Part shown: positions 1 to 64,000 of the stretch, piece after piece
How positions within the stretch are numbered: the first letter of the stretch is position 1
Layout of the letters: each line of letters begins with the position of its first letter
Assembly: GCA_963745075.1 (NCBI GenBank)
Contig: CAVUWV010000026.1
Span: 16,023-80,022, forward strand
DNA: 64,000 nucleotides
Origin: Candidatus Hydrogenedentota bacterium
GTDB lineage: Bacteria > Hydrogenedentota > Hydrogenedentia > Hydrogenedentales > SLHB01
Reading direction: 5' to 3'
Position numbers and translations under genes: made by a program
The notes under the pieces: generated by a model
Databases searched by the model: none
The model's input: the letters and a program-made list of their open reading frames with translations, nothing else
Told to the model about the DNA's origin: nothing

Positions 1-1041
1 GGTCCTCGGGATCTGCCGCTTGGTGGAAACCAATCCGAGTCTGCGCGGCAACGAGCGATCTCGCGCCATAACCAGGGCCACCCGTGACGCGGCGAAAAGG
101 TTCGCCTGCAATGCAGACAACATTGACAAAATACCGGCGACCATGACAAGCCAGTATCCGAAGGGTCCAAGGAAATGCTGTGCGGCGATGGCAACGATCG
201 TTTCCGGGTCGGCCTTACCGGCATCGGCTACGGAGATCCCCGGACTCATGCCCACGGTCGAGATGATAAGAAGAAGCGGCAGATAAATAAGCAGCGCAAT
301 TCCGAGCGAGTAAAACATGGCCCGCGGAAGATTTCGCTCGGGCTGACGCACTTCGCCCGCGACTGCGGCAATGAGATCGAATCCCTGCAACGCGATAAAC
401 GAGAATCCCATCGCGCGCAGCAAACCGACGCCACCCTGTGAGAAGAAGGGGCGCAGTCCCGCAGACCAATCCGTTGGTGCGCGGCGTGTCATCGCCCAGA
501 GTCCACCCGCAATCACAATGGCGAATACGACGACCTTCGCAACGTTGGTGAATTTGCCGCCGCCCGCGCTTCGGCGCAGCAGGTCTACCGTGAAGTATGC
601 AGTTGCGCATAGGGCCAGCACCTTGGGTGTCCACGGATTTGCCAGCCAGGCCGGCGCAGTCATTGCCCGCGATGCGTAGACCTCTGCTATCGCGGCACTG
701 GCGAATGCGCCGAAACCAATTGCGTATAGAACGCCCGCGACGATCGATGCGAACCAGACTACCCAGCCTACGGCAAAGGCAGTCTCGACGGACAATACTT
801 TTTTCGCGAAGGTGTAGGTGCCACCCGACTGGGGGAACTTGGAAGACATCTCCGCGAAGCTCATCGCGGTCAGGAACGCAATAATGCCGTTCAGGCCGAA
901 GGCTACGATGGCACTCGGGCCCGTCGCCGCAAATGCGACACCGGCCAAGGCGAGAATTCCCCCGCCAACAATGGCACCGACACCGACACTTGTTGCGCCG
1001 AACAAGCCGATGTGTCGCTGAACGGTATCTCTAGGGGCCAA
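1..1041 (-). CDS. APC-family amino acid permease (3' end runs off window)
   Basis: Not in ORF track because it has no stop in the window. Manual translation from TTG 1041 (RBS AAGGAG): LAPRDTVQRHIGLFGATSVGVGAIVGGGILALAG...AMSFAEMSSKFPQSGGTYTFAKK...GFDLIAAVAGEVRQPERNLPRA, which are typical APC motifs. Confidence 0.88.
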   Translation of the reverse strand, partial: MAPRDTVQRHIGLFGATSVGVGAIVGGGILALAGVAFAATGPSAIVAFGLNGIIAFLTAMSFAEMSSKFPQSGGTYTFAKKVLSVETAFAVGWVVWFASIVAGVLYAIGFGAFASAAIAEVYASRAMTAPAWLANPWTPKVLALCATAYFTVDLLRRSAGGGKFTNVAKVVVFAIVIAGGLWAMTRRAPTDWSAGLRPFFSQGGVGLLRAMGFSFIALQGFDLIAAVAGEVRQPERNLPRAMFYSLGIALLIYLPLLLIISTVGMSPGISVADAGKADPETIVAIAAQHFLGPFGYWLVMVAGILSMLSALQANLFAASRVALVMARDRSLPRRLGLVSTKRQIPRT

Positions 1042-1171
1042 GCGCGTCTCCTTGTAAGATAATTGTCCGGGTTCCGGTTCGTATCATAACGAATCCATTG
1101 CTGGTATACCAATCTTCGGGAGCACATAAGCATTTAACATGATGGAACTTACCCACGCAATTAGAATTTGC

Positions 1172-1200
1172 TTGACAGGGGTGTCCCTAAAAAGTATAAT
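1172..1200 (+). promoter_or_regulatory. sigma70 promoter of the Rrf2/NO-stress operon
   Basis: Perfect TTGACA-N17-TATAAT ending 21 bp upstream of the ATG at 1222. Confidence 0.85.
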
Positions 1201-1221
1201 CACATGTGAAAAGAGGTTGCT

Positions 1222-1644
1222 ATGCTCTCAAAAACTGCTTTACACGCACTGCACGCTGTGGCCCAGTTGGCCGAACTCCCGGAAGGCCAGTTCCGCGGGG
1301 CGACATCCATTGCCGAGGAAATCGGTGCGCCGGCTAATTACCTGGGCAAGCTGCTCCAGTCCTTGGTTCAGGAAGGGATCGTGTATTCCCAGAAGGGCAT
1401 CGGCGGCGGTTTTCGTTTGGCAAAGAAGGCGTCTTCCATCCCGCTCTACAACGTCATTGAGCCGATCGACCATATCAGCAAGTGGTCCGGCTGTTTCATG
1501 GGACGCAGCCGATGCTCATCGGAGGAGCCTTGCGCGATGCATACCCGGTGGGCGAAGGTGCGAGACGAATACTTTTCGCTCCTAAAAGAGGCGACGATCG
1601 CCGATATCGCATCGGGTAAGAACAGTTTTGCGGTTTCCCCGTAA
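1222..1644 (+). CDS. Rrf2-family Fe-S transcriptional regulator
   Basis: wHTH with YLGKLLQSL..GIV.SQKGIGGGFRL; C-x6-C-x5-C-x2-H ligand set. Confidence 0.93.
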   Translation: MLSKTALHALHAVAQLAELPEGQFRGATSIAEEIGAPANYLGKLLQSLVQEGIVYSQKGIGGGFRLAKKASSIPLYNVIEPIDHISKWSGCFMGRSRCSSEEPCAMHTRWAKVRDEYFSLLKEATIADIASGKNSFAVSP

Positions 1645-1707
1645 GTTCCATATTTTTGTGACACTAAATACGATAAGCACATGCGATTATAGAAAGGAGC
1701 AAAACCA

Positions 1708-2367
1708 ATGGCATACTCTCCGATTCGTAGCCGCCTAAACAACATTCAATTTCTGGGCCTGCTTGCCTTACCCCTAGTCCTTTCTATGTCGGCCTTTGCG
1801 CATTGCGACACGTTGGACGGACCGGTCGTCACGGACGCGAAAACGGCGTTAGCCGAAAAGAACGTAGAACCCGTGCTGAAATGGGTCCGCCCTCAAGATG
1901 AAGCCGAGATTCGTGAGCTGTTCGCAAAGACCGTGAAGGTACGGGAAAGCGACGCCGAGGTCCGGGAACTGGTGGACCGGCACTTCTTCGAAACGCTTGT
2001 ACGCGTCCATCGCGCCGGCGAAGGTGCACCTTTCACGGGACTGAAGCCTGCGGATACCCCGGTAGAACCCGGCATCGAGGGGGCCGAAGAGGCCTTGGCG
2101 ACGGGTTCCGACAACGAGCTGGTCACGAATCTCCAGGCTGAACTCGGGAAGGCGCTGAATATGCGCTATTCGCACGTGCTCGAAGCCAGAGAGCGCTCAG
2201 ATGAAAGCGTTGAGGCGGGGCGCGCGTACGTCGCCGCCTATGTCGAGTATATCCACTTCGTGGAGCGGCTCCATGAAACCATTGCGTCGCCTTCGCACGA
2301 GGGCCACGGAGAAGCGCATGAAGGGCCTTCGTCATCGCACGACGAAGACCATGGAGACGGCGCGTGA
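1708..2367 (+). CDS. Exported DUF6448-like protein with His-rich C-tail
   Basis: Signal peptide ending AFA followed by HCDTLDGPVV; FFETLVRVHRAGEGAPFTGLKP; RBS AAGGAG. Confidence 0.75.
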   Translation: MAYSPIRSRLNNIQFLGLLALPLVLSMSAFAHCDTLDGPVVTDAKTALAEKNVEPVLKWVRPQDEAEIRELFAKTVKVRESDAEVRELVDRHFFETLVRVHRAGEGAPFTGLKPADTPVEPGIEGAEEALATGSDNELVTNLQAELGKALNMRYSHVLEARERSDESVEAGRAYVAAYVEYIHFVERLHETIASPSHEGHGEAHEGPSSSHDEDHGDGA

Positions 2368-2439
2368 TACGCCGAGTGAAAACGTATTTTTAGGGCCGAT
2401 TTTCGAGAGTCGAACTGCGGAAAGTATTGAGGAAGAGTC

Positions 2440-4308
2440 ATGAGCACGCCGAAACAAGTGTTGGATACGTTGGGTGAAGAAACGATGTTGCCGGACCTGT
2501 TGAAAGCCGCGCCAAGTGTCCGGCCGGCACTGGACCGGTACGGATTGCGCGGATGCGGTGGCGAGCACGGTCCGATGGAGACGTTGGGATTCTTCGCGCG
2601 GGCCCATGGCGTTCCGGTGGGGCAACTTCTTCAGGATATCCGGGTAAGTCTCACGGCGACAGAAGTGACGACAACGTCGACGGAATCGTTTTCGGACCAA
2701 ATCGCTGACACCATTTATCAGCCCTTCTTCAAAGGCGGTATCGCGGTGGCCCTCACACTCGGCGCCGTCTGGGGAGCTTTCCTTCTGATCCGCATCGCCC
2801 TGTCGGGCTCGTTCACCGCGGTGGGGATTCAAGAAATCAACGCCCACGGGCACGCGCAGATCTTTGGCTGGGTGGGGCTGTTCGTGATGGGCTTCGCCTA
2901 TCAGGCCTTTCCGCGTTTCAAGCACACGTCCCTCGCCCATCCGCGTATGGCATTGGCCACGATGTGGCTGATGGTGACCGGCATCATTCTTCGGTCGTCG
3001 AGCCAGGCACTGCTCCCGTACACCCATTGGACCGTCAAGTCGGGCATTTTCGGTTCTCTGCTGGAGATTCTGGCGATTGGATTGTTTGTGGGCATCATCT
3101 GGAAGACGCTGCGCCGGTCCGGGAAACCCTTCGCGTTCTATGACTACTACATCCTGAGCGGGTTGGCCTGGTTCTTCCTTCAGGCGGTATACGGCAGCAT
3201 CTACTTCACCGCCACGGCACTGGCCCCAACACGCGACGCGCTCCTGGGACTCGTCTCGACATGGCAGGCCCCACTTCGGGACATCCAGATCCACGGGTTT
3301 GCCATGCTGATGATTCTCGGCGTCAGTCAGCGCATGTTTCACAACTTCTATGGCTTGTCGGCACCCAGCCGGCGGGCGAGTTTGATCGCCTTGCCGCTCT
3401 TGAACGGCGCGGTGATCGGGGAATGCGTGGGATTCATACTGATGCGGACCTCCGGCCATATTTGGACCGCCCTTTGGTACGGGTCGGTCATCACGCTCAC
3501 GGCGACGCTCGCGGTCCTGGTATCGGGCTGGCACATCTACCGGCCCACCGCCGAAGCGGATCGCAGCCTGAAATTCCTCCGCACGGCCTATCTCTGGCTG
3601 TTCGTTTCGCTGACGATGCTCATCGCGCTGCCGCTCTACCAGTTCGGACTGCTGCGCGCCCTCGCCCCGGACAGCGAAGCGGCACGGATTGGTTTCTCCC
3701 ACGCTTATTACGGAGCAGGCCGCCACGCGATTACCGTGGGCTTCATCAGCCTGATGATCGTCGGCGTCGCGGCCAAGGTGGTGCCGACGCTGAAAGGTAT
3801 TGACGTACGCAGCCTGAACGGACTCTGGGTGCCGTTCATCCTGCTGAACGCGGGGTGCGCCATGCGTGTCGGCTTCCAGATTCTCACGGATTTCACCGAT
3901 GTAGCCTTCCCCATTGCCGGGGTGAGTGGCATATTGGAAGTTTCCGCGCTGGCGGTCTGGGGGATCCACTTGTGGTCGCTGATGAACGCGCGCGTGGGCG
4001 CTTCGCCCATGCTGTCCCGGCCCATGACGTTGAAGGCAGGCGAGCCTATCGCTGCACGCAGTGTGGTTGCAGAGGTGCTCCGGGTTTACCCTGAAACGCT
4101 TGAAACATTCTTGAAACACGGATTCAAGCCCCTAGCGAACCCCATGCTCCGGCGCACCGTTGCTGCAACGGTTTCTGTCGAGGGTGCCGCACGCTTGCTC
4201 GATGTTGACCTGGACCATCTCCTGGCCGACTTGAATAGGGCTCGGGTGACACAGGAAGACGACCGAGGTCACCCCGAGGCCGACGGCCTGACCGTGGACT
4301 TGGCCTGA
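2440..4308 (+). CDS. NnrS-like polytopic membrane protein with N- and C-terminal DUF1858-like domains
   Basis: HGHAQIFGWVGLFVMGFAYQAFPRF, IQIHGFAMLMILGV and RHAITVGFISLMI motifs; soluble ends GLRGCGG and VLRVYPETLETFLKHGF. Confidence 0.75.
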   Translation: MSTPKQVLDTLGEETMLPDLLKAAPSVRPALDRYGLRGCGGEHGPMETLGFFARAHGVPVGQLLQDIRVSLTATEVTTTSTESFSDQIADTIYQPFFKGGIAVALTLGAVWGAFLLIRIALSGSFTAVGIQEINAHGHAQIFGWVGLFVMGFAYQAFPRFKHTSLAHPRMALATMWLMVTGIILRSSSQALLPYTHWTVKSGIFGSLLEILAIGLFVGIIWKTLRRSGKPFAFYDYYILSGLAWFFLQAVYGSIYFTATALAPTRDALLGLVSTWQAPLRDIQIHGFAMLMILGVSQRMFHNFYGLSAPSRRASLIALPLLNGAVIGECVGFILMRTSGHIWTALWYGSVITLTATLAVLVSGWHIYRPTAEADRSLKFLRTAYLWLFVSLTMLIALPLYQFGLLRALAPDSEAARIGFSHAYYGAGRHAITVGFISLMIVGVAAKVVPTLKGIDVRSLNGLWVPFILLNAGCAMRVGFQILTDFTDVAFPIAGVSGILEVSALAVWGIHLWSLMNARVGASPMLSRPMTLKAGEPIAARSVVAEVLRVYPETLETFLKHGFKPLANPMLRRTVAATVSVEGAARLLDVDLDHLLADLNRARVTQEDDRGHPEADGLTVDLA

Positions 4309-4349
4309 CATTGTATTGCCAAAAGTGCGACGAGAACTGAGGAATCAAA

Positions 4350-4378
4350 GTAAACATGCATTTCGTTTACCTGTTTAC
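4350..4378. promoter_or_regulatory. Imperfect palindrome, candidate Rrf2 operator upstream of the qNor gene
   Basis: GTAAACAtgcatttcgtttaccTGTTTAC; contains an NsrR-like ATGCATTT half-site. Confidence 0.4.
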
Positions 4379-4476
4379 AGGGATCGGCTCTTCAACCGTA
4401 GCTGAATTGGGACGGAGTCGCCGCAGCCACCGCCGGTAGACGATTTGTGCAGTATCGAACGAGGGAGGAGTCACGT

Positions 4477-6789
4477 ATGAATTATAGAAGGTTGTGGGCT
4501 GCGCTGGCCACGGTCATCGTGGTGTCGTTTGCCGTGCTGCTGTATTTCGGAAGGGACATCTACCGCAAGATCCCGCCCATACCCGATACCGTCGCCACGG
4601 CGGACGGTACGGTGATCTTCACGGGCGACGATATCCGCAATGGGCAGAATGCGTGGCAATCGGTGGGCGGCCAGGAAATGGGCACGGTCTGGGGCCATGG
4701 TTCCTACGTTGCGCCGGACTGGTCGGCGGATTGGCTGCACCGGGAAGCCGAGTGGCTGCTCGATCATTGGGCAACGCAAGACTACGGCGTAAAGAGCTAC
4801 GCCGATTTGAATGACGAACAAGCAGCGGCATTGAAAGCGCGCGTGAAGGACGAAATCCGGACGAACACGTACGATCCCACGACGAATTCGATTGTCGTCT
4901 CCCCCACCCGCGCGCAAGCCATCGCCGCCGTGAGCGAGCACTACGAGAAACTCTTCAGTGGCGATCCGGAACTCAACGACCTTCGGGAAGCGTACGCGAT
5001 TCCGAAAAACGTGATGCCCGATCCGGAGCGGCGTGCAGAATTAAGCGCCTTCTACTTCTGGACCGCTTGGGCCTGTGGCACGAATCGTCCTGGCGAGGCG
5101 CATACCTATACGCAGAACTGGCCGCCCGACCCGCTCATTGACAACACGCCCACGGGCTCGATCGTCGTATGGTCGGTCGTCAGTTTCGTGCTGTTGCTGG
5201 CTGGTGTTGGCGCGCTGGCGTGGTACTACGCCATTCTCAAGCACAAAGAACACGATGAACTCGAGCCGCCCGCGGTCGATCCCTTGCTGGCCCTCGACCC
5301 GACGCCGTCTATGAAGGCGACACTCAAATACTTCTGGGTGGTCGTTGCCTTGATTGTGTTTCAGGTGGCCATGGGCGCGGTGACGGCGCACTACGGGGTG
5401 GAAGGCTCGGGATTCTACGGGATACCACTCGCGGAGATTCTCCCTTACGCAGTCACGCGAACCTGGCACACGCAGCTCGCGATCTTCTGGATTGCGACGG
5501 CCTGGCTGGCAACGGGACTCTTCATTGCGCCCGCGGTTTCGGGACATGAACCGAAGTTCCAGCGTTTGGGCGTGAATGTGCTGTTCGGCGCGTTGTTGGT
5601 TATCGTCGTCGGTTCCATGTTCGGGACCTGGTACGCCACGCGGCAGAAGATGGGCCTGACCATGAATTTCTGGTTCGGCCATCAGGGTTACGAGTACGTC
5701 GATCTCGGGCGCTTCTGGCAGTACTTCCTTTTCGCCGGGCTGTTCATATGGCTCGGTCTGATGGGACGAGCGCTTTGGCCCGCCCTGAAGCAACCCGGGC
5801 CAAACCGGCATCTGCTCACCCTGTTTTTCATCTCGAGCCTGGCGATTGCCGTGTTCTACGGCGCCGGTCTCACGTGGGGTCAGCACACGCACCTCGCCAT
5901 CGCCGAATACTGGCGCTGGTGGGTGGTCCATCTGTGGGTGGAAGGCTTCTTCGAAGTGTTTGCCACGGTGGTCATCGCGTTCCTGTTCACACGGATGGGC
6001 CTATTGAAAGTATCGACCGCCACCGGCGCGGTGTTGTTCGCCACGAGTATCTTCCTCGCGGGCGGCATCATCGGGACCTTCCACCACCTGTACTTTACCG
6101 GAACGCCGACGGCCGTACTGGCGCTGGGCTCCGTGTTCAGCGCGCTCGAAGTGGTACCGCTGGTCCTGATTGGCTTTGAGGCCTACGAGAACCTGACGTT
6201 GAGTAAGGCGCGGCCGTGGGTAACCGCTTACAAGTGGCCCATCTATTGCTTCGTGGCGGTGGCCTTCTGGAACCTGGTGGGCGCGGGAATCTTCGGGTTC
6301 CTGATCAATCCGCCGATTGCCCTCTATTACATGCAGGGACTCAATACGACGGCCGTGCACGGCCACACGGCGCTCTTCGGCGTGTACGGCATGCTCGGCA
6401 TCGGCTTGACGCTCTTCTGCCTCAAGGGTCTCGCGGCGCGTAACGTCTGGAAAACGTCGACCCTGTCCTTCGCGTTCTGGTCGATCAATATCGGCCTCGC
6501 ACTGATGGTCCTGCTGAGCGACCTGCCGCGCGGCCTGATGCAGGCTTGGGCGAGCGTGAATGATGGCATGTGGTACGCCCGGTCCGCCGAGTTCATGGGC
6601 ACGGGTCTCATGGACACCCTGCGCTGGATGCGCATCATCGGCGACAGCATCTTCGCCGTTGGCGTGCTTGCGTTGGGTTGGTTCGTGCTGGGACTCAAGA
6701 CGGGCTGGTCTGTCACCAGCGAGTTGGATCCCGCAATGCAACAGGAACCGGCGGCGCGGATACCGGAGGCGGTTACGGAACGTAGCTGA
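4477..6789 (+). CDS. norB: Quinol-dependent nitric oxide reductase (qNor, NorB/NorZ)
   Basis: GTVWGHGSYVAPDWSADWLHRE, WWVVHLWVEGFFEVFAT, GTFHHLYF and HGHTALFGVYG heme-copper-oxidase-superfamily motifs; ATG 4477 follows GGAGGAG. Confidence 0.96.
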   Translation: MNYRRLWAALATVIVVSFAVLLYFGRDIYRKIPPIPDTVATADGTVIFTGDDIRNGQNAWQSVGGQEMGTVWGHGSYVAPDWSADWLHREAEWLLDHWATQDYGVKSYADLNDEQAAALKARVKDEIRTNTYDPTTNSIVVSPTRAQAIAAVSEHYEKLFSGDPELNDLREAYAIPKNVMPDPERRAELSAFYFWTAWACGTNRPGEAHTYTQNWPPDPLIDNTPTGSIVVWSVVSFVLLLAGVGALAWYYAILKHKEHDELEPPAVDPLLALDPTPSMKATLKYFWVVVALIVFQVAMGAVTAHYGVEGSGFYGIPLAEILPYAVTRTWHTQLAIFWIATAWLATGLFIAPAVSGHEPKFQRLGVNVLFGALLVIVVGSMFGTWYATRQKMGLTMNFWFGHQGYEYVDLGRFWQYFLFAGLFIWLGLMGRALWPALKQPGPNRHLLTLFFISSLAIAVFYGAGLTWGQHTHLAIAEYWRWWVVHLWVEGFFEVFATVVIAFLFTRMGLLKVSTATGAVLFATSIFLAGGIIGTFHHLYFTGTPTAVLALGSVFSALEVVPLVLIGFEAYENLTLSKARPWVTAYKWPIYCFVAVAFWNLVGAGIFGFLINPPIALYYMQGLNTTAVHGHTALFGVYGMLGIGLTLFCLKGLAARNVWKTSTLSFAFWSINIGLALMVLLSDLPRGLMQAWASVNDGMWYARSAEFMGTGLMDTLRWMRIIGDSIFAVGVLALGWFVLGLKTGWSVTSELDPAMQQEPAARIPEAVTERS

Positions 6790-6870
6790 ATTCGGATTCG
6801 TAGCACGTGTGGTCCTGTATTCGAAGCCCCCAAGGGCACAGTGAAGAATAGAGTAAGAGGAGTTAAAGAT

Positions 6871-7590
6871 ATGACAACCATTTCACCGGAGATCACAATT
6901 GGCCAACTGGTCACGGAGCGGCCGAGCCGGTCGCGGGTATTCGAGAAGCTGGGGATCGATTACTGCTGCGGCGGGAAGAAATCTATCGCCGAAGTGTGTG
7001 AGAAGAAACAGATCGATCCCGCGACGTTGATCGATGTCCTCGATGCCGAAGCGGCCGATGCCCCCGAGGATGGTCCGAACGTGAGCGATATGGCCCTGTC
7101 GGATCTGGCGGATCATATCGTCGCGACGCATCACGCCTATTTGCGCACGGAACTGCCGCGCCTAGGGAAGATGGCGCAACGGGTGGCGAAGGTCCACGGC
7201 GACAAGGACGACCGGTTGCAAGCAGTGAGCCAGACCTTCGATGCGTTTACGGCCGAACTCGATTCGCACATGGCCAAGGAGGAGAACGTGCTGTTCCCGG
7301 CCATCCGACTGGTGGATCGGGCTGACCAGATGCCCTCGCTCCCCTTTGGCCGTGTGGCCAACCCCATCCACTGTATGGAACAGGAGCACGACAACGCGGG
7401 GGCCGCGCTGGAACGTATGCGCACCCTCACCGATGGATTCACGCCGCCGGACTGGGCCTGCAACACCTACCGCGCGCTGTTGGACGGACTTCATGAGCTG
7501 GAGTTGGACATGCACCAGCACGTCCACAAGGAGAACAATGTGCTCTTTCCTGGAATCATTGAGCGTGAAGAGCAACTCTTGAGCGCCTGA
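6871..7590 (+). CDS. ric: Iron-sulfur cluster repair di-iron protein (RIC/YtfE/ScdA)
   Basis: GIDYCCGG N-domain; HHAYLR, HMAKEENVLFP, MEQEHD and HVHKENNVLFP hemerythrin-like motifs. Confidence 0.95.
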   Translation: MTTISPEITIGQLVTERPSRSRVFEKLGIDYCCGGKKSIAEVCEKKQIDPATLIDVLDAEAADAPEDGPNVSDMALSDLADHIVATHHAYLRTELPRLGKMAQRVAKVHGDKDDRLQAVSQTFDAFTAELDSHMAKEENVLFPAIRLVDRADQMPSLPFGRVANPIHCMEQEHDNAGAALERMRTLTDGFTPPDWACNTYRALLDGLHELELDMHQHVHKENNVLFPGIIEREEQLLSA

Positions 7591-7616
7591 CGGTATCGAC
7601 CTCCGTTCCTGTGACG

Positions 7617-7653
7617 AGGCGCACGCGGAATGCATTCGTTCCGCGTGCGCCTT
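7617..7653 (+). terminator. Hairpin after ric
   Basis: AGGCGCACGCGGAA-loop-TTCCGCGTGCGCCTT. Confidence 0.55.
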
Positions 7654-7660
7654 AAGGTAT

Positions 7661-7740
7661 TGTCATTCTGAGCGAAGCGAAGAATCTCGTTTGGGCAATT
7701 GCTTCGGGATTTCAAGATTATTCACTTCGTTGAGATTGAC
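7661..7740. repeat. Degenerate REP-like palindromic element (GTCATTCTGAGCG type)
   Basis: TGTCATTCTGAGCGAAGCGAAGAATCT with a decayed inverted arm; same family as 63481-63558. Confidence 0.55.
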
Positions 7741-7773
7741 GTGAGTTGGGTAGTCGGGACTGTAAGACCGAAT

Positions 7774-8253
7774 TCAGGCAATCACGTCCAACCCCGATGG
7801 GGTGCCGGGGTTGGCCGGGGGCTGGTTGGGAGCAATGCCGGTTTGGCTGTGGGAGAAACGTTGGAGAACGCCTGGCGCCAGCAGTTGTAGGAGTTCTCCC
7901 TCGGGCGTGTTCTGAATTGACGCGACGTAGTCCTTCACGCCCTGACGTCCACCATTCTGAAAGGCGTCTTTAAGGGCGTCCCGCTGATTCCGAATGACGC
8001 TCTTGAGTTCATTCTTGCTCACCTTGCCATCGCCGTCCGTGTCCAGCTTTGCGAACGCATCCTTCGAGAGTCCAGAAAGAACCTGGGCATCCACATCGCC
8101 ATCGCCATCGGGATCGCTCTGGCTGAACAGACGATTCACAATCGTGTCGAGGATTTTCGAGGGGTCTCCCGGGTGGGAGCCATTGACGGGACTCCCGAAG
8201 TTGGCGCCCGAAGCGCTTGAGGGGTTGAACGGGCCGATTGGATTGATACTCAT
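7774..8253 (-). CDS. EF-hand domain protein, probably in the flagellar regulon
   Basis: DPDGDGDVD and DTDGDGKVSKNEL EF-hand loops; low-complexity N-terminus; C-terminal GLDVIA. Confidence 0.75.
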   Translation of the reverse strand: MSINPIGPFNPSSASGANFGSPVNGSHPGDPSKILDTIVNRLFSQSDPDGDGDVDAQVLSGLSKDAFAKLDTDGDGKVSKNELKSVIRNQRDALKDAFQNGGRQGVKDYVASIQNTPEGELLQLLAPGVLQRFSHSQTGIAPNQPPANPGTPSGLDVIA

Positions 8254-8302
8254 TGCGGTCACTCCTTGCAGTTGTGTGCGCTTCGCGCACTTAATCTTCA
8301 GT

Positions 8303-8329
8303 ATGTCGGCAGGAGTGAAGAAAACTTTA
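8303..8329 (-). promoter_or_regulatory. sigma28 (FliA) promoter
   Basis: Minus strand TAAA-gttttcttcactcct(15)-GCCGACAT versus consensus TAAA-N15-GCCGATAA. Confidence 0.75.
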
Positions 8330-8486
8330 GGGAAAAACGGTTGCCTGAATTCAAGAAAAGTTCGAGAGCGGCACGAAGAAGTGGCTAAATTTGTGTTATT
8401 CTCCCGGCGAGAATTTCAATAGACGAGCTGCGTTCGCCAGCACTTTTTCGTTCGCATGCGCGGTACGCTGTCAGGGCAAAAGTCCG

Positions 8487-8879
8487 TTATTCGTGATCCG
8501 TATTCGGCTTCAGCTTGTCCTTGAGTGCTACAAAGGGGTTGTGACCAAGGGACTCGTCCTGGTTCGTGGCAGTGGCGTAGCCGCCGAAGTGGTTGACGCG
8601 ATCGCCTTCCTGGTGGGCGTCGTCGTGGCAGGAAACGCAGAGCAGTTCCCAGTTGCTGCCGTCGGGTGGGTTGTTCATGTGGTCGTTGTCTTTGTGGTGG
8701 ACGGTAAGCTCGCGGAGGTTGTTGCCGGAGAATTCGCGTCCGCAGCGGGCGCAGACGTGCGGAAATAGGGCTAAGGCCTTTTCGCGGTAGCCGCTCTCGC
8801 GCTGGGCTTGTTCGCGCTTGACCTTGGCGATGAACTCGGCCTGCTTCGTTTTGTCGATCTTGACCTTTTTGAGTCGCAT
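8487..8879 (-). CDS. YajD-family HNH nuclease
   Basis: GYREKALALFPHVCARCGREF..NLRELTVHHKDNDHMNNPPDGSNWELLCVSCHD. Confidence 0.88.
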   Translation of the reverse strand: MRLKKVKIDKTKQAEFIAKVKREQAQRESGYREKALALFPHVCARCGREFSGNNLRELTVHHKDNDHMNNPPDGSNWELLCVSCHDDAHQEGDRVNHFGGYATATNQDESLGHNPFVALKDKLKPNTDHE

Positions 8880-9028
8880 AGGGGAAACCTCCGACTCCAT
8901 GATAGATGGCGCAATTGCGTGCGTCAATGGACGGGATGGACATAGCAATTGCAGGGAATCCCCTGACAAAGCTCCATTGTGTGGCGGACCGTGTAGGAAC
9001 CACACGTCCTTTTCCGGCCGGGAATCTC

Positions 9029-9159
9029 CACTGGGAGCGCCTGACTCCAGCCTGGCGAAGGAGCGGAGCGAATCAATCGATAGTGCGGAACCGAAGTCGA
9101 TGCATGGCAACCGGTAGACGCTCCGGACCCCGCGAGGCTGGAGCCTGGCGCTCCCAGTG
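9029..9159. repeat. REP-like inverted repeat pair
   Basis: CACTGGGAGCGCCTGACTCCAGCCTGGCG (9029-9057) versus CGCGAGGCTGGAGCCTGGCGCTCCCAGTG (9131-9159). Confidence 0.7.
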
Positions 9160-9237
9160 ATTTGTTTGCGATGGTGCGGGATTGTGCGGTACCGTGTAGG
9201 GGAGCTGCTCGCATAGCGCGCCGTCCTGGAGGAATCG

Positions 9238-10554
9238 ATGTCTGGTACCGTTCCAGTTCCGAATTTTCACGTCATGGTGAAACCGACCGGTCCGATCTGC
9301 AATCTGGACTGCAAGTACTGCTTCTACCTGGAGAAGGAGAACCTCTACCCCGACGTGTCCAAATGGGCCATGTCGGAGGAGATCCTCGATAATTTCATCC
9401 GGCAGTACATCGCGTCGCAGAAGGCGCCGGAGATCACCTTCGCGTGGCAGGGCGGGGAACCGACCATTCTGGGTTTGCCCTATTTCGAGAAGATCGTCGA
9501 ACTGGAAGAGAAGTACTCGGATGGGCGGCCCGTGCGGAACGCGTTTCAGACGAACGGCGTGCTGATTGATGAGCGCTGGGCCTCCTTTCTTGCCGAAAAC
9601 GAGTTTCTCGTTGGCGTCTCCATTGACGGTCCGCCGAAGTTTCACGATCACTATCGTGTCGATAAGGGCAACCGGCCTACTTCCTCAAAAGTCATGCGTG
9701 CGATCGAGCTGTTCAAAGAGCACAAGGTCGAATTCAATACGCTGACCTGCGTGCAGCGCCACAACGCCGACCATCCGCTCGAGGTCTATCGTTTTCTGAA
9801 GGAGATCGGAAGCGGATTCATGCAGTTCATTCCCATCATCGAGCGCTTGTCCGACGATGAAGAGCAAAAGCTTCGACTGGTGTTGCCGGATTACGATGAG
9901 AAAGCCCGGGTAACACCGTGGTCGGTGCGGCCGCTGCAATACGGGAAATTCCTTTCGGCCATTTTCGACGAGTGGGTCCGGAACGACGTGGGCAATTGCT
10001 TTGTCCAGATCTTTGACATCGCGCTCGAGGCGTGGTACGGGTACGAGCCCAGCCTGTGCGTGTTCGCCCGAACCTGCGGTGACGCGGTCGCGTTGGAGCA
10101 CAACGGCGATCTCTATTCGTGCGATCATTACGTCTACGACGAGAACCGCCTGGGCAACATCATGGAGAACCCAGTCGAGGCGATGGTGGGATCGGCGCAG
10201 CAGCGGAAGTTTGGCCAGGACAAGCAGGACACGCTGCCCAAGTTCTGCCAGGAATGCGACGTGCGGTTTGTGTGCAATGGCGAATGCCCCAAGCATCGGT
10301 TCTTGACCACCCCGGACGGGGAACGCGGGTTAAGTTATCTCTGCGAGGGATATAAGCACTTCTTTCACCACATCGACGAGCCGATGCGGTTCATGGCGAA
10401 CGAACTCCGGCAGCAGCGTCCTCCGGCCAACGTAATGGCCCACATGCGCAAACAGGATTCGGGCCACAAGGGCAACGGACAAGCCGAGCCGAACGATCCG
10501 TGTCCCTGCGGAAGTGGCCGGAAGTTCAAGAAATGCTGCGGACGCACGGCCTGA
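9238..10554 (+). CDS. Anaerobic sulfatase maturase (radical SAM/SPASM) with C-terminal SEC-C motif
   Basis: CNLDCKYC, WQGGEPT, YSCDHYV, CQECDVRFVCNGECPK, NDPCPCGSGRKFKKCCG. Confidence 0.95.
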   Translation: MSGTVPVPNFHVMVKPTGPICNLDCKYCFYLEKENLYPDVSKWAMSEEILDNFIRQYIASQKAPEITFAWQGGEPTILGLPYFEKIVELEEKYSDGRPVRNAFQTNGVLIDERWASFLAENEFLVGVSIDGPPKFHDHYRVDKGNRPTSSKVMRAIELFKEHKVEFNTLTCVQRHNADHPLEVYRFLKEIGSGFMQFIPIIERLSDDEEQKLRLVLPDYDEKARVTPWSVRPLQYGKFLSAIFDEWVRNDVGNCFVQIFDIALEAWYGYEPSLCVFARTCGDAVALEHNGDLYSCDHYVYDENRLGNIMENPVEAMVGSAQQRKFGQDKQDTLPKFCQECDVRFVCNGECPKHRFLTTPDGERGLSYLCEGYKHFFHHIDEPMRFMANELRQQRPPANVMAHMRKQDSGHKGNGQAEPNDPCPCGSGRKFKKCCGRTA

Positions 10555-10575
10555 GGATTTGCGCCACGCCCAACA

Positions 10576-10737
10576 AAGAACATCCCCCTACACCCCCTTC
10601 AAAGGGGGAATTGTTCGCGCGGTCGCGCGCAAAGAAGACATTGCTTGGGCTTGTCCTTGCGGTTCCACACCCCCCCTACCGATAAGCACGAATTCGCAAT
10701 GCTCCCCCTTTGAAGGGGGATCAAGGGGGATGTTCTT
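10576..10737. repeat. Inverted-repeat (REP/MITE-like) element overlapping the modA start
   Basis: AAGAACATCCCCCTACACCCCCTTCAAAGGGGGA (10576-10609) and TCCCCCTTTGAAGGGGGATCAAGGGGGATGTTCTT (10703-10737). Confidence 0.75.
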
Positions 10738-11494
10738 CGTAATGATCGTGCTGGCAACTCTCGGGGTGTCGAACTGTTCCGTAACAAACCGACATCCAGA
10801 ATCGGTTATGCTCTTCGCTGCCGCGAGTACGACGGATGCGATCAGTGACATCGTGAACCGCTTTGAGCAGCAAAACCTCGGGGCGCGCGTGACCACCAAC
10901 TTCGCCGCGTCGTCCACGCTCGCTCACCAGATTGAGTCGGGGGCCGGGGCGGACCTCTTCCTATCGGCCAACGAGGAATGGGTAGCGTATCTTGCCAAGA
11001 AAGGGTTCGTCGCCGAGCGCCGCGACCTCCTGGGAAATCAGTTGGTCGTGGTCGTACCGGCCGGGAGTCCGTTGCGGCTCGAACAACCATCCGATCTACT
11101 GGATGAGAATGTACAACGCATTGCCATCGGCGAGCCGGACGCCGTTCCGGCGGGGATCTACGCGAAGCAGGCATTGACAAAGCTTGGCCTGTGGGAGAAG
11201 CTAAGGGCGAAGTGTGTTCCCTCGGCCAACGTGCGGCAAGCGCTACTATACGTGGAAGAGGGTGAGACCGAGGCGGGCATCGTGTACGCGACGGACGCCG
11301 CGATCTCCGACAAGGTGCGCGTCGCGTTTGCATTTAATTCATCCGCGCACGAGCCAATCGTGTATCCACTGGTGTTGCTGAAGCACGGCGCGGAGACGCC
11401 GGGTGCGAAGAGGTTGTATGCGTATCTCGCGGGTCCGGAGGCTGCAAAGGTCTTTCGCGAATCGGGGTTTACGGTGTTGGATGGTGGCGAGTGA
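10730..11494 (+). CDS. modA: Molybdate ABC transporter substrate-binding protein (start uncertain)
   Basis: FAAAST, NFAASSTLAHQIESGAGADLFLSAN, VPAGIYAKQAL, GIVYATDA. Confidence 0.92.
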   Translation: MFFVMIVLATLGVSNCSVTNRHPESVMLFAAASTTDAISDIVNRFEQQNLGARVTTNFAASSTLAHQIESGAGADLFLSANEEWVAYLAKKGFVAERRDLLGNQLVVVVPAGSPLRLEQPSDLLDENVQRIAIGEPDAVPAGIYAKQALTKLGLWEKLRAKCVPSANVRQALLYVEEGETEAGIVYATDAAISDKVRVAFAFNSSAHEPIVYPLVLLKHGAETPGAKRLYAYLAGPEAAKVFRESGFTVLDGGE

Positions 11495-11540
11495 TCCCGA
11501 CAAACAAACGTACGTTTTTGGCCGGCATGGATTAGAAGAT

Positions 11541-11565
11541 GGATTCCCGCGTAGCCGGGAATGAC
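11541..11565. repeat. Short REP-like palindrome
   Basis: GGATTCCCGCGTAGCCGGGAATGAC between modA and modB. Confidence 0.5.
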
Positions 11566-11612
11566 GGTGCTGAGTTGACGCGCGGTTTGACTCATCGAGC
11601 CTATCGTCTGAC

Positions 11613-12314
11613 TTGGAGACTGCGCAGGTGTTGACGGAAATGGAATGGAACGCGCTGCGGTTGAGCTTGCTGGTCGCGAGCGTGGCCGCGGCGGTGAGTT
11701 TGCCGTTCGCGGTTGCGCTTGCGTACAAGCTGGCGCGCAGTCAATCTCGGGGAATGTGGCTCGTTGAAACGCTGGTCAACCTGCCCCTTGTGCTTCCTCC
11801 CGTGGTGACGGGGTATCTGTTGCTGGTTGCCTTCGGCCGCAGCAGCGTTGCCGGTTCGTTTCTCGAGCGTGTCTTCGGTATCACTATTGCCTTCACGTGG
11901 CTGGGCGCGGCGCTCGCCGCGGCGGTCGTGGGCTTTCCGCTGATGGTTCGCGCGATCCGGTTGTCTTTCGAGTCGGTCGATCCGCGGCTGGAACTGGCCG
12001 CGCGAAGCCTGGGCGCAACACCTTTGGCTTGTTTTTTCACCGTGAGCCTGCCCCTCGCGTTTCGCGGCGTCGTCGCCGGTATGGTCCTGGCCTTTGCGCG
12101 CGGCGTCGGTGAATTCGGCGCAACCATTGTGATTGCGGGAAACATTCCTGGGCAGACGCAGACCATCCCGCTGGCCATCTACTCGTTAACCGAGCGGCCG
12201 GGTGGGGTCTCGCAGAGTTGGCGATTGGTCGTGTTGTCCGTTCTCATCGCAGCCATCGCAATCCTACTCAGCCGGTGGTTCGAGCGACGACAAGGAAAAC
12301 TCCACCGTGCTTGA
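11613..12314 (+). CDS. modB: Molybdate ABC transporter permease
   Basis: LPLVLPPVVTGYLLL, FARGVGEFGATI, GNIPGQTQTIPLAIY. Confidence 0.95.
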   Translation: METAQVLTEMEWNALRLSLLVASVAAAVSLPFAVALAYKLARSQSRGMWLVETLVNLPLVLPPVVTGYLLLVAFGRSSVAGSFLERVFGITIAFTWLGAALAAAVVGFPLMVRAIRLSFESVDPRLELAARSLGATPLACFFTVSLPLAFRGVVAGMVLAFARGVGEFGATIVIAGNIPGQTQTIPLAIYSLTERPGGVSQSWRLVVLSVLIAAIAILLSRWFERRQGKLHRA

Positions 12315-13374
12315 GTTCGTCTGCAAACACACTTACCCGGGCGGGTTCGGAATTGACGCGTCCTTTGTCGCCAGGGAATCGGTGGTCGCCCTGTTCGGAC
12401 CTTCCGGCGCGGGCAAAACCAGCATCCTCGAGATGATTGCCGGCGTTCGCAGGCCCGATTCGGGAATCGTACGCCACGGCGAAGACGTCCTGCTTGATAC
12501 CGAAAAATGTGTTGACCGTCCCGTACACCAGCGGCGAATGGGCATGGTATTCCAGGATCAATTGCTTTTCCCGCACATGACGGTCGCGGCGAACCTGCGG
12601 TACGGTTCCCGATGGAACCGGCCGGAGAAGCCTGTTATCGATTTCGACCGAGTCGTCGCAGTACTGGAACTTCAAGCGCTTCTGACGCGGTACCCGGCGG
12701 GCCTGTCCGGCGGCGAACGCCAACGGGTCGCGCTGGGCCGGGCATTGCTCCGCCAACCCCGCTTGTTGCTGATGGACGAACCACTGGCGGCCCTTGACGA
12801 CGCCCTAAAATTCCGCATCCTCGCGTATTTGGATCGCGTCGTCAACGAATGGCAGGTGCCCGCACTTTTCGTCAGCCATGGGCAAGCCGAAGTGCGGCGC
12901 TTCGCGCAAGGGGTCGTCGTAATCGACAACGGCCGGATAGTCACGGAAGGTACGCCTGCTGACGCGCTATGCGCACCGGGTGCACTCCATCTGAAAGATG
13001 CGTCCGGGCCGGTCAATCTCTTGCGACTTGACGACGTGTGCAAAGAAGATGATCGTTGGATCGGACGCGTGGGCGATCACGTCGTTCAACTCCCCAATCC
13101 CCCAGCCGAAAACGACGGGACGGTCTACCTTCAGTTCCTTCCCGAGACCGTCCTGTTGAGTCCGGCGGACATCCGCGACATAAGCGCTCGAAATCACCTG
13201 ACCGGAACGGTGCGCCAAGTGCTCGCACACGGGTCCATCGTATTTGTGGCGGTGGACGTCGGACAGATCATCTGGTCGGAGGTCACACCCGGAGCCATGG
13301 AAGACCTGGCGCTCGTGCCTGGCGTACCCATAACCTGCCTGATCAAAACTCACAGCCTCCATATGCTTTCCTAG
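12307..13374 (+). CDS. modC: Molybdate ABC transporter ATPase with TOBE domain
   Basis: GPSGAGKT, LSGGERQRVALGRALL, LLMDEP, ISARNHL; GTG start overlaps the modB stop. Confidence 0.93.
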   Translation: MLEFVCKHTYPGGFGIDASFVARESVVALFGPSGAGKTSILEMIAGVRRPDSGIVRHGEDVLLDTEKCVDRPVHQRRMGMVFQDQLLFPHMTVAANLRYGSRWNRPEKPVIDFDRVVAVLELQALLTRYPAGLSGGERQRVALGRALLRQPRLLLMDEPLAALDDALKFRILAYLDRVVNEWQVPALFVSHGQAEVRRFAQGVVVIDNGRIVTEGTPADALCAPGALHLKDASGPVNLLRLDDVCKEDDRWIGRVGDHVVQLPNPPAENDGTVYLQFLPETVLLSPADIRDISARNHLTGTVRQVLAHGSIVFVAVDVGQIIWSEVTPGAMEDLALVPGVPITCLIKTHSLHMLS

Positions 13375-13463
13375 CCCTCGCGTTCAGAGGCAGTTGGGGT
13401 AGCGTCGCGGGGCGGAATTCGTTATTCTTGCGGCTACCCATCAATACGGTGGAAGGAGGATTC

Positions 13464-13874
13464 ATGGTTGCACGAACGATGGTACCGGGGTTGGTCATGC
13501 TATTGGCGGCGGGATGCATCTCCATCAAAGGGAACGTGGTGGATGCCGATACCGCCCAAGCGGAGGAAAATGTGTTTCGTCATGTCGTGTTGTTCAAGTA
13601 TAAGGACACCGCAACGCCTGAAAACATCAAAGCGGTCGAAGACGCATTTCTCGATTTGAAGAACAAGATCGATGTCATCAAAGACATTGAGACGGGAAGC
13701 AACGTGAGCACGGAGAATCTCAGTCACGGATTCACCGATTGCTTTATCGTGACATTCGCCGATTCGGCGGGCCGGGACGCATATTTACCCAGCCCCGAGC
13801 ACCAGGCGTTCGTCAAGTTTGCCGGACCCTTTCTTGCCGAAGCGTTGGTCATTGACTTCAAGCCGCGAAAGTAG
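13464..13874 (+). CDS. Dabb (stress-responsive A/B barrel) lipoprotein
   Basis: LLAAGC lipobox; FRHVVLFKYK...GFTDCFIVTF..RDAYLPSPEHQAF; RBS GGAGGA. Confidence 0.85.
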   Translation: MVARTMVPGLVMLLAAGCISIKGNVVDADTAQAEENVFRHVVLFKYKDTATPENIKAVEDAFLDLKNKIDVIKDIETGSNVSTENLSHGFTDCFIVTFADSAGRDAYLPSPEHQAFVKFAGPFLAEALVIDFKPRK

Positions 13875-14143
13875 TCTCCTTTTCAACAGAAATCCCGATC
13901 GTATCCCAAATGGCGGACCGGTCCTTTTGGCCGGTCCGTTTCTACACGCTCTTTCGGTTGTATGGTCGGCACGGGCCCAACGCACGCACAGAACGTTGTT
14001 CGGCCGACTTTACACTTGTGCTTTGAGCACTTCTGTACGAGTTGATCAAGAATGCCCAACTCAGCCGTAGCCCGCATGGACCCATTATCGCCTAAACCTT
14101 TTTGCAAAAATGCTTTACAACCTAATCCTTCATTTCGAATTCA

Positions 14144-14159
14144 TGGCACGAACTATGCT
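14144..14159 (+). promoter_or_regulatory. sigma54 -24/-12 promoter
   Basis: TGGCACGAACTATGCT about 90 bp upstream of the DUF362 gene. Confidence 0.6.
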
Positions 14160-14248
14160 TTTCCCGAAGGGGTCCGTGTGTCTGCGTCGACCTGGGTACA
14201 TCCGAAGCCGAGACCGGCTTGCCCTGAGGCATTAGGAGGAGTCACGAA

Positions 14249-15187
14249 ATGGGTGAACAAACACGCCGAAACTTCTTGAAACGAACCGTCGCTACCGGTA
14301 CCGCCGCGACGTTGTCCACGACGGCAGGAAAGGCCTTGGCGCAGAACGATTCTCCAGCCAAGATGGCGATTGTGCGCTGGGCGGGTCAGCCGGTTGCGGA
14401 AGAAGGGGTCGACGCGATGGCTGCCACGCTGGCTGAACGGGCCATCACCGCTCTGGGCGGAATGGGACGGTTTGTGAGCAATGGCGACGTGGTCTGGATC
14501 AAACCCAATATGGCCTGGGACCGGACCCCCGAGCAGGCGGCGAACACCAATCCGAATATCGTAGCCACATTAGTGCGTCTGTGCCTGGACTCGGGCGCCA
14601 AGCAAGTGAAAGTGGGCGATTTCCCGTGCAATGAAGCGACGAAAAGCTATCCGCGCAGTGGGATCGAAGCGGCCGCGCAAGCCGCGGGCGCCGAGGTCGT
14701 CTACTTAGATCCCAATCGTTTCCGGGAGGTTGCCCTGGGAGGCTCCCGACTGGACAAATGGCCGGTTTATCCAGAAATCGTCGAGTCGGACCTCGTGATC
14801 AACGTGCCGATTGCCAAGCACCACAGCATTTCGACGGTGACGCTGGGCATGAAGAACTTCATGGGCGTGGTCGACAAGCGAAACAAGCTCCATCAAGATC
14901 TGCCAACCTGCCTGTGTGACCTCACGCGGTTTATGAACCCCCGCCTATGCGTGCTTGATGCGGTCCGGATTCTTACCGCCCACGGCCCCACGGGCGGCGA
15001 TCTTGCCGACGTTCAGCGAAAAGACACCGTCGTAGCGAGCACGGACATCGTCGCCATGGACGCGTTTGGCGCGGAGTTGCTCGGTCACGAACCGAAGAAC
15101 ATCGCGACCGTCGCGGCGGGCGATGCGGCAGGTCTCGGAACGATGAACTATCGCTCCCTGTCCCCCGTGGAGATCGAAGTGACGTGA
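14249..15187 (+). CDS. Tat-exported DUF362 protein
   Basis: TRRNFLK twin-arginine signal; VWIKPN, ANTNP, INVPIAKHH, TLGMKNFMG. Confidence 0.88.
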   Translation: MGEQTRRNFLKRTVATGTAATLSTTAGKALAQNDSPAKMAIVRWAGQPVAEEGVDAMAATLAERAITALGGMGRFVSNGDVVWIKPNMAWDRTPEQAANTNPNIVATLVRLCLDSGAKQVKVGDFPCNEATKSYPRSGIEAAAQAAGAEVVYLDPNRFREVALGGSRLDKWPVYPEIVESDLVINVPIAKHHSISTVTLGMKNFMGVVDKRNKLHQDLPTCLCDLTRFMNPRLCVLDAVRILTAHGPTGGDLADVQRKDTVVASTDIVAMDAFGAELLGHEPKNIATVAAGDAAGLGTMNYRSLSPVEIEVT

Positions 15188-16857
15188 CTTCCAGGCAACG
15201 CATGCAGACGCTCCGGTGGGTGCGCCGAACCGTTCAGGTATTCTTTCTTGCGTTGTTTCTCGGTACCATCACCTGGGCGGCACTCGGCGCTGTTTCCGAG
15301 GTAAGCCGGGCTACGGAATTGTACTTCGCGCTGGATCCCTTGGTATTCCTGTCCACGTTACTCGCGTCGCATGCAGTACCGGCCCTCCTATGCTTTTCCC
15401 TCATCACGCTCGCGTTGACCGTGATCTTCGGCCGCTTCTTCTGTGGGTGGATTTGTCCCCTGGGCACGATTCACGCCGCGGCCAGTTCCCTCCGCAATGA
15501 AGATGCCTTTGAAATGGTGCAACGCGAGAAGTGGTCGCCTTGGAACCGGTGGAAATACTACATTCTGATCGCGCTGCTGGTGGGCGCAGTTTTCGGGGCG
15601 AACTGGATTGGCGTGCTGGATCCGTTTTCGGTGTTGTACCGTACGACGTTCACCGTGCTGGGTCCGGCCTTGCGTGGAGCGGTCGAAGACGGTTCCACGG
15701 CCGTCTACCAGGCGGACCCACATATCGGACCGATTCATGCAACGTCCGCAACGGAGCCGATCTACCGTTTTCTTCGCGACCACACGTTCATCGGCAGCCG
15801 GCAGAGCTTCTTCGGCGGGACATTGATTGCGGTATTGTTTCTCGTCACCGTTGGACTGAACTTTTATCGCAAGCGCTTCTGGTGCCGCTACCTTTGTCCC
15901 CTCGGTGCCTTGCTGGGCTTGGCCGCAAAGTGTTCCTGGATCCGCCTCACGACGTGCGAGGAGAGCTGCACGGAATGCGGGTTGTGCCGGATAAACTGTC
16001 AAGGGGCGGGATCGCCGGATAAACCCGGGGAATGGCAATCGTCGGAATGCTTCCTCTGCCTGAACTGCGCGGCCAAGTGTAATTGGGAATCGATTTCCTT
16101 CACGATTTCTAACCCCTTACGCGACCGTCGCGGGGGTTCACTGGATCTATCGAAGCGCGCCATGCTCACTTCCGGCCTACTGGGTCTTGGCACGTTTTTG
16201 AGTCTCCGTCTCGCGCCGGTAGCCCAAGGTAAAGTCTTCGATCCCGACCTGGTGCGGCCCCCGGGGGCACGGCCGGAAGATGAATTCCTGTCGAAGTGCG
16301 TGCGCTGCGGACTCTGCATGCGCGTCTGCCCGACGAACGGGCTGCAACCCGCAGGATTCGAGACCGGGCTGGAGGGAATTTGGACCCCCCGCCTCGATGC
16401 GCGCGTCGGGTATTGCGAGTACGAGTGCAATCGCTGCGGCAGCATCTGTCCCACTGGCGCGATCGAGGAACTGGATCTTGAGACCAAGAAGAACACCAAA
16501 CTTGGCCTGGCAACCTTTGACACGTCGCGATGTCTGCCCTACGCTTACGGCCGGGAGTGCATGGTCTGCGAAGAACACTGTCCCGTTCCCACCAAAGCGA
16601 TCTATTTCGTGGAGACGACGGTCACGCTTCGCGACGGGGCGCAACGGGTCCTCAAACAGCCGCGGGTTGATCCGGATCGGTGTACGGGGTGTGGGATCTG
16701 TGAAGCGAAGTGTGTGTTTCGGGATCGTCCGGCGGTTCGCGTCACGAGCGCGAACGAAACCCGCCACCCGGACAACCAACCAATTCTGGGTGGCGCACCG
16801 ATCTACGAGACGCCGAGCGGCACCGACTCGTCCTCGAGCGGCGACCCTTACGGATAA
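15184..16857 (+). CDS. Membrane polyferredoxin (NapH/MauN-like fused to NapG/MauM-like)
   Basis: GRFFCGWICPLG, RFWCRYLCPLG, multiple CxxCxxCxxxC motifs, RPPGA. Confidence 0.88.
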   Translation: MTSRQRMQTLRWVRRTVQVFFLALFLGTITWAALGAVSEVSRATELYFALDPLVFLSTLLASHAVPALLCFSLITLALTVIFGRFFCGWICPLGTIHAAASSLRNEDAFEMVQREKWSPWNRWKYYILIALLVGAVFGANWIGVLDPFSVLYRTTFTVLGPALRGAVEDGSTAVYQADPHIGPIHATSATEPIYRFLRDHTFIGSRQSFFGGTLIAVLFLVTVGLNFYRKRFWCRYLCPLGALLGLAAKCSWIRLTTCEESCTECGLCRINCQGAGSPDKPGEWQSSECFLCLNCAAKCNWESISFTISNPLRDRRGGSLDLSKRAMLTSGLLGLGTFLSLRLAPVAQGKVFDPDLVRPPGARPEDEFLSKCVRCGLCMRVCPTNGLQPAGFETGLEGIWTPRLDARVGYCEYECNRCGSICPTGAIEELDLETKKNTKLGLATFDTSRCLPYAYGRECMVCEEHCPVPTKAIYFVETTVTLRDGAQRVLKQPRVDPDRCTGCGICEAKCVFRDRPAVRVTSANETRHPDNQPILGGAPIYETPSGTDSSSSGDPYG

Positions 16858-16878
16858 GGTATATCCCGGCCAGTCAAC

Positions 16879-17475
16879 TCAGGGAAACAACCATTCCGTC
16901 GTCCATCGATCTTCCGTTCGCGTGTATAACAGACGCTCGTGCAGGCGGAAGGGCTTTTCGAGCCAGAATTCCATTCGAAACGGCTTGATCCGGTATCCCG
17001 ACCAGAAGTCCGGCCGAGGGACTTTTCCCAGGCCGAATCTAAGTGCGTATTCCGCGGCGCGACGCTCCAGTTCGAAATAGGCTTCTACGGGTTTCGACTG
17101 CTTGCTCGCCCACGCCCCGATCTGACTTTGCCGGTCGCGGCTTGCGAAGTACGCGTCCGCCTCTTCGGCGCTTACGGGTTCCACGTCACCCTGAACCCGG
17201 ACCTGCTTCCCGATGGGCATCCAATAAAAGCACAAGGCCGCGCGGGGGTTTTCCTCGAGTTCCCTGGCCTTCACGCTGCCCAGATTCGTATAGAAGACAA
17301 ACCCCGCGTCATCGACCTTCTTGAAAAGTATCATGCGGGACGAGGGCATGCCGCCGGCATCGGCCGTCGACAGGCACACCGCGGTGGGCTCGCGGAAGCC
17401 GCAGCCTTTGGCGTCTTCGAACCAATCCTTGAACAGATCGATGGGGTTATCCATTTTACGAATCGACATCAGCAT
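16879..17475 (-). CDS. pdxH: Pyridoxamine 5'-phosphate oxidase
   Basis: EPTAVCLST, PSSRMILFK, FYTNLGSVK, YFASRDRQSQIGAWASKQS, RPDFWSGYR, EFW..RLHER. Confidence 0.95.
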   Translation of the reverse strand: MLMSIRKMDNPIDLFKDWFEDAKGCGFREPTAVCLSTADAGGMPSSRMILFKKVDDAGFVFYTNLGSVKARELEENPRAALCFYWMPIGKQVRVQGDVEPVSAEEADAYFASRDRQSQIGAWASKQSKPVEAYFELERRAAEYALRFGLGKVPRPDFWSGYRIKPFRMEFWLEKPFRLHERLLYTRTEDRWTTEWLFP

Positions 17476-17577
17476 TCCTTTATCAGTAGACGGAGGTTCG
17501 TCGCAGGGAGTCGACAATCATAGACGATATGGGGCGCGAACGGGGAACGGGCTTTCAGAAGGCGAGTGGCCGGGCGC

Positions 17578-18833
17578 TCACGATGGTACGGCAGCCTCTT
17601 CCGCTTCGCGCAGCCGGTTGACTTCCCATCCCGTGTCGCGGGCAATGATGAGTTCTTCGTCGGTTGGGATAACCATGACGGCGACTTCGGAGTCGGCCGA
17701 CGGTCACAACCCGTTCGTTGCGAAGGTTACGCTCGGAGTCGAGCCTGACGCCCAAGTGCCCCGCGTTCTGCAGAATGCGTTCGCGCATGTAGGCATCATG
17801 CTCGCCGATGCCACCGGTGAAGACGATCGCGTCCACCCCGTTCAATGCCATCGCCGATCCGCCGATGAACCGGGACGCCCGATAGGAAAACATGTCCAGC
17901 GCGAGCGCGCAATTGCGGTCGCCCTTTTGCATCAGATCTTCGATTTCCCGGACGTCATGGTGGTGACAGATACCCTCGAACCCGCTGCGTTTGTTCAGGA
18001 CCGTATCCACCTCGTCGGCAGACATACCGAGTTCCTTGATCATGAAAATTGGAATGTAGGGATTGAGAGTCTCCCGGCCGGGTCCCCATGATGACACCGG
18101 CCAACGGCGTCAGCCCCATGGTGGTGTCGATCGACTTTCCGCCCAAAACCGCCGTGATGCTGCAGCCATTTCCGAGATGACAGGAAATAATCTTGGTTTC
18201 CTCGATCGGGCGCTTCAGAAACCGCGCGGCCTCCCGCGAGACGTAGCGATGTGATGTGCCGTGGAAACCGTACTTGCGGATTCCGTGCTTGGTGTACAGT
18301 TCCTCGGGTACCCCGTAGCGAAACGCCTTTTCCGGAATGGTCCGATGGAACGCCGTGTCAAAAACCGCGACCTGTGGAGTCCGATTCCCGAACACTTTCC
18401 GGCACGCGCGAATACCGGCCAGCGCTGGCGGGTTATGCAGGGGCGCGAGTCGCGCGCACCGCTCGATTCCGGCAAGAACATCGTCATCGATGAGGGCGGA
18501 ATTCGAGAACTCTTCGCCACCATGAACGACGCGATGACCGATACCGGCGATCTCGGACAGGTCCTTTACAATACCGCACTTCTCGTCCTGCAGAAGCCGG
18601 CAAATAATGTCGATGGCGCTCTCATGATCGGGGGCGTCCAGGTTACCGTTGTCGCTCGCGCGTTGGCCTAAGCACCCGGAGTTACCGGGAAGACCGCAAT
18701 CACACTTGAGCCCGGGATTCTTCTGCCCGATCCGCTCCACTTGCCCTTTGGCGAGCGTCCGTTCGGTTTCGCCCAACTCGATGACTTTGAATTTTACTGA
18801 GGACGAACCACTGTTCAGTACCAAGATCTTCAT
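17578..18833 (-). CDS. ackA: Acetate kinase with two apparent frameshifts (~18068, ~17700)
   Basis: MKILVLNSGSSSVKF, GHRVVHGG, LAPLHNP, YGFHGTSH, HLGNGCS; next frame FTGGIGEH; third frame VMVIPTDEELIIARD. Confidence 0.92.
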
Positions 18834-18842
18834 GATGTGCCT

Positions 18843-19880
18843 TCACTGCGCAGCAGATTCTTTCGGCTGGCTACCGCCCACGGCTGCCCTGCGCATTTGC
18901 CATTGGACGGTTGTAACGGCGGCAACGCCTACGATGTCTTCCCAGGAACATCCTCGAGACAGGTCGTTCACGGGAAGTCGAAGACCCTGTACGATGGGAC
19001 CATACGCGCCGGCGCCGGCGAGGCGTTCGACCAGTTTGTAGGCAATATTGCCGGAATTCAGATCGGGGAAAATGAGTACCTTCGCTAGCCCCGCCACGGG
19101 ACTATTCGGCGCCTTCCGCTGACCGACACTTGCAACCAAGGCCGCGTCACCCTGTAACTCGCCATCGATCTGAATCGGACTATCCGGGCCGAATCGTTCG
19201 CGCGCGCGCTCTTGGGCGATCCGGGTGGCTTCGACGACCTTCTCGGTGAGCGGGCTCTTCGCGGAACCCTTCGTCGAGTACGACAGCATCGCTACCAGCG
19301 GCTCGATTCCGAAACCCATCGCGCTTTGCGCGGTGCACAGCGCAATCTCCGCCAGTTGCTCCGCGTCCGGGTTCTCGACGAGACCGGAGTCGGCGAAAAG
19401 ATAGGTCGTATCCGGAAAAGCCATGAAGAAAAAGCTGGATACGAGCGGAATTCCGGGTGCCGTGCGGAGAATTTGAAGGGCCGGGCGCAACGTTGCCGCG
19501 GTCGAATGACAGGCCCCGGCAACAAGACCGTCCCCCATCTCCCGATCCAGCATCATGATCCCGAAGGTGATGGGGTCCAAAAGGGTCTTCCGGGCGTCTT
19601 CTTGACTGATGCCTTTGGACTTACGAAGCTCGTAATAACGGTCTGCAAACGAATCCAAGTGTTCGGATCGTGCCGGATCAACGATGGGAGCGCTAACCTT
19701 TACGCCGACTTCACGGGCTTTTGCGGTGACAGCATCTGCGTCTCCGACCAGGATAACCTCGGCGATCGCTTGTTCTTCGATCGCTACTGCCGCACGTAGC
19801 GTGCGCTCGTCCTCGGGCTCGGGAAGGACAATCCGTCCAGGCATTTCCTGAGCCCGCCGACATATTTCATCCAAGAACAC
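18843..19880 (-). CDS. pta: Phosphate acetyltransferase
   Basis: IVLPEPED, AMLSYSTKGS, IDGELQGDAAL, FPDLNSGNIAYK, PVNDLSRGC. Confidence 0.95.
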   Translation of the reverse strand: MFLDEICRRAQEMPGRIVLPEPEDERTLRAAVAIEEQAIAEVILVGDADAVTAKAREVGVKVSAPIVDPARSEHLDSFADRYYELRKSKGISQEDARKTLLDPITFGIMMLDREMGDGLVAGACHSTAATLRPALQILRTAPGIPLVSSFFFMAFPDTTYLFADSGLVENPDAEQLAEIALCTAQSAMGFGIEPLVAMLSYSTKGSAKSPLTEKVVEATRIAQERARERFGPDSPIQIDGELQGDAALVASVGQRKAPNSPVAGLAKVLIFPDLNSGNIAYKLVERLAGAGAYGPIVQGLRLPVNDLSRGCSWEDIVGVAAVTTVQWQMRRAAVGGSQPKESAAQ

Positions 19881-19962
19881 AAGTCCGCGCTCCAGTCTTC
19901 ACTACGCGATTGACACGTACAATCGGAGTAAGCATACGCCTCTCCTCTACTTAATACAAGGG

Positions 19963-19978
19963 AGCACAAACCGTGCCG
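19963..19978 (-). promoter_or_regulatory. Candidate sigma54 promoter for pta-ackA
   Basis: Minus strand CGGCACGGTTTGTGCT, with GG and GC at -24/-12 spacing. Confidence 0.55.
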
Positions 19979-20125
19979 GTCTGACAGAAAGGATACTGGA
20001 AGGGACGTAGAGGATTGGCTAGATGGTACTTACGTCTGAATTGCCGAAGTTCGTTCAAGAAACTACGAGTGTGCGGAAATCTCGTAAAGCAGATATGCCC
20101 AAGACACTTGTGCGCAAGCTTTCCG

Positions 20126-21862
20126 TCAGATCGCGGGGCGCTCGATGTTCATTGACTTGAGTCTTTGGTACAGCGTGTTGCGCGCAATGCCAAGAAGGCG
20201 CGCCGCCTTCGCAACATTCCAGTCGGTCTTGTCGAGTACCGCAATGATTCGTTCCCGTTCCGAAGCGCCGGAACCGCGCCCATCGGTCGGCGAGACATGG
20301 GTACCGCCACTCCCATGGGCCTTGTTCAGGATTTCCGGCGGAAGATGGCGAGGTTGAATCTGGGAGTCGTGGCAGACGATAAAGGCGCGCTCGATGCAAT
20401 TCTCCAGTTCACGCACGTTCCCCGGCCAAGGATAATTGAGTAAGACCTCCATCGTATCGGGCGCAACGCCCGTTACCTCGCGACGGATTGACCGGTTGAA
20501 GCGCCGGCAAAAGTGCTCGACCAGGAGTGGGATATCCTGCCGCCGTTCGCGGAGCGGCGGGATATGGATACGCACGACGTTCAAGCGGTAGTACAAATCT
20601 TGGCGGAACTCCCCGGCGCGGATCTTATGCTCGAGATCCTGGTTCGTGGAGGCGATTACCCGTACATCCGTGCGAATAGGCGTAGACGACCCGACCCGTT
20701 CAAATTCGCGTTCCTGAAGCACGCGCAGCAACCGCAACTGCAAGCGGGCCGAGATATCGCCGATTTCGTCCAACAGAATGGTCCCGCCATCCGCTGCTTC
20801 AAACCGTCCGATACGGTCTTTCACCGCGCCGGTGAACGCACCCTTCACATGCCCGAAGAGTTCACTTTCGAGGATATCTTCGGAAAGCGCCGCACAATTG
20901 ACGCGGAGAAAAGGCCCCTTGCCTCGGGGACTGGCGTGGTGCAACGCGGCTGCGACGAGTTCCTTGCCGGTGCCGCTCTCGCCGCAAACCAACACCGTCG
21001 AGTCCGTTTCGGCGAGTTCGCGAATCAGCCGGAAGATTTCCTGCATTTTCGCGCTCTTACCGATCATGTTGCGGTATTGCTGGCTGTCTTCCAACTGCCG
21101 TTCGAGGCGCGTTAAGCGGGTCATGTCGCGAATCATGAGCACCGCCCCTGCGAACGTTCCGCGCTCGCTGATGAGTGGCATGGTGTTGATGACGAGAATC
21201 TTTTCGTCCTCGCCGTTCTGGAGCAGCAACCGCCGGTCGACGACCGGCTCGCGGGTTTTGAGGGTCTCTTGAAGGGCTTCCTCTGCGCGTTCGAACCCCT
21301 TACGAACGGACCCGAAGGGTTTTCCGCTGAGGGCGCAGGTCGCCAGCCCCAGAATGCGACCCGCAGCGGTGTTCACCTGGCGCACGCACATGTCCGCGTC
21401 CACGGTAATGATGCCCTCGGTTACGCTGTTGAAGATGGCCTGCAAGTCGCTGCGATACATGTCCATCTGTTTGGCGTAGTGGTCACGCTCATCGGCGATT
21501 CGCTTCTGCTCCAATGCGAGTCGCGCGACGCGCTGCAGGGCGTCCCGAGTGACGGGCTTGCCAAGGTAGTCAAAGGCACCCAATCGAACCGCTTCGGATG
21601 CGGTCTCGACATTGGGTTCGCCCGTAATCATCACGACCGGACACTGGAGCCCCCGTTCGCGAATGGTGCGCAAGAGATCGACGCCCGTCTTACCCGCGAG
21701 GATGATATCCGTGACGACCAAATCGAAATCGTCTGCGTCCAGATGCCCCAACGCTTCCTGATAATCGGATGCGGTCGCAACGTCGTAACCGCGCTGCGCA
21801 AGAAACTCGCTGAAGGTCAATTGGAGCACGGCTTCATCTTCTACAACCAGAATGTGCGCCAT
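20126..21862 (-). CDS. sigma54-dependent response regulator (REC-PAS-AAA+-Fis HTH)
   Basis: Receiver domain, PAS, GESGTGKE, ESELFGHVKGAFTGA, WPGNVREL, HTH. Confidence 0.95.
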   Translation of the reverse strand: MAHILVVEDEAVLQLTFSEFLAQRGYDVATASDYQEALGHLDADDFDLVVTDIILAGKTGVDLLRTIRERGLQCPVVMITGEPNVETASEAVRLGAFDYLGKPVTRDALQRVARLALEQKRIADERDHYAKQMDMYRSDLQAIFNSVTEGIITVDADMCVRQVNTAAGRILGLATCALSGKPFGSVRKGFERAEEALQETLKTREPVVDRRLLLQNGEDEKILVINTMPLISERGTFAGAVLMIRDMTRLTRLERQLEDSQQYRNMIGKSAKMQEIFRLIRELAETDSTVLVCGESGTGKELVAAALHHASPRGKGPFLRVNCAALSEDILESELFGHVKGAFTGAVKDRIGRFEAADGGTILLDEIGDISARLQLRLLRVLQEREFERVGSSTPIRTDVRVIASTNQDLEHKIRAGEFRQDLYYRLNVVRIHIPPLRERRQDIPLLVEHFCRRFNRSIRREVTGVAPDTMEVLLNYPWPGNVRELENCIERAFIVCHDSQIQPRHLPPEILNKAHGSGGTHVSPTDGRGSGASERERIIAVLDKTDWNVAKAARLLGIARNTLYQRLKSMNIERPAI

Positions 21863-21874
21863 TCAACCGCCCCC

Positions 21875-23497
21875 CTACTTCTGTTCGGCATTCGGCGCCG
21901 TCCAACCATTGTCTAACGGAAGGTCCACGTGGAACCTGGCAAACTTGCCGTGCTTACTCTCCACGGATATCTGTCCCCCATGATCTTTTACAATGCCGTC
22001 GGACACGGAAAGTCCCAATCCCGTACCGACATCCCGGCCTTTTGTCGTGAAAAACGGATCGAAAAGCCGCTCGATGTGAATTGGCGCGATCCCGCAGCCA
22101 TGATCTTCTACCGTCAGCCGCAGGAATGCGTGGTCGTCGAGGTCGATGGGGCGCGCTTCGATTCGCAGTATCTTATCCGGGTCACCGTCCGGATACTTTT
22201 CATCCAACGAATGCAGGCCATTAATAATCAGATTCATGAGGACCTGCTGGAGCTGCTCGCTGCGACACTTGAGCTTAGGGAGATCCTCCGGAACGTCCAC
22301 CGATAGCGTGACCATGGATTTCGCAATCTTTTTCCGGCTGAGCGAGAGCACGGCCTCCACGATGTCAATGAGGCGGGCCGGGCTATGCTTTTCCCGGTCT
22401 TGCCGCGAGAAGGTCAACAGATTCCGGACGATTCGAGCGATACGCTCGGCTTCCGACCGCACCAATTCGGCAAACTGCCGCTCTTTCGAGTCGACTGCGA
22501 GTCCCTGCATCAGGATGTCCGCGCAGTTAATGATTGCGTTCAGCGGATTGTTGATCTCGTGTCCTACGCCGGCGGCCAATTCACCGATTGATGCCAGTTT
22601 CGACGCCTGAATGACCTTGCTTTGGGCGTCGCGTCGTTCGACCGTTTCGCCGAGGACTGCCGCAATTCCCTCGATGAGATCGTGTTCTTCGCTTTGGAAT
22701 GGTGTGGTGTCCACTGAGTCTTCGCCTACGTACGCGATTTCCACTTCCCCACGTTTTCGACCGGAAACGGTTATGTCACAGCAGACGCGGTGGTCCGAGT
22801 CTGCTTCCGAACCGCGCACGTATGCGTTTCCGTCGAAACTGACGCGCGCACGGACAATGTCGGGGTGTTGAAAGGCCGTCCGAATGGTATCCGCCACGTC
22901 ACCGCAGATCTCCGCGAACTCCCGGCCGGATCGAACCGCTTCGCCAATCCGGTACAAACAGGTGATCTGAATGTTGCGCTTGTTGAGCACCCGAAGGAGT
23001 TGATCTTTTTCCTCCTGGGCGGCCCGGCGCGCGCTGATGTCGTGCAGGATTCCCGTGAACAGGCGCCGATCCCCGATATAGACTTCACTGACGGATAACT
23101 CGAATGGGAACATCCGGCCGCTTTTGTGCCGTCCCTCCAACTCGCGGATGGTGCCGATAATGTTTTGCCGCCCGGTCTTACGGTAGCGTTTCAGGTATTC
23201 ATCGTGCTTCGGGCCATGGTCCTTCCCCATCAGGATGTTGATGTTTTTCCCGATGAGTTCGTCGGAATCGTATCCGAACATGCGAACCGCCGCCGGATTC
23301 AGATACTCGATGAGCCCCATCTCATCGATCGTGATGATGCCATCCACGGCCGATTCGATAATCGCACGGGTCCACGCTTCCGAATCGCGCAGCAAGTCGG
23401 TGGCCGAGGGACCAAGACGAGAGGAGAGACGGGAGCTACCCCTGCCGGCGCTCACACGTTCCCCATCATCTTCGGTTCTTTCCGTTTGAACGGTCAT
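21875..23497 (-). CDS. PAS sensor histidine kinase (FixL-like PAS)
   Basis: PAS with KHDEYLKRYRKTG..IIG; GVGHEINNPL H-box; DPFFTTK..GTGLGLS. Confidence 0.93.
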   Translation of the reverse strand: MTVQTERTEDDGERVSAGRGSSRLSSRLGPSATDLLRDSEAWTRAIIESAVDGIITIDEMGLIEYLNPAAVRMFGYDSDELIGKNINILMGKDHGPKHDEYLKRYRKTGRQNIIGTIRELEGRHKSGRMFPFELSVSEVYIGDRRLFTGILHDISARRAAQEEKDQLLRVLNKRNIQITCLYRIGEAVRSGREFAEICGDVADTIRTAFQHPDIVRARVSFDGNAYVRGSEADSDHRVCCDITVSGRKRGEVEIAYVGEDSVDTTPFQSEEHDLIEGIAAVLGETVERRDAQSKVIQASKLASIGELAAGVGHEINNPLNAIINCADILMQGLAVDSKERQFAELVRSEAERIARIVRNLLTFSRQDREKHSPARLIDIVEAVLSLSRKKIAKSMVTLSVDVPEDLPKLKCRSEQLQQVLMNLIINGLHSLDEKYPDGDPDKILRIEARPIDLDDHAFLRLTVEDHGCGIAPIHIERLFDPFFTTKGRDVGTGLGLSVSDGIVKDHGGQISVESKHGKFARFHVDLPLDNGWTAPNAEQK

Positions 23498-23767
23498 ATT
23501 TCTAATAAACCAACAATCTCGTTTCGAAGCGACAGTCCGCCAGTCCCGTGGTATGCATGATGCCCCCGATTGTTCGCAGTCCGGTGTTGTGTCACCAGCC
23601 TCGGCGAGACACTACGAACCGCTCATCGAGCGGGTCGCAGCATTCTCGATCCACGGAATCCAGCCACCTTGCCCCCTATTTTAGTGGATTGAGCGAGTAC
23701 CTGCAATGATGAACCCAATAAATCGACGCGCGTGCCCGGGGCAGCGTCCAGGGCTTCCCGGAAAACC

Positions 23768-25012
23768 CTAATCGGCTGGCACGATCTTGAAGACAGTCCC
23801 CGTGAAGTAACTGGCAACATACAGTTCCCCGGCCGCATCCTGGCCAAAGGAGGCGATGTATCCAAAACCATCCGGCGGGGCCATTTGTGCGGTACGATCG
23901 GCGAATTCCGAAATCGAGGTCCCATCGTACCGGAAGGTCCAGATATGGCCCATCATGTAGTCCCCGAAGAAGTACGTGCCTTGCAGTGCCGGAATCGCAC
24001 TTCCACGGTACACGTACCCTCCCGTGACTGCCCGTCCGGCGCCCGGGTGGGCGTAATCGTAAATCGGCGGCACCAACCCGAAGTCGGAGCCGCAGGTTCC
24101 GGCGCCACCCCGACAAGCAAGACCCTCCGCCGCGTTCCAACCGTAGTTTTCTCCACCGGGACTGTCGGACCGTTGAAAATCGACCTCTTCCCGGGCCTCC
24201 TGCCCGACGTCGCCGATGAACAGGTCACCCATCAACCGATCGAAACTGAACCGCCACGGGTTCCTCAACCCGTATGCCCAGATTTCGTCGCGTGCATTGG
24301 CATCATTCACGAAGGGGTTCGACGGTGGAATTCTGTATGGAATGTCCCGGGGGGCGCGGACATCGATACGCAGGATCTTACCGAGTAGCGAGTCAAGACT
24401 TTGGCCGTGGCCCAGGGGGTCCTCGGCGCCGCCTCCGTCCCCGGTTCCGATATACAAATACTTATTGGGACCGAACGCGAGCATCCCGCCGTTATGATTG
24501 GGGGCCGATTGGTGAATGGTGAGAATCAATTTACATTTCTTTCGCCTGGCCTTGTTGAGGTGCTTGCGAACCTTGAAACGTTCGATGACGGTATCGCCGT
24601 CTTTGTTCGTATAGTTCACGTAAATCTGGCGTCTTCTCGGGTAATCGGGGTGGAACGCGAACCCCAATACGCCCTGTTCCGGCTCCGTGGCGCCCGCGCG
24701 ATCCGCGAGATTCAGGTACGGCTTCGGGAGTCTGACACCGTTCTTGAAGATTATGATTCGGCGGGTCTCCCGCTCGACGATGAGAATGCGGTCCGGGTCT
24801 CCCGGCGGGGAGCCAACAAATACCGGTTGGTCCAACCCGGTAGCAAACGTCTCGACGGCGAGGACCGGCGTTGGACTCGGGTCGCGAGACACGGCGGCAT
24901 CGGTAGGGATCTCCGGCGCCACGAGCCCGGACGTGAGTAGAACCCCGGCGAGAACGAATAGACCTACCCAGGATTTGGCTATCCCGCTCACTTCGACACT
25001 CCACCTTGACAA
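23768..25012 (-). CDS. PQQ-dependent sugar dehydrogenase (glucose/sorbosone dehydrogenase family)
   Basis: GVLGFAFHPDY, NHNGGMLAFGP, LGKILRID, EIWAYGLRNPWRFSFD. Confidence 0.9.
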   Translation of the reverse strand: MSRWSVEVSGIAKSWVGLFVLAGVLLTSGLVAPEIPTDAAVSRDPSPTPVLAVETFATGLDQPVFVGSPPGDPDRILIVERETRRIIIFKNGVRLPKPYLNLADRAGATEPEQGVLGFAFHPDYPRRRQIYVNYTNKDGDTVIERFKVRKHLNKARRKKCKLILTIHQSAPNHNGGMLAFGPNKYLYIGTGDGGGAEDPLGHGQSLDSLLGKILRIDVRAPRDIPYRIPPSNPFVNDANARDEIWAYGLRNPWRFSFDRLMGDLFIGDVGQEAREEVDFQRSDSPGGENYGWNAAEGLACRGGAGTCGSDFGLVPPIYDYAHPGAGRAVTGGYVYRGSAIPALQGTYFFGDYMMGHIWTFRYDGTSISEFADRTAQMAPPDGFGYIASFGQDAAGELYVASYFTGTVFKIVPAD

Positions 25013-25089
25013 GGTTCTTGTATAGGGGGACTAGCCCCTCTTGGCTCCCCTATTATACACAGCCGGGGCACGCGCCGTTGCAGGCCGGT

Positions 25090-26655
25090 TTACTCCAGGG
25101 TGCGCGCCAGCACGCGAAGGCATGTAAGGTGGTCTGGCGGAGTCTCGAACAATGCCGTACAAAGCCGTTCCAGCGCGTCGTCATCAAGCGACAGCGTCCC
25201 AACAGCGGCGCGGTGCCGGTCATCACGGCGAAAAGCCCACAGGATCTCGGCGGCGTACGCTGGCTTGCAGATCTCCTTCTTGGGCTTGCCTTTGCGAATC
25301 TGGGTAAGGGCCTTTTCAAGGCGTTCGGGAGACGATCCGGGAAAGCCGGTCGGCTGCACGGCCATGTCATGGGCCAAATTCGTCGCAGGCGCAACCGAGA
25401 GCCGGGATAGAAGCATCCGCTCCAATTCTTCCTCGAGAATGCCGCCCAACAGAAACTCTTCCGGCGGCGTCGGGCCTCCGCTTTTCAGGAGACGAAGCAT
25501 TTGTTGCGAGCGCGATGTGAACCGCTCAAATCCGGGGATCCACGCATCCAGCGTTTGTCCGACCGGATCCGGAATCGCCATTGCAACGCTCAGACCCGAT
25601 TCGTGCGAAGAAAGGGTCACTTCACCGCGGTGCACCGCTTCGACCGCGCGGCGAATCGATGCGAAGTGCCGTATGGCACTTCGATCGTATTGTGTGCCGG
25701 CTATTTCGCCCAGCAGTTCCACCCGGCGCGACGCGGAATGGTACTCTGCAAGAATCGACACTTCTCCGCCACGGGTAAACGCTTCACAGGAATGCCGCAA
25801 CAGGTTCACAAATACGGACCGAAGACGTTTCCGGTGTATCGCAATCGGGGGGATGTCGTCCTGTACTTCGCTTGCGCATTCAATGGCAGCTCGGTCCAGT
25901 GCAGTCCGCTGCGACTCGACGACTTCCGCCAACATCACCGAGATATCGGCCGGTTCGACGCCGCGCCCGTCGTCATCGACGAACGCAAGGGCCTTGTCGA
26001 CCGAGTCCAGGATCCGTTGCCGCACTGCGGCGGGACGGGACGTTGCATCTCCGGACACGACGCGCGCGTTTCGTTCGGCCACCCGCACCGTGTCCAGCAG
26101 TTCGTCCGAAGGCGACGCGATTTCCGGTAGAACGCGAATTCCCGCGAGACGCAGATCGATACCGTCCGGCCGGCGATCGAATCGTCCCCCGCGAGTGGCC
26201 AGCGTCCAGCACGGTTCCAGAACTTCCCGGGTCATGGTGACGAATCCGCCCAGACGCCATTCCGGTAGCAATTTACCGGGGCCGTCAAAACTCAGACGGA
26301 CGACGGGCACCTCGTCCTCCTCCACCACATCGAGCCGCGTAATTGCGTCGGCATCCAGCCAAATACTCTGGAGAATCGCGCGAATCGCCACGGCGACTTG
26401 TTCGCGATCCCCGCGGCAACGAACTTCTCGCACATTGCCTCGTTCCAACGACACGTCCGGCTGAGTTGCAAAGACGGGTCGCAGAACGTCTTCGAGATTG
26501 TACTCCTCCGGCGAGGATTCCCGCTGAAGCTCCACAAAGTCCCGCACCGCGCGAAGGGCGCGGTGGACTTCCTCGTCCTCTGAAGCCACACTACGCAACA
26601 GTAGGGTGCGTGCGTGGCACAGGGCGGGTTCGATCGTTTCCAGGTCAATATGCAT
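25090..26655 (-). CDS. Hypothetical protein with degenerate histidine-kinase ATPase-like segments
   Basis: 521-aa ORF; RLRSVFVNLLRHSCEAFTRGGEV and VEAVHRGEVTLSS resemble N-box and terminal HATPase strands. Confidence 0.55.
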   Translation of the reverse strand: MHIDLETIEPALCHARTLLLRSVASEDEEVHRALRAVRDFVELQRESSPEEYNLEDVLRPVFATQPDVSLERGNVREVRCRGDREQVAVAIRAILQSIWLDADAITRLDVVEEDEVPVVRLSFDGPGKLLPEWRLGGFVTMTREVLEPCWTLATRGGRFDRRPDGIDLRLAGIRVLPEIASPSDELLDTVRVAERNARVVSGDATSRPAAVRQRILDSVDKALAFVDDDGRGVEPADISVMLAEVVESQRTALDRAAIECASEVQDDIPPIAIHRKRLRSVFVNLLRHSCEAFTRGGEVSILAEYHSASRRVELLGEIAGTQYDRSAIRHFASIRRAVEAVHRGEVTLSSHESGLSVAMAIPDPVGQTLDAWIPGFERFTSRSQQMLRLLKSGGPTPPEEFLLGGILEEELERMLLSRLSVAPATNLAHDMAVQPTGFPGSSPERLEKALTQIRKGKPKKEICKPAYAAEILWAFRRDDRHRAAVGTLSLDDDALERLCTALFETPPDHLTCLRVLARTLE

Positions 26656-26787
26656 GGCAGGCGAGATCCTAGCAAAGGACGAGGCCGTCAGGAAATATGG
26701 GGCTCCGAATTATCAACCCAATCGTACGTGTGCTAAGCTTCCAGTTAATGCACGCCCGACACCGGGCCCGTCCGAGGGGATGCCATT

Positions 26788-27924
26788 ATGTCTGATAGCG
26801 CGGCGTACTACCGATTCGAGTTCACGGATTGGCACCTCTATCGCAACGACGAGTTGTCGCTCGTGTACCGTCCGAGCGTCAGGACCCTCATCCGCCGGCT
26901 GGCTTGGAGCGCGGTCGCGGTGATGCTTATTGTTGGCCTCCACTATGGGTTCTGGGCGACCACCGATCGGCTCGCTCAGCCGGAATCATTGGAACCCGCG
27001 TATCCGGTTCCGATCCAGGAAATGGAACAAGAGACTGCGGACATCCGTAATTCGCTTCGCGATACCCCGTCCGAGGAGGAATGGCGCGACTTCGAAACCA
27101 GGGAAGCAGCCAATCGCGCTGACAACCAAGCGCAGATCGGGGCCATGCAAGACCGACGCGCGCGCATCCGCGACATTGTACGCTATTGCGTTCTCGCGGC
27201 CACTGCCCTCCTCGCCGCACTTGCGATTCTCCCGCCGCTCCTCGCCTTAACCGAGCAAATCTCCGTCGGACGCGACTTACGCGGCAATTTCATTGTGACC
27301 CACCGTTGGTTCCTGACACGCACGCGGTCGTGTCCTCTAAGCACATTGACGCCGTTCCGGCTTACGGCGCAGCAGATGGGGCAGCAGGGAGGGCCTGGAA
27401 GTTCCCGCCAATCCGGTTACCGTTGGATTGTCTCGACCGTGAGTGACCCATCGCACGGAGGATCGGGAGTAAACTTTGCGTTCCACATCGACCACGGAAT
27501 GACCCGGCCAGACCCAGCGGCTCCCCTTCCAGGTCGCGTTGCGACGTTCGTGGAAGGCATGCGGCGCCTGACCGGAATCCCCCACAACGAGCCAATCGTG
27601 TTGGACTCCCCTCTCATTGAGCGATCGCCGTTCAGGATTCAAACGGGCGTGCACATCAGTCGTGGGCCCGCCGTTCGCACGCAAACGTTCTCAAACCTCG
27701 ATGAGATTCCACCGGAACTTCGCTCCGAAATCGACGCCATGATGGGAGCAAGCGAACGCAAGGGGAATCCCCACGTTGAACATCGCGTGTTCCGAAGTCA
27801 ACATATTACCGTGAAGGACGCCGATGGCAACGTGCGCACGTACACGTCGCCGGACGAGATGCCCGCCGAGTTGCGGGCCGTCTACGAAGATGCCAAGCGA
27901 CAATACGAATCCGATCGGCAATAG
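26788..27924 (+). CDS. Hypothetical membrane protein
   Basis: 378 aa, two TM segments, two C-terminal S.DE.P.ELR repeats. Confidence 0.65.
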   Translation: MSDSAAYYRFEFTDWHLYRNDELSLVYRPSVRTLIRRLAWSAVAVMLIVGLHYGFWATTDRLAQPESLEPAYPVPIQEMEQETADIRNSLRDTPSEEEWRDFETREAANRADNQAQIGAMQDRRARIRDIVRYCVLAATALLAALAILPPLLALTEQISVGRDLRGNFIVTHRWFLTRTRSCPLSTLTPFRLTAQQMGQQGGPGSSRQSGYRWIVSTVSDPSHGGSGVNFAFHIDHGMTRPDPAAPLPGRVATFVEGMRRLTGIPHNEPIVLDSPLIERSPFRIQTGVHISRGPAVRTQTFSNLDEIPPELRSEIDAMMGASERKGNPHVEHRVFRSQHITVKDADGNVRTYTSPDEMPAELRAVYEDAKRQYESDRQ

Positions 27925-27945
27925 AATAAAGATCAGTGGAGGGAA

Positions 27946-29079
27946 ATGACCATGGAGTTGTACGGGAAGAGTTATTCGGTTCGCGAGTTGCGCAAACGCG
28001 CGGGAAACATGGATCAGATTGCCGGGATACGGACGGTGCAGTTGAATGACGGCAATGAACGTCCATCGCGCGCAGCCATCATTCACACGGGAAGCGGGCT
28101 TGAACTCACCGTGTTGCTTGACCGCTGCCTCGACATCGCGTCGGCAAGCTTTCAGGGGAAAGCCATGGGCTGGCGCTCCACCACGGGCGACGTGGCGCCG
28201 TCGTACTATGAAGCCGAGTGGCTCCGCTGGTTGCGCAGCTACTTCGGCGGCCTGGTCACCACTTGCGGACTGATGAACGTCGGCGCCCCCACGGAGGATA
28301 GCGGGCTTCTGGGTACGGGATTGCACGGCCGAATCGGCAACACACCCGCGCGCGACGTTTGTATCACCCAGGAATGGCGGGGCAACGACTATGTCTTGCG
28401 CGTGAGCGGAACTATGCGGGAAACGGTCGTGTTCGGTGAAAACCTGACGCTACGACGAACCGTGTCCACCAAATTGGGATCGCGCAGCTTTACCCTTCAC
28501 GACGTCGTGACCAATGAGGGGTTCAAAAAAACCAAGTACCAATTGCTCTATCACTGCAACATCGGGTGGCCCGCCGTGGACGAAGGGTCCGAACTGATTA
28601 CGCCGAGCCGCCATGTTGCGCCGCGCGACGCGGAAGCCGAGGACGGCAAGACGGATTGGTGGAAGTGCGATGCGCCCACCCACGGGTATAAAGAGAAAGT
28701 CTACTACCACGACATCGCGGGGGATCGGAAAGGAAACGCGACGGTCGCCATCGTGAACGATGGGTTTGCGTCGGGCGACGGTTTCGGCGTATACCTGAAG
28801 TACAACACGAAAGAGCTGCCGCGCTTCGCCCAATGGAAGCAGATGGGGGAGCAAGATTACGTGGTCGGATTCGAGCCCTGCAATTGCGGCGTCGAAGGAC
28901 GGCAAGTTGACGAGAAGCTAGGCTTACTCCACAGCCTGAAACCCGGGGAAAGCACGTCCGTTACCCTGGAATTTGGCGCCATCACCGACGCAAAAGAGGT
29001 CAAAGCGCTGCGTGCAGCCCGGCGGAAGGTTAAAACGAAGTTCGCGAAGCGCTATCAGGATTTCGTGAAGAAACCGTAG
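27946..29079 (+). CDS. Aldose 1-epimerase-like (DUF4432) protein
   Basis: LDRCLDI, GGLVTTCGL, GLHGRI, LLYHCNIGWP, YVVGFEP. Confidence 0.85.
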   Translation: MTMELYGKSYSVRELRKRAGNMDQIAGIRTVQLNDGNERPSRAAIIHTGSGLELTVLLDRCLDIASASFQGKAMGWRSTTGDVAPSYYEAEWLRWLRSYFGGLVTTCGLMNVGAPTEDSGLLGTGLHGRIGNTPARDVCITQEWRGNDYVLRVSGTMRETVVFGENLTLRRTVSTKLGSRSFTLHDVVTNEGFKKTKYQLLYHCNIGWPAVDEGSELITPSRHVAPRDAEAEDGKTDWWKCDAPTHGYKEKVYYHDIAGDRKGNATVAIVNDGFASGDGFGVYLKYNTKELPRFAQWKQMGEQDYVVGFEPCNCGVEGRQVDEKLGLLHSLKPGESTSVTLEFGAITDAKEVKALRAARRKVKTKFAKRYQDFVKKP

Positions 29080-29085
29080 CAACGT

Positions 29086-29373
29086 TCAGCGTTCGCGCTT
29101 GAAGGATTGGTTCAAGCGATACACATAGGCGAGCACTTCGGCAACGGCACGGTACAAGGCCTCGGGAATCTCCCGTTCCACGTCCAATTTGGCCAGCACG
29201 GCGACGAGGTCGGGGTCTTCGTGAATCGGGATTTCGTTTTCCTGGGCGATTTCGATGATGCGTTCGGCAAGCAAGCGGTTTCCTTTGGCCACGACGCGTG
29301 GCGCGCTGTCTTCTTGGGCGTCGTAGCGTAAGGCGACTGCCTTTCGACCGGGTTTTGCCTTCTCTTCGCTCAT
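29086..29373 (-). CDS. FlhB C-terminal-like (EscU/YscU family) small protein
   Basis: KAVALRYD..APRVVAKG..AERIIEIA..IPEALYRAVAEVL. Confidence 0.92.
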   Translation of the reverse strand: MSEEKAKPGRKAVALRYDAQEDSAPRVVAKGNRLLAERIIEIAQENEIPIHEDPDLVAVLAKLDVEREIPEALYRAVAEVLAYVYRLNQSFKRER

Positions 29374-30618
29374 GCTTCCAGACTGATCCCTTCAAAACGG
29401 CGCATCAGGTTGGCGGTTTCCTGGAGACGGTCGCCATCCCAGAGCGTTGCATGGACCGTTGCACCCGGGTAACCGCACCCTTCCAGACGGGAGGCGAGGC
29501 CGGCGGACGACTCCTCGACCGCGCGAACAACGTTAACGTCCGTAGCGCGAATCCAACACTGGCAGGCGCCGTGCACCATATTGAGCGATATCCAGAGATC
29601 GCCGAGATTCGTTGTCGACAGATCCAGGACAATCGTCGAGTTCGCGGGATCGAAGCGGCGGCCCTTTCCCCCGCCTTCACCGAAAATGTGAATCTGCGCT
29701 TGCCCGATTTGCGCGTTTGGATCGAAGGGCACCTCGAAAAAGTGGTAGGGCATTTCCGCCGACCGCAGGTTCTGCAGGTGTCCCGCAGCGAATCGATCGA
29801 TGGTCCGATCGACGGCGTGTTCAAAATCTGCCAAACGACCGGAACGCCGCAGAAACGACGTCAACGCGTCATCCGATCGAAGACGTTGCAACTGCACGGC
29901 TATATCCTGGTCCAGTTCGCCAAGAAACACGTCGAGCTTCCCGGCGGCAATGGCGGACGCGAGGCGCGCTTCCAGCGGTTTGCCGGCGTGGTCTGCGAGC
30001 CGCTGCAGCAGCGGCGCGGAATCGACATCCGCGTCGGACGCCGCCAACCGCAAAAACGCCGCCACAGCGGAGGCATCGCGCTCGGTCAATACACCCGCAT
30101 CAACCGCCTGCCGGACCACCGTCGCGATGTGCTGCAGATCGATCCCCGTCGCGCCGCGGTGCAAATAGAGGGTTAACACCTGTCGAATCGCTTGCTCGCT
30201 CCGCGGGAGATCTCGCGGAAGCAGGTGCACGGCTTGCCGAATCACGTCGAGCCGATTCAGGGATTCCAGGAACGTCGGTCAAGATAACAGGAAGTTGCGT
30301 GGCGGGTGTTGCGCCCTGGGTGGCGGCTGTCTGCGTCGGAGGCGCCGGGGTGGGTAACGGGGTCAGGCGCAGGCGAGGCCCCGCGTCCGTACGAATGAGT
30401 TCCGCGCTGACACGGGTGCCCGGAGTCAGCTCGGCCACGGGTTCAATAGGCGATTCAGCGCCGCCAATGCGAAGCAGTAGCCCCTGCTCGTTTTCCTGAA
30501 TGGTGCCCTCGGCCACCTGGCCGGGCCGGAGCGCCGCGATAATACCGGTTTGGCCGAACACGGCAACCGTGAAAGGTGCTATGGGTGGGACACCGCCGAG
30601 GCCTGCCAATTCAATCAC
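29370..30618 (-). CDS. FliK-like flagellar hook-length control protein, one apparent frameshift (~30270)
   Basis: Two ORFs join as ILTDV/LESLNRLDVIRQ; C-terminal IVLDLSTTNLGDLWISL resembles the FliK T3S4 domain; adjacent to the FlhB-like gene. Confidence 0.7.
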
Positions 30619-31480
30619 TCCTGTTCTTACGCAGGCTCAGAATCAGCCGTACCTCCCCCTTACCGATACCCATCTCCTGTGCGATCTGCGCAACGGTCAT
30701 CCCCGCATCGTTGTATTCATAAACGCTGGTGTGCATCGGCGGTACCGTTTTTCCGTTTCCTCCGTGAGAGCCAGGCGCTCCGGCCGACGTCTTGTTGACG
30801 GCCGGACCGTTTCCCGGAGGTTTCTCGGGATTCAGGTTGAGCAATGCGCGAAAGGCTTCCCGCGCGGCCTCGGCGTCTTCGGGCGCTTCAGGCGGTGTCT
30901 CCGGTATGTCAAAGGCCAAGGGGTCGGGTTCGTCTCCCCCAAAATCGAGGCCCACCCACGATTCAATCACATCGTCTTCACCCGGCAACTCTTTGGGCAA
31001 CGCCAACAATTGCAACGCCGGTCGTTCTAATTCCTGACGTGCTTCGTTTTCCACGACGGTCAAGTGTGGTGCCCTCTTTGAACTCTCGGGAGAAACCGCG
31101 TCCGGATGGCTAACACCGTGCGCAGCCGAACCTTGCACCGGACCGGCCGGAACGTGCTGTGCCAAGGTGGCGGCTTGCCGAATCCCGGTCCGCAGGTTTT
31201 CCAAATCCTTCAACGCTTCATCGACCGACTCACGGATAAACTTAACCTTCTTGTCCAGACTGGCGTTGAGTTGGCGGGCGAGTTGCTTCTGCTGGTCGAG
31301 GATGTCGCGCATGGTCTGGAGCAGAATCATCATGTTTGCGAGATCGTCGCGGGATTGCTTGAGGGTGCGCGACCGACCCACGTATTCGCGCCGGAAGATG
31401 TACATGAAGAGCAGGATCACCACGCCGAGGAGGACTAGCCAACCCGCTGCAAAAAGGCTATTTTGCAGGTTCTCTACCAT
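30611..31480 (-). CDS. Flagellar-cluster membrane-anchored coiled-coil protein with C-terminal HTH-like motif
   Basis: N-terminal TM; C-terminal GMTVAQIAQEMGIGKGEVRLILSL. Confidence 0.7.
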   Translation of the reverse strand: MVENLQNSLFAAGWLVLLGVVILLFMYIFRREYVGRSRTLKQSRDDLANMMILLQTMRDILDQQKQLARQLNASLDKKVKFIRESVDEALKDLENLRTGIRQAATLAQHVPAGPVQGSAAHGVSHPDAVSPESSKRAPHLTVVENEARQELERPALQLLALPKELPGEDDVIESWVGLDFGGDEPDPLAFDIPETPPEAPEDAEAAREAFRALLNLNPEKPPGNGPAVNKTSAGAPGSHGGNGKTVPPMHTSVYEYNDAGMTVAQIAQEMGIGKGEVRLILSLRKNRSD

Positions 31481-31549
31481 GATCTCTCGATAACCGATAG
31501 GCCTTCGGACGCACTGCCCCACCGTGCGCCCCATTACGCTGGATTCCTG

Positions 31550-31885
31550 CTAAATCGTGACGTCCAGCTTGTGTTCTTCCGTTCCTTCGGCGATTACGCG
31601 AAGGTCACCGGCTTTCGGCTTCGTCTCGTGTTCCGCGCCGTCGCCCTTCTTCCCCTTCTTGCGTCGCCCCACGTACGGATTCCTGCGGCGGCCGTTCGCG
31701 TCGACCTGTTCGTTCTCGGTCTCATCCGTCTGTTGCACCTGAGTTTCCACGGACACACGAGACTCTTCCATGTCGTTCGCGACACGTTGCTGCGCGGCCA
31801 AGGAGGCCCGATCCGCCGTCTGTTGAATACGTTCGGCAGCCGTCACCCGGGCAAGCTCGGTTTGCAAATCGACGGGTTGTGGCAT
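31550..31885 (-). CDS. Conserved-looking flagellar-cluster hypothetical protein
   Basis: MPQPVDLQT...HKLDVTI; start overlaps the fliA stop; RBS AGGAGG. Confidence 0.7.
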   Translation of the reverse strand: MPQPVDLQTELARVTAAERIQQTADRASLAAQQRVANDMEESRVSVETQVQQTDETENEQVDANGRRRNPYVGRRKKGKKGDGAEHETKPKAGDLRVIAEGTEEHKLDVTI

Positions 31886-32637
31886 CAGCCACCTCCTTGC
31901 ACGGCCTTTCGCAATGTTTTCATGGCCGCGCTGTGGATTTGGCACACGCGCGATTCCGTTACTTCAAGAACCGCGCCGATCTCCTTCAGCGTCAATTCCT
32001 CGAAGTAATATAAGTTTAGCACTTTTTGCTGCCGATCCGGTAACCGCAGAATGGCTTTCGCGATCCGATCCTGGCGTTCCTTCTCGAGAACCGCCACGTT
32101 CGCTTGGGCCGCCCGTTCGTCGACGGTGACGTCCAGCTTCCGCCCTTCGCCGTTGTCGTCGGTCGGCAAATAATCTTGCAAGGAAAGGACTTGTGCGGTC
32201 TGAAGCTGCGCCACCGTATCGTCGACATGTTCCTCGGTCGTGCCCAACCGCTCGGCGATGTCCATGGTGGAAGGTTCGCGGCCCTGCTCGTGGCGCAATT
32301 GGTCGCGCGCACCAGCCACTTTGCGGGCCATGGCCCGCAACGACCGCGGCGCCCAATCGAGGGAGCGGATCTCATCCAGAATGGCGCCGCGAACGCGAAT
32401 GGATGCGTAGGTGGTGAATTTGATGTCTTGTTTGTGATCGTACTTCTCGACCGCGTCCATCAGCCCCAGGACGCCCCACCCCACCAAATCGTCCATGTCG
32501 ATGCTGGACGGCACATGGATCGCCATCCGGCCCGCGATGTACTTGACGATTCGCATGTGCCGGATGATTAATGCCTCGCGTGCGTCAAGGTCGCCCCGTT
32601 CCTTCCAGCGCGCCCAGAGTGCCTTTTCATCCGCCAT
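31885..32637 (-). CDS. fliA: Flagellar sigma factor sigma28
   Basis: DDLVGWGVLGLMDAVEKYD, RVRGAILDEIRSLDWAPRS, LYYFEELTLKEIGAVLEVTESRVCQIH. Confidence 0.95.
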   Translation of the reverse strand: MADEKALWARWKERGDLDAREALIIRHMRIVKYIAGRMAIHVPSSIDMDDLVGWGVLGLMDAVEKYDHKQDIKFTTYASIRVRGAILDEIRSLDWAPRSLRAMARKVAGARDQLRHEQGREPSTMDIAERLGTTEEHVDDTVAQLQTAQVLSLQDYLPTDDNGEGRKLDVTVDERAAQANVAVLEKERQDRIAKAILRLPDRQQKVLNLYYFEELTLKEIGAVLEVTESRVCQIHSAAMKTLRKAVQGGG

Positions 32638-32667
32638 GGTCGAGAAAATCCCTGGAGCAGTCCACCG

Positions 32668-33633
32668 CTACCGCAGGCTTTCAATTCGTTCGCGAGGGCT
32701 GACGATTTCTGTGATGCGCAGGCCAAACTTCTCGTCGACCACCACCACGTCGCCGCGCGCGATGAGCTTGTCGTTGACGAGCAGTTCGACCGGTTCGTCG
32801 ACCAGATGACCAACCTCGATAATCGAACCGGGACCCAATGAGAGGATCTCGGCGATGGGCATCTCGACCCGTCCCAAACGGGCAGTCGCCACGAGACGGA
32901 TATCCAGCACCATATCGAGATTCTTCGCGAGCGGTTCTCTCGAAATGGGCTCCGGCGGGCGACTGGATGGCGCCGACTCGGATTCGTGCCCTTCCGAGTT
33001 CTCATTTAGAATCTCGTTTATATCATCTGGACTAAGGGACTCACCCACGCCAGTTCCTCCCGTTTCCGATTTGGCCGACGCAACTACGCCGACCGGAATC
33101 ACGTCTTCAAAACGGCTGGAGAACGCGACAACACCGCGTTTTCCCGCAACAGGACCGACGACCAACGTGAACGGGGCGGCGATTCCGTCCGCTCCTACTA
33201 TCGCTTCCAACGCCGATTGGGTTGTTTTGCCGGAATCGGTGGAAACGTCCACGCTGTCAATCGTCAAAACCTGGCCGTACTTCTCCTTAAAGTGACTGAC
33301 GCCGCCGCCCATACACGGTTCGAATACCTCGCGCAGCGACGCCGCATCCGCTTGTTGTACTGTCTCCCATGTCGCGGCTTCGTCACCTGTCGCCGCTCCG
33401 AAGACCGCCGCGGCGCCGTCACCAGGCAACATAACCACAATTGCACCGCCCTCTGCAATCGGGCTGCACATTAGGAGATCGCAATCCGCCGCAGCGCCAC
33501 GTGACTCCAACTGCTCAAGCGAAACCGGCGCATCGGGTGAGGCCGTTGCCGTACCGCCCGTAAGCGCCGATACCACGTCAAAAAAACCGGTCACGTATCC
33601 GCGAGCGAAAATATCGGCGGCGACATCGTTCAT
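32668..33633 (-). CDS. fliN: Flagellar switch protein FliN (FliY-like N-terminal extension)
   Basis: C-terminal NLDMVLDI...LGPGSIIE...IARGDVVVVDEKFGLRITEI. Confidence 0.88.
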   Translation of the reverse strand: MNDVAADIFARGYVTGFFDVVSALTGGTATASPDAPVSLEQLESRGAAADCDLLMCSPIAEGGAIVVMLPGDGAAAVFGAATGDEAATWETVQQADAASLREVFEPCMGGGVSHFKEKYGQVLTIDSVDVSTDSGKTTQSALEAIVGADGIAAPFTLVVGPVAGKRGVVAFSSRFEDVIPVGVVASAKSETGGTGVGESLSPDDINEILNENSEGHESESAPSSRPPEPISREPLAKNLDMVLDIRLVATARLGRVEMPIAEILSLGPGSIIEVGHLVDEPVELLVNDKLIARGDVVVVDEKFGLRITEIVSPRERIESLR

Positions 33634-33647
33634 CCGTTCCCCAATTC

Positions 33648-34634
33648 TCAGTCGTCTACGGTCGGCTCAAGCAACTGAATGGCGCTTAGCTCGCCCCGCT
33701 TCCCGCAAGAGGCCTTGAAACGCGGAATTCCCCCAATTTCGATATTGATGGGAGATTTGACGTCGGAATCCAACTGGATAACATCACCAACTTGCAGGTT
33801 GATCACGTCTTCGAGCGGCAGTTGCGCCCGTCCGAGGATTGAATCCACCGGAACTTGGGCACGGCGGATGGCCCGCATGATTTGCGTGCGTGTCCGATCG
33901 GCCATTTCAATCGACATGCGACGAATGAATTTCGTTTGTTGCGATATCTGGTCGAGAATGGGGTTCAGCACCATGAGCGGAATGCACATGTTCATGGAAC
34001 CGACCGTTTCGACAATGTGAATCTCGTACGCCACGAGGATCACCATTTCGCTGCCGGCGACGATCTGTACGATGAGCGGATCGCTCTCCTGGTGAACCAC
34101 GCTCAGTTTGAATTCGATGAGTTGTTCCCAGGAACGTTTGAGACTTTCGAGTATCATCAGCATAATGCGATGAACGATGCGGTTCTCGATCTCGGTCAAC
34201 TCCCGGGGCTTGCCCATGCCCACGCCTTTGCCGCCCAGAATTCGATCGACGACCGGAAAGACGACGCTGGGGCTCAGGTCGATAACGGCGTTGCCTTCCA
34301 GCGGGGCCATATTAATCACCGACATAGACGTGGGCCGGGAAACGGAAAGAATAAACTCGTCGTAGGTGAGTTGATCGATGGACACCAGATCCACCCGCAC
34401 GACGGTCCGCAGGAAGGGCGGCAGCGCGATACTGAGTTCGCGCGCGAAGGCCTCGAAGAGGCTTTGAAGGCCCTTAAGTTGCTCCTTGGAAACACGTTCG
34501 GGACGGCGGAAGTCATAGTGCATCATGTCCCGGGTTTCGGCCCGTTCCACGACCTCATCGGGAACTTCCACCTCACCTTTGGACACGGCGCTCAGGAGGA
34601 GATCGACTTCATCCTGACTTAGAATGTCCGCCAT
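33648..34634 (-). CDS. fliM: Flagellar switch protein FliM
   Basis: MADILSQDEVDLLL, YDFRRPERVSKEQL, RELTEIE. Confidence 0.95.
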   Translation of the reverse strand: MADILSQDEVDLLLSAVSKGEVEVPDEVVERAETRDMMHYDFRRPERVSKEQLKGLQSLFEAFARELSIALPPFLRTVVRVDLVSIDQLTYDEFILSVSRPTSMSVINMAPLEGNAVIDLSPSVVFPVVDRILGGKGVGMGKPRELTEIENRIVHRIMLMILESLKRSWEQLIEFKLSVVHQESDPLIVQIVAGSEMVILVAYEIHIVETVGSMNMCIPLMVLNPILDQISQQTKFIRRMSIEMADRTRTQIMRAIRRAQVPVDSILGRAQLPLEDVINLQVGDVIQLDSDVKSPINIEIGGIPRFKASCGKRGELSAIQLLEPTVDD

Positions 34635-35124
34635 AACCGCTCGCTCTCCGTTCCGATGATCCCAGTTGCGCGAGTATAGCACGGCCATTGTAAGTCCGCA
34701 AGGGACCGGCACATCTAACACTAGAAAAAGTAACCAGATACGGCTTCTGCCCCGGCGGACGCCCCGTGCCAATGCTGCCCAATTCCACTCAAAAAGGAAC
34801 TTCGTGCGCATACAGGGAATATATGTACATGGAAGGGCCGAAAAACTCGCCGGACGGTACAAGGCGAGTATGTGTCATCCGAACCGTCGGCAGGGACGTT
34901 CGTTCCAATAGAAGGGTGACAGTGCAACAACGGAAGAAGGCGATCCCCTACCGTCTTCTTCCTCTTTCCGGCGCGCGGGTACACCCCCTCTACCCCAGAC
35001 CCCAGCCCGCGCGCCGGCCTCCTTTTTCAGGTTCATCTCCGAAGAATGGTGTCACTCGGTGCTCGCACACAACGACACTCGCGCACCGGACTTCCGCCTC
35101 CGCCGATTGGAGATACACTCTTTC

Positions 35125-35952
35125 TCAATGACCGGCAATGCGGTTCAACGCGCGCCGGGCAACCAGTGCGGGGCGCGACTCGAGATGCCGCAGGAGATCC
35201 AATTGCCCCCTAACCTTGCGGCAAAAGGTGTCCAAGGTATCGGTGCGGTCGATCCAGATTCGGCGCAACTCCCACGGGGCAAGCCGTTCTGCAACGTTTA
35301 CCCCGTACCGGTTCGAGCAGGCATAGGAAAATCCCGTTTCCCGCACAATTCGCACGGAGCGTTCGTCATAATCGAGCGCGCTGCCGAAGGGGTAGGCAAA
35401 CGCCTCGATGGGATGGTTCAGTTGTTCGGCCAACATCGCGGCGCACCCCGCAATTTCTTCGCGTTGCTGCGATTCCATCAACCGAGACAACCGCGGATGG
35501 GACAGGGTGTGGGCGCCAATGGCTATCCCCATGGATTCAAGGACGCGGATTTCGTCCCACGACATCAGCCGGGCGGGTTCGTGGCGGCTGTCATGATCGA
35601 GGAATTCTCCGGCCCGTCCAGCGACGATGAAGACGGTTGCGGGCATGCCAAACTCTCGCAACACCGGTGCAGCCTGGGTCAGATTGTCCCGGTACCCGTC
35701 GTCGAATGTGAGTGCAACGCCAGGTGTACCGCGGGCGGCGTCGGCCAGGGAAACGACGTTGGCGTGCTCCCGAAGCCAGGCCATTTGTTCGCGAAAGGCT
35801 CTTGGTGTGACGTTCATTTCGTGATCGCGTTCGCCCACGCTGTGGTAGGTGAGAATCCGAGCGCATGGCCGGGAGTGAGGGACAAAAACTCCCACCGCGC
35901 CAGCGGCCCTTTTCACCGCGTGCTTCACGGCATGCTTTACTGTGCCGCTCAT
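35125..35952 (-). CDS. Polysaccharide deacetylase (CE4)
   Basis: ILTYHSV, ALTFDDGY, IGAHTLSHPRL, FAYPFG; ATGA overlap with the upstream GT2. Confidence 0.92.
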   Translation of the reverse strand: MSGTVKHAVKHAVKRAAGAVGVFVPHSRPCARILTYHSVGERDHEMNVTPRAFREQMAWLREHANVVSLADAARGTPGVALTFDDGYRDNLTQAAPVLREFGMPATVFIVAGRAGEFLDHDSRHEPARLMSWDEIRVLESMGIAIGAHTLSHPRLSRLMESQQREEIAGCAAMLAEQLNHPIEAFAYPFGSALDYDERSVRIVRETGFSYACSNRYGVNVAERLAPWELRRIWIDRTDTLDTFCRKVRGQLDLLRHLESRPALVARRALNRIAGH

Positions 35953-36863
35953 GCCTGTCGCGGATGGTCGGGCGCACCGGCCACTGCATCCTGCCGGGCG
36001 GTAAGGGTTCCCCAAAGATATCCGAAGGCGTAGGCCACGTAAGCCGCGAAGCGAAGAAGTTTCCCCTGCATCAGTGCCCGTATAAGCCGTACCGGAAATC
36101 GAAGCAGGCGATACATGAATGACGTGCGCGGCGTAAAGGATCGATCGCTGAGTTCTTCGTGGGTGTCGTACACGGACTCCGGCTGAAACTTGCGGGCGTA
36201 CGCCGAACCATATCCGTTACGGAAGAACATGCGAAACAGCTTGCGCCAGCCGTCGGGCAGGGGGTGATAGATCCGTGCATTCGGCGCCAGCACCACACGG
36301 TACCCGGCACTCCGAAGGCGCACCCGGAGATCGGGATCCAATCCCCGGATAATGTCTTCGCGTTCGCGGCCTACGGCGTTAAAGACCTCCGTTCGCATGG
36401 CGCAACACCCGTGACAGGCCAAATCGCTGTCGACGACGGTGTCCACGACGGGTGTGTTGAACCGGGGGAACTGCAACGCGGCGCGCCGTTGAAAAGCGTT
36501 CGCTTCGGGCGGCACCACGATGCTCGCGCCCGCCATACCGATGGACCGATCTTTGTCGAGGACGCTCACGAGGGTTTGAAACACGGTCTCGTCCGCGAGT
36601 CGGCTGTCGTCGTCCAGGATCAGCAGGATTTCGCCTCGTGCTTCCTGAGCACCTTGGTTGATGGCCTTCCCTTGAGGCGAAACTCCTTTGATGAGGTTCA
36701 CTTCAAAATCCCGGAAGGTTTGCCGTTCCACGCTTTCAAGGAGTCGCGGTACACAGCCGCCCCGGTGTCCGTCCCAAGTTGGAATGAGCACGGTAAGACG
36801 GGGTGGGCGGCCATTACTGGTATCACTTGTCATCGTTGCGGAGTATACGGCGTCGAAGATCAT
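35949..36863 (-). CDS. Glycosyltransferase family 2
   Basis: LTVLIPT, AINQGAQEARGEILLILDDD. Confidence 0.88.
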   Translation of the reverse strand: MIFDAVYSATMTSDTSNGRPPRLTVLIPTWDGHRGGCVPRLLESVERQTFRDFEVNLIKGVSPQGKAINQGAQEARGEILLILDDDSRLADETVFQTLVSVLDKDRSIGMAGASIVVPPEANAFQRRAALQFPRFNTPVVDTVVDSDLACHGCCAMRTEVFNAVGREREDIIRGLDPDLRVRLRSAGYRVVLAPNARIYHPLPDGWRKLFRMFFRNGYGSAYARKFQPESVYDTHEELSDRSFTPRTSFMYRLLRFPVRLIRALMQGKLLRFAAYVAYAFGYLWGTLTARQDAVAGAPDHPRQA

Positions 36864-36905
36864 CCGTTCAACGGAACGGCGGGGGCCTGTAAATGTGACC
36901 AGCCC

Positions 36906-38984
36906 TTATTCACCCGGCTGCGCCGGTACCGGCACCTGGGCGAAGTCGATATCCGCGCGATCGAGAAAAATGAAGCGACCGGTTTCCATACCGACCACGA
37001 TGCCCGGTCGATCGCCCCTACCCAACGCGGCCAACGTCGGCCCGCAGGCATGCTGTCCGAAGAACACGGGCTTCCCGCGAAAATGAATCAACTCGGGATA
37101 GGCAAAAACCGGTTCCTTATCTGAACCGGTATTGCGAAGTAGCAGCACGCCCGATCCGGGAAGTCCCAGGGCCTGTGGCAGACCGTGCTCGGGATCGGGT
37201 ACGGAACCATGACGCGGCGTTCCCACCAGAAGGTCCGTTTTCCCGTCCGCGTCCCAGTCCACGAAACTCAGCTTCAGCCGGCCGGTTCCCCCTGACTTGA
37301 GGAAATTGGCGCCGATAACGGGACCGGTGTCGAGATGAAGTTTCCCGCCATCCTCGACGTTAAAGGGATCCAGTTGCCAGTAGAGATGAAACTCGTCGTC
37401 ATCGTCGAGCGCGACGTACGCCATGCGTCCGGCGAGTTTCGCGATCGCGGGCTTCACGCGCCACGATCCATGGAGTTCCAGCCCCTCAAGGTAAATGGAG
37501 TGTGGCGCAGCCAATCGTGGATTGGCAGGCGATCCTTCATTCAAAAAGACGCGGTGTTGGGCCGTGGCGTCGCTCATGACGATGTCGTAGAGTCCATCAT
37601 CGTTCCAATCGGCCACCGTCGGGCAGGTGTAGCCCCAGCGCGCCTCCACGGGGCCCTGAATGCTGTCCGAATACCCCGGCTGCACGTGAATGATTTCACT
37701 GTTGGCTTTCAACGGCACGCCGGGCTCGAATGCTGGTTCGTGGTTATCCCCGCCGTTCCGGAAGTACAGGACGAGCCCCTCCGAATTCCCGGAGACAATG
37801 TCCAACGCTCCGTCACCATCCCAGTCCACGACATTCGGGACGAGCAGGGTGCCGCCGAAAAGGTCGGCGCCGCGCTGCAGTGCGGGCGTCGGCTTGGCGT
37901 AGACGGGTTGCCCCGAATCGGTGAAGCGCCCCAGAAACCGGTAGAAGTAGATAGCGCCTTCTCCCCCGGCAAGCAGGTTACAGGGGTGGCCCTGCGGATC
38001 TGGATACGCCACCGGCGTCGCACGCACCGTCGGATGACGTATCACGATTCCATCACCGTCAACGAGGAATCGATAGGGTTCCAACGCTGGGTTAGCGCCT
38101 TGGTTGACTTCGTAGTAATAGAAGGGCCCGAAGTGCGAGCCACCGATGATTCCCGGTTGTCCGTCAGTCCCCAAAACAACGGACGTCAAAGATTGGTAGT
38201 CTTGAAGAACGTCGCTGGGTGTAGCGCTTGCCAAGACGGGCTCCCCGTCCGGCGCATCGAGCAATCGGACGTGGTGCGTCATGTAAAGGCCCGCGTGGGA
38301 GAGTTTGCCGCGCCAGATACCGGCGCCGTCATAGGGGTCGTATCGAGGGTCGCGGCTTGACGTGAACCCCTCCATCGGCGGACCGTGGCCGGTACCGTCG
38401 TTCACATCGTAGAAGAGACGAAAGCCCGATCCGTTCCCATCCGGCAACCAGCCCACCGTTCGGGCACGCCGGGGCGTTTTGGGAACGGGTATCCGCGAGG
38501 ATTCGTGAAACGCCAGCGTTGTCCGATCGAAATTGAGCAGCACCAGCGCGTCGCCTACGATCCAGAGCGCGTGGATGTTGCCGTCCACCTCAAAGACCGT
38601 GCCGTAATTGCCGGATGGCAGGTAGTCCGGCGTCGTCACCAAAACCGGCGGATCGAAGACAGGAACGCCGTTCGCGCCCCATTCGCGCCAAGGGAAAATC
38701 ACCAGTTCCGGGTAGAACCGGCTGCCGCCGATCACAAAGAGATCGGGCATTTCCTTCCCATAAACGTGCGCAACACCGATGGGAAGGTTGTTGAGTTTTG
38801 GTGCAGCGAGTGGACCCACACCGTTGGCCCTGCCGACCTTCAAGGGTGCTCCGCTGACGGGTTCCGCTGCGTTGACCGGAGACAAGCCCAACGATACAAC
38901 CGACAAAAGGACCAACCCGCAAAGATTCCCATTTGTGAGACCGATAGATTTCACTGCGCTCTCCCCCGTGCGTTCATTTGCCAA
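36906..38984 (-). CDS. Exported FG-GAP/VCBS repeat protein
   Basis: Signal peptide; DWDGDGALDIV, DWNDDGLYDIV and DWDADGKTDLL repeats. Confidence 0.85.
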   Translation of the reverse strand: MANERTGESAVKSIGLTNGNLCGLVLLSVVSLGLSPVNAAEPVSGAPLKVGRANGVGPLAAPKLNNLPIGVAHVYGKEMPDLFVIGGSRFYPELVIFPWREWGANGVPVFDPPVLVTTPDYLPSGNYGTVFEVDGNIHALWIVGDALVLLNFDRTTLAFHESSRIPVPKTPRRARTVGWLPDGNGSGFRLFYDVNDGTGHGPPMEGFTSSRDPRYDPYDGAGIWRGKLSHAGLYMTHHVRLLDAPDGEPVLASATPSDVLQDYQSLTSVVLGTDGQPGIIGGSHFGPFYYYEVNQGANPALEPYRFLVDGDGIVIRHPTVRATPVAYPDPQGHPCNLLAGGEGAIYFYRFLGRFTDSGQPVYAKPTPALQRGADLFGGTLLVPNVVDWDGDGALDIVSGNSEGLVLYFRNGGDNHEPAFEPGVPLKANSEIIHVQPGYSDSIQGPVEARWGYTCPTVADWNDDGLYDIVMSDATAQHRVFLNEGSPANPRLAAPHSIYLEGLELHGSWRVKPAIAKLAGRMAYVALDDDDEFHLYWQLDPFNVEDGGKLHLDTGPVIGANFLKSGGTGRLKLSFVDWDADGKTDLLVGTPRHGSVPDPEHGLPQALGLPGSGVLLLRNTGSDKEPVFAYPELIHFRGKPVFFGQHACGPTLAALGRGDRPGIVVGMETGRFIFLDRADIDFAQVPVPAQPGE

Positions 38985-38993
38985 CGAACGCGA

Positions 38994-41471
38994 TCAATGC
39001 TCCAGCAGCGTCACTTCGCGCACTGACTTTGTTTCCGGATCGACGCGAAACGTCTTCACTTCGAAGGCCGAGAGGCATACCGCACGTCGCACTTCCAGCG
39101 CCGGTATTGTCACTTCCGTGCTCCTTGCCGTGCCCGTGGGCTCGAACAAGCGGAACACGTAACCTTCTCCATCCTCGGCGCGTTTGAAGGCCACCAACTG
39201 AACGACGTCGTCGCTCAACGAAACACCGGGCAACGGTTTCGTCCCCGCTCCCGACGGGCAGAAAGACAGGGCAAACGGCGTCTCATTGTGGATCACGGCT
39301 TCGCGGTCGACTCGCTCCAACCGTTCGGAACGCGACCCTGCGTTGATCCAAAACCGGAAAACCCGTTCCCCCTGATCGATGCGCGGCGTGTAGCGATCCT
39401 GCGGTACGATAGTCCGTTCCCCGATGGGATGACCCGAATAGGCCGCGGACCGCAACAGGCTTAGCCGCAATTCCCCGTCCGCGAAATCGGAACCGTACGT
39501 ACCGGCGTTGATACACGTCAAGGCTTTGCCGGCAGATTCCGACTGCACGGCGAGCCACTGATGTGCCACGTTCTCGCGTCCCGTGCTGGGAAAGTTCTGC
39601 ACCCCGAAGGCGACCTGCCCCGAACATGCGCCATCGTCAAACGCCGTGGGGATGGACAACTTGAGCATGGTGTTCTTCTCATTCCAATGAACGCGAACAA
39701 CGATCTCGATTTCCGTGCCCTGTTTCGGAAATTTGTAATGGACGACAGCGAAGGAGTGATGATACCGGAACAACGCTTCCACCACGGTCCGGACGTTGCC
39801 GTCCTCGATGACGCGGACGGAATCCGGACGCCCCTGGGTGATACCGGAGACGCGCGCGCCTTCCTGGGGCGACATCAGCGTGAAACTGCCGATGACTTCG
39901 CGGAAGCTCTGCGCGCGGGTTTCCCAGGGATCCTCGTTGTCGGCAAGTACCAGCAGATTGAACGATTCGGGCTTGACGAACTCGAATCCATCCACGACCA
40001 ACCAGTCGATTAATCCGGTTCGGCAATTAACTGTCGCTTCCAACCGATCCGTTTGTATGTCAAAACATGCGTCTACCGGCTTCAGGTCCGGAGTGGGACG
40101 GGCCGGAAGCACTTCCAGCGTGCAGTCGAAGCGATTCATTTGAGATGGCGCCAAGTCGGCAACGAAGACCGCATGTTTCCGCCAGTCCAGATTCAGGTTG
40201 CTCAGTTCCTGCTCGTTTTGGCACGGAACCGGATTGCCGTCTTTGTGGACTACGGGGATTGTGAATTGGTCGCCCCAGTTGGCGTCGGGCAACTGGAACT
40301 CGCATTCCACGATGGTGCGTACCGGGAAGGGATGCGGGTTGTAGACGAGAATGGGGATTTGTCCCTCCGCCGGTTTCGGTTGTCCTTGTGCCGACGCGAA
40401 AAACGCGCGCGCACGGATGCGCGATAGGAACTCCAGCCCATGATCCAGCAACCGAAGGCATGCGTCCTCCACGGGTTGGATGGAGGAACCCGGAAGAATG
40501 TCGTGAAACTCGGAGAACAGCAGGTCTCGGACGACCTCGTTCAATTCCGACTGAGGGTATTCCATAAGTCCTTGCAGCGCCGCGTTTGCGACCATCTTCT
40601 CGACGGCAAAGAGCGCATTCTCGAGCTGCCGGTGTCGCTGTTTGATGCGAACTTGCGACGTGTAGCATCCCGGCGCCCAGGAATTAATGTCGTCAGCGTG
40701 TTGGGGAACTTCGGAGCCGGACGCACGCAATTCGTCGAAGTAGTTCTCCGGTGACGAATGTAGAATCTTCCTTTCGTCACTCTCCGCCATCAACTCAGCG
40801 AGGCAATTCAAATCGACGCGGGACGGACCGCCCCCGTGGTTTCCCACACCCCAGAGCACCAGTCCCACCGCGTGATCCGGATGGTTGGTGATCCATTTCT
40901 CGACCTTCTCCCGGGCTTTCCCCAAGGGCTGATTGTAGAAATCCGACGCACGGTGAGCCGTAACCTCCGAGCCGTCGAACCCGACCCACGTAAAGTCGTC
41001 GGACGGAAGCGGGCAGTCATCCTGAAAAGGCCGGCAGAACAGGTAGGAATCATATCCGGATTTACGAAGGATCTGGACCAAGCCGCGATTGTGGCCGAAA
41101 GGGTCGAAGTTGATGGCGGTCCGCGGCGCCGCGCCGAATTTCTCTTGAAAGTAACGGCGACCCGCCAAGACTTGGCGGACGAACGATTCTCCGCTCGGCA
41201 TGTTACAGTCGGGCTGGAGGTACCAGCCGCCCATGATGTGCCATTGGCCGTCCGCGACGAGGCGCTGGATCCGCTCGAACAACGCGGGTTCGTACTCCTC
41301 CACCCAACGGTAGAGGATGACCTCGTTGTGATTGAACACGAAACCGTCGAATTCTTCACAGAAGTCCGCGGCGGCACGGAAGGTGGAAATCGCTTCGGCA
41401 GCGCCTTCCTCCCACTCCCATAACCAGACCGGATCGAGGTGGGCATTGCAGATCAAATGTATCGTTTTCAA
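38994..41471 (-). CDS. Alpha-mannosidase (GH38)
   Basis: NAHLDPVWLW, PDCNMPSGES, DPFGH, GVGNHGGGP, FHDILPGS. Confidence 0.93.
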   Translation of the reverse strand: MKTIHLICNAHLDPVWLWEWEEGAAEAISTFRAAADFCEEFDGFVFNHNEVILYRWVEEYEPALFERIQRLVADGQWHIMGGWYLQPDCNMPSGESFVRQVLAGRRYFQEKFGAAPRTAINFDPFGHNRGLVQILRKSGYDSYLFCRPFQDDCPLPSDDFTWVGFDGSEVTAHRASDFYNQPLGKAREKVEKWITNHPDHAVGLVLWGVGNHGGGPSRVDLNCLAELMAESDERKILHSSPENYFDELRASGSEVPQHADDINSWAPGCYTSQVRIKQRHRQLENALFAVEKMVANAALQGLMEYPQSELNEVVRDLLFSEFHDILPGSSIQPVEDACLRLLDHGLEFLSRIRARAFFASAQGQPKPAEGQIPILVYNPHPFPVRTIVECEFQLPDANWGDQFTIPVVHKDGNPVPCQNEQELSNLNLDWRKHAVFVADLAPSQMNRFDCTLEVLPARPTPDLKPVDACFDIQTDRLEATVNCRTGLIDWLVVDGFEFVKPESFNLLVLADNEDPWETRAQSFREVIGSFTLMSPQEGARVSGITQGRPDSVRVIEDGNVRTVVEALFRYHHSFAVVHYKFPKQGTEIEIVVRVHWNEKNTMLKLSIPTAFDDGACSGQVAFGVQNFPSTGRENVAHQWLAVQSESAGKALTCINAGTYGSDFADGELRLSLLRSAAYSGHPIGERTIVPQDRYTPRIDQGERVFRFWINAGSRSERLERVDREAVIHNETPFALSFCPSGAGTKPLPGVSLSDDVVQLVAFKRAEDGEGYVFRLFEPTGTARSTEVTIPALEVRRAVCLSAFEVKTFRVDPETKSVREVTLLEH

Positions 41472-41565
41472 AGGGATCTCCCAACGTTTCGTTTAGGGGA
41501 TTGATATGAAGACCGGCCCGCGCACGATGGCCTCAGGCGCCGCGCGGGCCGATACAACTCATTAC

Positions 41566-42897
41566 TTACGATTTCGCCCGTTCAACGACAGCTTTTCCTG
41601 CGTCGATGGCTTGGGCAACGATGGTCGGTCCCAACTGGTCGCCGTAGAACGAGACGCCGGGTTCGTAGCCGCCTTGCGTGTACTCTTCGGGAGGAAGAAT
41701 GTAACTGATCCATTCATTGCCGAGTCCGACGACGATGGGATGTTCGGCGCCGTCTTTCCGCAGGGCGTCTTTGACCTGCACGCCGAGGGAGGACGTCATC
41801 TCGCCCGGTATTGACACAGCGACGAGGCCGCCAACGCGCAACACGCCCAGATAGGAGGTCTCGGGAGAGAGGGTATTAACCAGCGTCGTGATGTTCTCCG
41901 GGGTCAGGCCGTACTCCGGGCCGGCGGAGTCCAACAGAGCCGCCGGGGCGACGCGTTCCGGAAGTTTCAGCGTGGTCATTGAATAATCGAGGGATACATC
42001 GGCTGCGGTCTCGATCGTGGGCACAAAGTCCAGCACCTGAATGGCAAGCTTCCGTCCATAGTCCTCCGCTTTGGCAAACTCGCTCGGGCCCTCGCCACCG
42101 GCCGGAGAGATATCGCCCTCCGCGCCGTTCGTGTACATGCACGTCACGCCGGGAAGAAACGCTTCGATTTCCCGCTGCAAATACCCTGGCCACCCCGACG
42201 AAACCTGCATGACTTTCTCGGACATGTACGTGGGGTGTGCGGTCCAGTTGATGAAGATGACGAAGGGCTTGCCATCCATCGTATCGAACCGGGTGACGGT
42301 CAGTTCATTGTCCACAACCGGATCGTGTCGCCGGTTGCGGTTCATGCCTTCCAGATGTTTGGAGGCCGTGCCCACGCGTACGGGTTGATAGGACTGGTCG
42401 GCATCCGTAATCGCCTGCGCGATTCGATCGACGGTGAAGGTGAGCAACGACTCGTCGAAGATTCCAATGGCCTTGTTCTGGAAAATGTTGGCGCGGTTCA
42501 TGGCATTCATCTCGGTAGACGCATGACAATGGCTTCCCGTGAGCATGAGCGTGTCGGACGTGATGCCCGTATCGGCGATTCGCGTCAGGACTTCATCCCG
42601 TAACGAACGGGGAATCCCGAGCAAATCCAACGTCACAAGGCAGTACTTCTTGTCACCCTGCTTGAGGATTAGTGCTTTGCAACGGGCATAGTCATGAATG
42701 CCCGTTGCGGGCGCATTTTGGCGTTCGCCATAACCGCCCAGGGGCACGTGATATTGATTGGTATCCGGCGTGATGTTGGAGGTTGCCACGCCTGCCAGTA
42801 GTGGCTCGGCGCCCAGTGCCAACGGTGCCGGTGCCATGCCGATCACTACACACAATCCAACCATTACCATGAAATGACGTATGCAATTGTTAACCAT
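41566..42897 (-). CDS. Neutral/alkaline ceramidase-like exported hydrolase
   Basis: LGGYG.R, GIHD, GSHCHA, NWTAHPT, NGAEGDISP, IPGE. Confidence 0.8.
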   Translation of the reverse strand: MVNNCIRHFMVMVGLCVVIGMAPAPLALGAEPLLAGVATSNITPDTNQYHVPLGGYGERQNAPATGIHDYARCKALILKQGDKKYCLVTLDLLGIPRSLRDEVLTRIADTGITSDTLMLTGSHCHASTEMNAMNRANIFQNKAIGIFDESLLTFTVDRIAQAITDADQSYQPVRVGTASKHLEGMNRNRRHDPVVDNELTVTRFDTMDGKPFVIFINWTAHPTYMSEKVMQVSSGWPGYLQREIEAFLPGVTCMYTNGAEGDISPAGGEGPSEFAKAEDYGRKLAIQVLDFVPTIETAADVSLDYSMTTLKLPERVAPAALLDSAGPEYGLTPENITTLVNTLSPETSYLGVLRVGGLVAVSIPGEMTSSLGVQVKDALRKDGAEHPIVVGLGNEWISYILPPEEYTQGGYEPGVSFYGDQLGPTIVAQAIDAGKAVVERAKS

Positions 42898-42984
42898 TCC
42901 CCTGTGAACCCTTTCTGTTTCGGCGTTGCCTGGCAGGCGAAAACCTCGTAGGACAGGCTCCGGCGGTTCGAGCGCCGCATGGGC

Positions 42985-43923
42985 TTAGCCACCCCCCGCC
43001 TTCTCCCCTTTCGTGGCAAGATACTCGTTCAAAGGCTTCTCGAAATCCTTGCGCATTTCCTCCGGGGCGAGTTGAATCGCTTTCTTCTGCTGTTCGATGG
43101 CGCCGTCGACATCTCCGGTCAGGAAGAGTGCGCGCGCATACGTATCCCGGACGGAGGGGTTCTTTCCTTTGCTGGCGGTCATCGCTGCTTTGGCGATTTT
43201 CAACGCGAGGGTTGGGTTGCGGACGTCCTTGTTGGTGTGCGTAAGCAAAGTCCAACCAACCGCGTTCATTAGATCGGCGCTTGCGCTATGCTCCTTCAAC
43301 ATCTTCTCCGCCAACGCATTTGCCTTCTCGGAATCGCCACGCTGGCAGTAGCCCATGAATTCGGAGAACAACTTTTCACGGACGGCCATCAGCTCCATCT
43401 CGCGTTGCGCGGCGGCGATGTCGTACGTCCCGGCAAGAATATCATCCAAGGCAACGTCGAGACCGGCCATGGGATGTCCCAACCAAGCGACTTGGCCTTT
43501 CTTGTTAACAATGAACGCAGTTGGAATACCATTCTGTCCATAGCGGCCCATGTAAGCCGCAGACGTTTTGCCTGCATCATCAACAGCTACGGTATAGTCC
43601 ATTTTGTCGCCCATCTGATCTACGAAAGGTTTCACCGTAGCGGCGTCTTCCTTGCTCACGCCGACAAACACGACGTTCTTGTCCCGGTATTGTTTCTGCA
43701 AATTCGTTAAATGGGGAATGCTCTTCCGGCACGGTCCGCACCACGTCGCCCAAAACTCCACCACGTAGGTCGTCTCACCCGGAGCAATCGTCACGGGATC
43801 GCCTTTCACCCACGTCGCGATATCCAGTGGGGCTGCCGCGTCACCCAGCTTGGCGTCTCCGTCTGCAGTCGCATAACCGGTAACACACAGCACAACGCTA
43901 AGGATCCGTACCACAAGGTTCAT
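42985..43923 (-). CDS. Exported TlpA-like redoxin with C-terminal TPR-like region
   Basis: VVEFWATWCGPCRKSIPHL, GIPTAFIV; DTYARALF..AIEQQKKAIQL. Confidence 0.88.
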   Translation of the reverse strand: MNLVVRILSVVLCVTGYATADGDAKLGDAAAPLDIATWVKGDPVTIAPGETTYVVEFWATWCGPCRKSIPHLTNLQKQYRDKNVVFVGVSKEDAATVKPFVDQMGDKMDYTVAVDDAGKTSAAYMGRYGQNGIPTAFIVNKKGQVAWLGHPMAGLDVALDDILAGTYDIAAAQREMELMAVREKLFSEFMGYCQRGDSEKANALAEKMLKEHSASADLMNAVGWTLLTHTNKDVRNPTLALKIAKAAMTASKGKNPSVRDTYARALFLTGDVDGAIEQQKKAIQLAPEEMRKDFEKPLNEYLATKGEKAGGG

Positions 43924-44506
43924 CTTTCGTGCTCCTCGTTGATGACGGCAGCGTCAGCCGTCCTGCACAAGACCCGCAAAGCGTTGCGGATTCGCCTACG
44001 CCAATTACAGGTCTTAACCATCCTTGCCACCTCGCGCTAAAGATTATGCCAACGAACGGGATCTTTCAACTTCGATAATGCCGAATTGGCGCCAGCGTTC
44101 ACCCATTCATGAATGATCGAATTCCGGTGAAACCCTGTTGGGTCACAGCACCCCGATGCGGTTCGGCCAAATGCCCGATCCCGTACCGTCCTCTGTATGT
44201 TCTTACGGCTCAACCGGTAGCCATGGCGCTACGACCGGTCTGTTTGCGTGAATCCCGTAACGATGGTATAGATCGGAAGAGGTTAATCCGTATCGAATCT
44301 TAGCCAACGCAAGAAAGGGAGCACACATGTCTGCGCTGATAATTTTGGTTATTTGGTCAATCCTGGGTTATCTGCTTTTCGGCGGAATGACGCCTTTCTG
44401 ATGATCCCAACTTGAGAGCGGAGGCGATTTCCGTTAGGCCAACCCGGTTCACACAGGTTGGGATCGTGTTGAACAACTCGCGCAGCAAACAGCAAGAGAC
44501 TGGTTG

Positions 44507-47296
44507 CTACTGTCCATATCCCAATGCGTTGAGATTCTCGCGGTCTTCCTCGGTCAGTTCGGGGACAGAGGTGCGCTTGTGGGCCGGCGATTCGTACCAA
44601 ATGGCGATGGTCGGCTGCTCCGAATCCATCGTAGGAATCGGATCGGGCTGTGGGAAACTCCGCGCCGTGTGATCGAGGACCATGCGCAGGTCCTTGGTTT
44701 CAATCGGGGCATCTTGGCCCAAATACACGAGGATTGGAACATTGCTGTCGGGAGCACTCTTTATATCCAGCGATAGAGATGACTCACTGTTCGCCGTGCG
44801 CAAAACGAGTTCGTCTTCCGTTGTGAACTGATCCCAAAGCAGTTCGACACGGTGGGGAGTTCGATTGATGTTGTGGGTAAAGTCTCGCCGGTCGCCTTGC
44901 GCTAACGGGCTGGAAACAATGGTGTCCTCGGTATTGACCGCGATCGTTGCGGAGACTGGAGTTCGGTTGTACGACAAGGAAAAGTGCCACCCATCCGGCC
45001 TTTCCGCAAAAAAGTCTTTGCGCTTCTGCTCCAACGTTGCCATTTCGGGAGGGGGCGTTTGGTGTAGATCCACGAGTTCCTCGGGATCTCGCTGCAAATC
45101 ATAAAACTGTGAAGTGGAGTGCCGGGGCAAATAAATGAGTTTGTATTGGGGTGTTCGGACCGCTTGCTGTGACATCCGCTGAATATAGGCGAATGAACGG
45201 CCGCCCTGGCCATCTCTGATGACCGGCAATAGACTTCTCCCATCGATCTGGCCCGCGTCTCTCGATGGGTCAATGACGTCCAACACGGTTGGAAAGATGT
45301 CGATGTTCTGAACCAATTCCGAAATCCGCGTTCCGCCATATTCGCCATTGGGGAATCTGATGAGAAGCGGCACCCGCGCGCACTCGTCAAACACTTGCGA
45401 ATGACCGTAAAGGCCATGCTCCGCAAACTCTTCACCATGGTCGGACGTCAGGATGATGAGGGATTGGTCGTAAAGGTTCAGTCGCTTTAACTCGTCAAAG
45501 AAGCGGGTAATTTCATAATCCACCATTCGAATACAGTCGTCGTAAAGGGCAATGCAATATGCCTTTTCTTCGTCGGAGATCGTGATCTCACCCCGATTCG
45601 CCGCGCTCATAAACTCTTCGGTAGGAGGAAAATCAGAATCGACCCGCTTGAATGAAGGCGGCGGATCGAACGCTTTCGCGAAGTGCAGGAAGGATGGGTT
45701 ACCCGGATCGTAGGGTGTCGTATAGCCCATGCTGGAAATCTTCTGGTGACAATCTCCATTGTGAAGGAATAGAAACAGGGAAGGCGTGGGATGCGCGCTC
45801 AGCCATTGGGACGCCCGAATATTGGTATCCGAGATTTTTCGCAGGGGGACGGTTGGCACGTCGTAGAGGTCAAAGCCTTGCGCAAATCCCCAACTGGGCG
45901 CCAGCCAGTACTGGAATCCGGTGAATCCGGCGGCGAGATAGCCCTCTTCACGCGCCACGTCCGCCAGTGTCACAATCGATTCGGCGAGAACGGAATCGGC
46001 CGTTGCCCCGTGTGTTTTCGGATACAGCCCCGATAACATGGATGCATGGGAAGGCATCGTCCAGGTCTCAGGAACGATGGCGTTCTCGAACAGCACGGCC
46101 TCCTGTGCCGCCCAGGCATCGAGGTTTGGCGTCGTCTCTCGTTTGTAGCCGTAGCACGAAAGGTGATCCGCGCGTAAGGTGTCACACGAAATGAGAATGA
46201 CGGGAATGGCCTTCTCAGGTGCATCGCCATAGACGATAGGATCGCCCCAGTAGAAGTAATCATGGTGCTTCGTATTGAGATGATCGACTTCCAGTGTGAA
46301 CGTGACTTGCTGACCTGCGAAGGCATTGAGGTCGATCTTCTTTCCCGCCCACGAATTTCCCCGAGCGTAAAGTCCGGGGTAAACCTTTTCGTTCAACAGT
46401 TCCATCTCGGGACTCTGAGGTGCCTTCATGCGCACAATCATTCGCCCCCTGCCCACTCGGTCCCCCACTCCGAGCGCAACCTCGAACGTGCCCCCAGGCG
46501 GCACCGTCACGGTCCACGGCGGTTGCGTCCCGAACACAACTTCTCGAGTTTCCTCTCCTACCGTCAAGCGTTCGGGGCCTTCGGGAGGGACGTAGACCAA
46601 CTGCATCCCGGCAATTTCTACGTCCGTCGGCACGTCCGACGGTGTGAGAACAATTCTCGTCAGGATACCGTGCCAATACCCTGGCGCCGCCGACTGAAGG
46701 GCGATGCGGTATTCATGGAACTCGCCATCGGGAAACAGCGAAAACGCCACGGTAGAGCCCACTATGTCGTCGCCGCTCAAGTCCGTGAACCACGTCACGT
46801 TCCCCGTTTCGCCGGCCCCGGTCCGCATTTTCAGAACCAACGTGTTGTAGCGATCCGTGGACTCGTCGAGGGGGATCGTAATCGCGGACGGTTCCGTTAC
46901 CTGGCTGACATGTAGACCCTTCGAGTCGGTCGTAACACCCACGTCACTGGGCAATACCGACACCGATTCGAGATCGAGTGATAGCGGGTCAACGTGGACT
47001 TGTCGTATGCGCTTCCAACGTTCCTCCACGAGACGGGCCGGGCGGCTCGAAGGCTCTGTAACATACGGCTCTTGCCGTTCTTGCGCAACAGCGGCGGATT
47101 CGTCCGAAGATTGCCGAGGCGTTGCCGATGGCGTACAACCCTGGGGGAGCAGCGCGCCCAGAAAAGCAATCAGTGAAAACCCGAGACTCCAGGACATGCG
47201 AATGCCCAAGCCCTGACGCACTGCCAGCACCGCGCCTCCCTGCGATACCTGCTTCAAGAGCGCCGGATCGGGAACACGTAACCGCGGACGCTTCAT
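44507..47296 (-). CDS. Sulfatase-like (alkaline phosphatase superfamily) protein; start uncertain
   Basis: ILISCDTLRADHL, WTMPSHASMLSG, TSDHGEEF..HG; possible lipobox LLPQGC. Confidence 0.88.
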   Translation of the reverse strand: MKRPRLRVPDPALLKQVSQGGAVLAVRQGLGIRMSWSLGFSLIAFLGALLPQGCTPSATPRQSSDESAAVAQERQEPYVTEPSSRPARLVEERWKRIRQVHVDPLSLDLESVSVLPSDVGVTTDSKGLHVSQVTEPSAITIPLDESTDRYNTLVLKMRTGAGETGNVTWFTDLSGDDIVGSTVAFSLFPDGEFHEYRIALQSAAPGYWHGILTRIVLTPSDVPTDVEIAGMQLVYVPPEGPERLTVGEETREVVFGTQPPWTVTVPPGGTFEVALGVGDRVGRGRMIVRMKAPQSPEMELLNEKVYPGLYARGNSWAGKKIDLNAFAGQQVTFTLEVDHLNTKHHDYFYWGDPIVYGDAPEKAIPVILISCDTLRADHLSCYGYKRETTPNLDAWAAQEAVLFENAIVPETWTMPSHASMLSGLYPKTHGATADSVLAESIVTLADVAREEGYLAAGFTGFQYWLAPSWGFAQGFDLYDVPTVPLRKISDTNIRASQWLSAHPTPSLFLFLHNGDCHQKISSMGYTTPYDPGNPSFLHFAKAFDPPPSFKRVDSDFPPTEEFMSAANRGEITISDEEKAYCIALYDDCIRMVDYEITRFFDELKRLNLYDQSLIILTSDHGEEFAEHGLYGHSQVFDECARVPLLIRFPNGEYGGTRISELVQNIDIFPTVLDVIDPSRDAGQIDGRSLLPVIRDGQGGRSFAYIQRMSQQAVRTPQYKLIYLPRHSTSQFYDLQRDPEELVDLHQTPPPEMATLEQKRKDFFAERPDGWHFSLSYNRTPVSATIAVNTEDTIVSSPLAQGDRRDFTHNINRTPHRVELLWDQFTTEDELVLRTANSESSLSLDIKSAPDSNVPILVYLGQDAPIETKDLRMVLDHTARSFPQPDPIPTMDSEQPTIAIWYESPAHKRTSVPELTEEDRENLNALGYGQ

Positions 47297-47576
47297 CGAT
47301 ATCCTGCCAACTACCGGGACCATTGGTTTACGCACTTGCATCAAAAGAACCAAGGTGTATGCAGCCAGAAACTTACTAAAACTAAGAATAGCATCTTGAC
47401 GCCTCCATATGCCAGAGAAGAAAACGCCGAGGCGGAGCGATCGACCCCGCGTTGCGCGGTTGCGGAAAGAAGCAAACACGCATTGCCACCGTTGGCGACG
47501 TTTTTGGTATCCTGCGATCAAATAACCAATACGACCACGCATTCGTTCTCCGCGAACGTCGAAGGAGATTCTCAGC

Positions 47577-48971
47577 ATGAACGATCGGAGTATTACGCGT
47601 CGCACATTTGTTTTTGGGAGCGCACTCGCGGCGGGCGGATTGCTTTCGGTACGCGCGGGCGCACGCGCCGTATCGCCGAATGAGAAGCTCAATACGGCCC
47701 ACGTCGGCGTCGGGGGCAAGGGACGCGGCCATCTGAAATTCTGCTTGAACTACGAAAACGTGGTTGCCCTCTGCGACGTCGACGACAAGGCATCCGCCGA
47801 AGCCTATGGTTGGTGTCCGGATGTACCGAAGTACCGCGACTGGCGCGAAATGCTGGAGAAACAGAAAGACATCGACGCGGTCGTCGTCACAACGCCCGAT
47901 CACACGCACGCGATCATCGCGATGGCCGCCATGGAACTCGGCAAACATGTCTATGTCGAGAAACCCATGGGCCACACGGTCGATGAGGTGCGGCGCATGA
48001 CCGAAGCCGCGCGGCGCTATGGCGTGGCCACCCAGATGGGGAACCAGGGTCACTCCAGCGAGGGTGTCCGGCAGACCTGCGAGATAATTTGGAGCGGCGC
48101 CATCGGGCCGGTCCGCGAAGTGCACTGTTGGACCGACCGGCCGATCTGGCCCGTCGGATACGCGGAACCCTTGCCCGAGAAGCCGGTACCCAAAGGGGTC
48201 GACTGGGATCGCTGGTTGGGCCCGATTCCGGCGCGGCCTTTCGGCGGGTATTCGACGCAGTATAACCGTGACGGCTCGACACCCGGTTACATGCCCGACG
48301 TATGGCGCGGGTGGTGGGTCTTTGGCAGCGGCGCTTTGGGCGACATGGGATGCCACATCATGGATCCGCCCAATTGGGCATTGCACCTTGGACCGCCGTC
48401 CGCGGTAACGTGCGTGCAACAGGATGGCAAGACCTCCGAGTGCGAACCGGCCAAAGCCATCATTGAATACGAATTTCCGGAGCGCAGCGTTGAAGGAAAA
48501 TCACTGCCACCCGTGAAACTCACCTGGTACGAAGGTAAGCTCCGTCCGCCAAAACCCGCCATGTTGGCGGAAGACGACCCGACACCGGTCGGCAGCAACG
48601 GAACAATGTTCGTCGGAGAAACAGGTGTTTTGACCTGCGATTCCCACGGCAATTCCGCGCGACTGCATCCCGACAGCCGTATGGCGAACTACACCACCAT
48701 GCCCGAGCCAACCATCGAGCGCGTGCCGTGGAAAGACGACCGGTACGACGAAGCCCATCGCGCCAACTGGGTACAAGCCTGCAAAGGCGGAAAACCGGCG
48801 GTGTCTAACTTCGATTACGCGGGGCCCCTCACCGAGACCGTCCAACTCGGGAACGTCGCCCTGCGCGCCGGCGGCCGTATCGCGTGGAATAGCGCTACCG
48901 GCAAGATTACCAACAACCCCAAGGCCGATGCCCTGATCCGGATCGCCTATCGCAAGGGTTGGGAATTCTAG
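47577..48971 (+). CDS. Tat-exported Gfo/Idh/MocA oxidoreductase
   Basis: TRRTF signal; GVGGKG, TPDHTH, HVYVEKP, GALGDMGCH. Confidence 0.92.
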   Translation: MNDRSITRRTFVFGSALAAGGLLSVRAGARAVSPNEKLNTAHVGVGGKGRGHLKFCLNYENVVALCDVDDKASAEAYGWCPDVPKYRDWREMLEKQKDIDAVVVTTPDHTHAIIAMAAMELGKHVYVEKPMGHTVDEVRRMTEAARRYGVATQMGNQGHSSEGVRQTCEIIWSGAIGPVREVHCWTDRPIWPVGYAEPLPEKPVPKGVDWDRWLGPIPARPFGGYSTQYNRDGSTPGYMPDVWRGWWVFGSGALGDMGCHIMDPPNWALHLGPPSAVTCVQQDGKTSECEPAKAIIEYEFPERSVEGKSLPPVKLTWYEGKLRPPKPAMLAEDDPTPVGSNGTMFVGETGVLTCDSHGNSARLHPDSRMANYTTMPEPTIERVPWKDDRYDEAHRANWVQACKGGKPAVSNFDYAGPLTETVQLGNVALRAGGRIAWNSATGKITNNPKADALIRIAYRKGWEF

Positions 48972-49129
48972 AGCCGTTTACGATCTCTCGCGACCGTCGC
49001 TGGCTTCCCGATTGTCCCGGGCCAACATGCCCGGAAGTCCGGGCGGATCAGCAATTCTGCCAATCGTGGGCACTGACGGACCTCCTCAGACGCGGGTCCC
49101 AGAGCGCAACCTCGGGCCGAGCGCGTTTG

Positions 49130-49933
49130 TCAGTACTGCGCCAGCGTACCGTCACGTTTGGCTTTATTGACAGCCATATCGAACAGTTTCAGGCTTCCTG
49201 GCAGTAGGACCAGGGCCATGCCCCCGAGCAAAAGCAGCTGCGGTGCCACACCACTTATCGTAAAATCCTGAAGCATGGTCAGCCGCAGCGCATCCAGCGC
49301 ATACATCGCCGGAATTATATGCGCCACGTTTTGCAGCCAGTGCGGCATGACTTCTACCGGAAAGTACGCTCCGCCCAGGATCATACTCGCCGATGTAAGG
49401 ACCCAGCCCACCGGGTCGCCCTTCTTCAGAACGACGATGCATGCCGCGGAGACAATGCCAAAGCTAATGAAAACGAGCAAAGCAAGGGCGAACACGACCA
49501 ACGACGCAATTACATTGACATGAGAAAAGTCCACGCCAAAAACCACCGCGCCACAGACAAGAATAATGGCAAGCTGCAAGAACGAGGCGAGCAATGCATA
49601 CATGGTCGACATGAGAATACATGCCTGCGGCGACGTCTGAGTGCTGAGCATGGCTTCGAGACATCCCGTGACCTGCGCGCGTTGAATCGAGTTGGAGTAT
49701 GTGTTTAACGCCACTTGGAAGTACCGGGAAAAGGCCAATCCGATCAACACAAAGGAGAAATAATCACCACCGTATTTGGCAAGGCTCTCCTGAGACGAAT
49801 CGACAATGCGGCTCACAAAATAGAACATGACCAGGGGCAACAACGCGCCGATCGCACTGAGCAAATACGCCATTTTGTAACTCGACTCGGTCTGAAAGTC
49901 GCGTTTAATGAACGTCCACGTCTTGTACAGCAC
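49130..49933 (-). CDS. ABC-2 type exporter permease (RiPP cluster)
   Basis: About six TM segments; GGAYFPVEVMPHWLQ; C-terminal KRDGTLAQY. Confidence 0.88.
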   Translation of the reverse strand: MLYKTWTFIKRDFQTESSYKMAYLLSAIGALLPLVMFYFVSRIVDSSQESLAKYGGDYFSFVLIGLAFSRYFQVALNTYSNSIQRAQVTGCLEAMLSTQTSPQACILMSTMYALLASFLQLAIILVCGAVVFGVDFSHVNVIASLVVFALALLVFISFGIVSAACIVVLKKGDPVGWVLTSASMILGGAYFPVEVMPHWLQNVAHIIPAMYALDALRLTMLQDFTISGVAPQLLLLGGMALVLLPGSLKLFDMAVNKAKRDGTLAQY

Positions 49934-49945
49934 GGCCGCTCCTCG

Positions 49946-50713
49946 TCACATCACCAGTTCGCGATACCGCGCGAACAGTGAACCGGGCCGGGAATGGATT
50001 TGTGCTACGTCATCCGAGGCCGCGATGCGCGCCTCTCGAACCACACACATCCGGTTACACAGGGCCAGCACTTCATCCAGCTTGTGTGTGGCAATCAGCA
50101 GAGTCTTTTCGTGATATCGGTGTATGCGATCGATCAACAGTTTCGTAAGGTCCTCCGCGGCGACCGGGTCCAACGCCCGCGTCGGCTCGTCGAGAATGAG
50201 TACGTCAGGGTCGGCCAACAGCCCGCGGGCGATTGCCAGACGTTGCCGCATGCCCGATGAATAACCCGCAACCTGCTGGTCTGCGCTGTCTTCCAAACCG
50301 ACCAGGTTCAGCAATTCGCGAATCCGACCTTGCAGTACCGGTCCTCGCAAATTGTCCAGGACACCGAAGAACTCCAGGTTCTGCTTCGCCGTCAGGCGCC
50401 AATAAAAGCTGCGCTCCTCGTTCATGACGAACCCCACTGATTTCCGGGCCGCCGTGTTTTCGCGAGACGTATTCCGACCGTTGACGCGAACCGTCCCCTT
50501 TGTCGGTAGGATGAGTCCGCCAATCACCTTCAGCAGTGTGGTCTTCCCGGCTCCATTGGGACCTAAAAACGCCACCCGTTCTCCACGTTCTACGGTGAAC
50601 GTAACGTCTTCGATACCCGTGACGCGTCGCGGCGGCGTGAATGGATGCAACACGTACTCCCGATACCGCTTGGGCACGGGGTAACAGACTGTGACGTTTT
50701 CCAGTGCAATCAT
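49946..50713 (-). CDS. ABC exporter ATP-binding protein (RiPP cluster)
   Basis: GPNGAGKTT, YSSGMRQRLAIARGLL, ILDEPT, ATH. Confidence 0.93.
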   Translation of the reverse strand: MIALENVTVCYPVPKRYREYVLHPFTPPRRVTGIEDVTFTVERGERVAFLGPNGAGKTTLLKVIGGLILPTKGTVRVNGRNTSRENTAARKSVGFVMNEERSFYWRLTAKQNLEFFGVLDNLRGPVLQGRIRELLNLVGLEDSADQQVAGYSSGMRQRLAIARGLLADPDVLILDEPTRALDPVAAEDLTKLLIDRIHRYHEKTLLIATHKLDEVLALCNRMCVVREARIAASDDVAQIHSRPGSLFARYRELVM

Positions 50714-50749
50714 TGCCGCTCTGCGATCCTCACGTCGTTGGCGGTCCCA

Positions 50750-51988
50750 TCAGCGGAGACGACGGACGAGGGACGGACCATGCCGTATCGCCAACCGGGC
50801 AGGCCGGGAAATGTAGTGCAATGCCGAGAGAACCGCCGGCAGTCCGGGAAGCACGTATTTGTCGTTGAATTCGGGGGTCGCGATGGCACGCGTGTACCGC
50901 AGACGTTCCTCGATGGGCGACCACTCCCGGCCCCAATCGGCCCGGATCGATCGAAAGGCACGCACGAACTCGCGCCATTCCTGGAACCCGGGCAAACCAA
51001 ACCCTTTTCGACTCAACCGACCCAAAACCAGCCCCGCGTAGGCGAGCGCCTGAGGATACCGCGCCAGACGCGCGTGAACAACAGAGGGCATGGGTGCGTT
51101 CAGCAACACCGATGCCAGGTACACCCCTAGCAGGATCGCACGCTCTTCGTCGAGTCGCGCCGCCAACTCCAGCACTTTGTGCCAGTCCATCTCCGGATAG
51201 TTCGCCACGATGCGCGCGACATCGGCGAGAAGCTTCAGCTCGCCCCATCGGTGTTTAATATCGGCATGCAGAAAGGAGACAACTGCGGCGCACTCCGGGG
51301 ATAGCGTGAGCATTCTCGCACCAAAATGCTTTCCCGGTCGCACATGGTTCCAAACGAAGTTGGCAGACGCCGCGCCACCCATGACAGGCGGCATCAACCG
51401 CCAATGCAGTTCCAGTGATTGACCGTGAATCGGAGTGAAGAACACTTCTTCGCAGTCCCAGGCGCGTAACCGGCTTTCGCGGCCGCGGTCATGGCTGTCT
51501 TCCGGAGTGTAGCCGTTGTCCACCAGCAGTTTCCGGGCCCGGGCGACATCGCTCTCCACGACAAGCACGTCCAAATCCCAGATATGCCGATGGGAAATAT
51601 CGCCGTAGAGCAGCCGGGCCTGCACGGGACCTTTATAGGGTAACAACGGGATGGACGCCGCTTCGAATAATTTCGTCACTGCGACCAATTCGCTAACCAG
51701 CAACAAATTGCGCCGAACCACGGTCGCCTTCTCAACGCGAAGCTTCTCGACCACGTCGACTGGTACCAATCCAAGTCCAACCTGGTTCAAGCGCCAGTAC
51801 AGCAGGGATGGAATGGCGTGATGATTCGTACAATCCAGAACGTAGTCCCAATCCAAATCTAAGTCAAGGAGAATACGAATGCGCTCAACTCTGCCATCGG
51901 AATCGTCGACCCCGGCCGCGCAAAAAAGCAATTCAGCCTCCGGACGAATCGGCAGGCCCCCGGCTGTTGATGCCGCCTCAGCCATCAC
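50750..51988 (-). CDS. Nucleotidyltransferase family protein (NTP_transf_5-like; RiPP cluster)
   Basis: LPYKGP...LYGDISHRHIWDLDVLV, LELHWRL, LKLLADVA motifs. Confidence 0.85.
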   Translation of the reverse strand: MMAEAASTAGGLPIRPEAELLFCAAGVDDSDGRVERIRILLDLDLDWDYVLDCTNHHAIPSLLYWRLNQVGLGLVPVDVVEKLRVEKATVVRRNLLLVSELVAVTKLFEAASIPLLPYKGPVQARLLYGDISHRHIWDLDVLVVESDVARARKLLVDNGYTPEDSHDRGRESRLRAWDCEEVFFTPIHGQSLELHWRLMPPVMGGAASANFVWNHVRPGKHFGARMLTLSPECAAVVSFLHADIKHRWGELKLLADVARIVANYPEMDWHKVLELAARLDEERAILLGVYLASVLLNAPMPSVVHARLARYPQALAYAGLVLGRLSRKGFGLPGFQEWREFVRAFRSIRADWGREWSPIEERLRYTRAIATPEFNDKYVLPGLPAVLSALHYISRPARLAIRHGPSLVRRLR

Positions 51989-53064
51989 ATCTCGTCAACG
52001 GCCGATGCACGGACACCGCCGTTCGCCAGTGGTCCCTCGTCAAAGGCTCCCGCCCGCGCCGTGCCCTCGAGAAAGTGAAGATAGGCCTTCTTCTTCAGGG
52101 TCGTCAGAGCCGTGAGTTCCGGCGGCAAACCCCGGAATACGCGCTCGATGAGGGGTCGAGGATCAGCCGCGATACCGCCCGCAAACACAGCGACTGCCTT
52201 CGGAAACACGTCGTCGGCCCACTCCGGTTTGACGTGCAAGGCAGCGCGCAACATACGTTGTGCCGGTTCGATCTCGTTGAACGCGTACGCCCGGCACGCT
52301 GCAAGCAGATCGAAACGCGCCTCGATCGTTTCACGTTCCGCTCGAATTTCATCGGGAAGGTCGGTCCGAGCGAACCATTTGTTCGTCATGCGGGCCACGC
52401 CTTCCCGGTAGGCCGCTCCGCCAAGACTACCCATCGTGTTAAGATCGTGCAGCCGATAACACGAAACCACGTTCTCTATCCATGCCATTTTGCATCCCCC
52501 GAACACAAGGCGGACAAAAAAGTCCGTGTCTTCAAAAGGTTCGACTTCGCGATCGAACGGCACGTCGAGGTCCTCTACAACTGCGCGTTTGGACATCACC
52601 GCCGACAGGTTGAGTGCGCCAAAATTCTCCACACAGTCACGCCAATCAAGGTTGGGCGCCGTCTTCCAGGGGCGCGCATTTTGTATGGGCGAACCGCTAG
52701 AATCGACGTATTGAAAGCCGGAAGCCACCATGCCAATTTCAGGGTGTTCCTCCAGAAACACGACTTGAACGTCAATCCTCTCCGGGAGAAACAAGTCGTC
52801 GTCGTCCACAAAAACCACGTACCGTCCCGAGGATTCCTCGAAACCGAGGTTGCGTGCGGCGCTGCGACCGCTGTTGACTTGGTGGACGACACAAATGCGC
52901 GGATCGGTCAATGACGCAAGGTATGCGTCTGTGTCGTCGGTACTGCCATCGTTCACAACCACCACTTCCCAATCCTGGCACGTCTGGGCCAGAACACTCT
53001 GGATCGTCTCCTCGAGCAGCGAGCGCCGGTTGTACGTTGGGACGATGACACTTACAAGGTGCAT
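51985..53064 (-). CDS. Glycosyltransferase family 2 (RiPP cluster)
   Basis: VSVIVPTYNR, VVNDGSTD, GRSAARNLG, FVDDDD, EDTDF. Confidence 0.92.
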   Translation of the reverse strand: MHLVSVIVPTYNRRSLLEETIQSVLAQTCQDWEVVVVNDGSTDDTDAYLASLTDPRICVVHQVNSGRSAARNLGFEESSGRYVVFVDDDDLFLPERIDVQVVFLEEHPEIGMVASGFQYVDSSGSPIQNARPWKTAPNLDWRDCVENFGALNLSAVMSKRAVVEDLDVPFDREVEPFEDTDFFVRLVFGGCKMAWIENVVSCYRLHDLNTMGSLGGAAYREGVARMTNKWFARTDLPDEIRAERETIEARFDLLAACRAYAFNEIEPAQRMLRAALHVKPEWADDVFPKAVAVFAGGIAADPRPLIERVFRGLPPELTALTTLKKKAYLHFLEGTARAGAFDEGPLANGGVRASAVDEM

Positions 53065-54138
53065 GCCGATTCACTTTCTTGCCTCATGCCGCAGATGGAC
53101 AGTGCATGCCGCTGCAAGAACATGCGGTACGCTTCCTTCTTGCATAAGCGCAGGGACGCCAGGCTCTCCGGCAGATGGTCAAAAGCGTACTCGATGTAAG
53201 GACGTGGATCGCTGATGCGAAACCCAGCGCAGCGGACCAACGTTTTCAGTGTTGCCGCCGGTACCCACGCAGCATCCCATTCACAGGCCACGCTAAAATG
53301 CTCCCCGGCACGCTCCGTATCCTGCACCGTCAACGCTCGGCATGCGCACACGACATGGTAGTTCGCGTACACCCGCGGGCGGTCGTTCAGAACCTCGCCC
53401 GGTAGGTCCGGCAAAGCAAAAGCCTTGTCCAATGCTCGGCGATACGCCGTAGCAAGATCCGCACTTCCACCGGCGCGATCCGTCCCTCGGACTCGATAGA
53501 GGCTGACGAATTGCGGCTCAAGGGCTGCTTCCCCGGCCACGTACATCAAGCGCAAGAAAAAGTCACCGTCTTCCGCCAGGTCCATCGTCGGGTCGAACCA
53601 CTCGCTCATCTCGGCCAACAGGGCCCGGCGAAAAAGCACCGTACTCGTAATCATGTGGGGCCCGAACAAGGCACTGTGAAAGGTCAATCGATTGACGTTC
53701 GCGCCACGGCGCAAATTTCCCCAACTCCCGGCCCGCCTCATCCACGTACGTGGCGCCGCCGGTTACCACCGCACACTCCGGGTGGGCCCCCAAATAGGCC
53801 GTTTGCATCCCAAGCTTTTCAGGCAGGTATTCGTCATCGTCATCGAGAAACGCTACGAATTCACCGCGGGCTGACGCTAAACCCCGGTTTCGTGCCGCAC
53901 TTCGGCCGCTGTGCCGTTGACGAATGATCCGCACACGCAGGTCGTCCTGGCGCCACTCCTTTGCGCCGGCTTCGTCCGATCCATCGTCCACGACAATCAC
54001 TTCGAAATCGCCAAACGATTGCCGCAACACACTGTCGACCGCGGAAGCCAAGAATAGACTTCGATTGTACGTGGGAATAACAACGCTTACCGCCGGCCCC
54101 GTTTCGGTCTTGCCCGCCCTGTAACGTTGCCTACTCAT
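53052..54138 (-). CDS. Glycosyltransferase family 2 paralog, apparent frameshift at ~53665 (RiPP cluster)
   Basis: VSVVIPTYNR, VVDDGSD and FLDDDD in one frame; EDGDFFLRL and a C-terminus paralogous to the next gene in another frame; ATGA overlap with the kinase stop. Confidence 0.85.
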
Positions 54139-55100
54139 ACCGCTGCGGGAAGGTCCGCCTCCACCAGATCCACTAACCGCGATAAGTCGCCCAACGATGC
54201 GCTCCGTGTCAGGGTGCGAACCGGCACGCACTTCGCCAATTCGCCAGACTGACGGAAGCACTCGCCCAACCGCCGATCCTTGAGGAATCCCCATCCGAAC
54301 TTCGACAAGTCCCAATGGGGCATGAGGGCCAGTTGCGCCTGCTTCGCATCGAGCGGCGTGATTCCCGGTTTGGACGCCGTTTCCAGGATATACATCCGTT
54401 CGAGCGGAGCTGGATCTTCGCGGAAGCGGCGTGCTACTCCACAAGACCGTTTGTCTGTATCGTCCCGGATTCGTGGAAGCGCTTCGATAGCGACGTTCAG
54501 GGCTTGAGCGGAATCCGGCCACAACTTAAACCGCGGAAAGCCGGGCAGGGCCAGAGGCCTACGGGTGGTCAAATCGAGGACCAAGACGTCGTCTGACAGC
54601 AGCGTGTGGCCCCTTCCATGCAACGCGGCGGCAATGGTGGTTTTACCGGCATGGGGATGACCGAGAAAGGCTGCCGCCATGCCGTCCACGCATACAACGC
54701 TGCCGTGAAACACCCAAAGGCCGCGCTGATGCAGCGCAATATTCAGGGCGGCGCCGAGGATGAAAAGGCGAAGGGTGGATGGTTTCATACTCGGATGCGG
54801 GTCCAGAACGATCTCTCGCCCCCCGCGAAACAAGAATCGGCCTTCGCCCGGCGAGTACAGCGTCATCTCGCCATTGCTATCCTGATACGTGCAGCACCAG
54901 TCTTTCTCGTTCGGCAGGGGGGGCAGGGGCCGGATTTTGAGGACCAGGTCCGCGCAAACCCCTTGGCCCTCTGGACGGACACGTAACTCGGGCAGTTGAA
55001 CTTCTGAATCCAGCTCAACTCCATATGCATCATAGTGAAAAATTCCCGAACCTTGGGTATCGGGCATTTCATCCACTGCGCTAAATCGATCTAAACTCAC
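54135..55100 (-). CDS. HPr-kinase-like P-loop kinase (lasso-cluster-type kinase)
   Basis: YDAYGVELDSE, LHQRGLWVFHGS, GHPHAGKTT Walker A, LLSDDV, KLWPDS. Confidence 0.85.
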   Translation of the reverse strand: MSLDRFSAVDEMPDTQGSGIFHYDAYGVELDSEVQLPELRVRPEGQGVCADLVLKIRPLPPLPNEKDWCCTYQDSNGEMTLYSPGEGRFLFRGGREIVLDPHPSMKPSTLRLFILGAALNIALHQRGLWVFHGSVVCVDGMAAAFLGHPHAGKTTIAAALHGRGHTLLSDDVLVLDLTTRRPLALPGFPRFKLWPDSAQALNVAIEALPRIRDDTDKRSCGVARRFREDPAPLERMYILETASKPGITPLDAKQAQLALMPHWDLSKFGWGFLKDRRLGECFRQSGELAKCVPVRTLTRSASLGDLSRLVDLVEADLPAAV

Positions 55101-55479
55101 GTGGTCGCTACTCTTGATACCAACGATTGCCGCGAAATACCGAGCAAAAACCCAAGGCCATTTTGACCGAGGCCGGCAATACCCCTTCTTTCGACGTTTT
55201 CTACATTCAAGTCAACATGTGCGTGAAACAAAACGACACTTGGAGCTTCACCACCCCGACGCCCCCCCGCATGTTGAGAATCTCTTCTCGGTACGTGTTC
55301 TTCACCTCCCAGGTGCAACGCCCGCTACGGCAAGGATGATCGGTCGCGGAAATATGATTTCGTAAGTCGAATTGACCTGAGCCCCGACTTCAACCGGACT
55401 CAATCGACATACTGCGTTGGACCCGGTCAGCCTTCAACTGCTTATACACCTACCGCTCCGAAGCAACAGTCCAAAAGGA

Positions 55480-55593
55480 TTAGGTAAACGGACTGAACGG
55501 CCGACCGTGGCCGTGTCGCCATTGAGTCAGGTTGCTGACACTACCTCGCACAACAAGAACCGGACGCACGTACGGTTTCTTGACTCCTGCCAT
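55480..55593 (-). CDS. RiPP precursor 2 (37 aa): MAGVKKPYVRPVLVVRGSVSNLTQ-WRHGHGRPFSPFT
   Basis: Read manually (below ORF-track cutoff); RBS GGAAGGAG; lasso-type leader YxxPxL-x3-G-x5-T; leader 18/24 identical to precursor 1. Confidence 0.85.
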   Translation of the reverse strand: MAGVKKPYVRPVLVVRGSVSNLTQWRHGHGRPFSPFT

Positions 55594-55694
55594 GGAATCG
55601 ACTCCTTCCCTGCGATTAGCAGACACGGCGGCGCGGACGCAATTACAGTCGAAAGGCCTTAAGCTCTCAATGCTCTGCAGATCAACTCCGCAGC

Positions 55695-55799
55695 TTACGG
55701 ACCAATCGGGCTCACTGCTGGTGGCATTTGTGTCAATTCACTGACGCTGCCACGCACTACGAGAATAGGTTGCTCGTACGGTTTTTTAGCTACAGCCAT
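55695..55799 (-). CDS. RiPP precursor 1 (34 aa): MAVAKKPYEQPILVVRGSVSELTQ-MPPAVSPIGP
   Basis: C-terminal end of track ORF 55695..56063; true start ATG 55799 after AAGGAGGTGA; lasso-type leader motif. Confidence 0.85.
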   Translation of the reverse strand: MAVAKKPYEQPILVVRGSVSELTQMPPAVSPIGP

Positions 55800-55861
55800 C
55801 AAATCACCTCCTTCCCTGCAATCCACACCCGCGCCGCCGCACGTCTGTTTGGAGACTGCAT

Positions 55862-56299
55862 CTATCGCCCCTGTCCGGGCGACGGAAATGGTACATATCG
55901 GTCCACCTGTGGTGAGCCACCCAAGATGATACTTCCTTCCTGCTCCAACCAAGCATGCGCTTCGAACTGTCCGCTTTCGTTGTGTCCCACGCCAATACGC
56001 AAAACCGATGAACTCCCCAATCGCCCCAACACCCACTTTGCCGCCAGCGCCTTCACCAGGCACGTCACCCCCGGTACGTAACGGCCGGCCTTCTCGACAG
56101 CCCAGACAACGTCACGCCCCGTCGCACTTGCGTCCCGCACCTGTCGCGCCTCGCGTTCACCCACTTCGATGCGCCGACGCCACAACCGAAAGGGCAACAC
56201 TCCCACGACGACCCTCGCGACACAGAGCGCCAACCACATCCGAAAAAAGAGCCGTCGACGGTCCCCTGAAAGCCTAACGAATTTCCGAAGTCGTTCCAT
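55862..56299 (-). CDS. Lasso-type leader peptidase (B2, transglutaminase-like)
   Basis: TCLVKALA...LRIGV...FEAHAWLE with catalytic Cys/His and a following acidic residue. Confidence 0.92.
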   Translation of the reverse strand: MERLRKFVRLSGDRRRLFFRMWLALCVARVVVGVLPFRLWRRRIEVGEREARQVRDASATGRDVVWAVEKAGRYVPGVTCLVKALAAKWVLGRLGSSSVLRIGVGHNESGQFEAHAWLEQEGSIILGGSPQVDRYVPFPSPGQGR

Positions 56300-56585
56300 C
56301 AGCGTATTTCACGAGGTCATGTTGGGCCAAATCCCGGAGCAGATCTTGCAAGTCCCGCTCGCAAGTTTCACGATCAACGTCGTACTCGTCCAGAATCACG
56401 TCCCGAACGTCCCCGAATCGTTGCGGCGTCTGCAGCAGTTTCCAGATGCGGGCGGCAACGGCGTCCATCTCGTAGTACTTCCCATCAGCCAGATTGAGAA
56501 TGACTTCCGCCCCTTCCAACTCACAGGAAACCTGCTCTTCGCTGGCCACGAGGACAGAGCCGTCGGCGATTTTGTCAAGATCCAA
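56274..56585 (-). CDS. PqqD-family RiPP recognition element (B1)
   Basis: VSCELEGAEVILNLADGKYYEMDAVAARIWKLL...EYDVDRETCERDLQDLL; RBS GGGGAGG. Confidence 0.93.
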   Translation of the reverse strand: MDLDKIADGSVLVASEEQVSCELEGAEVILNLADGKYYEMDAVAARIWKLLQTPQRFGDVRDVILDEYDVDRETCERDLQDLLRDLAQHDLVKYADGTTSEIR

Positions 56586-57024
56586 TTATCCTCCCCCTAA
56601 AATCATGGACCGGCCCCTTCCCCAAGTCCCGGAATAGCAGCAATATTCATACCGACCGTATTACCTAAGTCGAGCACTCACCCATACAACATCCAAAGCA
56701 CTGATTATAGGTCACTTAGAGACATAAGCCTCCACCTGAAATACCAAATTCCCGAGGACCGCGAATATTTCCGTGAATACTGATTGGTCGTGGCTGACAA
56801 ATATGTGATCAAGCGAACACCGCATATGAGCCGCACGAAACCCTGCCACGACCGGACTCGTAACGCGGCATCAAAGGCCAACGACAAATCCTCGTTGGAC
56901 ATGATATTCCAACTTCTCACAGCAATCCCGCGCTGGAATTCTGAATTCCGACGAACTCGTCCGGCTAGCGCGAACATTCTAATTCCTGTCAAGCACTTCT
57001 GAGGACGATGATTGTCGGACCGTG

Positions 57025-57555
57025 GCCACTCGTCCTAAAAAGACTTCCCGCCACCCAGTCGTAGAATCCTGACACGGAGGGATTGTAACGATCGCTGATG
57101 CTGGATCCGAAGCCGAGGCCCTCGTTGTATCAGCCGCCGCTCACGCTAGCCGACACACCGGGTGTCGCGTTGAAGAGACCCGCTAAGAACCCACCATCGC
57201 TGGAGTACTCATGCTCCAGGCCAACCACCAGGTTATACGAGCCCCAACGACCATACACGACGGTAGAGGGCCGTTAGTTGTAGCCGGTAATGGAGTTCCC
57301 GCGCCCCGAGAGCCCCGTGCTGTCTTCCGTATCGCCGCTGCCGCTGCGAATGTGGACATTACAGCCCTCAATAATGAGATGCGGTCCGTTCACTCCGTTA
57401 ATAAAACCTTCATGGACGCTAACATTGGCAAGTTTGGCTTCGAGCGCTTGGACTCGACGCTCCAAGATCATCTGTGGGGAACCAAAGAACGTGCCCTTCG
57501 AGAGGGCAAGCATGACAACAGCAAATATGGTGAATTTGCGCGCGAGGTGAGTCAT
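57025..57555 (-). pseudogene. Decayed exported protein with G/N/S-rich (SVSGG..N) repeats
   Basis: Frame reads on through TAA (57274) and TGA (57130): GNSITGYN*RP..GSYNLVVGLEHEYSSDGGFLAG..SASVSGG*YNE..GFYDWVAGSLF. Confidence 0.6.
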
Positions 57556-57752
57556 GGTGGTTCTCTCATGGCTGGGCGGGACCACCCCGTCAAAATCAAG
57601 AGCGGTCTTGCCTGTTATCTGAGGTTCGACCTTTGAATGGATGGAGCAGGTCCGTTATAGAGTGGGATCACAAATTCCGAAACCCTTGCCGCTTCAAAAA
57701 TGGTATTCAACCGCAACCTTGGGCCTGACGGAATTACGGTGGAATTACAAGC

Positions 57753-57789
57753 AAAAAGGGCCTACAGGCGTACTACCTGTAAGCCCTTT
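57753..57789 (-). terminator. Intrinsic terminator after tRNA-Ala
   Basis: Minus strand AAAGGGCTTACAGG-loop-CCTGTAGGCCCTTTTT. Confidence 0.7.
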
Positions 57790-57797
57790 ATTATCAA

Positions 57798-57873
57798 TGG
57801 TGGAGCTGAACGGGATCGAACCGTCGACCTCTGCATTGCGAACGCAGCGCTCTCCCAGCTGAGCTACAGCCCC
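57798..57873 (-). tRNA. tRNA-Ala (anticodon CGC)
   Basis: GGGGCTGTAGCTCAGCTGGGAGAGCGCTGCGTTCGCAATGCAGAGGTCGACGGTTCGATCCCGTTCAGCTCCACCA; 76 nt, G3:U70 pair, encoded CCA. Confidence 0.97.
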
Positions 57874-57904
57874 ACAGAAAAACCGTGGTCGGTGATTGAA
57901 GCGG

Positions 57905-57934
57905 AGTGTACCAAAGGGCTTGGCGACATTTCAA
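57905..57934 (-). promoter_or_regulatory. Likely tRNA promoter
   Basis: TTGAAA-N18-TACACT with extended -10 TG. Confidence 0.55.
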
Positions 57935-57951
57935 TGGGCCTTACGCCCTGG

Positions 57952-59538
57952 TGTCGAAACTCTTTGATAATGTCCCCTGGAAAACTCATTAGAAATGTCC
58001 CCATGGTTGCGGCCTTAGAAAGGAGGCTGCGTGGAAGGGGACATTTTGATGAGTCGCAAGGAGCGTACGCGCAAGTCGGTGTTGGATCGTGTGAAGAGTG
58101 GTGCGTTGAAGCTGCGTGAGGCGGCGGAGATGCTGGGGTTGAGCTACCGGCAGTGTAAGCGGGTGTATGCGCGGTATCGCCGGGAAGGAGATGTAGGGCT
58201 GGTTCACCGGCGGCGCGGGAAGTCGTCTGCGCGGGCCAAGCCCCCGGAAATGCGGGAGAAGGTGCTGGCGCGTTACGAGGAGCGCTACAAGGGCATGGGT
58301 CCGACGTTGGCGGCCGAGAAGCTGGCGGAGGAGGGTTTGGTGCTGGACCACGAGACGCTGCGGCGCTGGCTGATTGCGGCGGGGCTTTGGCAACGAGCCC
58401 GCAAACGGGGTCCCCATCGAACGCGGCGGCCGCGTAAGGAGCACTTCGGAGAGTTGGTCCAGTTCGACGGCAGTCACCACGCCTGGTTCGGTCCCGACTA
58501 TCCCCGAGCGTGTCTGATGAATCTGGTGGACGACGCCACGGGGCGTACCTTGGCTACGATGGATGTCCAAGAAACCACCGAGGCTGCCATGCGGACCCTG
58601 TGGAAGTGGATTGAGCGTTACGGCGTCCCCAAGGCGCTGTATTGTGACCGCAAGACCGTATATGTCACGGAGCGCGAACCGACGGTGGAAGAGCAGTTGG
58701 CGGACGAAGAACCCTTGACCAGCTTCGGAAAAGCCTGTAAAAAGCTGGGAATTCAGATCATTACCGCCTACAGCCCTCAAGCCAAAGGCCGGGTGGAACG
58801 CAATCACGGCGTCTATCAAGACCGCCTGTTCCACGAACTGCGCTTACGCCAAATCACCACCATTGAGCAGACCAATGCCTTACTGGAAAACGGCTTCGTC
58901 GACCACCTCAACGAAAAGTTTGCCCGTCCCGCACAAAAGACGCATAACCTCCACCGTCGGCTCCCCAAGAACGTCGACCTGCGCGACGTGTTCTGCTTTG
59001 AAGAGTACCGTACCGTGGGCAATGACTGGACCGTTCGTCACCAAAACCGCTTTTTCCAAATACACAAAACCAAGAAGCACTTGCCCAAACCGAAGCACAA
59101 GGTCCTCGTACGCACTTGGCTCGATGGAAGCATTCACCTCGTGTACAACGGTCACAAACTCGACTATGAACAACTCGACGAACCGCCGTGCAGACCCGCC
59201 AAGCCCGCCGCGAAAAAGCCCAAGGCCAGCACCCCCCCATCAAAACCAAAACCCCGCCACGACCACCCATGGCGCAAGCGGCGCGTGGCATGATGGCCAG
59301 TGGCATCGGAAAGAACCAATGAGTTTTTCGCTTTGCAGGATTCCGGTTACAAAAAGCCGGGACAGCCACCCCACCCGGGGTGGCTGTCCCGGAACCGTCT
59401 ATCCACCTGACGGGCGCTCAGGTCGCTCTCCAGCGTTGCCCTATCCTCCCGCCAAGTCCACCTACTGTAGCAGAAAACAAAAAACAGGGGACATTTCTAA
59501 CGAGTTAACACCGGGGACATTTTAATCGAGCTTTGACA
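57952..59538 (+). mobile_element. Insertion sequence, IS1202/ISNCY type
   Basis: About 51-bp imperfect TIRs (TGTC...GACA), each with two AATGTCCCC subrepeats, around a single transposase. Confidence 0.9.
58031..59293 (+). CDS. DDE transposase (IS1202/ISNCY type)
   Basis: N-terminal HTH, FGELVQFDGSHHAWF, VDDATG, ALYCDR, AYSPQAKGRVER. Confidence 0.95.
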   Translation: MEGDILMSRKERTRKSVLDRVKSGALKLREAAEMLGLSYRQCKRVYARYRREGDVGLVHRRRGKSSARAKPPEMREKVLARYEERYKGMGPTLAAEKLAEEGLVLDHETLRRWLIAAGLWQRARKRGPHRTRRPRKEHFGELVQFDGSHHAWFGPDYPRACLMNLVDDATGRTLATMDVQETTEAAMRTLWKWIERYGVPKALYCDRKTVYVTEREPTVEEQLADEEPLTSFGKACKKLGIQIITAYSPQAKGRVERNHGVYQDRLFHELRLRQITTIEQTNALLENGFVDHLNEKFARPAQKTHNLHRRLPKNVDLRDVFCFEEYRTVGNDWTVRHQNRFFQIHKTKKHLPKPKHKVLVRTWLDGSIHLVYNGHKLDYEQLDEPPCRPAKPAAKKPKASTPPSKPKPRHDHPWRKRRVA

Positions 59539-59553
59539 GGCGCCGTTCAGGTA

Positions 59554-60731
59554 TTACCAATTTGTGTAGCTGCCGTCCGGCCGCTGGAGATGGGGGTGCT
59601 CGTGCATCACGAAGGGATATTTGGCGGCGGCATCTTCGTCGAATTCCACGCCCAGACCCGGTTTCGTGGGGAGGGATAGAACGGTTTGCCGTGGCGCAAA
59701 TGCATTTCGGGGAAAACGTCGTCCGCGCCTTCGTTGAAGGACGGCACGACTTCGAGATAGGTCAGGTTGTTGATGGCCGCGCCGAAATGGATGGTCGCCG
59801 CCGTGCACACCGGACCGATCGGGTTGTGGGGCATCATGTCGATGTAATGGGCTTCGCACCAACCCGCGACCTTCTTCGCTTCGGTGATGCCGCCGATGCA
59901 GCAAATGTCGACGCGGGCGTAGTTGGCGAGGCCGCGTTCGATATACGGCAGGGCCGCCCATTTGCTCGGCCATTCTTCACCGATGGCGAAGGGAACGTCC
60001 GTCATGGTCCGCAACGTGGCGTAGGCGTCGGGATTCTCGTTGCGGATGGGCTCTTCAAGAAATCCGAGGCTGCCGCGCGGAATGCGTTGGCAGAACTGGG
60101 CCGCTTCGACGACACTGAGACGGTGGTGATAGTCGATCCCGAGCACGATCTCCTTCGGCGTCTTCTCGTAGACCTCGGTGATCCGTTCTGCGGTGCTCTG
60201 GATCGACGCGCGCACATCGAAGACGTTCGTCGGGTCGTCGTGTTGGATGTCTACACGCAAAGCGCGCGGGATAATGTCGTCGGCGGACGAGAACCGAATG
60301 CACGGCCAGCCTTCGTCGACGGCGCTCTTGACGCGGTCCATGCACTCGGGTTCGTTGAGTCCCCCGACCGTGCAAAACCCAAAAATGCGGTCTCGGCATG
60401 CCCCGCCGAGCAGTTGATACACCGGCACCTTCAAGGCTTTGCCGACGATGTCGTAGAGGGCCATGTCGATGGCGGCCATGGTGCCGGTGATGATGCGGCC
60501 GCCTTCGTAGTAGGCGCTGCGGTACATGACTTGCCAGATGTGCTCGATCTGCATGGGGTCCATGCCGATGAGAAACTCGCGGAAGTGCTTAACGATGCCG
60601 TCCTGCGCGTGTTCGCGTGTGGAACAGCCGGCTTCGCCGATCCCATAGATGCCGGCGTCGGTTTCGACCTTGATGATGTGGAGGTCGCGGGGTTTGGACA
60701 AGAGGAAACTTTTGATTTCAGTGATCTTCAC
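59554..60731 (-). CDS. Mandelate racemase/muconate-lactonizing family dehydratase (galactonate dehydratase-like); frameshift ~59670-59700
   Basis: IKVETDAGIYGIGE, AAIDMALYDIVGK, DYHHR, FLEEP, IGEE, PHNP; C-terminus PTKPGLGVEFDE..NW in another frame. Confidence 0.88.
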
Positions 60732-60755
60732 GGAAAAACGCTCCTTCCCAGCGCC

Positions 60756-61862
<1,107 letters not shown>

Positions 61863-61893
61863 GTTGGTCTCGAACTGCGATTACGTACTTCGG

Positions 61894-63445
61894 TTAGTCG
61901 CCCCATTCAAAGGCGTAGATACTAGCATTTCTGAGGCGAAAAGCGAGACGGGCCGTGTCGCAGTCTTCCGGCCACGCGAGTCCGGCGACTTCGACGTGCA
62001 GCCCATCGTCCGTCACGGCGGGCACGTCGTCGTAGGTCGCACCTTCCAGGGCGATGCCGTCTTCATCGAGCAGTTGGACGCGAATCTCGCCTGCCGATGC
62101 GTCGGCGTTGAGGTAGAGGTGCCGCCCGTGAGTCGGATTGGTGAGCGGTACGGTGACCAACTCCCCTGTATCGTCACCGGTCGCGGTGCGCGCGACGAAG
62201 CGGTCAAGCGGGAGAAAGGCTAATCCGAGTTGGCGCTCCTTGAGCGGATCGGACTTGTGTCCGCGCGCGTAGCCGCCGTAGTAAATGTAGTACCGATCGT
62301 CTACCGGAATCACGCTGCCGACCCACGTCATGGCGCGATCCCAGGCGCCCGGTTCGGGATCGCGATCGAAGAAGATGTCGTCGTGCCGCTCCCAATGCTT
62401 GCCGTCGCGGCTGGTCGCGAGGGTGGTGTAGCCGATGCCTTCGGCCTCGCCACCGGGTTCGGCGGGATAGTCGTCGTGGAGCATCCGCACGAACGAAATC
62501 AGGAGACCGCCTCGGGCAATCGTTCCGCCTGCGCGGTAGAGTTCGAGCAAGTCTTTGTCGCGCGGTTCGGGGACAATCACGCGCCAGGGTTGCTCCCAGT
62601 GCATGAAGTTTCGTTGCTGACGCACTGACGAGACGGCGGATGTAGGTGCGGGCCGGGTCCGGTATAAAGATTGTCGCGGGCACGGCCAGCGTCTCTCAAG
62701 CGCGTACCGGTGCGATAGGGATCGTGAACGATGTCGATGATGTCGCCCACACCATAGGGCCGGCGCGGATCGTCCATAAACCATTCTTCACCGAAGTCAG
62801 GCAACACGGGATTGCCGTCGTACGGTGTCCAATGCAGTCCGTCGGGCGAGAACGCTATGCGCATACCGGATCGCCGTCCGGCCATGGTTTGGACTGTCCC
62901 CACCACGCGACCTTGTAGCGGTGGTCGGCGGGTGTGTGATCCGGCCCGCTATCGATCACGCTGACGCCGTATCCATTCTGAAAGGGCGCGCTGATACCAG
63001 GAGACGGTTCGTATCGCCCAGATGCCGAGATTCGGAGTCTCCCACGTCTTGCCGTCTGCGGACTCTGCATAGGCGATGGCGGATTCCGTGCCCGCGCGGT
63101 CGTTGTACCACATGCGGAACCGGCCGGTGTCCGAAGATGGTGAACCGTCACGTAGGGTTGGGTCGTGTGCTGCTGCCATCCAAGGATCGGATTGCCTTCG
63201 TACCGTTCGGGCGATCGCGTAACGCGGGCGAGGCGTGTGATGACGCGATGAGGTAATCGTCAATGAAGAGCTGCGGTCCGGGGCTGATGTCTCAGGGTCG
63301 CAGGATGGGAAGGTGCGAATGTTGTAGCTCGGGAGGGCCTTGGGCGTGGCAGCGAGGGTGGTTCTGGCTGCTCGGCGGCGTGGGTGCATACGCACACGAG
63401 GACGAATGTCGCTGCTGCAAGTGCGATTCTGCTGCGAATGGACAT
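61894..63445 (-). CDS. Exported beta-propeller glycoside-hydrolase-like protein, multiply frameshifted
   Basis: Fragments in successive frames: signal peptide, QLFIDDYLI, FRMWY, YAESADGKTW, AFSPDGLHW, ATSRDGKHW, YIYYGG, DRFV, LYLNAD. Confidence 0.65.
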
Positions 63446-63456
63446 GGTGACTCCCA

Positions 63457-64000
63457 TTACCGCATACCAATGCAAAGGTCGTCATCCTGAGCGCCAGCGA
63501 AGGATCTTTTACGCAATCGCTCAACGGGCAGAGATCCTTCGCTGGCGCTCAGGATGACAGCCAAGTTGCGTCCTCCAAGAACGACGAACGAATCCACAAA
63601 CTGGAACGAATACAACTTCGTATTCCTAGCATTAAATTGAGGCGAATCGGTTTGCCCACGAGGGCACTCACATCGGTGTTGCCGTCTTTCCACTCGACGG
63701 CTTTCTGCAAGTAGTCCATTGACGATGTGTGCGTCGTCCAGTCCGCATCCCTCAATGGCGTCTCCGTCAACGTCGAGAATCGCGACGCGCAGTTCGCCCG
63801 GGGCAGTGGTATTCACGTTGACCACAAGTTGATTCCCAGTGAATGTGAACGGCGCCGTCGTGACTTCCCCGCCCTCGTAGGCGAAGTCCAGCGAGATGAA
63901 ACCGTCGATCCGTTGCTCGACGCGGAACACGCCGCCCAACTCGCGACCGCCCTTGCCGTAGCGGACCTGGGTATCGCCATGCGTGAAGGCGTAGCCCATG
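63457..64000 (-). CDS. C-terminal part of a second protein of the same family (frameshifted, runs off window)
   Basis: RIDGFISL..GEVTTAPF..LVVNVN..GELRVAILD..KLYSFQF parallels the C-terminus of the neighbouring gene. Confidence 0.6.
   Translation of the reverse strand, partial: MGYAFTHGDTQVRYGKGGRELGGVFRVEQRIDGFISLDFAYEGGEVTTAPFTFTGNQLVVNVNTTAPGELRVAILDVDGDAIEGCGLDDAHIVNGLLAESRRVERRQHRCECPRGQTDSPQFNARNTKLYSFQFVDSFVVLGGRNLAVILSASEGSLPVERLRKRSFAGAQDDDLCIGMR
63481..63558. repeat. REP-like palindromic element with perfect 27-bp arms
   Basis: GTCATCCTGAGCGCCAGCGAAGGATCT-N24-AGATCCTTCGCTGGCGCTCAGGATGAC. Confidence 0.85.

What the first reader, a model, noticed from the sequence alone, without database searches (positions are those of the whole stretch)
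49130..56585. Cyclase-less lasso-like RiPP cluster: candidate new class of linear phospho-/glyco-peptides
Seen: one minus-strand run of RRE (B1), B2 peptidase, two precursors, HPr-kinase-like kinase, GT2, GT2, nucleotidyltransferase, ABC ATPase and permease. It is bounded by a convergent oxidoreductase on one side and a pseudogene/tRNA on the other, so the whole cluster is visible, and it contains no asparagine-synthetase-like cyclase. Established: lasso peptides need that cyclase and a core Asp/Glu at positions 7-9; in paeninodin and pseudomycoidin clusters a similar kinase phosphorylates a C-terminal Ser, and in pseudomycoidin a nucleotidyltransferase is linked to glycosylation of the phosphoserine. 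Inference: here the leader/RRE/peptidase module has been kept and the tailoring enzymes have become the class-defining chemistry. The product would be an exported linear peptide carrying a phospho-linked nucleotide or glycan, possibly a peptide-primed glycan.
Basis: partly seen in the sequence, partly recalled or inferred. Interest (0 to 1): 0.92.

Follow-up and report, generated by a model that had tools for sequence, protein, structure and literature searches.

The report
Cyclase-free phospho-glycopeptide gene cassette
This is a conserved operon in uncultured Hydrogenedentota bacteria that keeps the leader-handling genes of lasso peptides but has no ring-closing enzyme and no ring-forming residue; it likely makes tiny linear, phosphate- and sugar-decorated peptides, a variant of a family first published in 2026, and would be a handy system for testing what the unexplained nucleotidyltransferase of such pathways does.

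Summary
Observation confirmed, with two corrections: the first GT2 is frameshifted in this assembly, and a decayed third precursor copy lies at 55207-55305. No lasso cyclase is in the cluster, and neither core has Asp/Glu. It is not a decayed lasso cluster: the same gene order, cyclase-free, occurs in four genomes of a second Ca. Hydrogenedentota genus, with dN/dS 0.04-0.35 and intact catalytic motifs; 0 of 11 distinct cores has Asp/Glu and all 11 have an internal Ser. But it is not a new class in concept. Popov et al. 2026 (PMC13381572) described linear polyphosphorylated peptides (LPPs): RRE, HprK-like kinase, NTP transferase, exporter, no cyclase. This cassette works like an LPP but fails membership: B2 cysteine peptidase rather than signal peptidase, lasso leader, ABC-2 exporter, 6-13-residue Pro-rich cores. 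This scan has already noted B2-type cyclase-less cassettes on other DNA. What is particular here is a tandem GT2 pair fixed between kinase and nucleotidyltransferase, outside any polysaccharide locus: plausible candidates for the partner enzymes that the pseudomycoidin and LPP papers invoke. All chemistry is inferred; nothing was tested at the bench. New variant of a known kind; interest 0.52.

The parts
56274..56585 (-). B1: discrete RRE (PqqD family)
   Evidence: PF05402 E 1.5e-17 over cut-off; NF033536 below cut-off; 55-61% identical to orthologs
55862..56299 (-). B2: transglutaminase-like leader cysteine peptidase; Cys80 and His115 present and invariant in 5 of 5 orthologs
   Evidence: PF13471, NF033537 over cut-off; alignment; positions; the only B2 found in the genome
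55695..55799 (-). Precursor A1, 34 aa: Tyr(-17), Pro(-14), Leu(-12), Thr(-2) leader; predicted 10-residue core MPPAVSPIGP
   Evidence: NF033521 over cut-off; cleavage site inferred from the lasso Thr(-2) rule
55480..55593 (-). Precursor A2, 37 aa: same leader register; predicted 13-residue core WRHGHGRPFSPFT
   Evidence: NF033521 E 0.0022, just under cut-off
55207..55305 (-). Degenerate third precursor-like ORF (32 aa): leader Pro and Thr(-2) both replaced, ribosome-binding site abuts the start; probably a pseudogene
   Evidence: leader score reached by 1 of 3000 random genome windows and 0 of 2000 shuffles
54135..55100 (-). HprK-like peptide kinase with His132, Lys153, Asp170, Asp171
   Evidence: four residues invariant in 17 of 17 aligned homologs; motif as described for lasso kinases in PMC9266682 and PMC10368454
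53052..54138 (-). GT2a: glycosyltransferase family 2, split by a +1 frameshift near 53690 in this assembly; intact (about 343 aa) in 4 of 4 orthologs
   Evidence: both halves 52-58% identical to orthologs; assembly background
51985..53064 (-). GT2b: GT-A domain plus helical, TPR-like C-terminal domain; full-length paralog of GT2a (38% identity)
   Evidence: model pLDDT 92.7; fold searches
50750..51988 (-). PF14907 nucleotidyltransferase (PsmN/LppN/BsfN type); Lys119, Gly120, Asp138, Asp140, His195 invariant in 55 of 55 aligned homologs
   Evidence: model pLDDT 91.6; pol-beta-like fold matches; the only PF14907 gene found in the genome
49946..50713 (-). ABC exporter ATPase, DrrA-like
   Evidence: PF00005; best NCBIfam TIGR01188 drrA, under cut-off
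49130..49933 (-). ABC-2 permease, DrrB-like
   Evidence: PF01061; best NCBIfam TIGR01247 drrB, under cut-off
57798..57873 (-). tRNA-Ala(CGC); the cassette occupies the variable slot at its 3' side (context, not part of the pathway)

Best explanation
The operon is a conserved, cyclase-free cassette of lasso-pathway genes with acid-free, Ser-containing cores, and it likely makes short linear peptides that are predicted to be phosphorylated on an internal Ser, further decorated by the nucleotidyltransferase and the two GT2 enzymes, cut from the leader by B2 and exported. Steps: (1) B1 binds the YxxPxL leader (motif shown; binding inferred from lasso/LPP RREs). (2) The kinase, helped by B1, puts one or more phosphates on the internal Ser of the conserved hydrophobic-Ser-Pro stretch (catalytic residues and Ser conservation shown; reaction inferred from BsfK and LppK). 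(3) The nucleotidyltransferase does phosphoryl-transfer chemistry on the phospho-Ser (adds NMP or a sugar-1-phosphate), and GT2a and GT2b add one sugar each, giving a Ser-phosphate-(di)saccharide like the one or two hexoses of pseudomycoidin (folds and gene linkage shown; reactions and order inferred, the weakest step). (4) B1/B2 cleave after Thr(-2)-X; with no cyclase and no side-chain carboxylate the 6-13-residue Pro-rich core stays linear (absence shown; cleavage inferred). (5) The ABC-2 pair exports it (inferred). Most likely role: a secreted or surface-bound small glyco-phosphopeptide; untested.
For: Same order B1-B2-A(n)-K-GT2-GT2-N-ABC-permease with no cyclase in 5 of the 10 kinase-positive genomes among 135 of the phylum, with differing upstream neighbours. 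dN/dS 0.04-0.35 in 71 of 76 gene pairs; 5 not computable. 0 of 11 distinct cores has Asp/Glu, 11 of 11 have an internal Ser, 9 of 11 Ser-Pro. In six metagenome loci 98-99.9% identical to G036's locus the leader DNA is unchanged while the core varies around a fixed Val-Ser-Pro. Across loci, Asp/Glu at core 7-9 in 55 of 67 precursors beside a cyclase, 2 of 21 without. Kinase His-Lys-Asp-Asp, B2 Cys/His, NTase DxD all intact. Published precedent for each step: internal-Ser phosphorylation (PMC10368454, PMC13381572), PsmN-dependent hexoses on the phosphate (PMC6993621). The NTase model has an NMP-transferase fold (MenT1 Z 12.9, rmsd 3.1, 181 aligned; ANT(2'')-Ia Z 10.6, rmsd 3.2, 162 aligned), which fits a division of labour with real glycosyltransferases.
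Against: No biochemistry and no expression data. GT2a is frameshifted in this assembly and the reads laid do not settle it; a third precursor copy has decayed. The GT2b model's best matches are glycan- and teichoic-acid-acceptor enzymes (WrtF Z 27.6, RmlT Z 25.6, TarP/TarS about 24), so nothing shows a peptide-linked acceptor. LppN gave no product in B. subtilis (PMC13381572). The five cassettes come from two genera of one family, so their conserved order is shared ancestry, not independent recruitment. One related metagenome fragment (L169) has B1-A-K-GT2 with no adjacent B2. Other cyclase-less cassettes in the same phylum lack GT2s altogether (G034, G086), so the GT2s are not needed for the cyclase-less design.
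Confidence: 0.55

Rival explanations
1. The peptide is only (poly)phosphorylated and perhaps nucleotidylated; the two GT2s are operon passengers acting on another acceptor such as a surface glycan or lipid.
For: GT2b resembles glycan-acceptor GT-A enzymes; cyclase-less cassettes in G034 and G086 have no GT2; one GT2 is broken in this assembly; LppN and glycosylation were not seen in the LPP study (PMC13381572).
Against: The GT2s overlap their neighbours by 4-13 bases between kinase and NTase, are present in 5 of 5 cassettes under the same purifying selection (dN/dS 0.11-0.25), and no other surface-polysaccharide gene lies in the flanks examined. The closest GT2b homologs share source and contig length with the closest kinase homologs (P0064/P0034, P0065/P0043), suggesting co-location.
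Confidence: 0.22
2. The phosphopeptide is a primer or carrier (like a polyprenyl-diphosphate) on which the GT2 pair alternates to build a longer repeating glycan that the ABC-2 pair exports.
For: Two paralogous GT2s could alternate as in chondroitin/heparosan synthases, which top the sequence search; PF01061 also covers glycan exporters (recalled); lasso and LPP clusters often sit in capsule loci (PMC13381572); cores are short Pro-rich scaffolds around one Ser.
Against: Transporter scores best as DrrA/DrrB and its nearest relatives among my loci are in cyclase-bearing lasso clusters L089, L095, L101 (41-44% ATPase, 34-39% permease); no chain-length, capping, sugar-synthesis or outer-membrane export gene in the cassette; only one or two hexoses were seen on pseudomycoidin (PMC6993621).
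Confidence: 0.1
3. The family is functional, but this genome's copy is starting to decay (real GT2a frameshift, dead third precursor) and makes a less decorated peptide or none.
For: Frameshift near 53690; degenerate ORF 55207-55305; gene remnant and IS481-like element next to it; cassette not found in 5 of 5 congeners.
Against: 13 of 142 ortholog pairs with congener G003 are frameshifted in this assembly, about one event per 10 kb, so one in a 7.5 kb cassette is expected; both GT2a halves are as conserved as the neighbours; all other genes are intact. For the frameshift alone I put error versus real at about 55:45.
Confidence: 0.09
4. It is a lasso cluster served by a cyclase elsewhere in the genome, or a dead remnant of one.
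For: Genome is 89.7% complete; it has four AsnB-like genes on other contigs, one lacking the N-terminal Cys; cyclase-profile scores of divergent true cyclases (200-818) overlap those of AsnB, so score alone does not exclude them.
Against: No core has a side-chain carboxylate, so no macrolactam can form whatever enzyme is present. All four score higher as amidotransferases than as NF033535, fall on the AsnB side of the tree (SH-aLRT 99; two are long branches) and lie away from RiPP genes. Purifying selection across five genomes.
Confidence: 0.04

Closest known systems
Linear polyphosphorylated peptides (LPP; lppA-K-B-S-D-N) of Bacillota, Popov et al. 2026, PMC13381572
   Same: Discrete RRE, YxxP leader, HprK-like kinase, uncharacterised NTP transferase, ABC exporter, no macrolactam cyclase; internal core Ser as the (shown there, inferred here) phosphorylation site.
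   Different: B2 cysteine peptidase instead of SipW-like signal peptidase; lasso-type leader ending in Thr(-2) instead of YxxPxVLxHQxIxFETxxS; two-gene ABC-2 exporter instead of MsbA-like; two GT2s inside the operon; 6-13-residue cores versus a 45-residue core; Hydrogenedentota, not Bacillota; not in a capsule locus; no lasso cluster found in the same genome.
Pseudomycoidin/paeninodin-type phosphorylated lasso peptides (psmA-K-B1-B2-N-C-D), PMC6993621, PMC9266682
   Same: B1, B2, kinase with His-Lys-Asp-Asp, PsmN-type NTP transferase with a DxD pair, exporter.
   Different: No cyclase; no Asp/Glu; Ser is internal, not C-terminal; glycosyltransferases are encoded in the operon, whereas psm has none.
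Bsf-type lasso clusters of Bradymonadales (bsfA-K-B1-B2-N-C-D), PMC10368454
   Same: Gram-negative host, YxxPxL leader, RRE-assisted kinase acting on an internal core Ser, B2, NTase of unknown function.
   Different: bsf has a cyclase and Asp8; Ile(-2) versus Thr(-2); no GT2.
Glycosylated RiPPs with a GT2 enzyme (IgtG lasso peptides, PMC11912497; SunS glycocins, recalled)
   Same: A GT2 in a RiPP operon; Ser as possible acceptor; GT-A plus helical/TPR-like domain as in SunS (SunS hit at E 1.7e-7 over the catalytic domain only).
   Different: IgtG is a membrane deacetylase-GT2 fusion acting on a threaded lasso; glycocins have Cys-rich cores and C39 transporters (recalled). Neither has the kinase-NTase pair.

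Membership tests
Lasso peptide | RRE (B1) and cysteine leader peptidase (B2) | tested here: met
Lasso peptide | Leader YxxPxL at -17..-12 and Thr(-2) | tested here: met
   NF033521
Lasso peptide | Asparagine-synthetase-like macrolactam cyclase in the cluster | tested here: not met
   none in 48900-58000 nor in the four orthologous loci
Lasso peptide | Cyclase acting in trans from elsewhere in the genome | tested here: inconclusive
   four AsnB-like genes group with amidotransferases; genome 89.7% complete; moot because cores lack Asp/Glu
Lasso peptide | Asp/Glu at core position 7-9 | tested here: not met
   0 of 11 distinct cores has any Asp/Glu
LPP (Popov 2026) | Discrete RRE + HprK-like kinase + NTP transferase, no cyclase | tested here: met
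LPP (Popov 2026) | Archaeal-type signal peptidase I (SipW-like) as leader peptidase | tested here: not met
   no such gene among the cluster's ORFs; the 3 PF00717 matches in the genome are on other contigs; B2 present instead
LPP (Popov 2026) | Leader consensus YxxPxVLxHQxIxFETxxS | tested here: not met
   only YxxP shared
LPP (Popov 2026) | MsbA-like single-gene transporter | tested here: not met
   separate ATPase and ABC-2 permease
LPP (Popov 2026) | Kinase-dependent (poly)phosphorylation of one core Ser | not testable with these tools
   Ser present in 11 of 11 cores; reaction needs the bench
Glycocin (SunS type) | Cys-rich disulfide-bonded core and C39-peptidase transporter (recalled) | tested here: not met
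   0 of 11 cores has Cys; no C39 domain hit on the transporter genes
Glycocin (SunS type) | SunS-like peptide glycosyltransferase fold | tested here: inconclusive
   GT-A plus helical domain; SunS hit by sequence over the catalytic part only; top fold rows are other GT2s
Wzm/Wzt-type glycan export system | Transporter pair closest to glycan exporters, with chain-terminating or sugar-binding partner | tested here: inconclusive
   best NCBIfam matches drrA/drrB, all under cut-off, only the best 25 of 197 shown for the ATPase; no partner genes in the cassette

The most novel reading that the evidence does not exclude
The lasso ring has been discarded and the core shrunk to a Pro-rich handle for a single Ser, on which a self-contained kinase + nucleotidyltransferase + two GT2 relay builds a phospho(di)ester-linked glycan: a bacterial peptide-phospho-glycan assembly line in which the peptide serves as primer, and whose GT2s are the missing partners that explain what PsmN/LppN/BsfN-type enzymes do.
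Probability: 0.3. Interest if true: 0.78.

Novelty: new variant of a known kind. Interest (0 to 1): 0.52.

Why it matters
PF14907 enzymes accompany most of the kinase loci examined here, yet their reaction is unknown: the pseudomycoidin paper could not tell whether PsmN is itself a glycosyltransferase or feeds a host one (PMC6993621), the LPP paper saw no LppN product and proposed a partner outside the core cluster (PMC13381572), and BsfN is uncharacterised (PMC10368454). This cassette is compact, sharply bounded, outside any polysaccharide locus, has only two glycosyltransferases and cores short enough to synthesise, so it makes that question directly testable. It also shows that linear phosphopeptides are not confined to Bacillota or to signal-peptidase processing, and that cyclase loss goes together with loss of the ring Asp/Glu in several lineages.

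Tried and rejected
Reads: two DNA runs hold 7-9% of the words, no RNA holder listed; their contigs, laid on 48500-58000, show no listed indel but none of the 16 pieces shown (52 not shown) spans 53690, so the frameshift stays open. Promoter scan: 0 sigma-70 sites (shuffles 3.2), terminators at chance level apart from the one after the tRNA. No direct repeat of the tRNA 3' end in the window. Cyclase-profile score as a discriminator: rejected, because held-out cyclases and AsnB overlap. PDB sequence search with the NTase profile: nothing under E 0.35; Foldseek nothing under E 0.001. SunS was not among the 50 fold rows shown for GT2b, which excludes nothing. Atlas search of the GT2b C-terminal part: unnamed clusters, one with TPR_14 in 23% of members, a lead only. 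Weak PF13471 matches in about 500-aa frames across the phylum were set aside as unrelated proteins and not followed. The careful cyclase tree did not finish; the quick tree is used. The kinase tree (FastTree) does not identify the lasso lineage from which this cassette came. Literature: 7 searches listed no paper on a B2-retaining, cyclase-less kinase/NTase/GT2 cassette; most subscription journals are not in the library, I judged most hits from listings only, and I did not open the supplements of PMC13381572, whose co-occurrence tables may bear on this. Earlier-findings look-ups by this kinase sequence and by Hydrogenedentes words returned nothing. No complex prediction was run.


Full report
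Observation. B1/B2 overlap, kinase through NTase overlap by 4-13 bases, and the last gaps are 36 and 12 bases, so one operon is the natural reading (inferred). Both precursors have Tyr(-17), Pro(-14), Leu(-12) and Thr(-2), the lasso leader register, which predicts cores MPPAVSPIGP and WRHGHGRPFSPFT. A profile built from the asparagine-synthetase-like proteins of my loci finds nothing in six frames of 48900-58000. Two things were missed: GT2a carries a +1 frameshift near 53690, and a degenerate third precursor copy lies at 55207-55305, with a leader score reached by 1 of 3000 random genome windows and 0 of 2000 shuffles.

Host and context. Named homologs of the kinase at 62-65% identity are from Ca. 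Hydrogenedentes, so the window is very likely from that phylum (inferred). The cassette sits at the 3' side of tRNA-Ala(CGC). In congener G003 (99% complete) the same tRNA-to-oxidoreductase interval is 3.8 kb and holds a UroD-like and a GH95 gene; G005 has an integrase-bearing island there; G002 has an intact relative of the gene whose remnant lies at 57122-57396. The cassette was not found in 5 of 5 congeners (72-99% complete). It is therefore an accessory element in a variable slot; gain versus loss was not resolved.

No cyclase in trans is needed or likely. The genome (89.7% complete) has one B2 and one PF14907 gene, both here, and PF00733 matches at five places. The four long ones score better as amidotransferases than as NF033535, sit among glycosyltransferase genes or alone, and fall with Cys2-bearing AsnB on a quick IQ-TREE of 59 proteins, apart from the cluster-linked cyclases (SH-aLRT 99; two are long branches). 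The short C8 match was not followed. The four orthologous genomes have two AsnB-like matches each, all under cut-off, beside GNAT or GT2 genes. Profile scores alone do not separate divergent cyclases from AsnB. The decisive point is chemical: no core has a side-chain carboxylate.

Conservation. Of 135 genomes in the phylum, 10 have this kinase. Five have the exact order B1-B2-A(1-2)-K-GT2-GT2-N-ABC-permease with no cyclase: this genome and G036, G129, G131, G133 (4 of 8 genomes of one other genus). G129's contig ends just after the permease and G131's is short, but a metagenome locus identical to G131's over 8617 bases supplies both flanks. Two (G080, G106) are ordinary cyclase-bearing clusters; two (G034, G086) are a second cyclase-less type without GT2 or adjacent exporter, four precursors each, with a hydrophobic/Gln-Ser-Leu motif; one (G096) has no cyclase hit and two ATP-grasp-like genes. 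dN/dS for the eight enzyme and transporter genes is 0.04-0.35 in 71 of 76 pairs; 5 could not be computed, and pairs with this genome have saturated dS. B2 Cys/His, kinase His-Lys-Asp-Asp and NTase Lys-Gly/DxD/His are invariant. Nine metagenome loci were returned; 8 are related cassettes or fragments. Counting these, there are 11 distinct cores of 6-13 residues: none has Asp, Glu or Cys, all have an internal Ser, none ends in Ser, 9 have Ser-Pro. Among six loci 98-99.9% identical to G036's, the leader DNA is unchanged and the core has four variants, all keeping Val-Ser-Pro; only a few substitutions are involved, so this is suggestive, not a test of selection. L169 has B1-A-K-GT2 with no adjacent B2.

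Wider census. Of the best 80 of 169 confirmed kinase loci in the genome collection, 57 have a cyclase-like gene within 8 kb, 9 have none with at least 3 kb of flank on both sides, and 14 are cut by contig ends (local profiles). Adding the window and Hydrogenedentota loci, Asp/Glu stands at core positions 7-9 in 55 of 67 precursors beside a cyclase and in 2 of 21 without; core starts were assumed from the Thr/Val(-2) rule and kin are not independent. On a FastTree of 86 kinases the five cassettes form one branch (99); the cyclase-less label needs 9 changes, at least 4 forced by well-supported branches, which points to repeated loss but is not a rooted test. The GT2 pair was seen only in this branch.

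The frameshift. GT2a is intact in 4 of 4 orthologs, and both halves here are 52-58% identical to them, like the neighbours. Of 247 crude ORFs from 400 kb of G003, 142 had a good ortholog in this genome and 13 of those are frameshifted here, roughly one event per 10 kb, so an assembly error is quite possible; a recent real mutation is not excluded, and the reads laid do not decide it.

Folds. GT2b (pLDDT 92.7) is a GT-A domain with a helical C-terminal part that hits TPR proteins weakly; top matches are a Leptospira GT (Z 28.6, 187 aligned), WrtF (27.6), chondroitin polymerase (26.3), RmlT (25.6, rmsd 3.5, 296 aligned) and TarP/TarS. This gives no acceptor specificity. The NTase (pLDDT 91.6) matches pol-beta-like NMP transferases: MenT1 (Z 12.9), ANT(2'')-Ia (10.6), LnuA (9.2); FKRP is lower (6.5). 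A shared fold shows no function, but it argues that N does phosphoryl-transfer chemistry rather than being a conventional glycosyltransferase. The ABC pair is DrrA/B-like and its nearest relatives among my loci are in cyclase-bearing lasso clusters.

Known systems. Popov et al. 2026 (PMC13381572; I read the abstract, introduction, first two results sections, the WxxP/YxxP section, the discussion and found passages, not the supplements) define LPPs: SpI peptidase, discrete RRE, HprK kinase, NTP transferase, MsbA-like exporter, no cyclase, Bacillota only; LppK polyphosphorylates core Ser3, lppN deletion changed nothing, and they suggest a partner encoded outside the core cluster. Zyubko et al. 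(PMC6993621, passages) show PsmN-dependent one or two hexoses on the phosphate and leave open whether PsmN is the transferase or feeds a host one. Duan et al. (PMC10368454, passages) show RRE-assisted phosphorylation of internal Ser3 and no function for BsfN. PMC9266682, PMC7470986 and PMC11912497 were seen as passages only; the RRE-Finder paper notes that about half of lasso-like RREs lack the accompanying peptidase and cyclase. The cassette works like an LPP, is not a member as defined, and is not a lasso cluster. Earlier notes of this scan report B2-type cyclase-less cassettes in other phyla (27 findings in at least 22 genomes held all search words, 8 shown) and RRE-kinase-GT2-NTase cassettes without peptidase; they are unchecked AI notes and count as leads only. 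I had found the LPP paper before consulting them.

Verdict. Shown: gene content, absence of cyclase and of ring residues, conservation, purifying selection, intact catalytic motifs, folds. Inferred: every reaction, the cleavage site, export and biological role. My odds: linear and maintained as a family about 0.9; Ser phosphorylation about 0.75; GT2-dependent glycosylation of the phosphopeptide about 0.55 overall. New variant of a known kind, whose value is as a compact test bed for the PF14907 question.

Noticed in passing
window 55207-55305 (-): Degenerate third precursor copy with the leader Pro and Thr(-2) replaced; its would-be core also has Val-Ser.
   Followed up: yes
window 57951-59539: IS481-like element directly upstream of tRNA-Ala; at least five more near-identical copies on other contigs.
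   Followed up: partly
window 59539-64000: Stretch 95-96% identical to the starts of contigs C10 and C6 of the same assembly: recent duplication, strain mixture or assembly redundancy; the enolase-superfamily-like gene at about 59554-60731 looks frameshifted.
   Followed up: no
window 57122-57396: Remnant of a multi-copy secreted beta-roll-like protein family; an intact relative lies right after the same tRNA in G002.
   Followed up: partly
L024 7178-11609 (G034) and L061 6829-10381 (G086): Second cyclase-less type in Hydrogenedentota: kinase apart from B1-B2-NTase, four precursors each, Val/Ile-Val-Ser-Leu or Gln-Ser-Leu motif, no GT2.
   Followed up: partly
L062 1296-7536 (G096): NTase, two or three uncharacterised genes (one ATP-grasp-like by Atlas, score 0.95), RRE, Gly/Ser- then Lys/Glu/Trp-rich precursor, kinase, B2; no cyclase hit. 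Possibly a kinase/ATP-grasp hybrid RiPP.
   Followed up: partly
L102 8050-12000: Phycisphaerales locus with B1, B2, four precursors sharing Gly-Ser-Gly-Leu/Ile-Pro, kinase and NTase, no cyclase within about 8 kb; several genes in pieces.
   Followed up: no
L125, L137, L143 around the kinase: Bacteroidales/Rikenellaceae loci: kinase + sulfotransferase (PF00685) facing B1-B2 and NTase, no cyclase hit and no precursor found by my profile.
   Followed up: no
L090 9018-13928: Cassette with an Arg/Lys-rich, acid-free core ending in Ser, short B2 match, MsbA-like exporter and NTase, no cyclase.
   Followed up: no
L022 7499-9364 (G036): Secreted purple-acid-phosphatase-like gene just upstream of B1 in G036 (and apparently G129) but not in G131, G133 or this genome.
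   Followed up: no
L011 9803-11520 (G000 C13): AsnB-like gene lacking the N-terminal Cys, split in two, beside a formyltransferase and a GT2.
   Followed up: partly
window 44507-47719 (-): 1070-aa sulfatase with long N-terminal extension, next to the oxidoreductase; not linked to the cassette in relatives.
   Followed up: no

Follow-up and report, generated by a model that had tools for sequence, protein, structure and literature searches.

Two short reading frames, A1 and A2, in the 64,000-nucleotide stretch of Candidatus Hydrogenedentota DNA analysed here (the window) almost certainly encode genuine precursor peptides of a functional pathway that has no cyclase. Its product is probably a linear peptide that is phosphorylated on serine and then glycosylated, released by the protease B2 and exported. 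We found the cluster in five of 135 Ca. Hydrogenedentota genomes and on three long metagenome contigs.

The precursor genes and their operon

Both precursor genes lie on the minus strand. A1 (55799-55695) encodes MAVAKKPYEQPILVVRGSVSELTQ followed by the core MPPAVSPIGP, and A2 (55593-55480) encodes MAGVKKPYVRPVLVVRGSVSNLTQ followed by the core WRHGHGRPFSPFT. The leaders are 24 residues long (55728..55799 for A1, arranged as Y(-17)xxP(-14)xL..G..T(-2), and 55522..55593 for A2), and the cores with their stop codons occupy 55695..55727 and 55480..55521. Conservation predicts that the modified serines are encoded at 55710-55712 in A1 and 55492-55494 in A2. As the first-pass annotation had claimed, the leaders are identical at 18 of 24 positions and each ATG is preceded, at a distance of 4-8 nt, by its own Shine-Dalgarno sequence (AAGGAGGTGA at 55804..55813 for A1 and AAGGAG at 55602..55607 for A2). 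Likewise as described there, the 10- and 13-residue cores contain no Asp or Glu: A2 has no acidic residue at all, and Glu in A1 is confined to the leader (positions 9 and 21).

The leader consensus of A1/A2-type precursors in our alignment, YxxPxLxVRGSVxxLT, has the [Y/W]xxPxL...T(-2) arrangement expected of lasso leaders. The strict leader pattern has three matches in the whole 6.8-Mb genome, namely A1, A2 and one within a 637-aa frame. The NCBIfam lasso leader model NF033521 (cut-off 19 bits) scores A1 at 23 bits and A2 at 17.1 bits, just under the cut-off, and one member of this precursor family is already labelled a lasso-leader protein by NCBI. The A1 unit has been duplicated in tandem to give the A2 unit (70% identity over 120 nt), and the 19 leader codons compared between the two give a dN of 0.14 and a dS of about 2. 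The near-unique leader pattern, the NF033521 scores and the leader dN/dS together argue that A1 and A2 are not chance reading frames. Scanning with a profile of the precursors revealed no additional copy in the five cluster-bearing genomes and one weak match in genome G125.

A1 and A2 are part of a minus-strand operon with the order B1–B2–A1–A2–HprK-like kinase–GT2–GT2–NTP_transf_5–ABC-2 exporter, in which several start and stop codons overlap. The identical gene order is found in four of the eight genomes of another genus (g30) of the same family (G126, G128, G129 and G132). B1 (56274..56585, 103 aa) is a discrete RRE of the PqqD family and the predicted leader-binding protein; it matches PF05402 above the cut-off with 64 bits, and its best NCBIfam match, lasso_PqqD_Bac, falls under the cut-off. 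B2 (55862..56299, 145 aa), the only one in the genome, is a lasso-type leader cysteine protease that matches PF13471 and NF033537 above their cut-offs and retains the invariant residues Cys80, His115 and Glu113/Glu119 in the alignment, so that the RRE and the catalytically equipped B2 expected of a lasso cluster are both present. A predicted complex of B1, B2 and A1 scored 0.71, against 0.65 for a control in which B2 was swapped, and does not count here as evidence for either view.

Downstream of the precursors, weak matches to PF07475 and TIGR04352 together with alignment assign the next gene (54135..55100) to the HprK-like peptide kinases of the PadeK/PsmK/BsfK/LppK type, with invariant His132, Walker A Lys153 and Asp170-Asp171 and 61-66% identity to its orthologues. 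It is followed by two family 2 glycosyltransferases, GT2a (53052..54138, PF00535) and GT2b (51985..53064), the latter an intact paralogue, 37-38% identical to GT2a, with a GT-A fold and a helical C-terminal domain. The PsmN/LppN-type nucleotidyltransferase (50750..51988, PF14907 with 173 bits) has kept its WDLD (DxD) motif in all five aligned orthologues, and we found no solved structural relative for it. Profile matches identify a DrrA/NodI-like ABC transporter ATPase (49946..50713) and a DrrB/NodJ-like ABC-2 type permease (49130..49933). A scan for promoters and terminators returned nothing exceeding shuffled sequences. The first-pass annotation had overlooked that a cyclase is missing from the cluster, and that the kinase, the two GT2s, the PsmN-type enzyme and the ABC-2 exporter point to its chemistry.

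No lasso cyclase is encoded in the cluster, and none scores above the NF033535 cut-off in any of the five cluster-bearing genomes (90-96% complete). Eleven Asn-synthase-like proteins from these genomes score best as AsnB/EPS amidotransferases, whereas NF033535 is the best-scoring model for all six cyclases taken from related lasso loci (two of the six under its cut-off). A cyclase or amidotransferase encoded elsewhere could act in trans to form a ring or an amide, since Asn-synthase-family genes are present in each genome and the genomes are incomplete. We consider this very unlikely, because every core lacks a side-chain carboxylate, several of the distant amidotransferase-like genes sit among glycosyltransferase genes, and a profile search of these genomes found no other precursor with the A1/A2 leader type. 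Separately, an Asn-synthase-like gene of this genome (G000 C13:163820-165519), beside a glycosyltransferase gene, was matched in two frames and is apparently split; it reached 52 bits on the NF033535 scan and lies outside the 11-protein comparison.

The operon is preceded, 1.2-2.7 kb upstream, by a tRNA-Ala(CGC) gene (57798-57873) and then an IS481-like transposase gene (58031-59293). This element has six full copies in the genome that are at least 99.9% identical, which points to a recent expansion. The tRNA was the only hit of an Rfam scan, and no repeat of its 3' end that could mark an att site was found. At 57010-57585 on the minus strand, a 103-aa reading frame with no Pfam match is followed by an apparent broken remainder of the same gene, with stops in a Gly/Ser/Asn-rich stretch; this is possibly a pseudogene. 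Further away, the translations of a gene block at 2440-7590 of the window resemble a qNor-like nitric-oxide reductase, an NnrS-like protein and iron-sulfur repair proteins.

Core peptides, selection and an enclosing RNA stem

The family has ten distinct cores: MPPAVSPIGP, WRHGHGRPFSPFT, LLPSPVSP, LIPPVSPI, APPISR, QPPPGSPSLP, VPSPSLP, LIPPPVSP, LIPSPVSP and LIPPPVSPSQ. They are 6-13 residues long with 37.5% Pro, none has Asp, Glu or Cys, all have Ser, and nine have Ser-Pro, APPISR being the sole exception. The A1 and A2 cores both carry P-x(1-2)-S-P-hydrophobic (PAVSPI and PFSPF), a motif common to the orthologous cores. The serine is always internal, at residue 3-10 and 2-6 residues from the C-terminus, and no core ends in Ser. 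As a control we used 24 cores from 20 of the 21 cyclase-bearing loci examined (six more cyclase loci that gave no pattern match were excluded). These are 17-40 residues long with 7% Pro, and all 24 contain Asp or Glu, in 23 cases at positions 7-10.

All ten family cores thus lack both the Asp/Glu at positions 7-10 and the length of about 15 residues or more that characterise a lasso core, which bears out the earlier claims that the cores are too short and that real precursors with a lasso-type leader are here unable to form a macrolactam. Of the proposed conserved leader with hypervariable, unrelated cores, the leader part stood; the cores instead share a Ser(-Pro) site and a Pro-rich composition. 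The argument from the unusual first residues Met and Trp is weak, as the cores of cyclase-bearing relatives begin with G, Q, K, S, A, R, H or T. An indel restoring an acidic core, put forward as a refutation, cannot explain the cores, because the A1 core reads in the same frame as the orthologous ones (LIPPVSPI against MPPAVSPIGP) and the shifted frames of A2 give no acid at positions 7-9. Their shared Ser/Pro make-up, set against the longer acid-bearing control cores, shows that the family cores are selected short Pro/Ser peptides rather than random tails.

An RNA stem provides a further conserved feature. A 15-bp inverted repeat with arms about 190-197 nt apart encloses A1, together with its ribosome-binding site (5' arm 55829..55843 and 3' arm 55622..55636, minus strand), and each of the g30 precursor genes (L044, L045, L047 and L048); A2 has no stem of this type. 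Across nine sequences 99.3% of cells are paired, with two two-sided and four one-sided changes, a level reached by 8 of 500 shuffles; the two two-sided changes both distinguish this genome from all the others and so count as one event each. Pairing is predicted with a probability of 0.79-1.0, and most of the Shine-Dalgarno sequence is paired. A perfect repeat of at least 10 nt is found around only 2 of the 24 control precursors. The fold of the whole region is not significant by itself (z = -1.46); support for the stem comes from covariation. Our guess is that it acts in processing or stability of the precursor mRNA.

B2-sized matches (E < 3e-9) occur in 12 of the 135 phylum genomes including this one, and we examined the 11 others. 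The kinase search agrees with the five-genome distribution of the whole cluster, giving close orthologues in 5 of 135 genomes and in none of the five other genomes of this genus. Because four of the five cluster-bearing genomes belong to one genus, they amount to about two independent lineages. A pattern scan of metagenomes gave 10 loci, eight of which are family members, three spanning the whole operon; being near-identical to the g30 copies, they are not independent of them. The remaining two were set aside, L089 as a chance match and L097 as a normal lasso precursor.

All eight enzyme and transport genes are under purifying selection (dN/dS 0.04-0.38 over six genome pairs, with noise added by first-possible starts for some orthologues and comparisons involving this genome near saturation). 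In a kinase tree of 36 rows, the five family kinases form one clade (100/100) inside a poorly resolved group of cyclase-bearing loci, its neighbours coming from cyanobacterial, verrucomicrobial and other cyclase-bearing loci. A quick B2 tree agrees (family clade support 91). With the root placed by midpoint only, this nesting fits an origin of the family from a lasso cluster with kinase tailoring that lost its cyclase.

The family could also represent a decayed lasso cluster that has lost its cyclase, has eroded cores and makes no product. The patchy distribution and the nearby IS element would agree with this, as would GT2a, whose reading frame is interrupted in this assembly by a single additional base near 53688-53703. 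GT2a is intact in all four orthologous genomes (tblastn and DNA alignment). Its halves are each 52-58% identical to intact orthologues and have a dN/dS of 0.16-0.27, like intact genes, so the gene either broke recently or is split by an error in the assembly. Purifying selection, however, acts on all genes and on the leaders across a dS of at least 1.5, and the core motif is conserved, the RNA stem covaries and precursors have been duplicated in two lineages. A decayed, productless cluster is therefore extremely unlikely and, for the family, largely refuted.

Relationship to known systems

The most similar cyclase-less pathway is that of the linear polyphosphorylated peptides (LPPs) of Bacillota (lppA-K-B-S-D-N; Popov et al. 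2026, PMC13381572), which, as in our cluster, combines a discrete RRE, a YxxP leader, an HprK-like kinase, a PF14907 protein and an ABC exporter. Its product is linear and Ser-phosphorylated, and by analogy we predict the same here. LPP clusters differ in having a SipW/SpI serine peptidase, the leader motif YxxPxVLxHQxIxFETxxS, an MsbA-like exporter and precursors of 35-200 residues, with a 45-residue core in the case studied (PMC13381572). Our cluster, from the phylum Hydrogenedentota, instead has the lasso B2 cysteine protease, a true lasso leader with T(-2), 6-13-residue Pro/Ser cores, two dedicated GT2s and an ABC-2 exporter. A Pfam scan of all cluster reading frames and two upstream ones found no SpI/SipW-type peptidase, B2 being present instead, and Hydrogenedentes are not mentioned in the six supplements of the LPP paper (PMC13381572).

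Pseudomycoidin (psmC-A-K-B1-B2-N-D, PMC6993621) and paeninodin (pade, PMC9266682) share with our cluster the split B1/B2, the HprK kinase and the PsmN-type DxD enzyme, and the kinase His-Lys-Asp-Asp and PsmN DxD motifs described for them are intact here. Their chemistry, phosphorylation of Ser and then addition of hexose (PMC6993621, PMC9266682), is predicted by analogy for our cluster as well. These pathways differ in having a cyclase C, a ring acid, 15-30-residue cores with a C-terminal Ser and no dedicated GT2 pair. The Bsf lasso cluster of Bradymonas (bsfA-B1-B2-C-K-N-D, PMC10368454) has in common RRE-assisted phosphorylation of an internal Ser, which we predict here from the likeness, and is set apart by its cyclase, Ile(-2) and a 21-residue core. 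In PadeK and BsfK substrates the Ser position is fixed, whereas here it varies.

We used a 15-row structure model of GT2b (pLDDT 81; a single-sequence model with pLDDT 42 was discarded). Its closest folds are the glycan and teichoic-acid GT2s TarS, RmlT, CgT and SpsA (Z 23-26), with TarP also among the best matches, and the glycocin enzyme SunS lies further away (Z 13). Glycocins have a Cys-rich core and a C39 exporter. Together with the davasins, in which the GT2 IgtG acts on a lasso Ser, they exemplify iterative GT2-type glycosylation of Ser or Cys in RiPPs, but without a kinase/NTP5 relay, and davasins are lassos (PMC11912497). GT2 substrates cannot be read from the fold, and the likeness of the GT2b model to TarS, RmlT and CgT is compatible with peptide acceptors.

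Taken together, the cluster belongs neither to the lasso peptides, as it has no cyclase and no core acid, nor to the LPPs, from which it differs in peptidase, leader motif and exporter type. Its mode of action may resemble that of the LPPs and a ring-less version of pseudomycoidin tailoring. What is particular to it is the combination of a Pro-Ser-Pro core, two GT2s of its own, an exporter of the ABC-2 type and the RNA stem around the precursor gene. In the literature searched, which covered papers outside subscription, no cyclase-less cluster with B2 processing and two GT2s turned up.

The cyclase-less theme recurs in the phylum, as a second type is separately placed: L046 (G101, about 7170-11610) and L049 (G035, about 6830-10430) encode kinase, B1, B2 and NTP_transf_5, and in the trees both the kinase and B2 of these loci branch apart from the A1/A2 family. 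They have four and three short precursors, respectively, with the leader YxxPxVVE[YF]G, V or I at -2 and cores sharing [IV]-x-S-L (for example VNIQSLVG, PIQSLTNG and QIQSLRG), and neither genome has an NF033535 match above the cut-off. Cluster representatives searched with a profile yielded 16 matches, among them lasso-leader peptides with 6-11-residue cores (P0061, P0062 and P0070/P0076, the last a tandem pair in Cyanobacteria MAGs). Short acid-free cores among these, known from the peptides alone, are VLVSPN (P0061), QIPRPISP (P0062) and VPSGVVVPI (P0070). A P0070 query against 401 cyanobacterial genomes hit two, both with ordinary lasso clusters that include a cyclase.

Three further loci were noted. 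L072 (7721-11448) and L074 (7925-11480) from Acidobacteriota encode an ABC-2 exporter, B1, B2 and NTP_transf_5, and we found no cyclase, kinase or precursor within them. L051 (G047, 1732-8262) encodes a kinase-like protein, an RRE, NTP_transf_5, a lasso-leader precursor with the core SFGSGSGSDGGSSKFWKEGKEWYKEGKDGW and several reading frames with no Pfam match; no cyclase was seen in the locus.

Proposed pathway and its meaning

We propose that A1 and A2 are the precursors of a cyclase-less offshoot of kinase-tailored lasso pathways. B1 would bind the YxxPxL leader and help the kinase, as its family and BsfB1 suggest, and the HprK-like kinase would phosphorylate the conserved core Ser in the manner of PadeK, PsmK, BsfK and LppK. 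LppK and BsfK have been reported to phosphorylate an internal Ser (Ser3) of a linear precursor (PMC13381572, PMC10368454), and a linear Ser-phosphorylated intermediate is quite likely here. PsmN with its DxD is reported to be required for the addition of one or two hexoses to phospho-Ser (PMC6993621). By analogy, the PsmN-type enzyme would put the first hexose on the phosphate and the two GT2s would probably extend the glycan, as the resemblance of the GT2b model to glycan GT2s suggests; these are the least certain steps of the scheme. Should the frameshift prove genuine, the GT2a step may be missing in this genome. The presence of PF14907 does not necessarily imply glycosylation, because LppN caused no visible change of product in the LPP study (PMC13381572), and the variable position of the core Ser also speaks against the scheme. 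B2 would cut after T(-2)-X(-1), that is, after LTQ, plausibly on a linear phosphorylated substrate as BsfB2 does in vitro without a cyclase (PMC10368454), and the ABC-2 transporter would export a 6-13-residue Pro-rich linear glycophosphopeptide. We speculate that the prolines and the glycan replace the lasso knot as protection against proteases.

The pathway might instead stop at a linear phosphorylated or phospho-nucleotidylated peptide, with NTP5 transferring NMP and the GT2s acting elsewhere or on an NMP sugar. PF14907 has a nucleotidyltransferase fold, PsmN was inactive in vitro and might supply a host glycosyltransferase with its substrate (PMC6993621, PMC11912497), and in the second cyclase-less type (L046, L049), which also has kinase and NTP5, no adjoining GT2 was found. 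We nevertheless hold this outcome unlikely: in all five genomes the interval between kinase and NTP5 is filled by the GT2 pair in overlapping reading frames, and the C-terminal part of GT2b, used as a query, matches only three proteins, all of the family clade.

The Pro/Ser core could also be a mere scaffold for a longer oligosaccharide, with NTP5 initiating on phospho-Ser, the GT2s alternating and the ABC-2 transporter exporting a glycan-rich product that acts at the cell surface or in signalling. The cores are very small and, Ser and Pro apart, subject to drift, the two paralogous GT2s are kept under selection, the closest folds of the GT2b model are glycan-extending GT2s, and the best matches of the ABC-2 genes include NodI/NodJ-type exporters; LPP and paeninodin clusters are also reported from polysaccharide loci (PMC13381572). 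On the other hand, the conserved block contains no polymerase, flippase or sugar-nucleotide genes, and lasso loci that do have a cyclase (such as L065, L083 and L086) can carry ABC-2 exporters too, so we regard such a product as rather improbable. A ribosomal peptide serving as a glycan primer, in which a repurposed RRE and B2 handle a minimal phosphorylated Pro-Ser-Pro peptide that receives a sugar cap from the PsmN-type enzyme, is extended by the alternating GT2s and leaves the cell as a peptide-phospho-oligosaccharide, with precursor supply set by the stem, is an idea we consider possible but doubtful.

The cluster makes the role of PF14907 (PsmN/LppN/BsfN) easily testable in a fixed eight-gene operon with two dedicated GT2s and synthesisable substrates of 6-13 residues. 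If true, a short and tolerant Ser-Pro tag that becomes phosphorylated and glycosylated would be a handy engineering module. In the literature searched, this is the first RiPP pathway found for Ca. Hydrogenedentota. It would represent a second route by which kinase-tailored lasso pathways lost their ring, here with retention of the canonical B2 protease and leader. Since both are kept without a ring, the lasso leader with B1 and B2 would be a module of general use in RiPP processing, and numbers of lasso peptides obtained by genome mining would include linear products.
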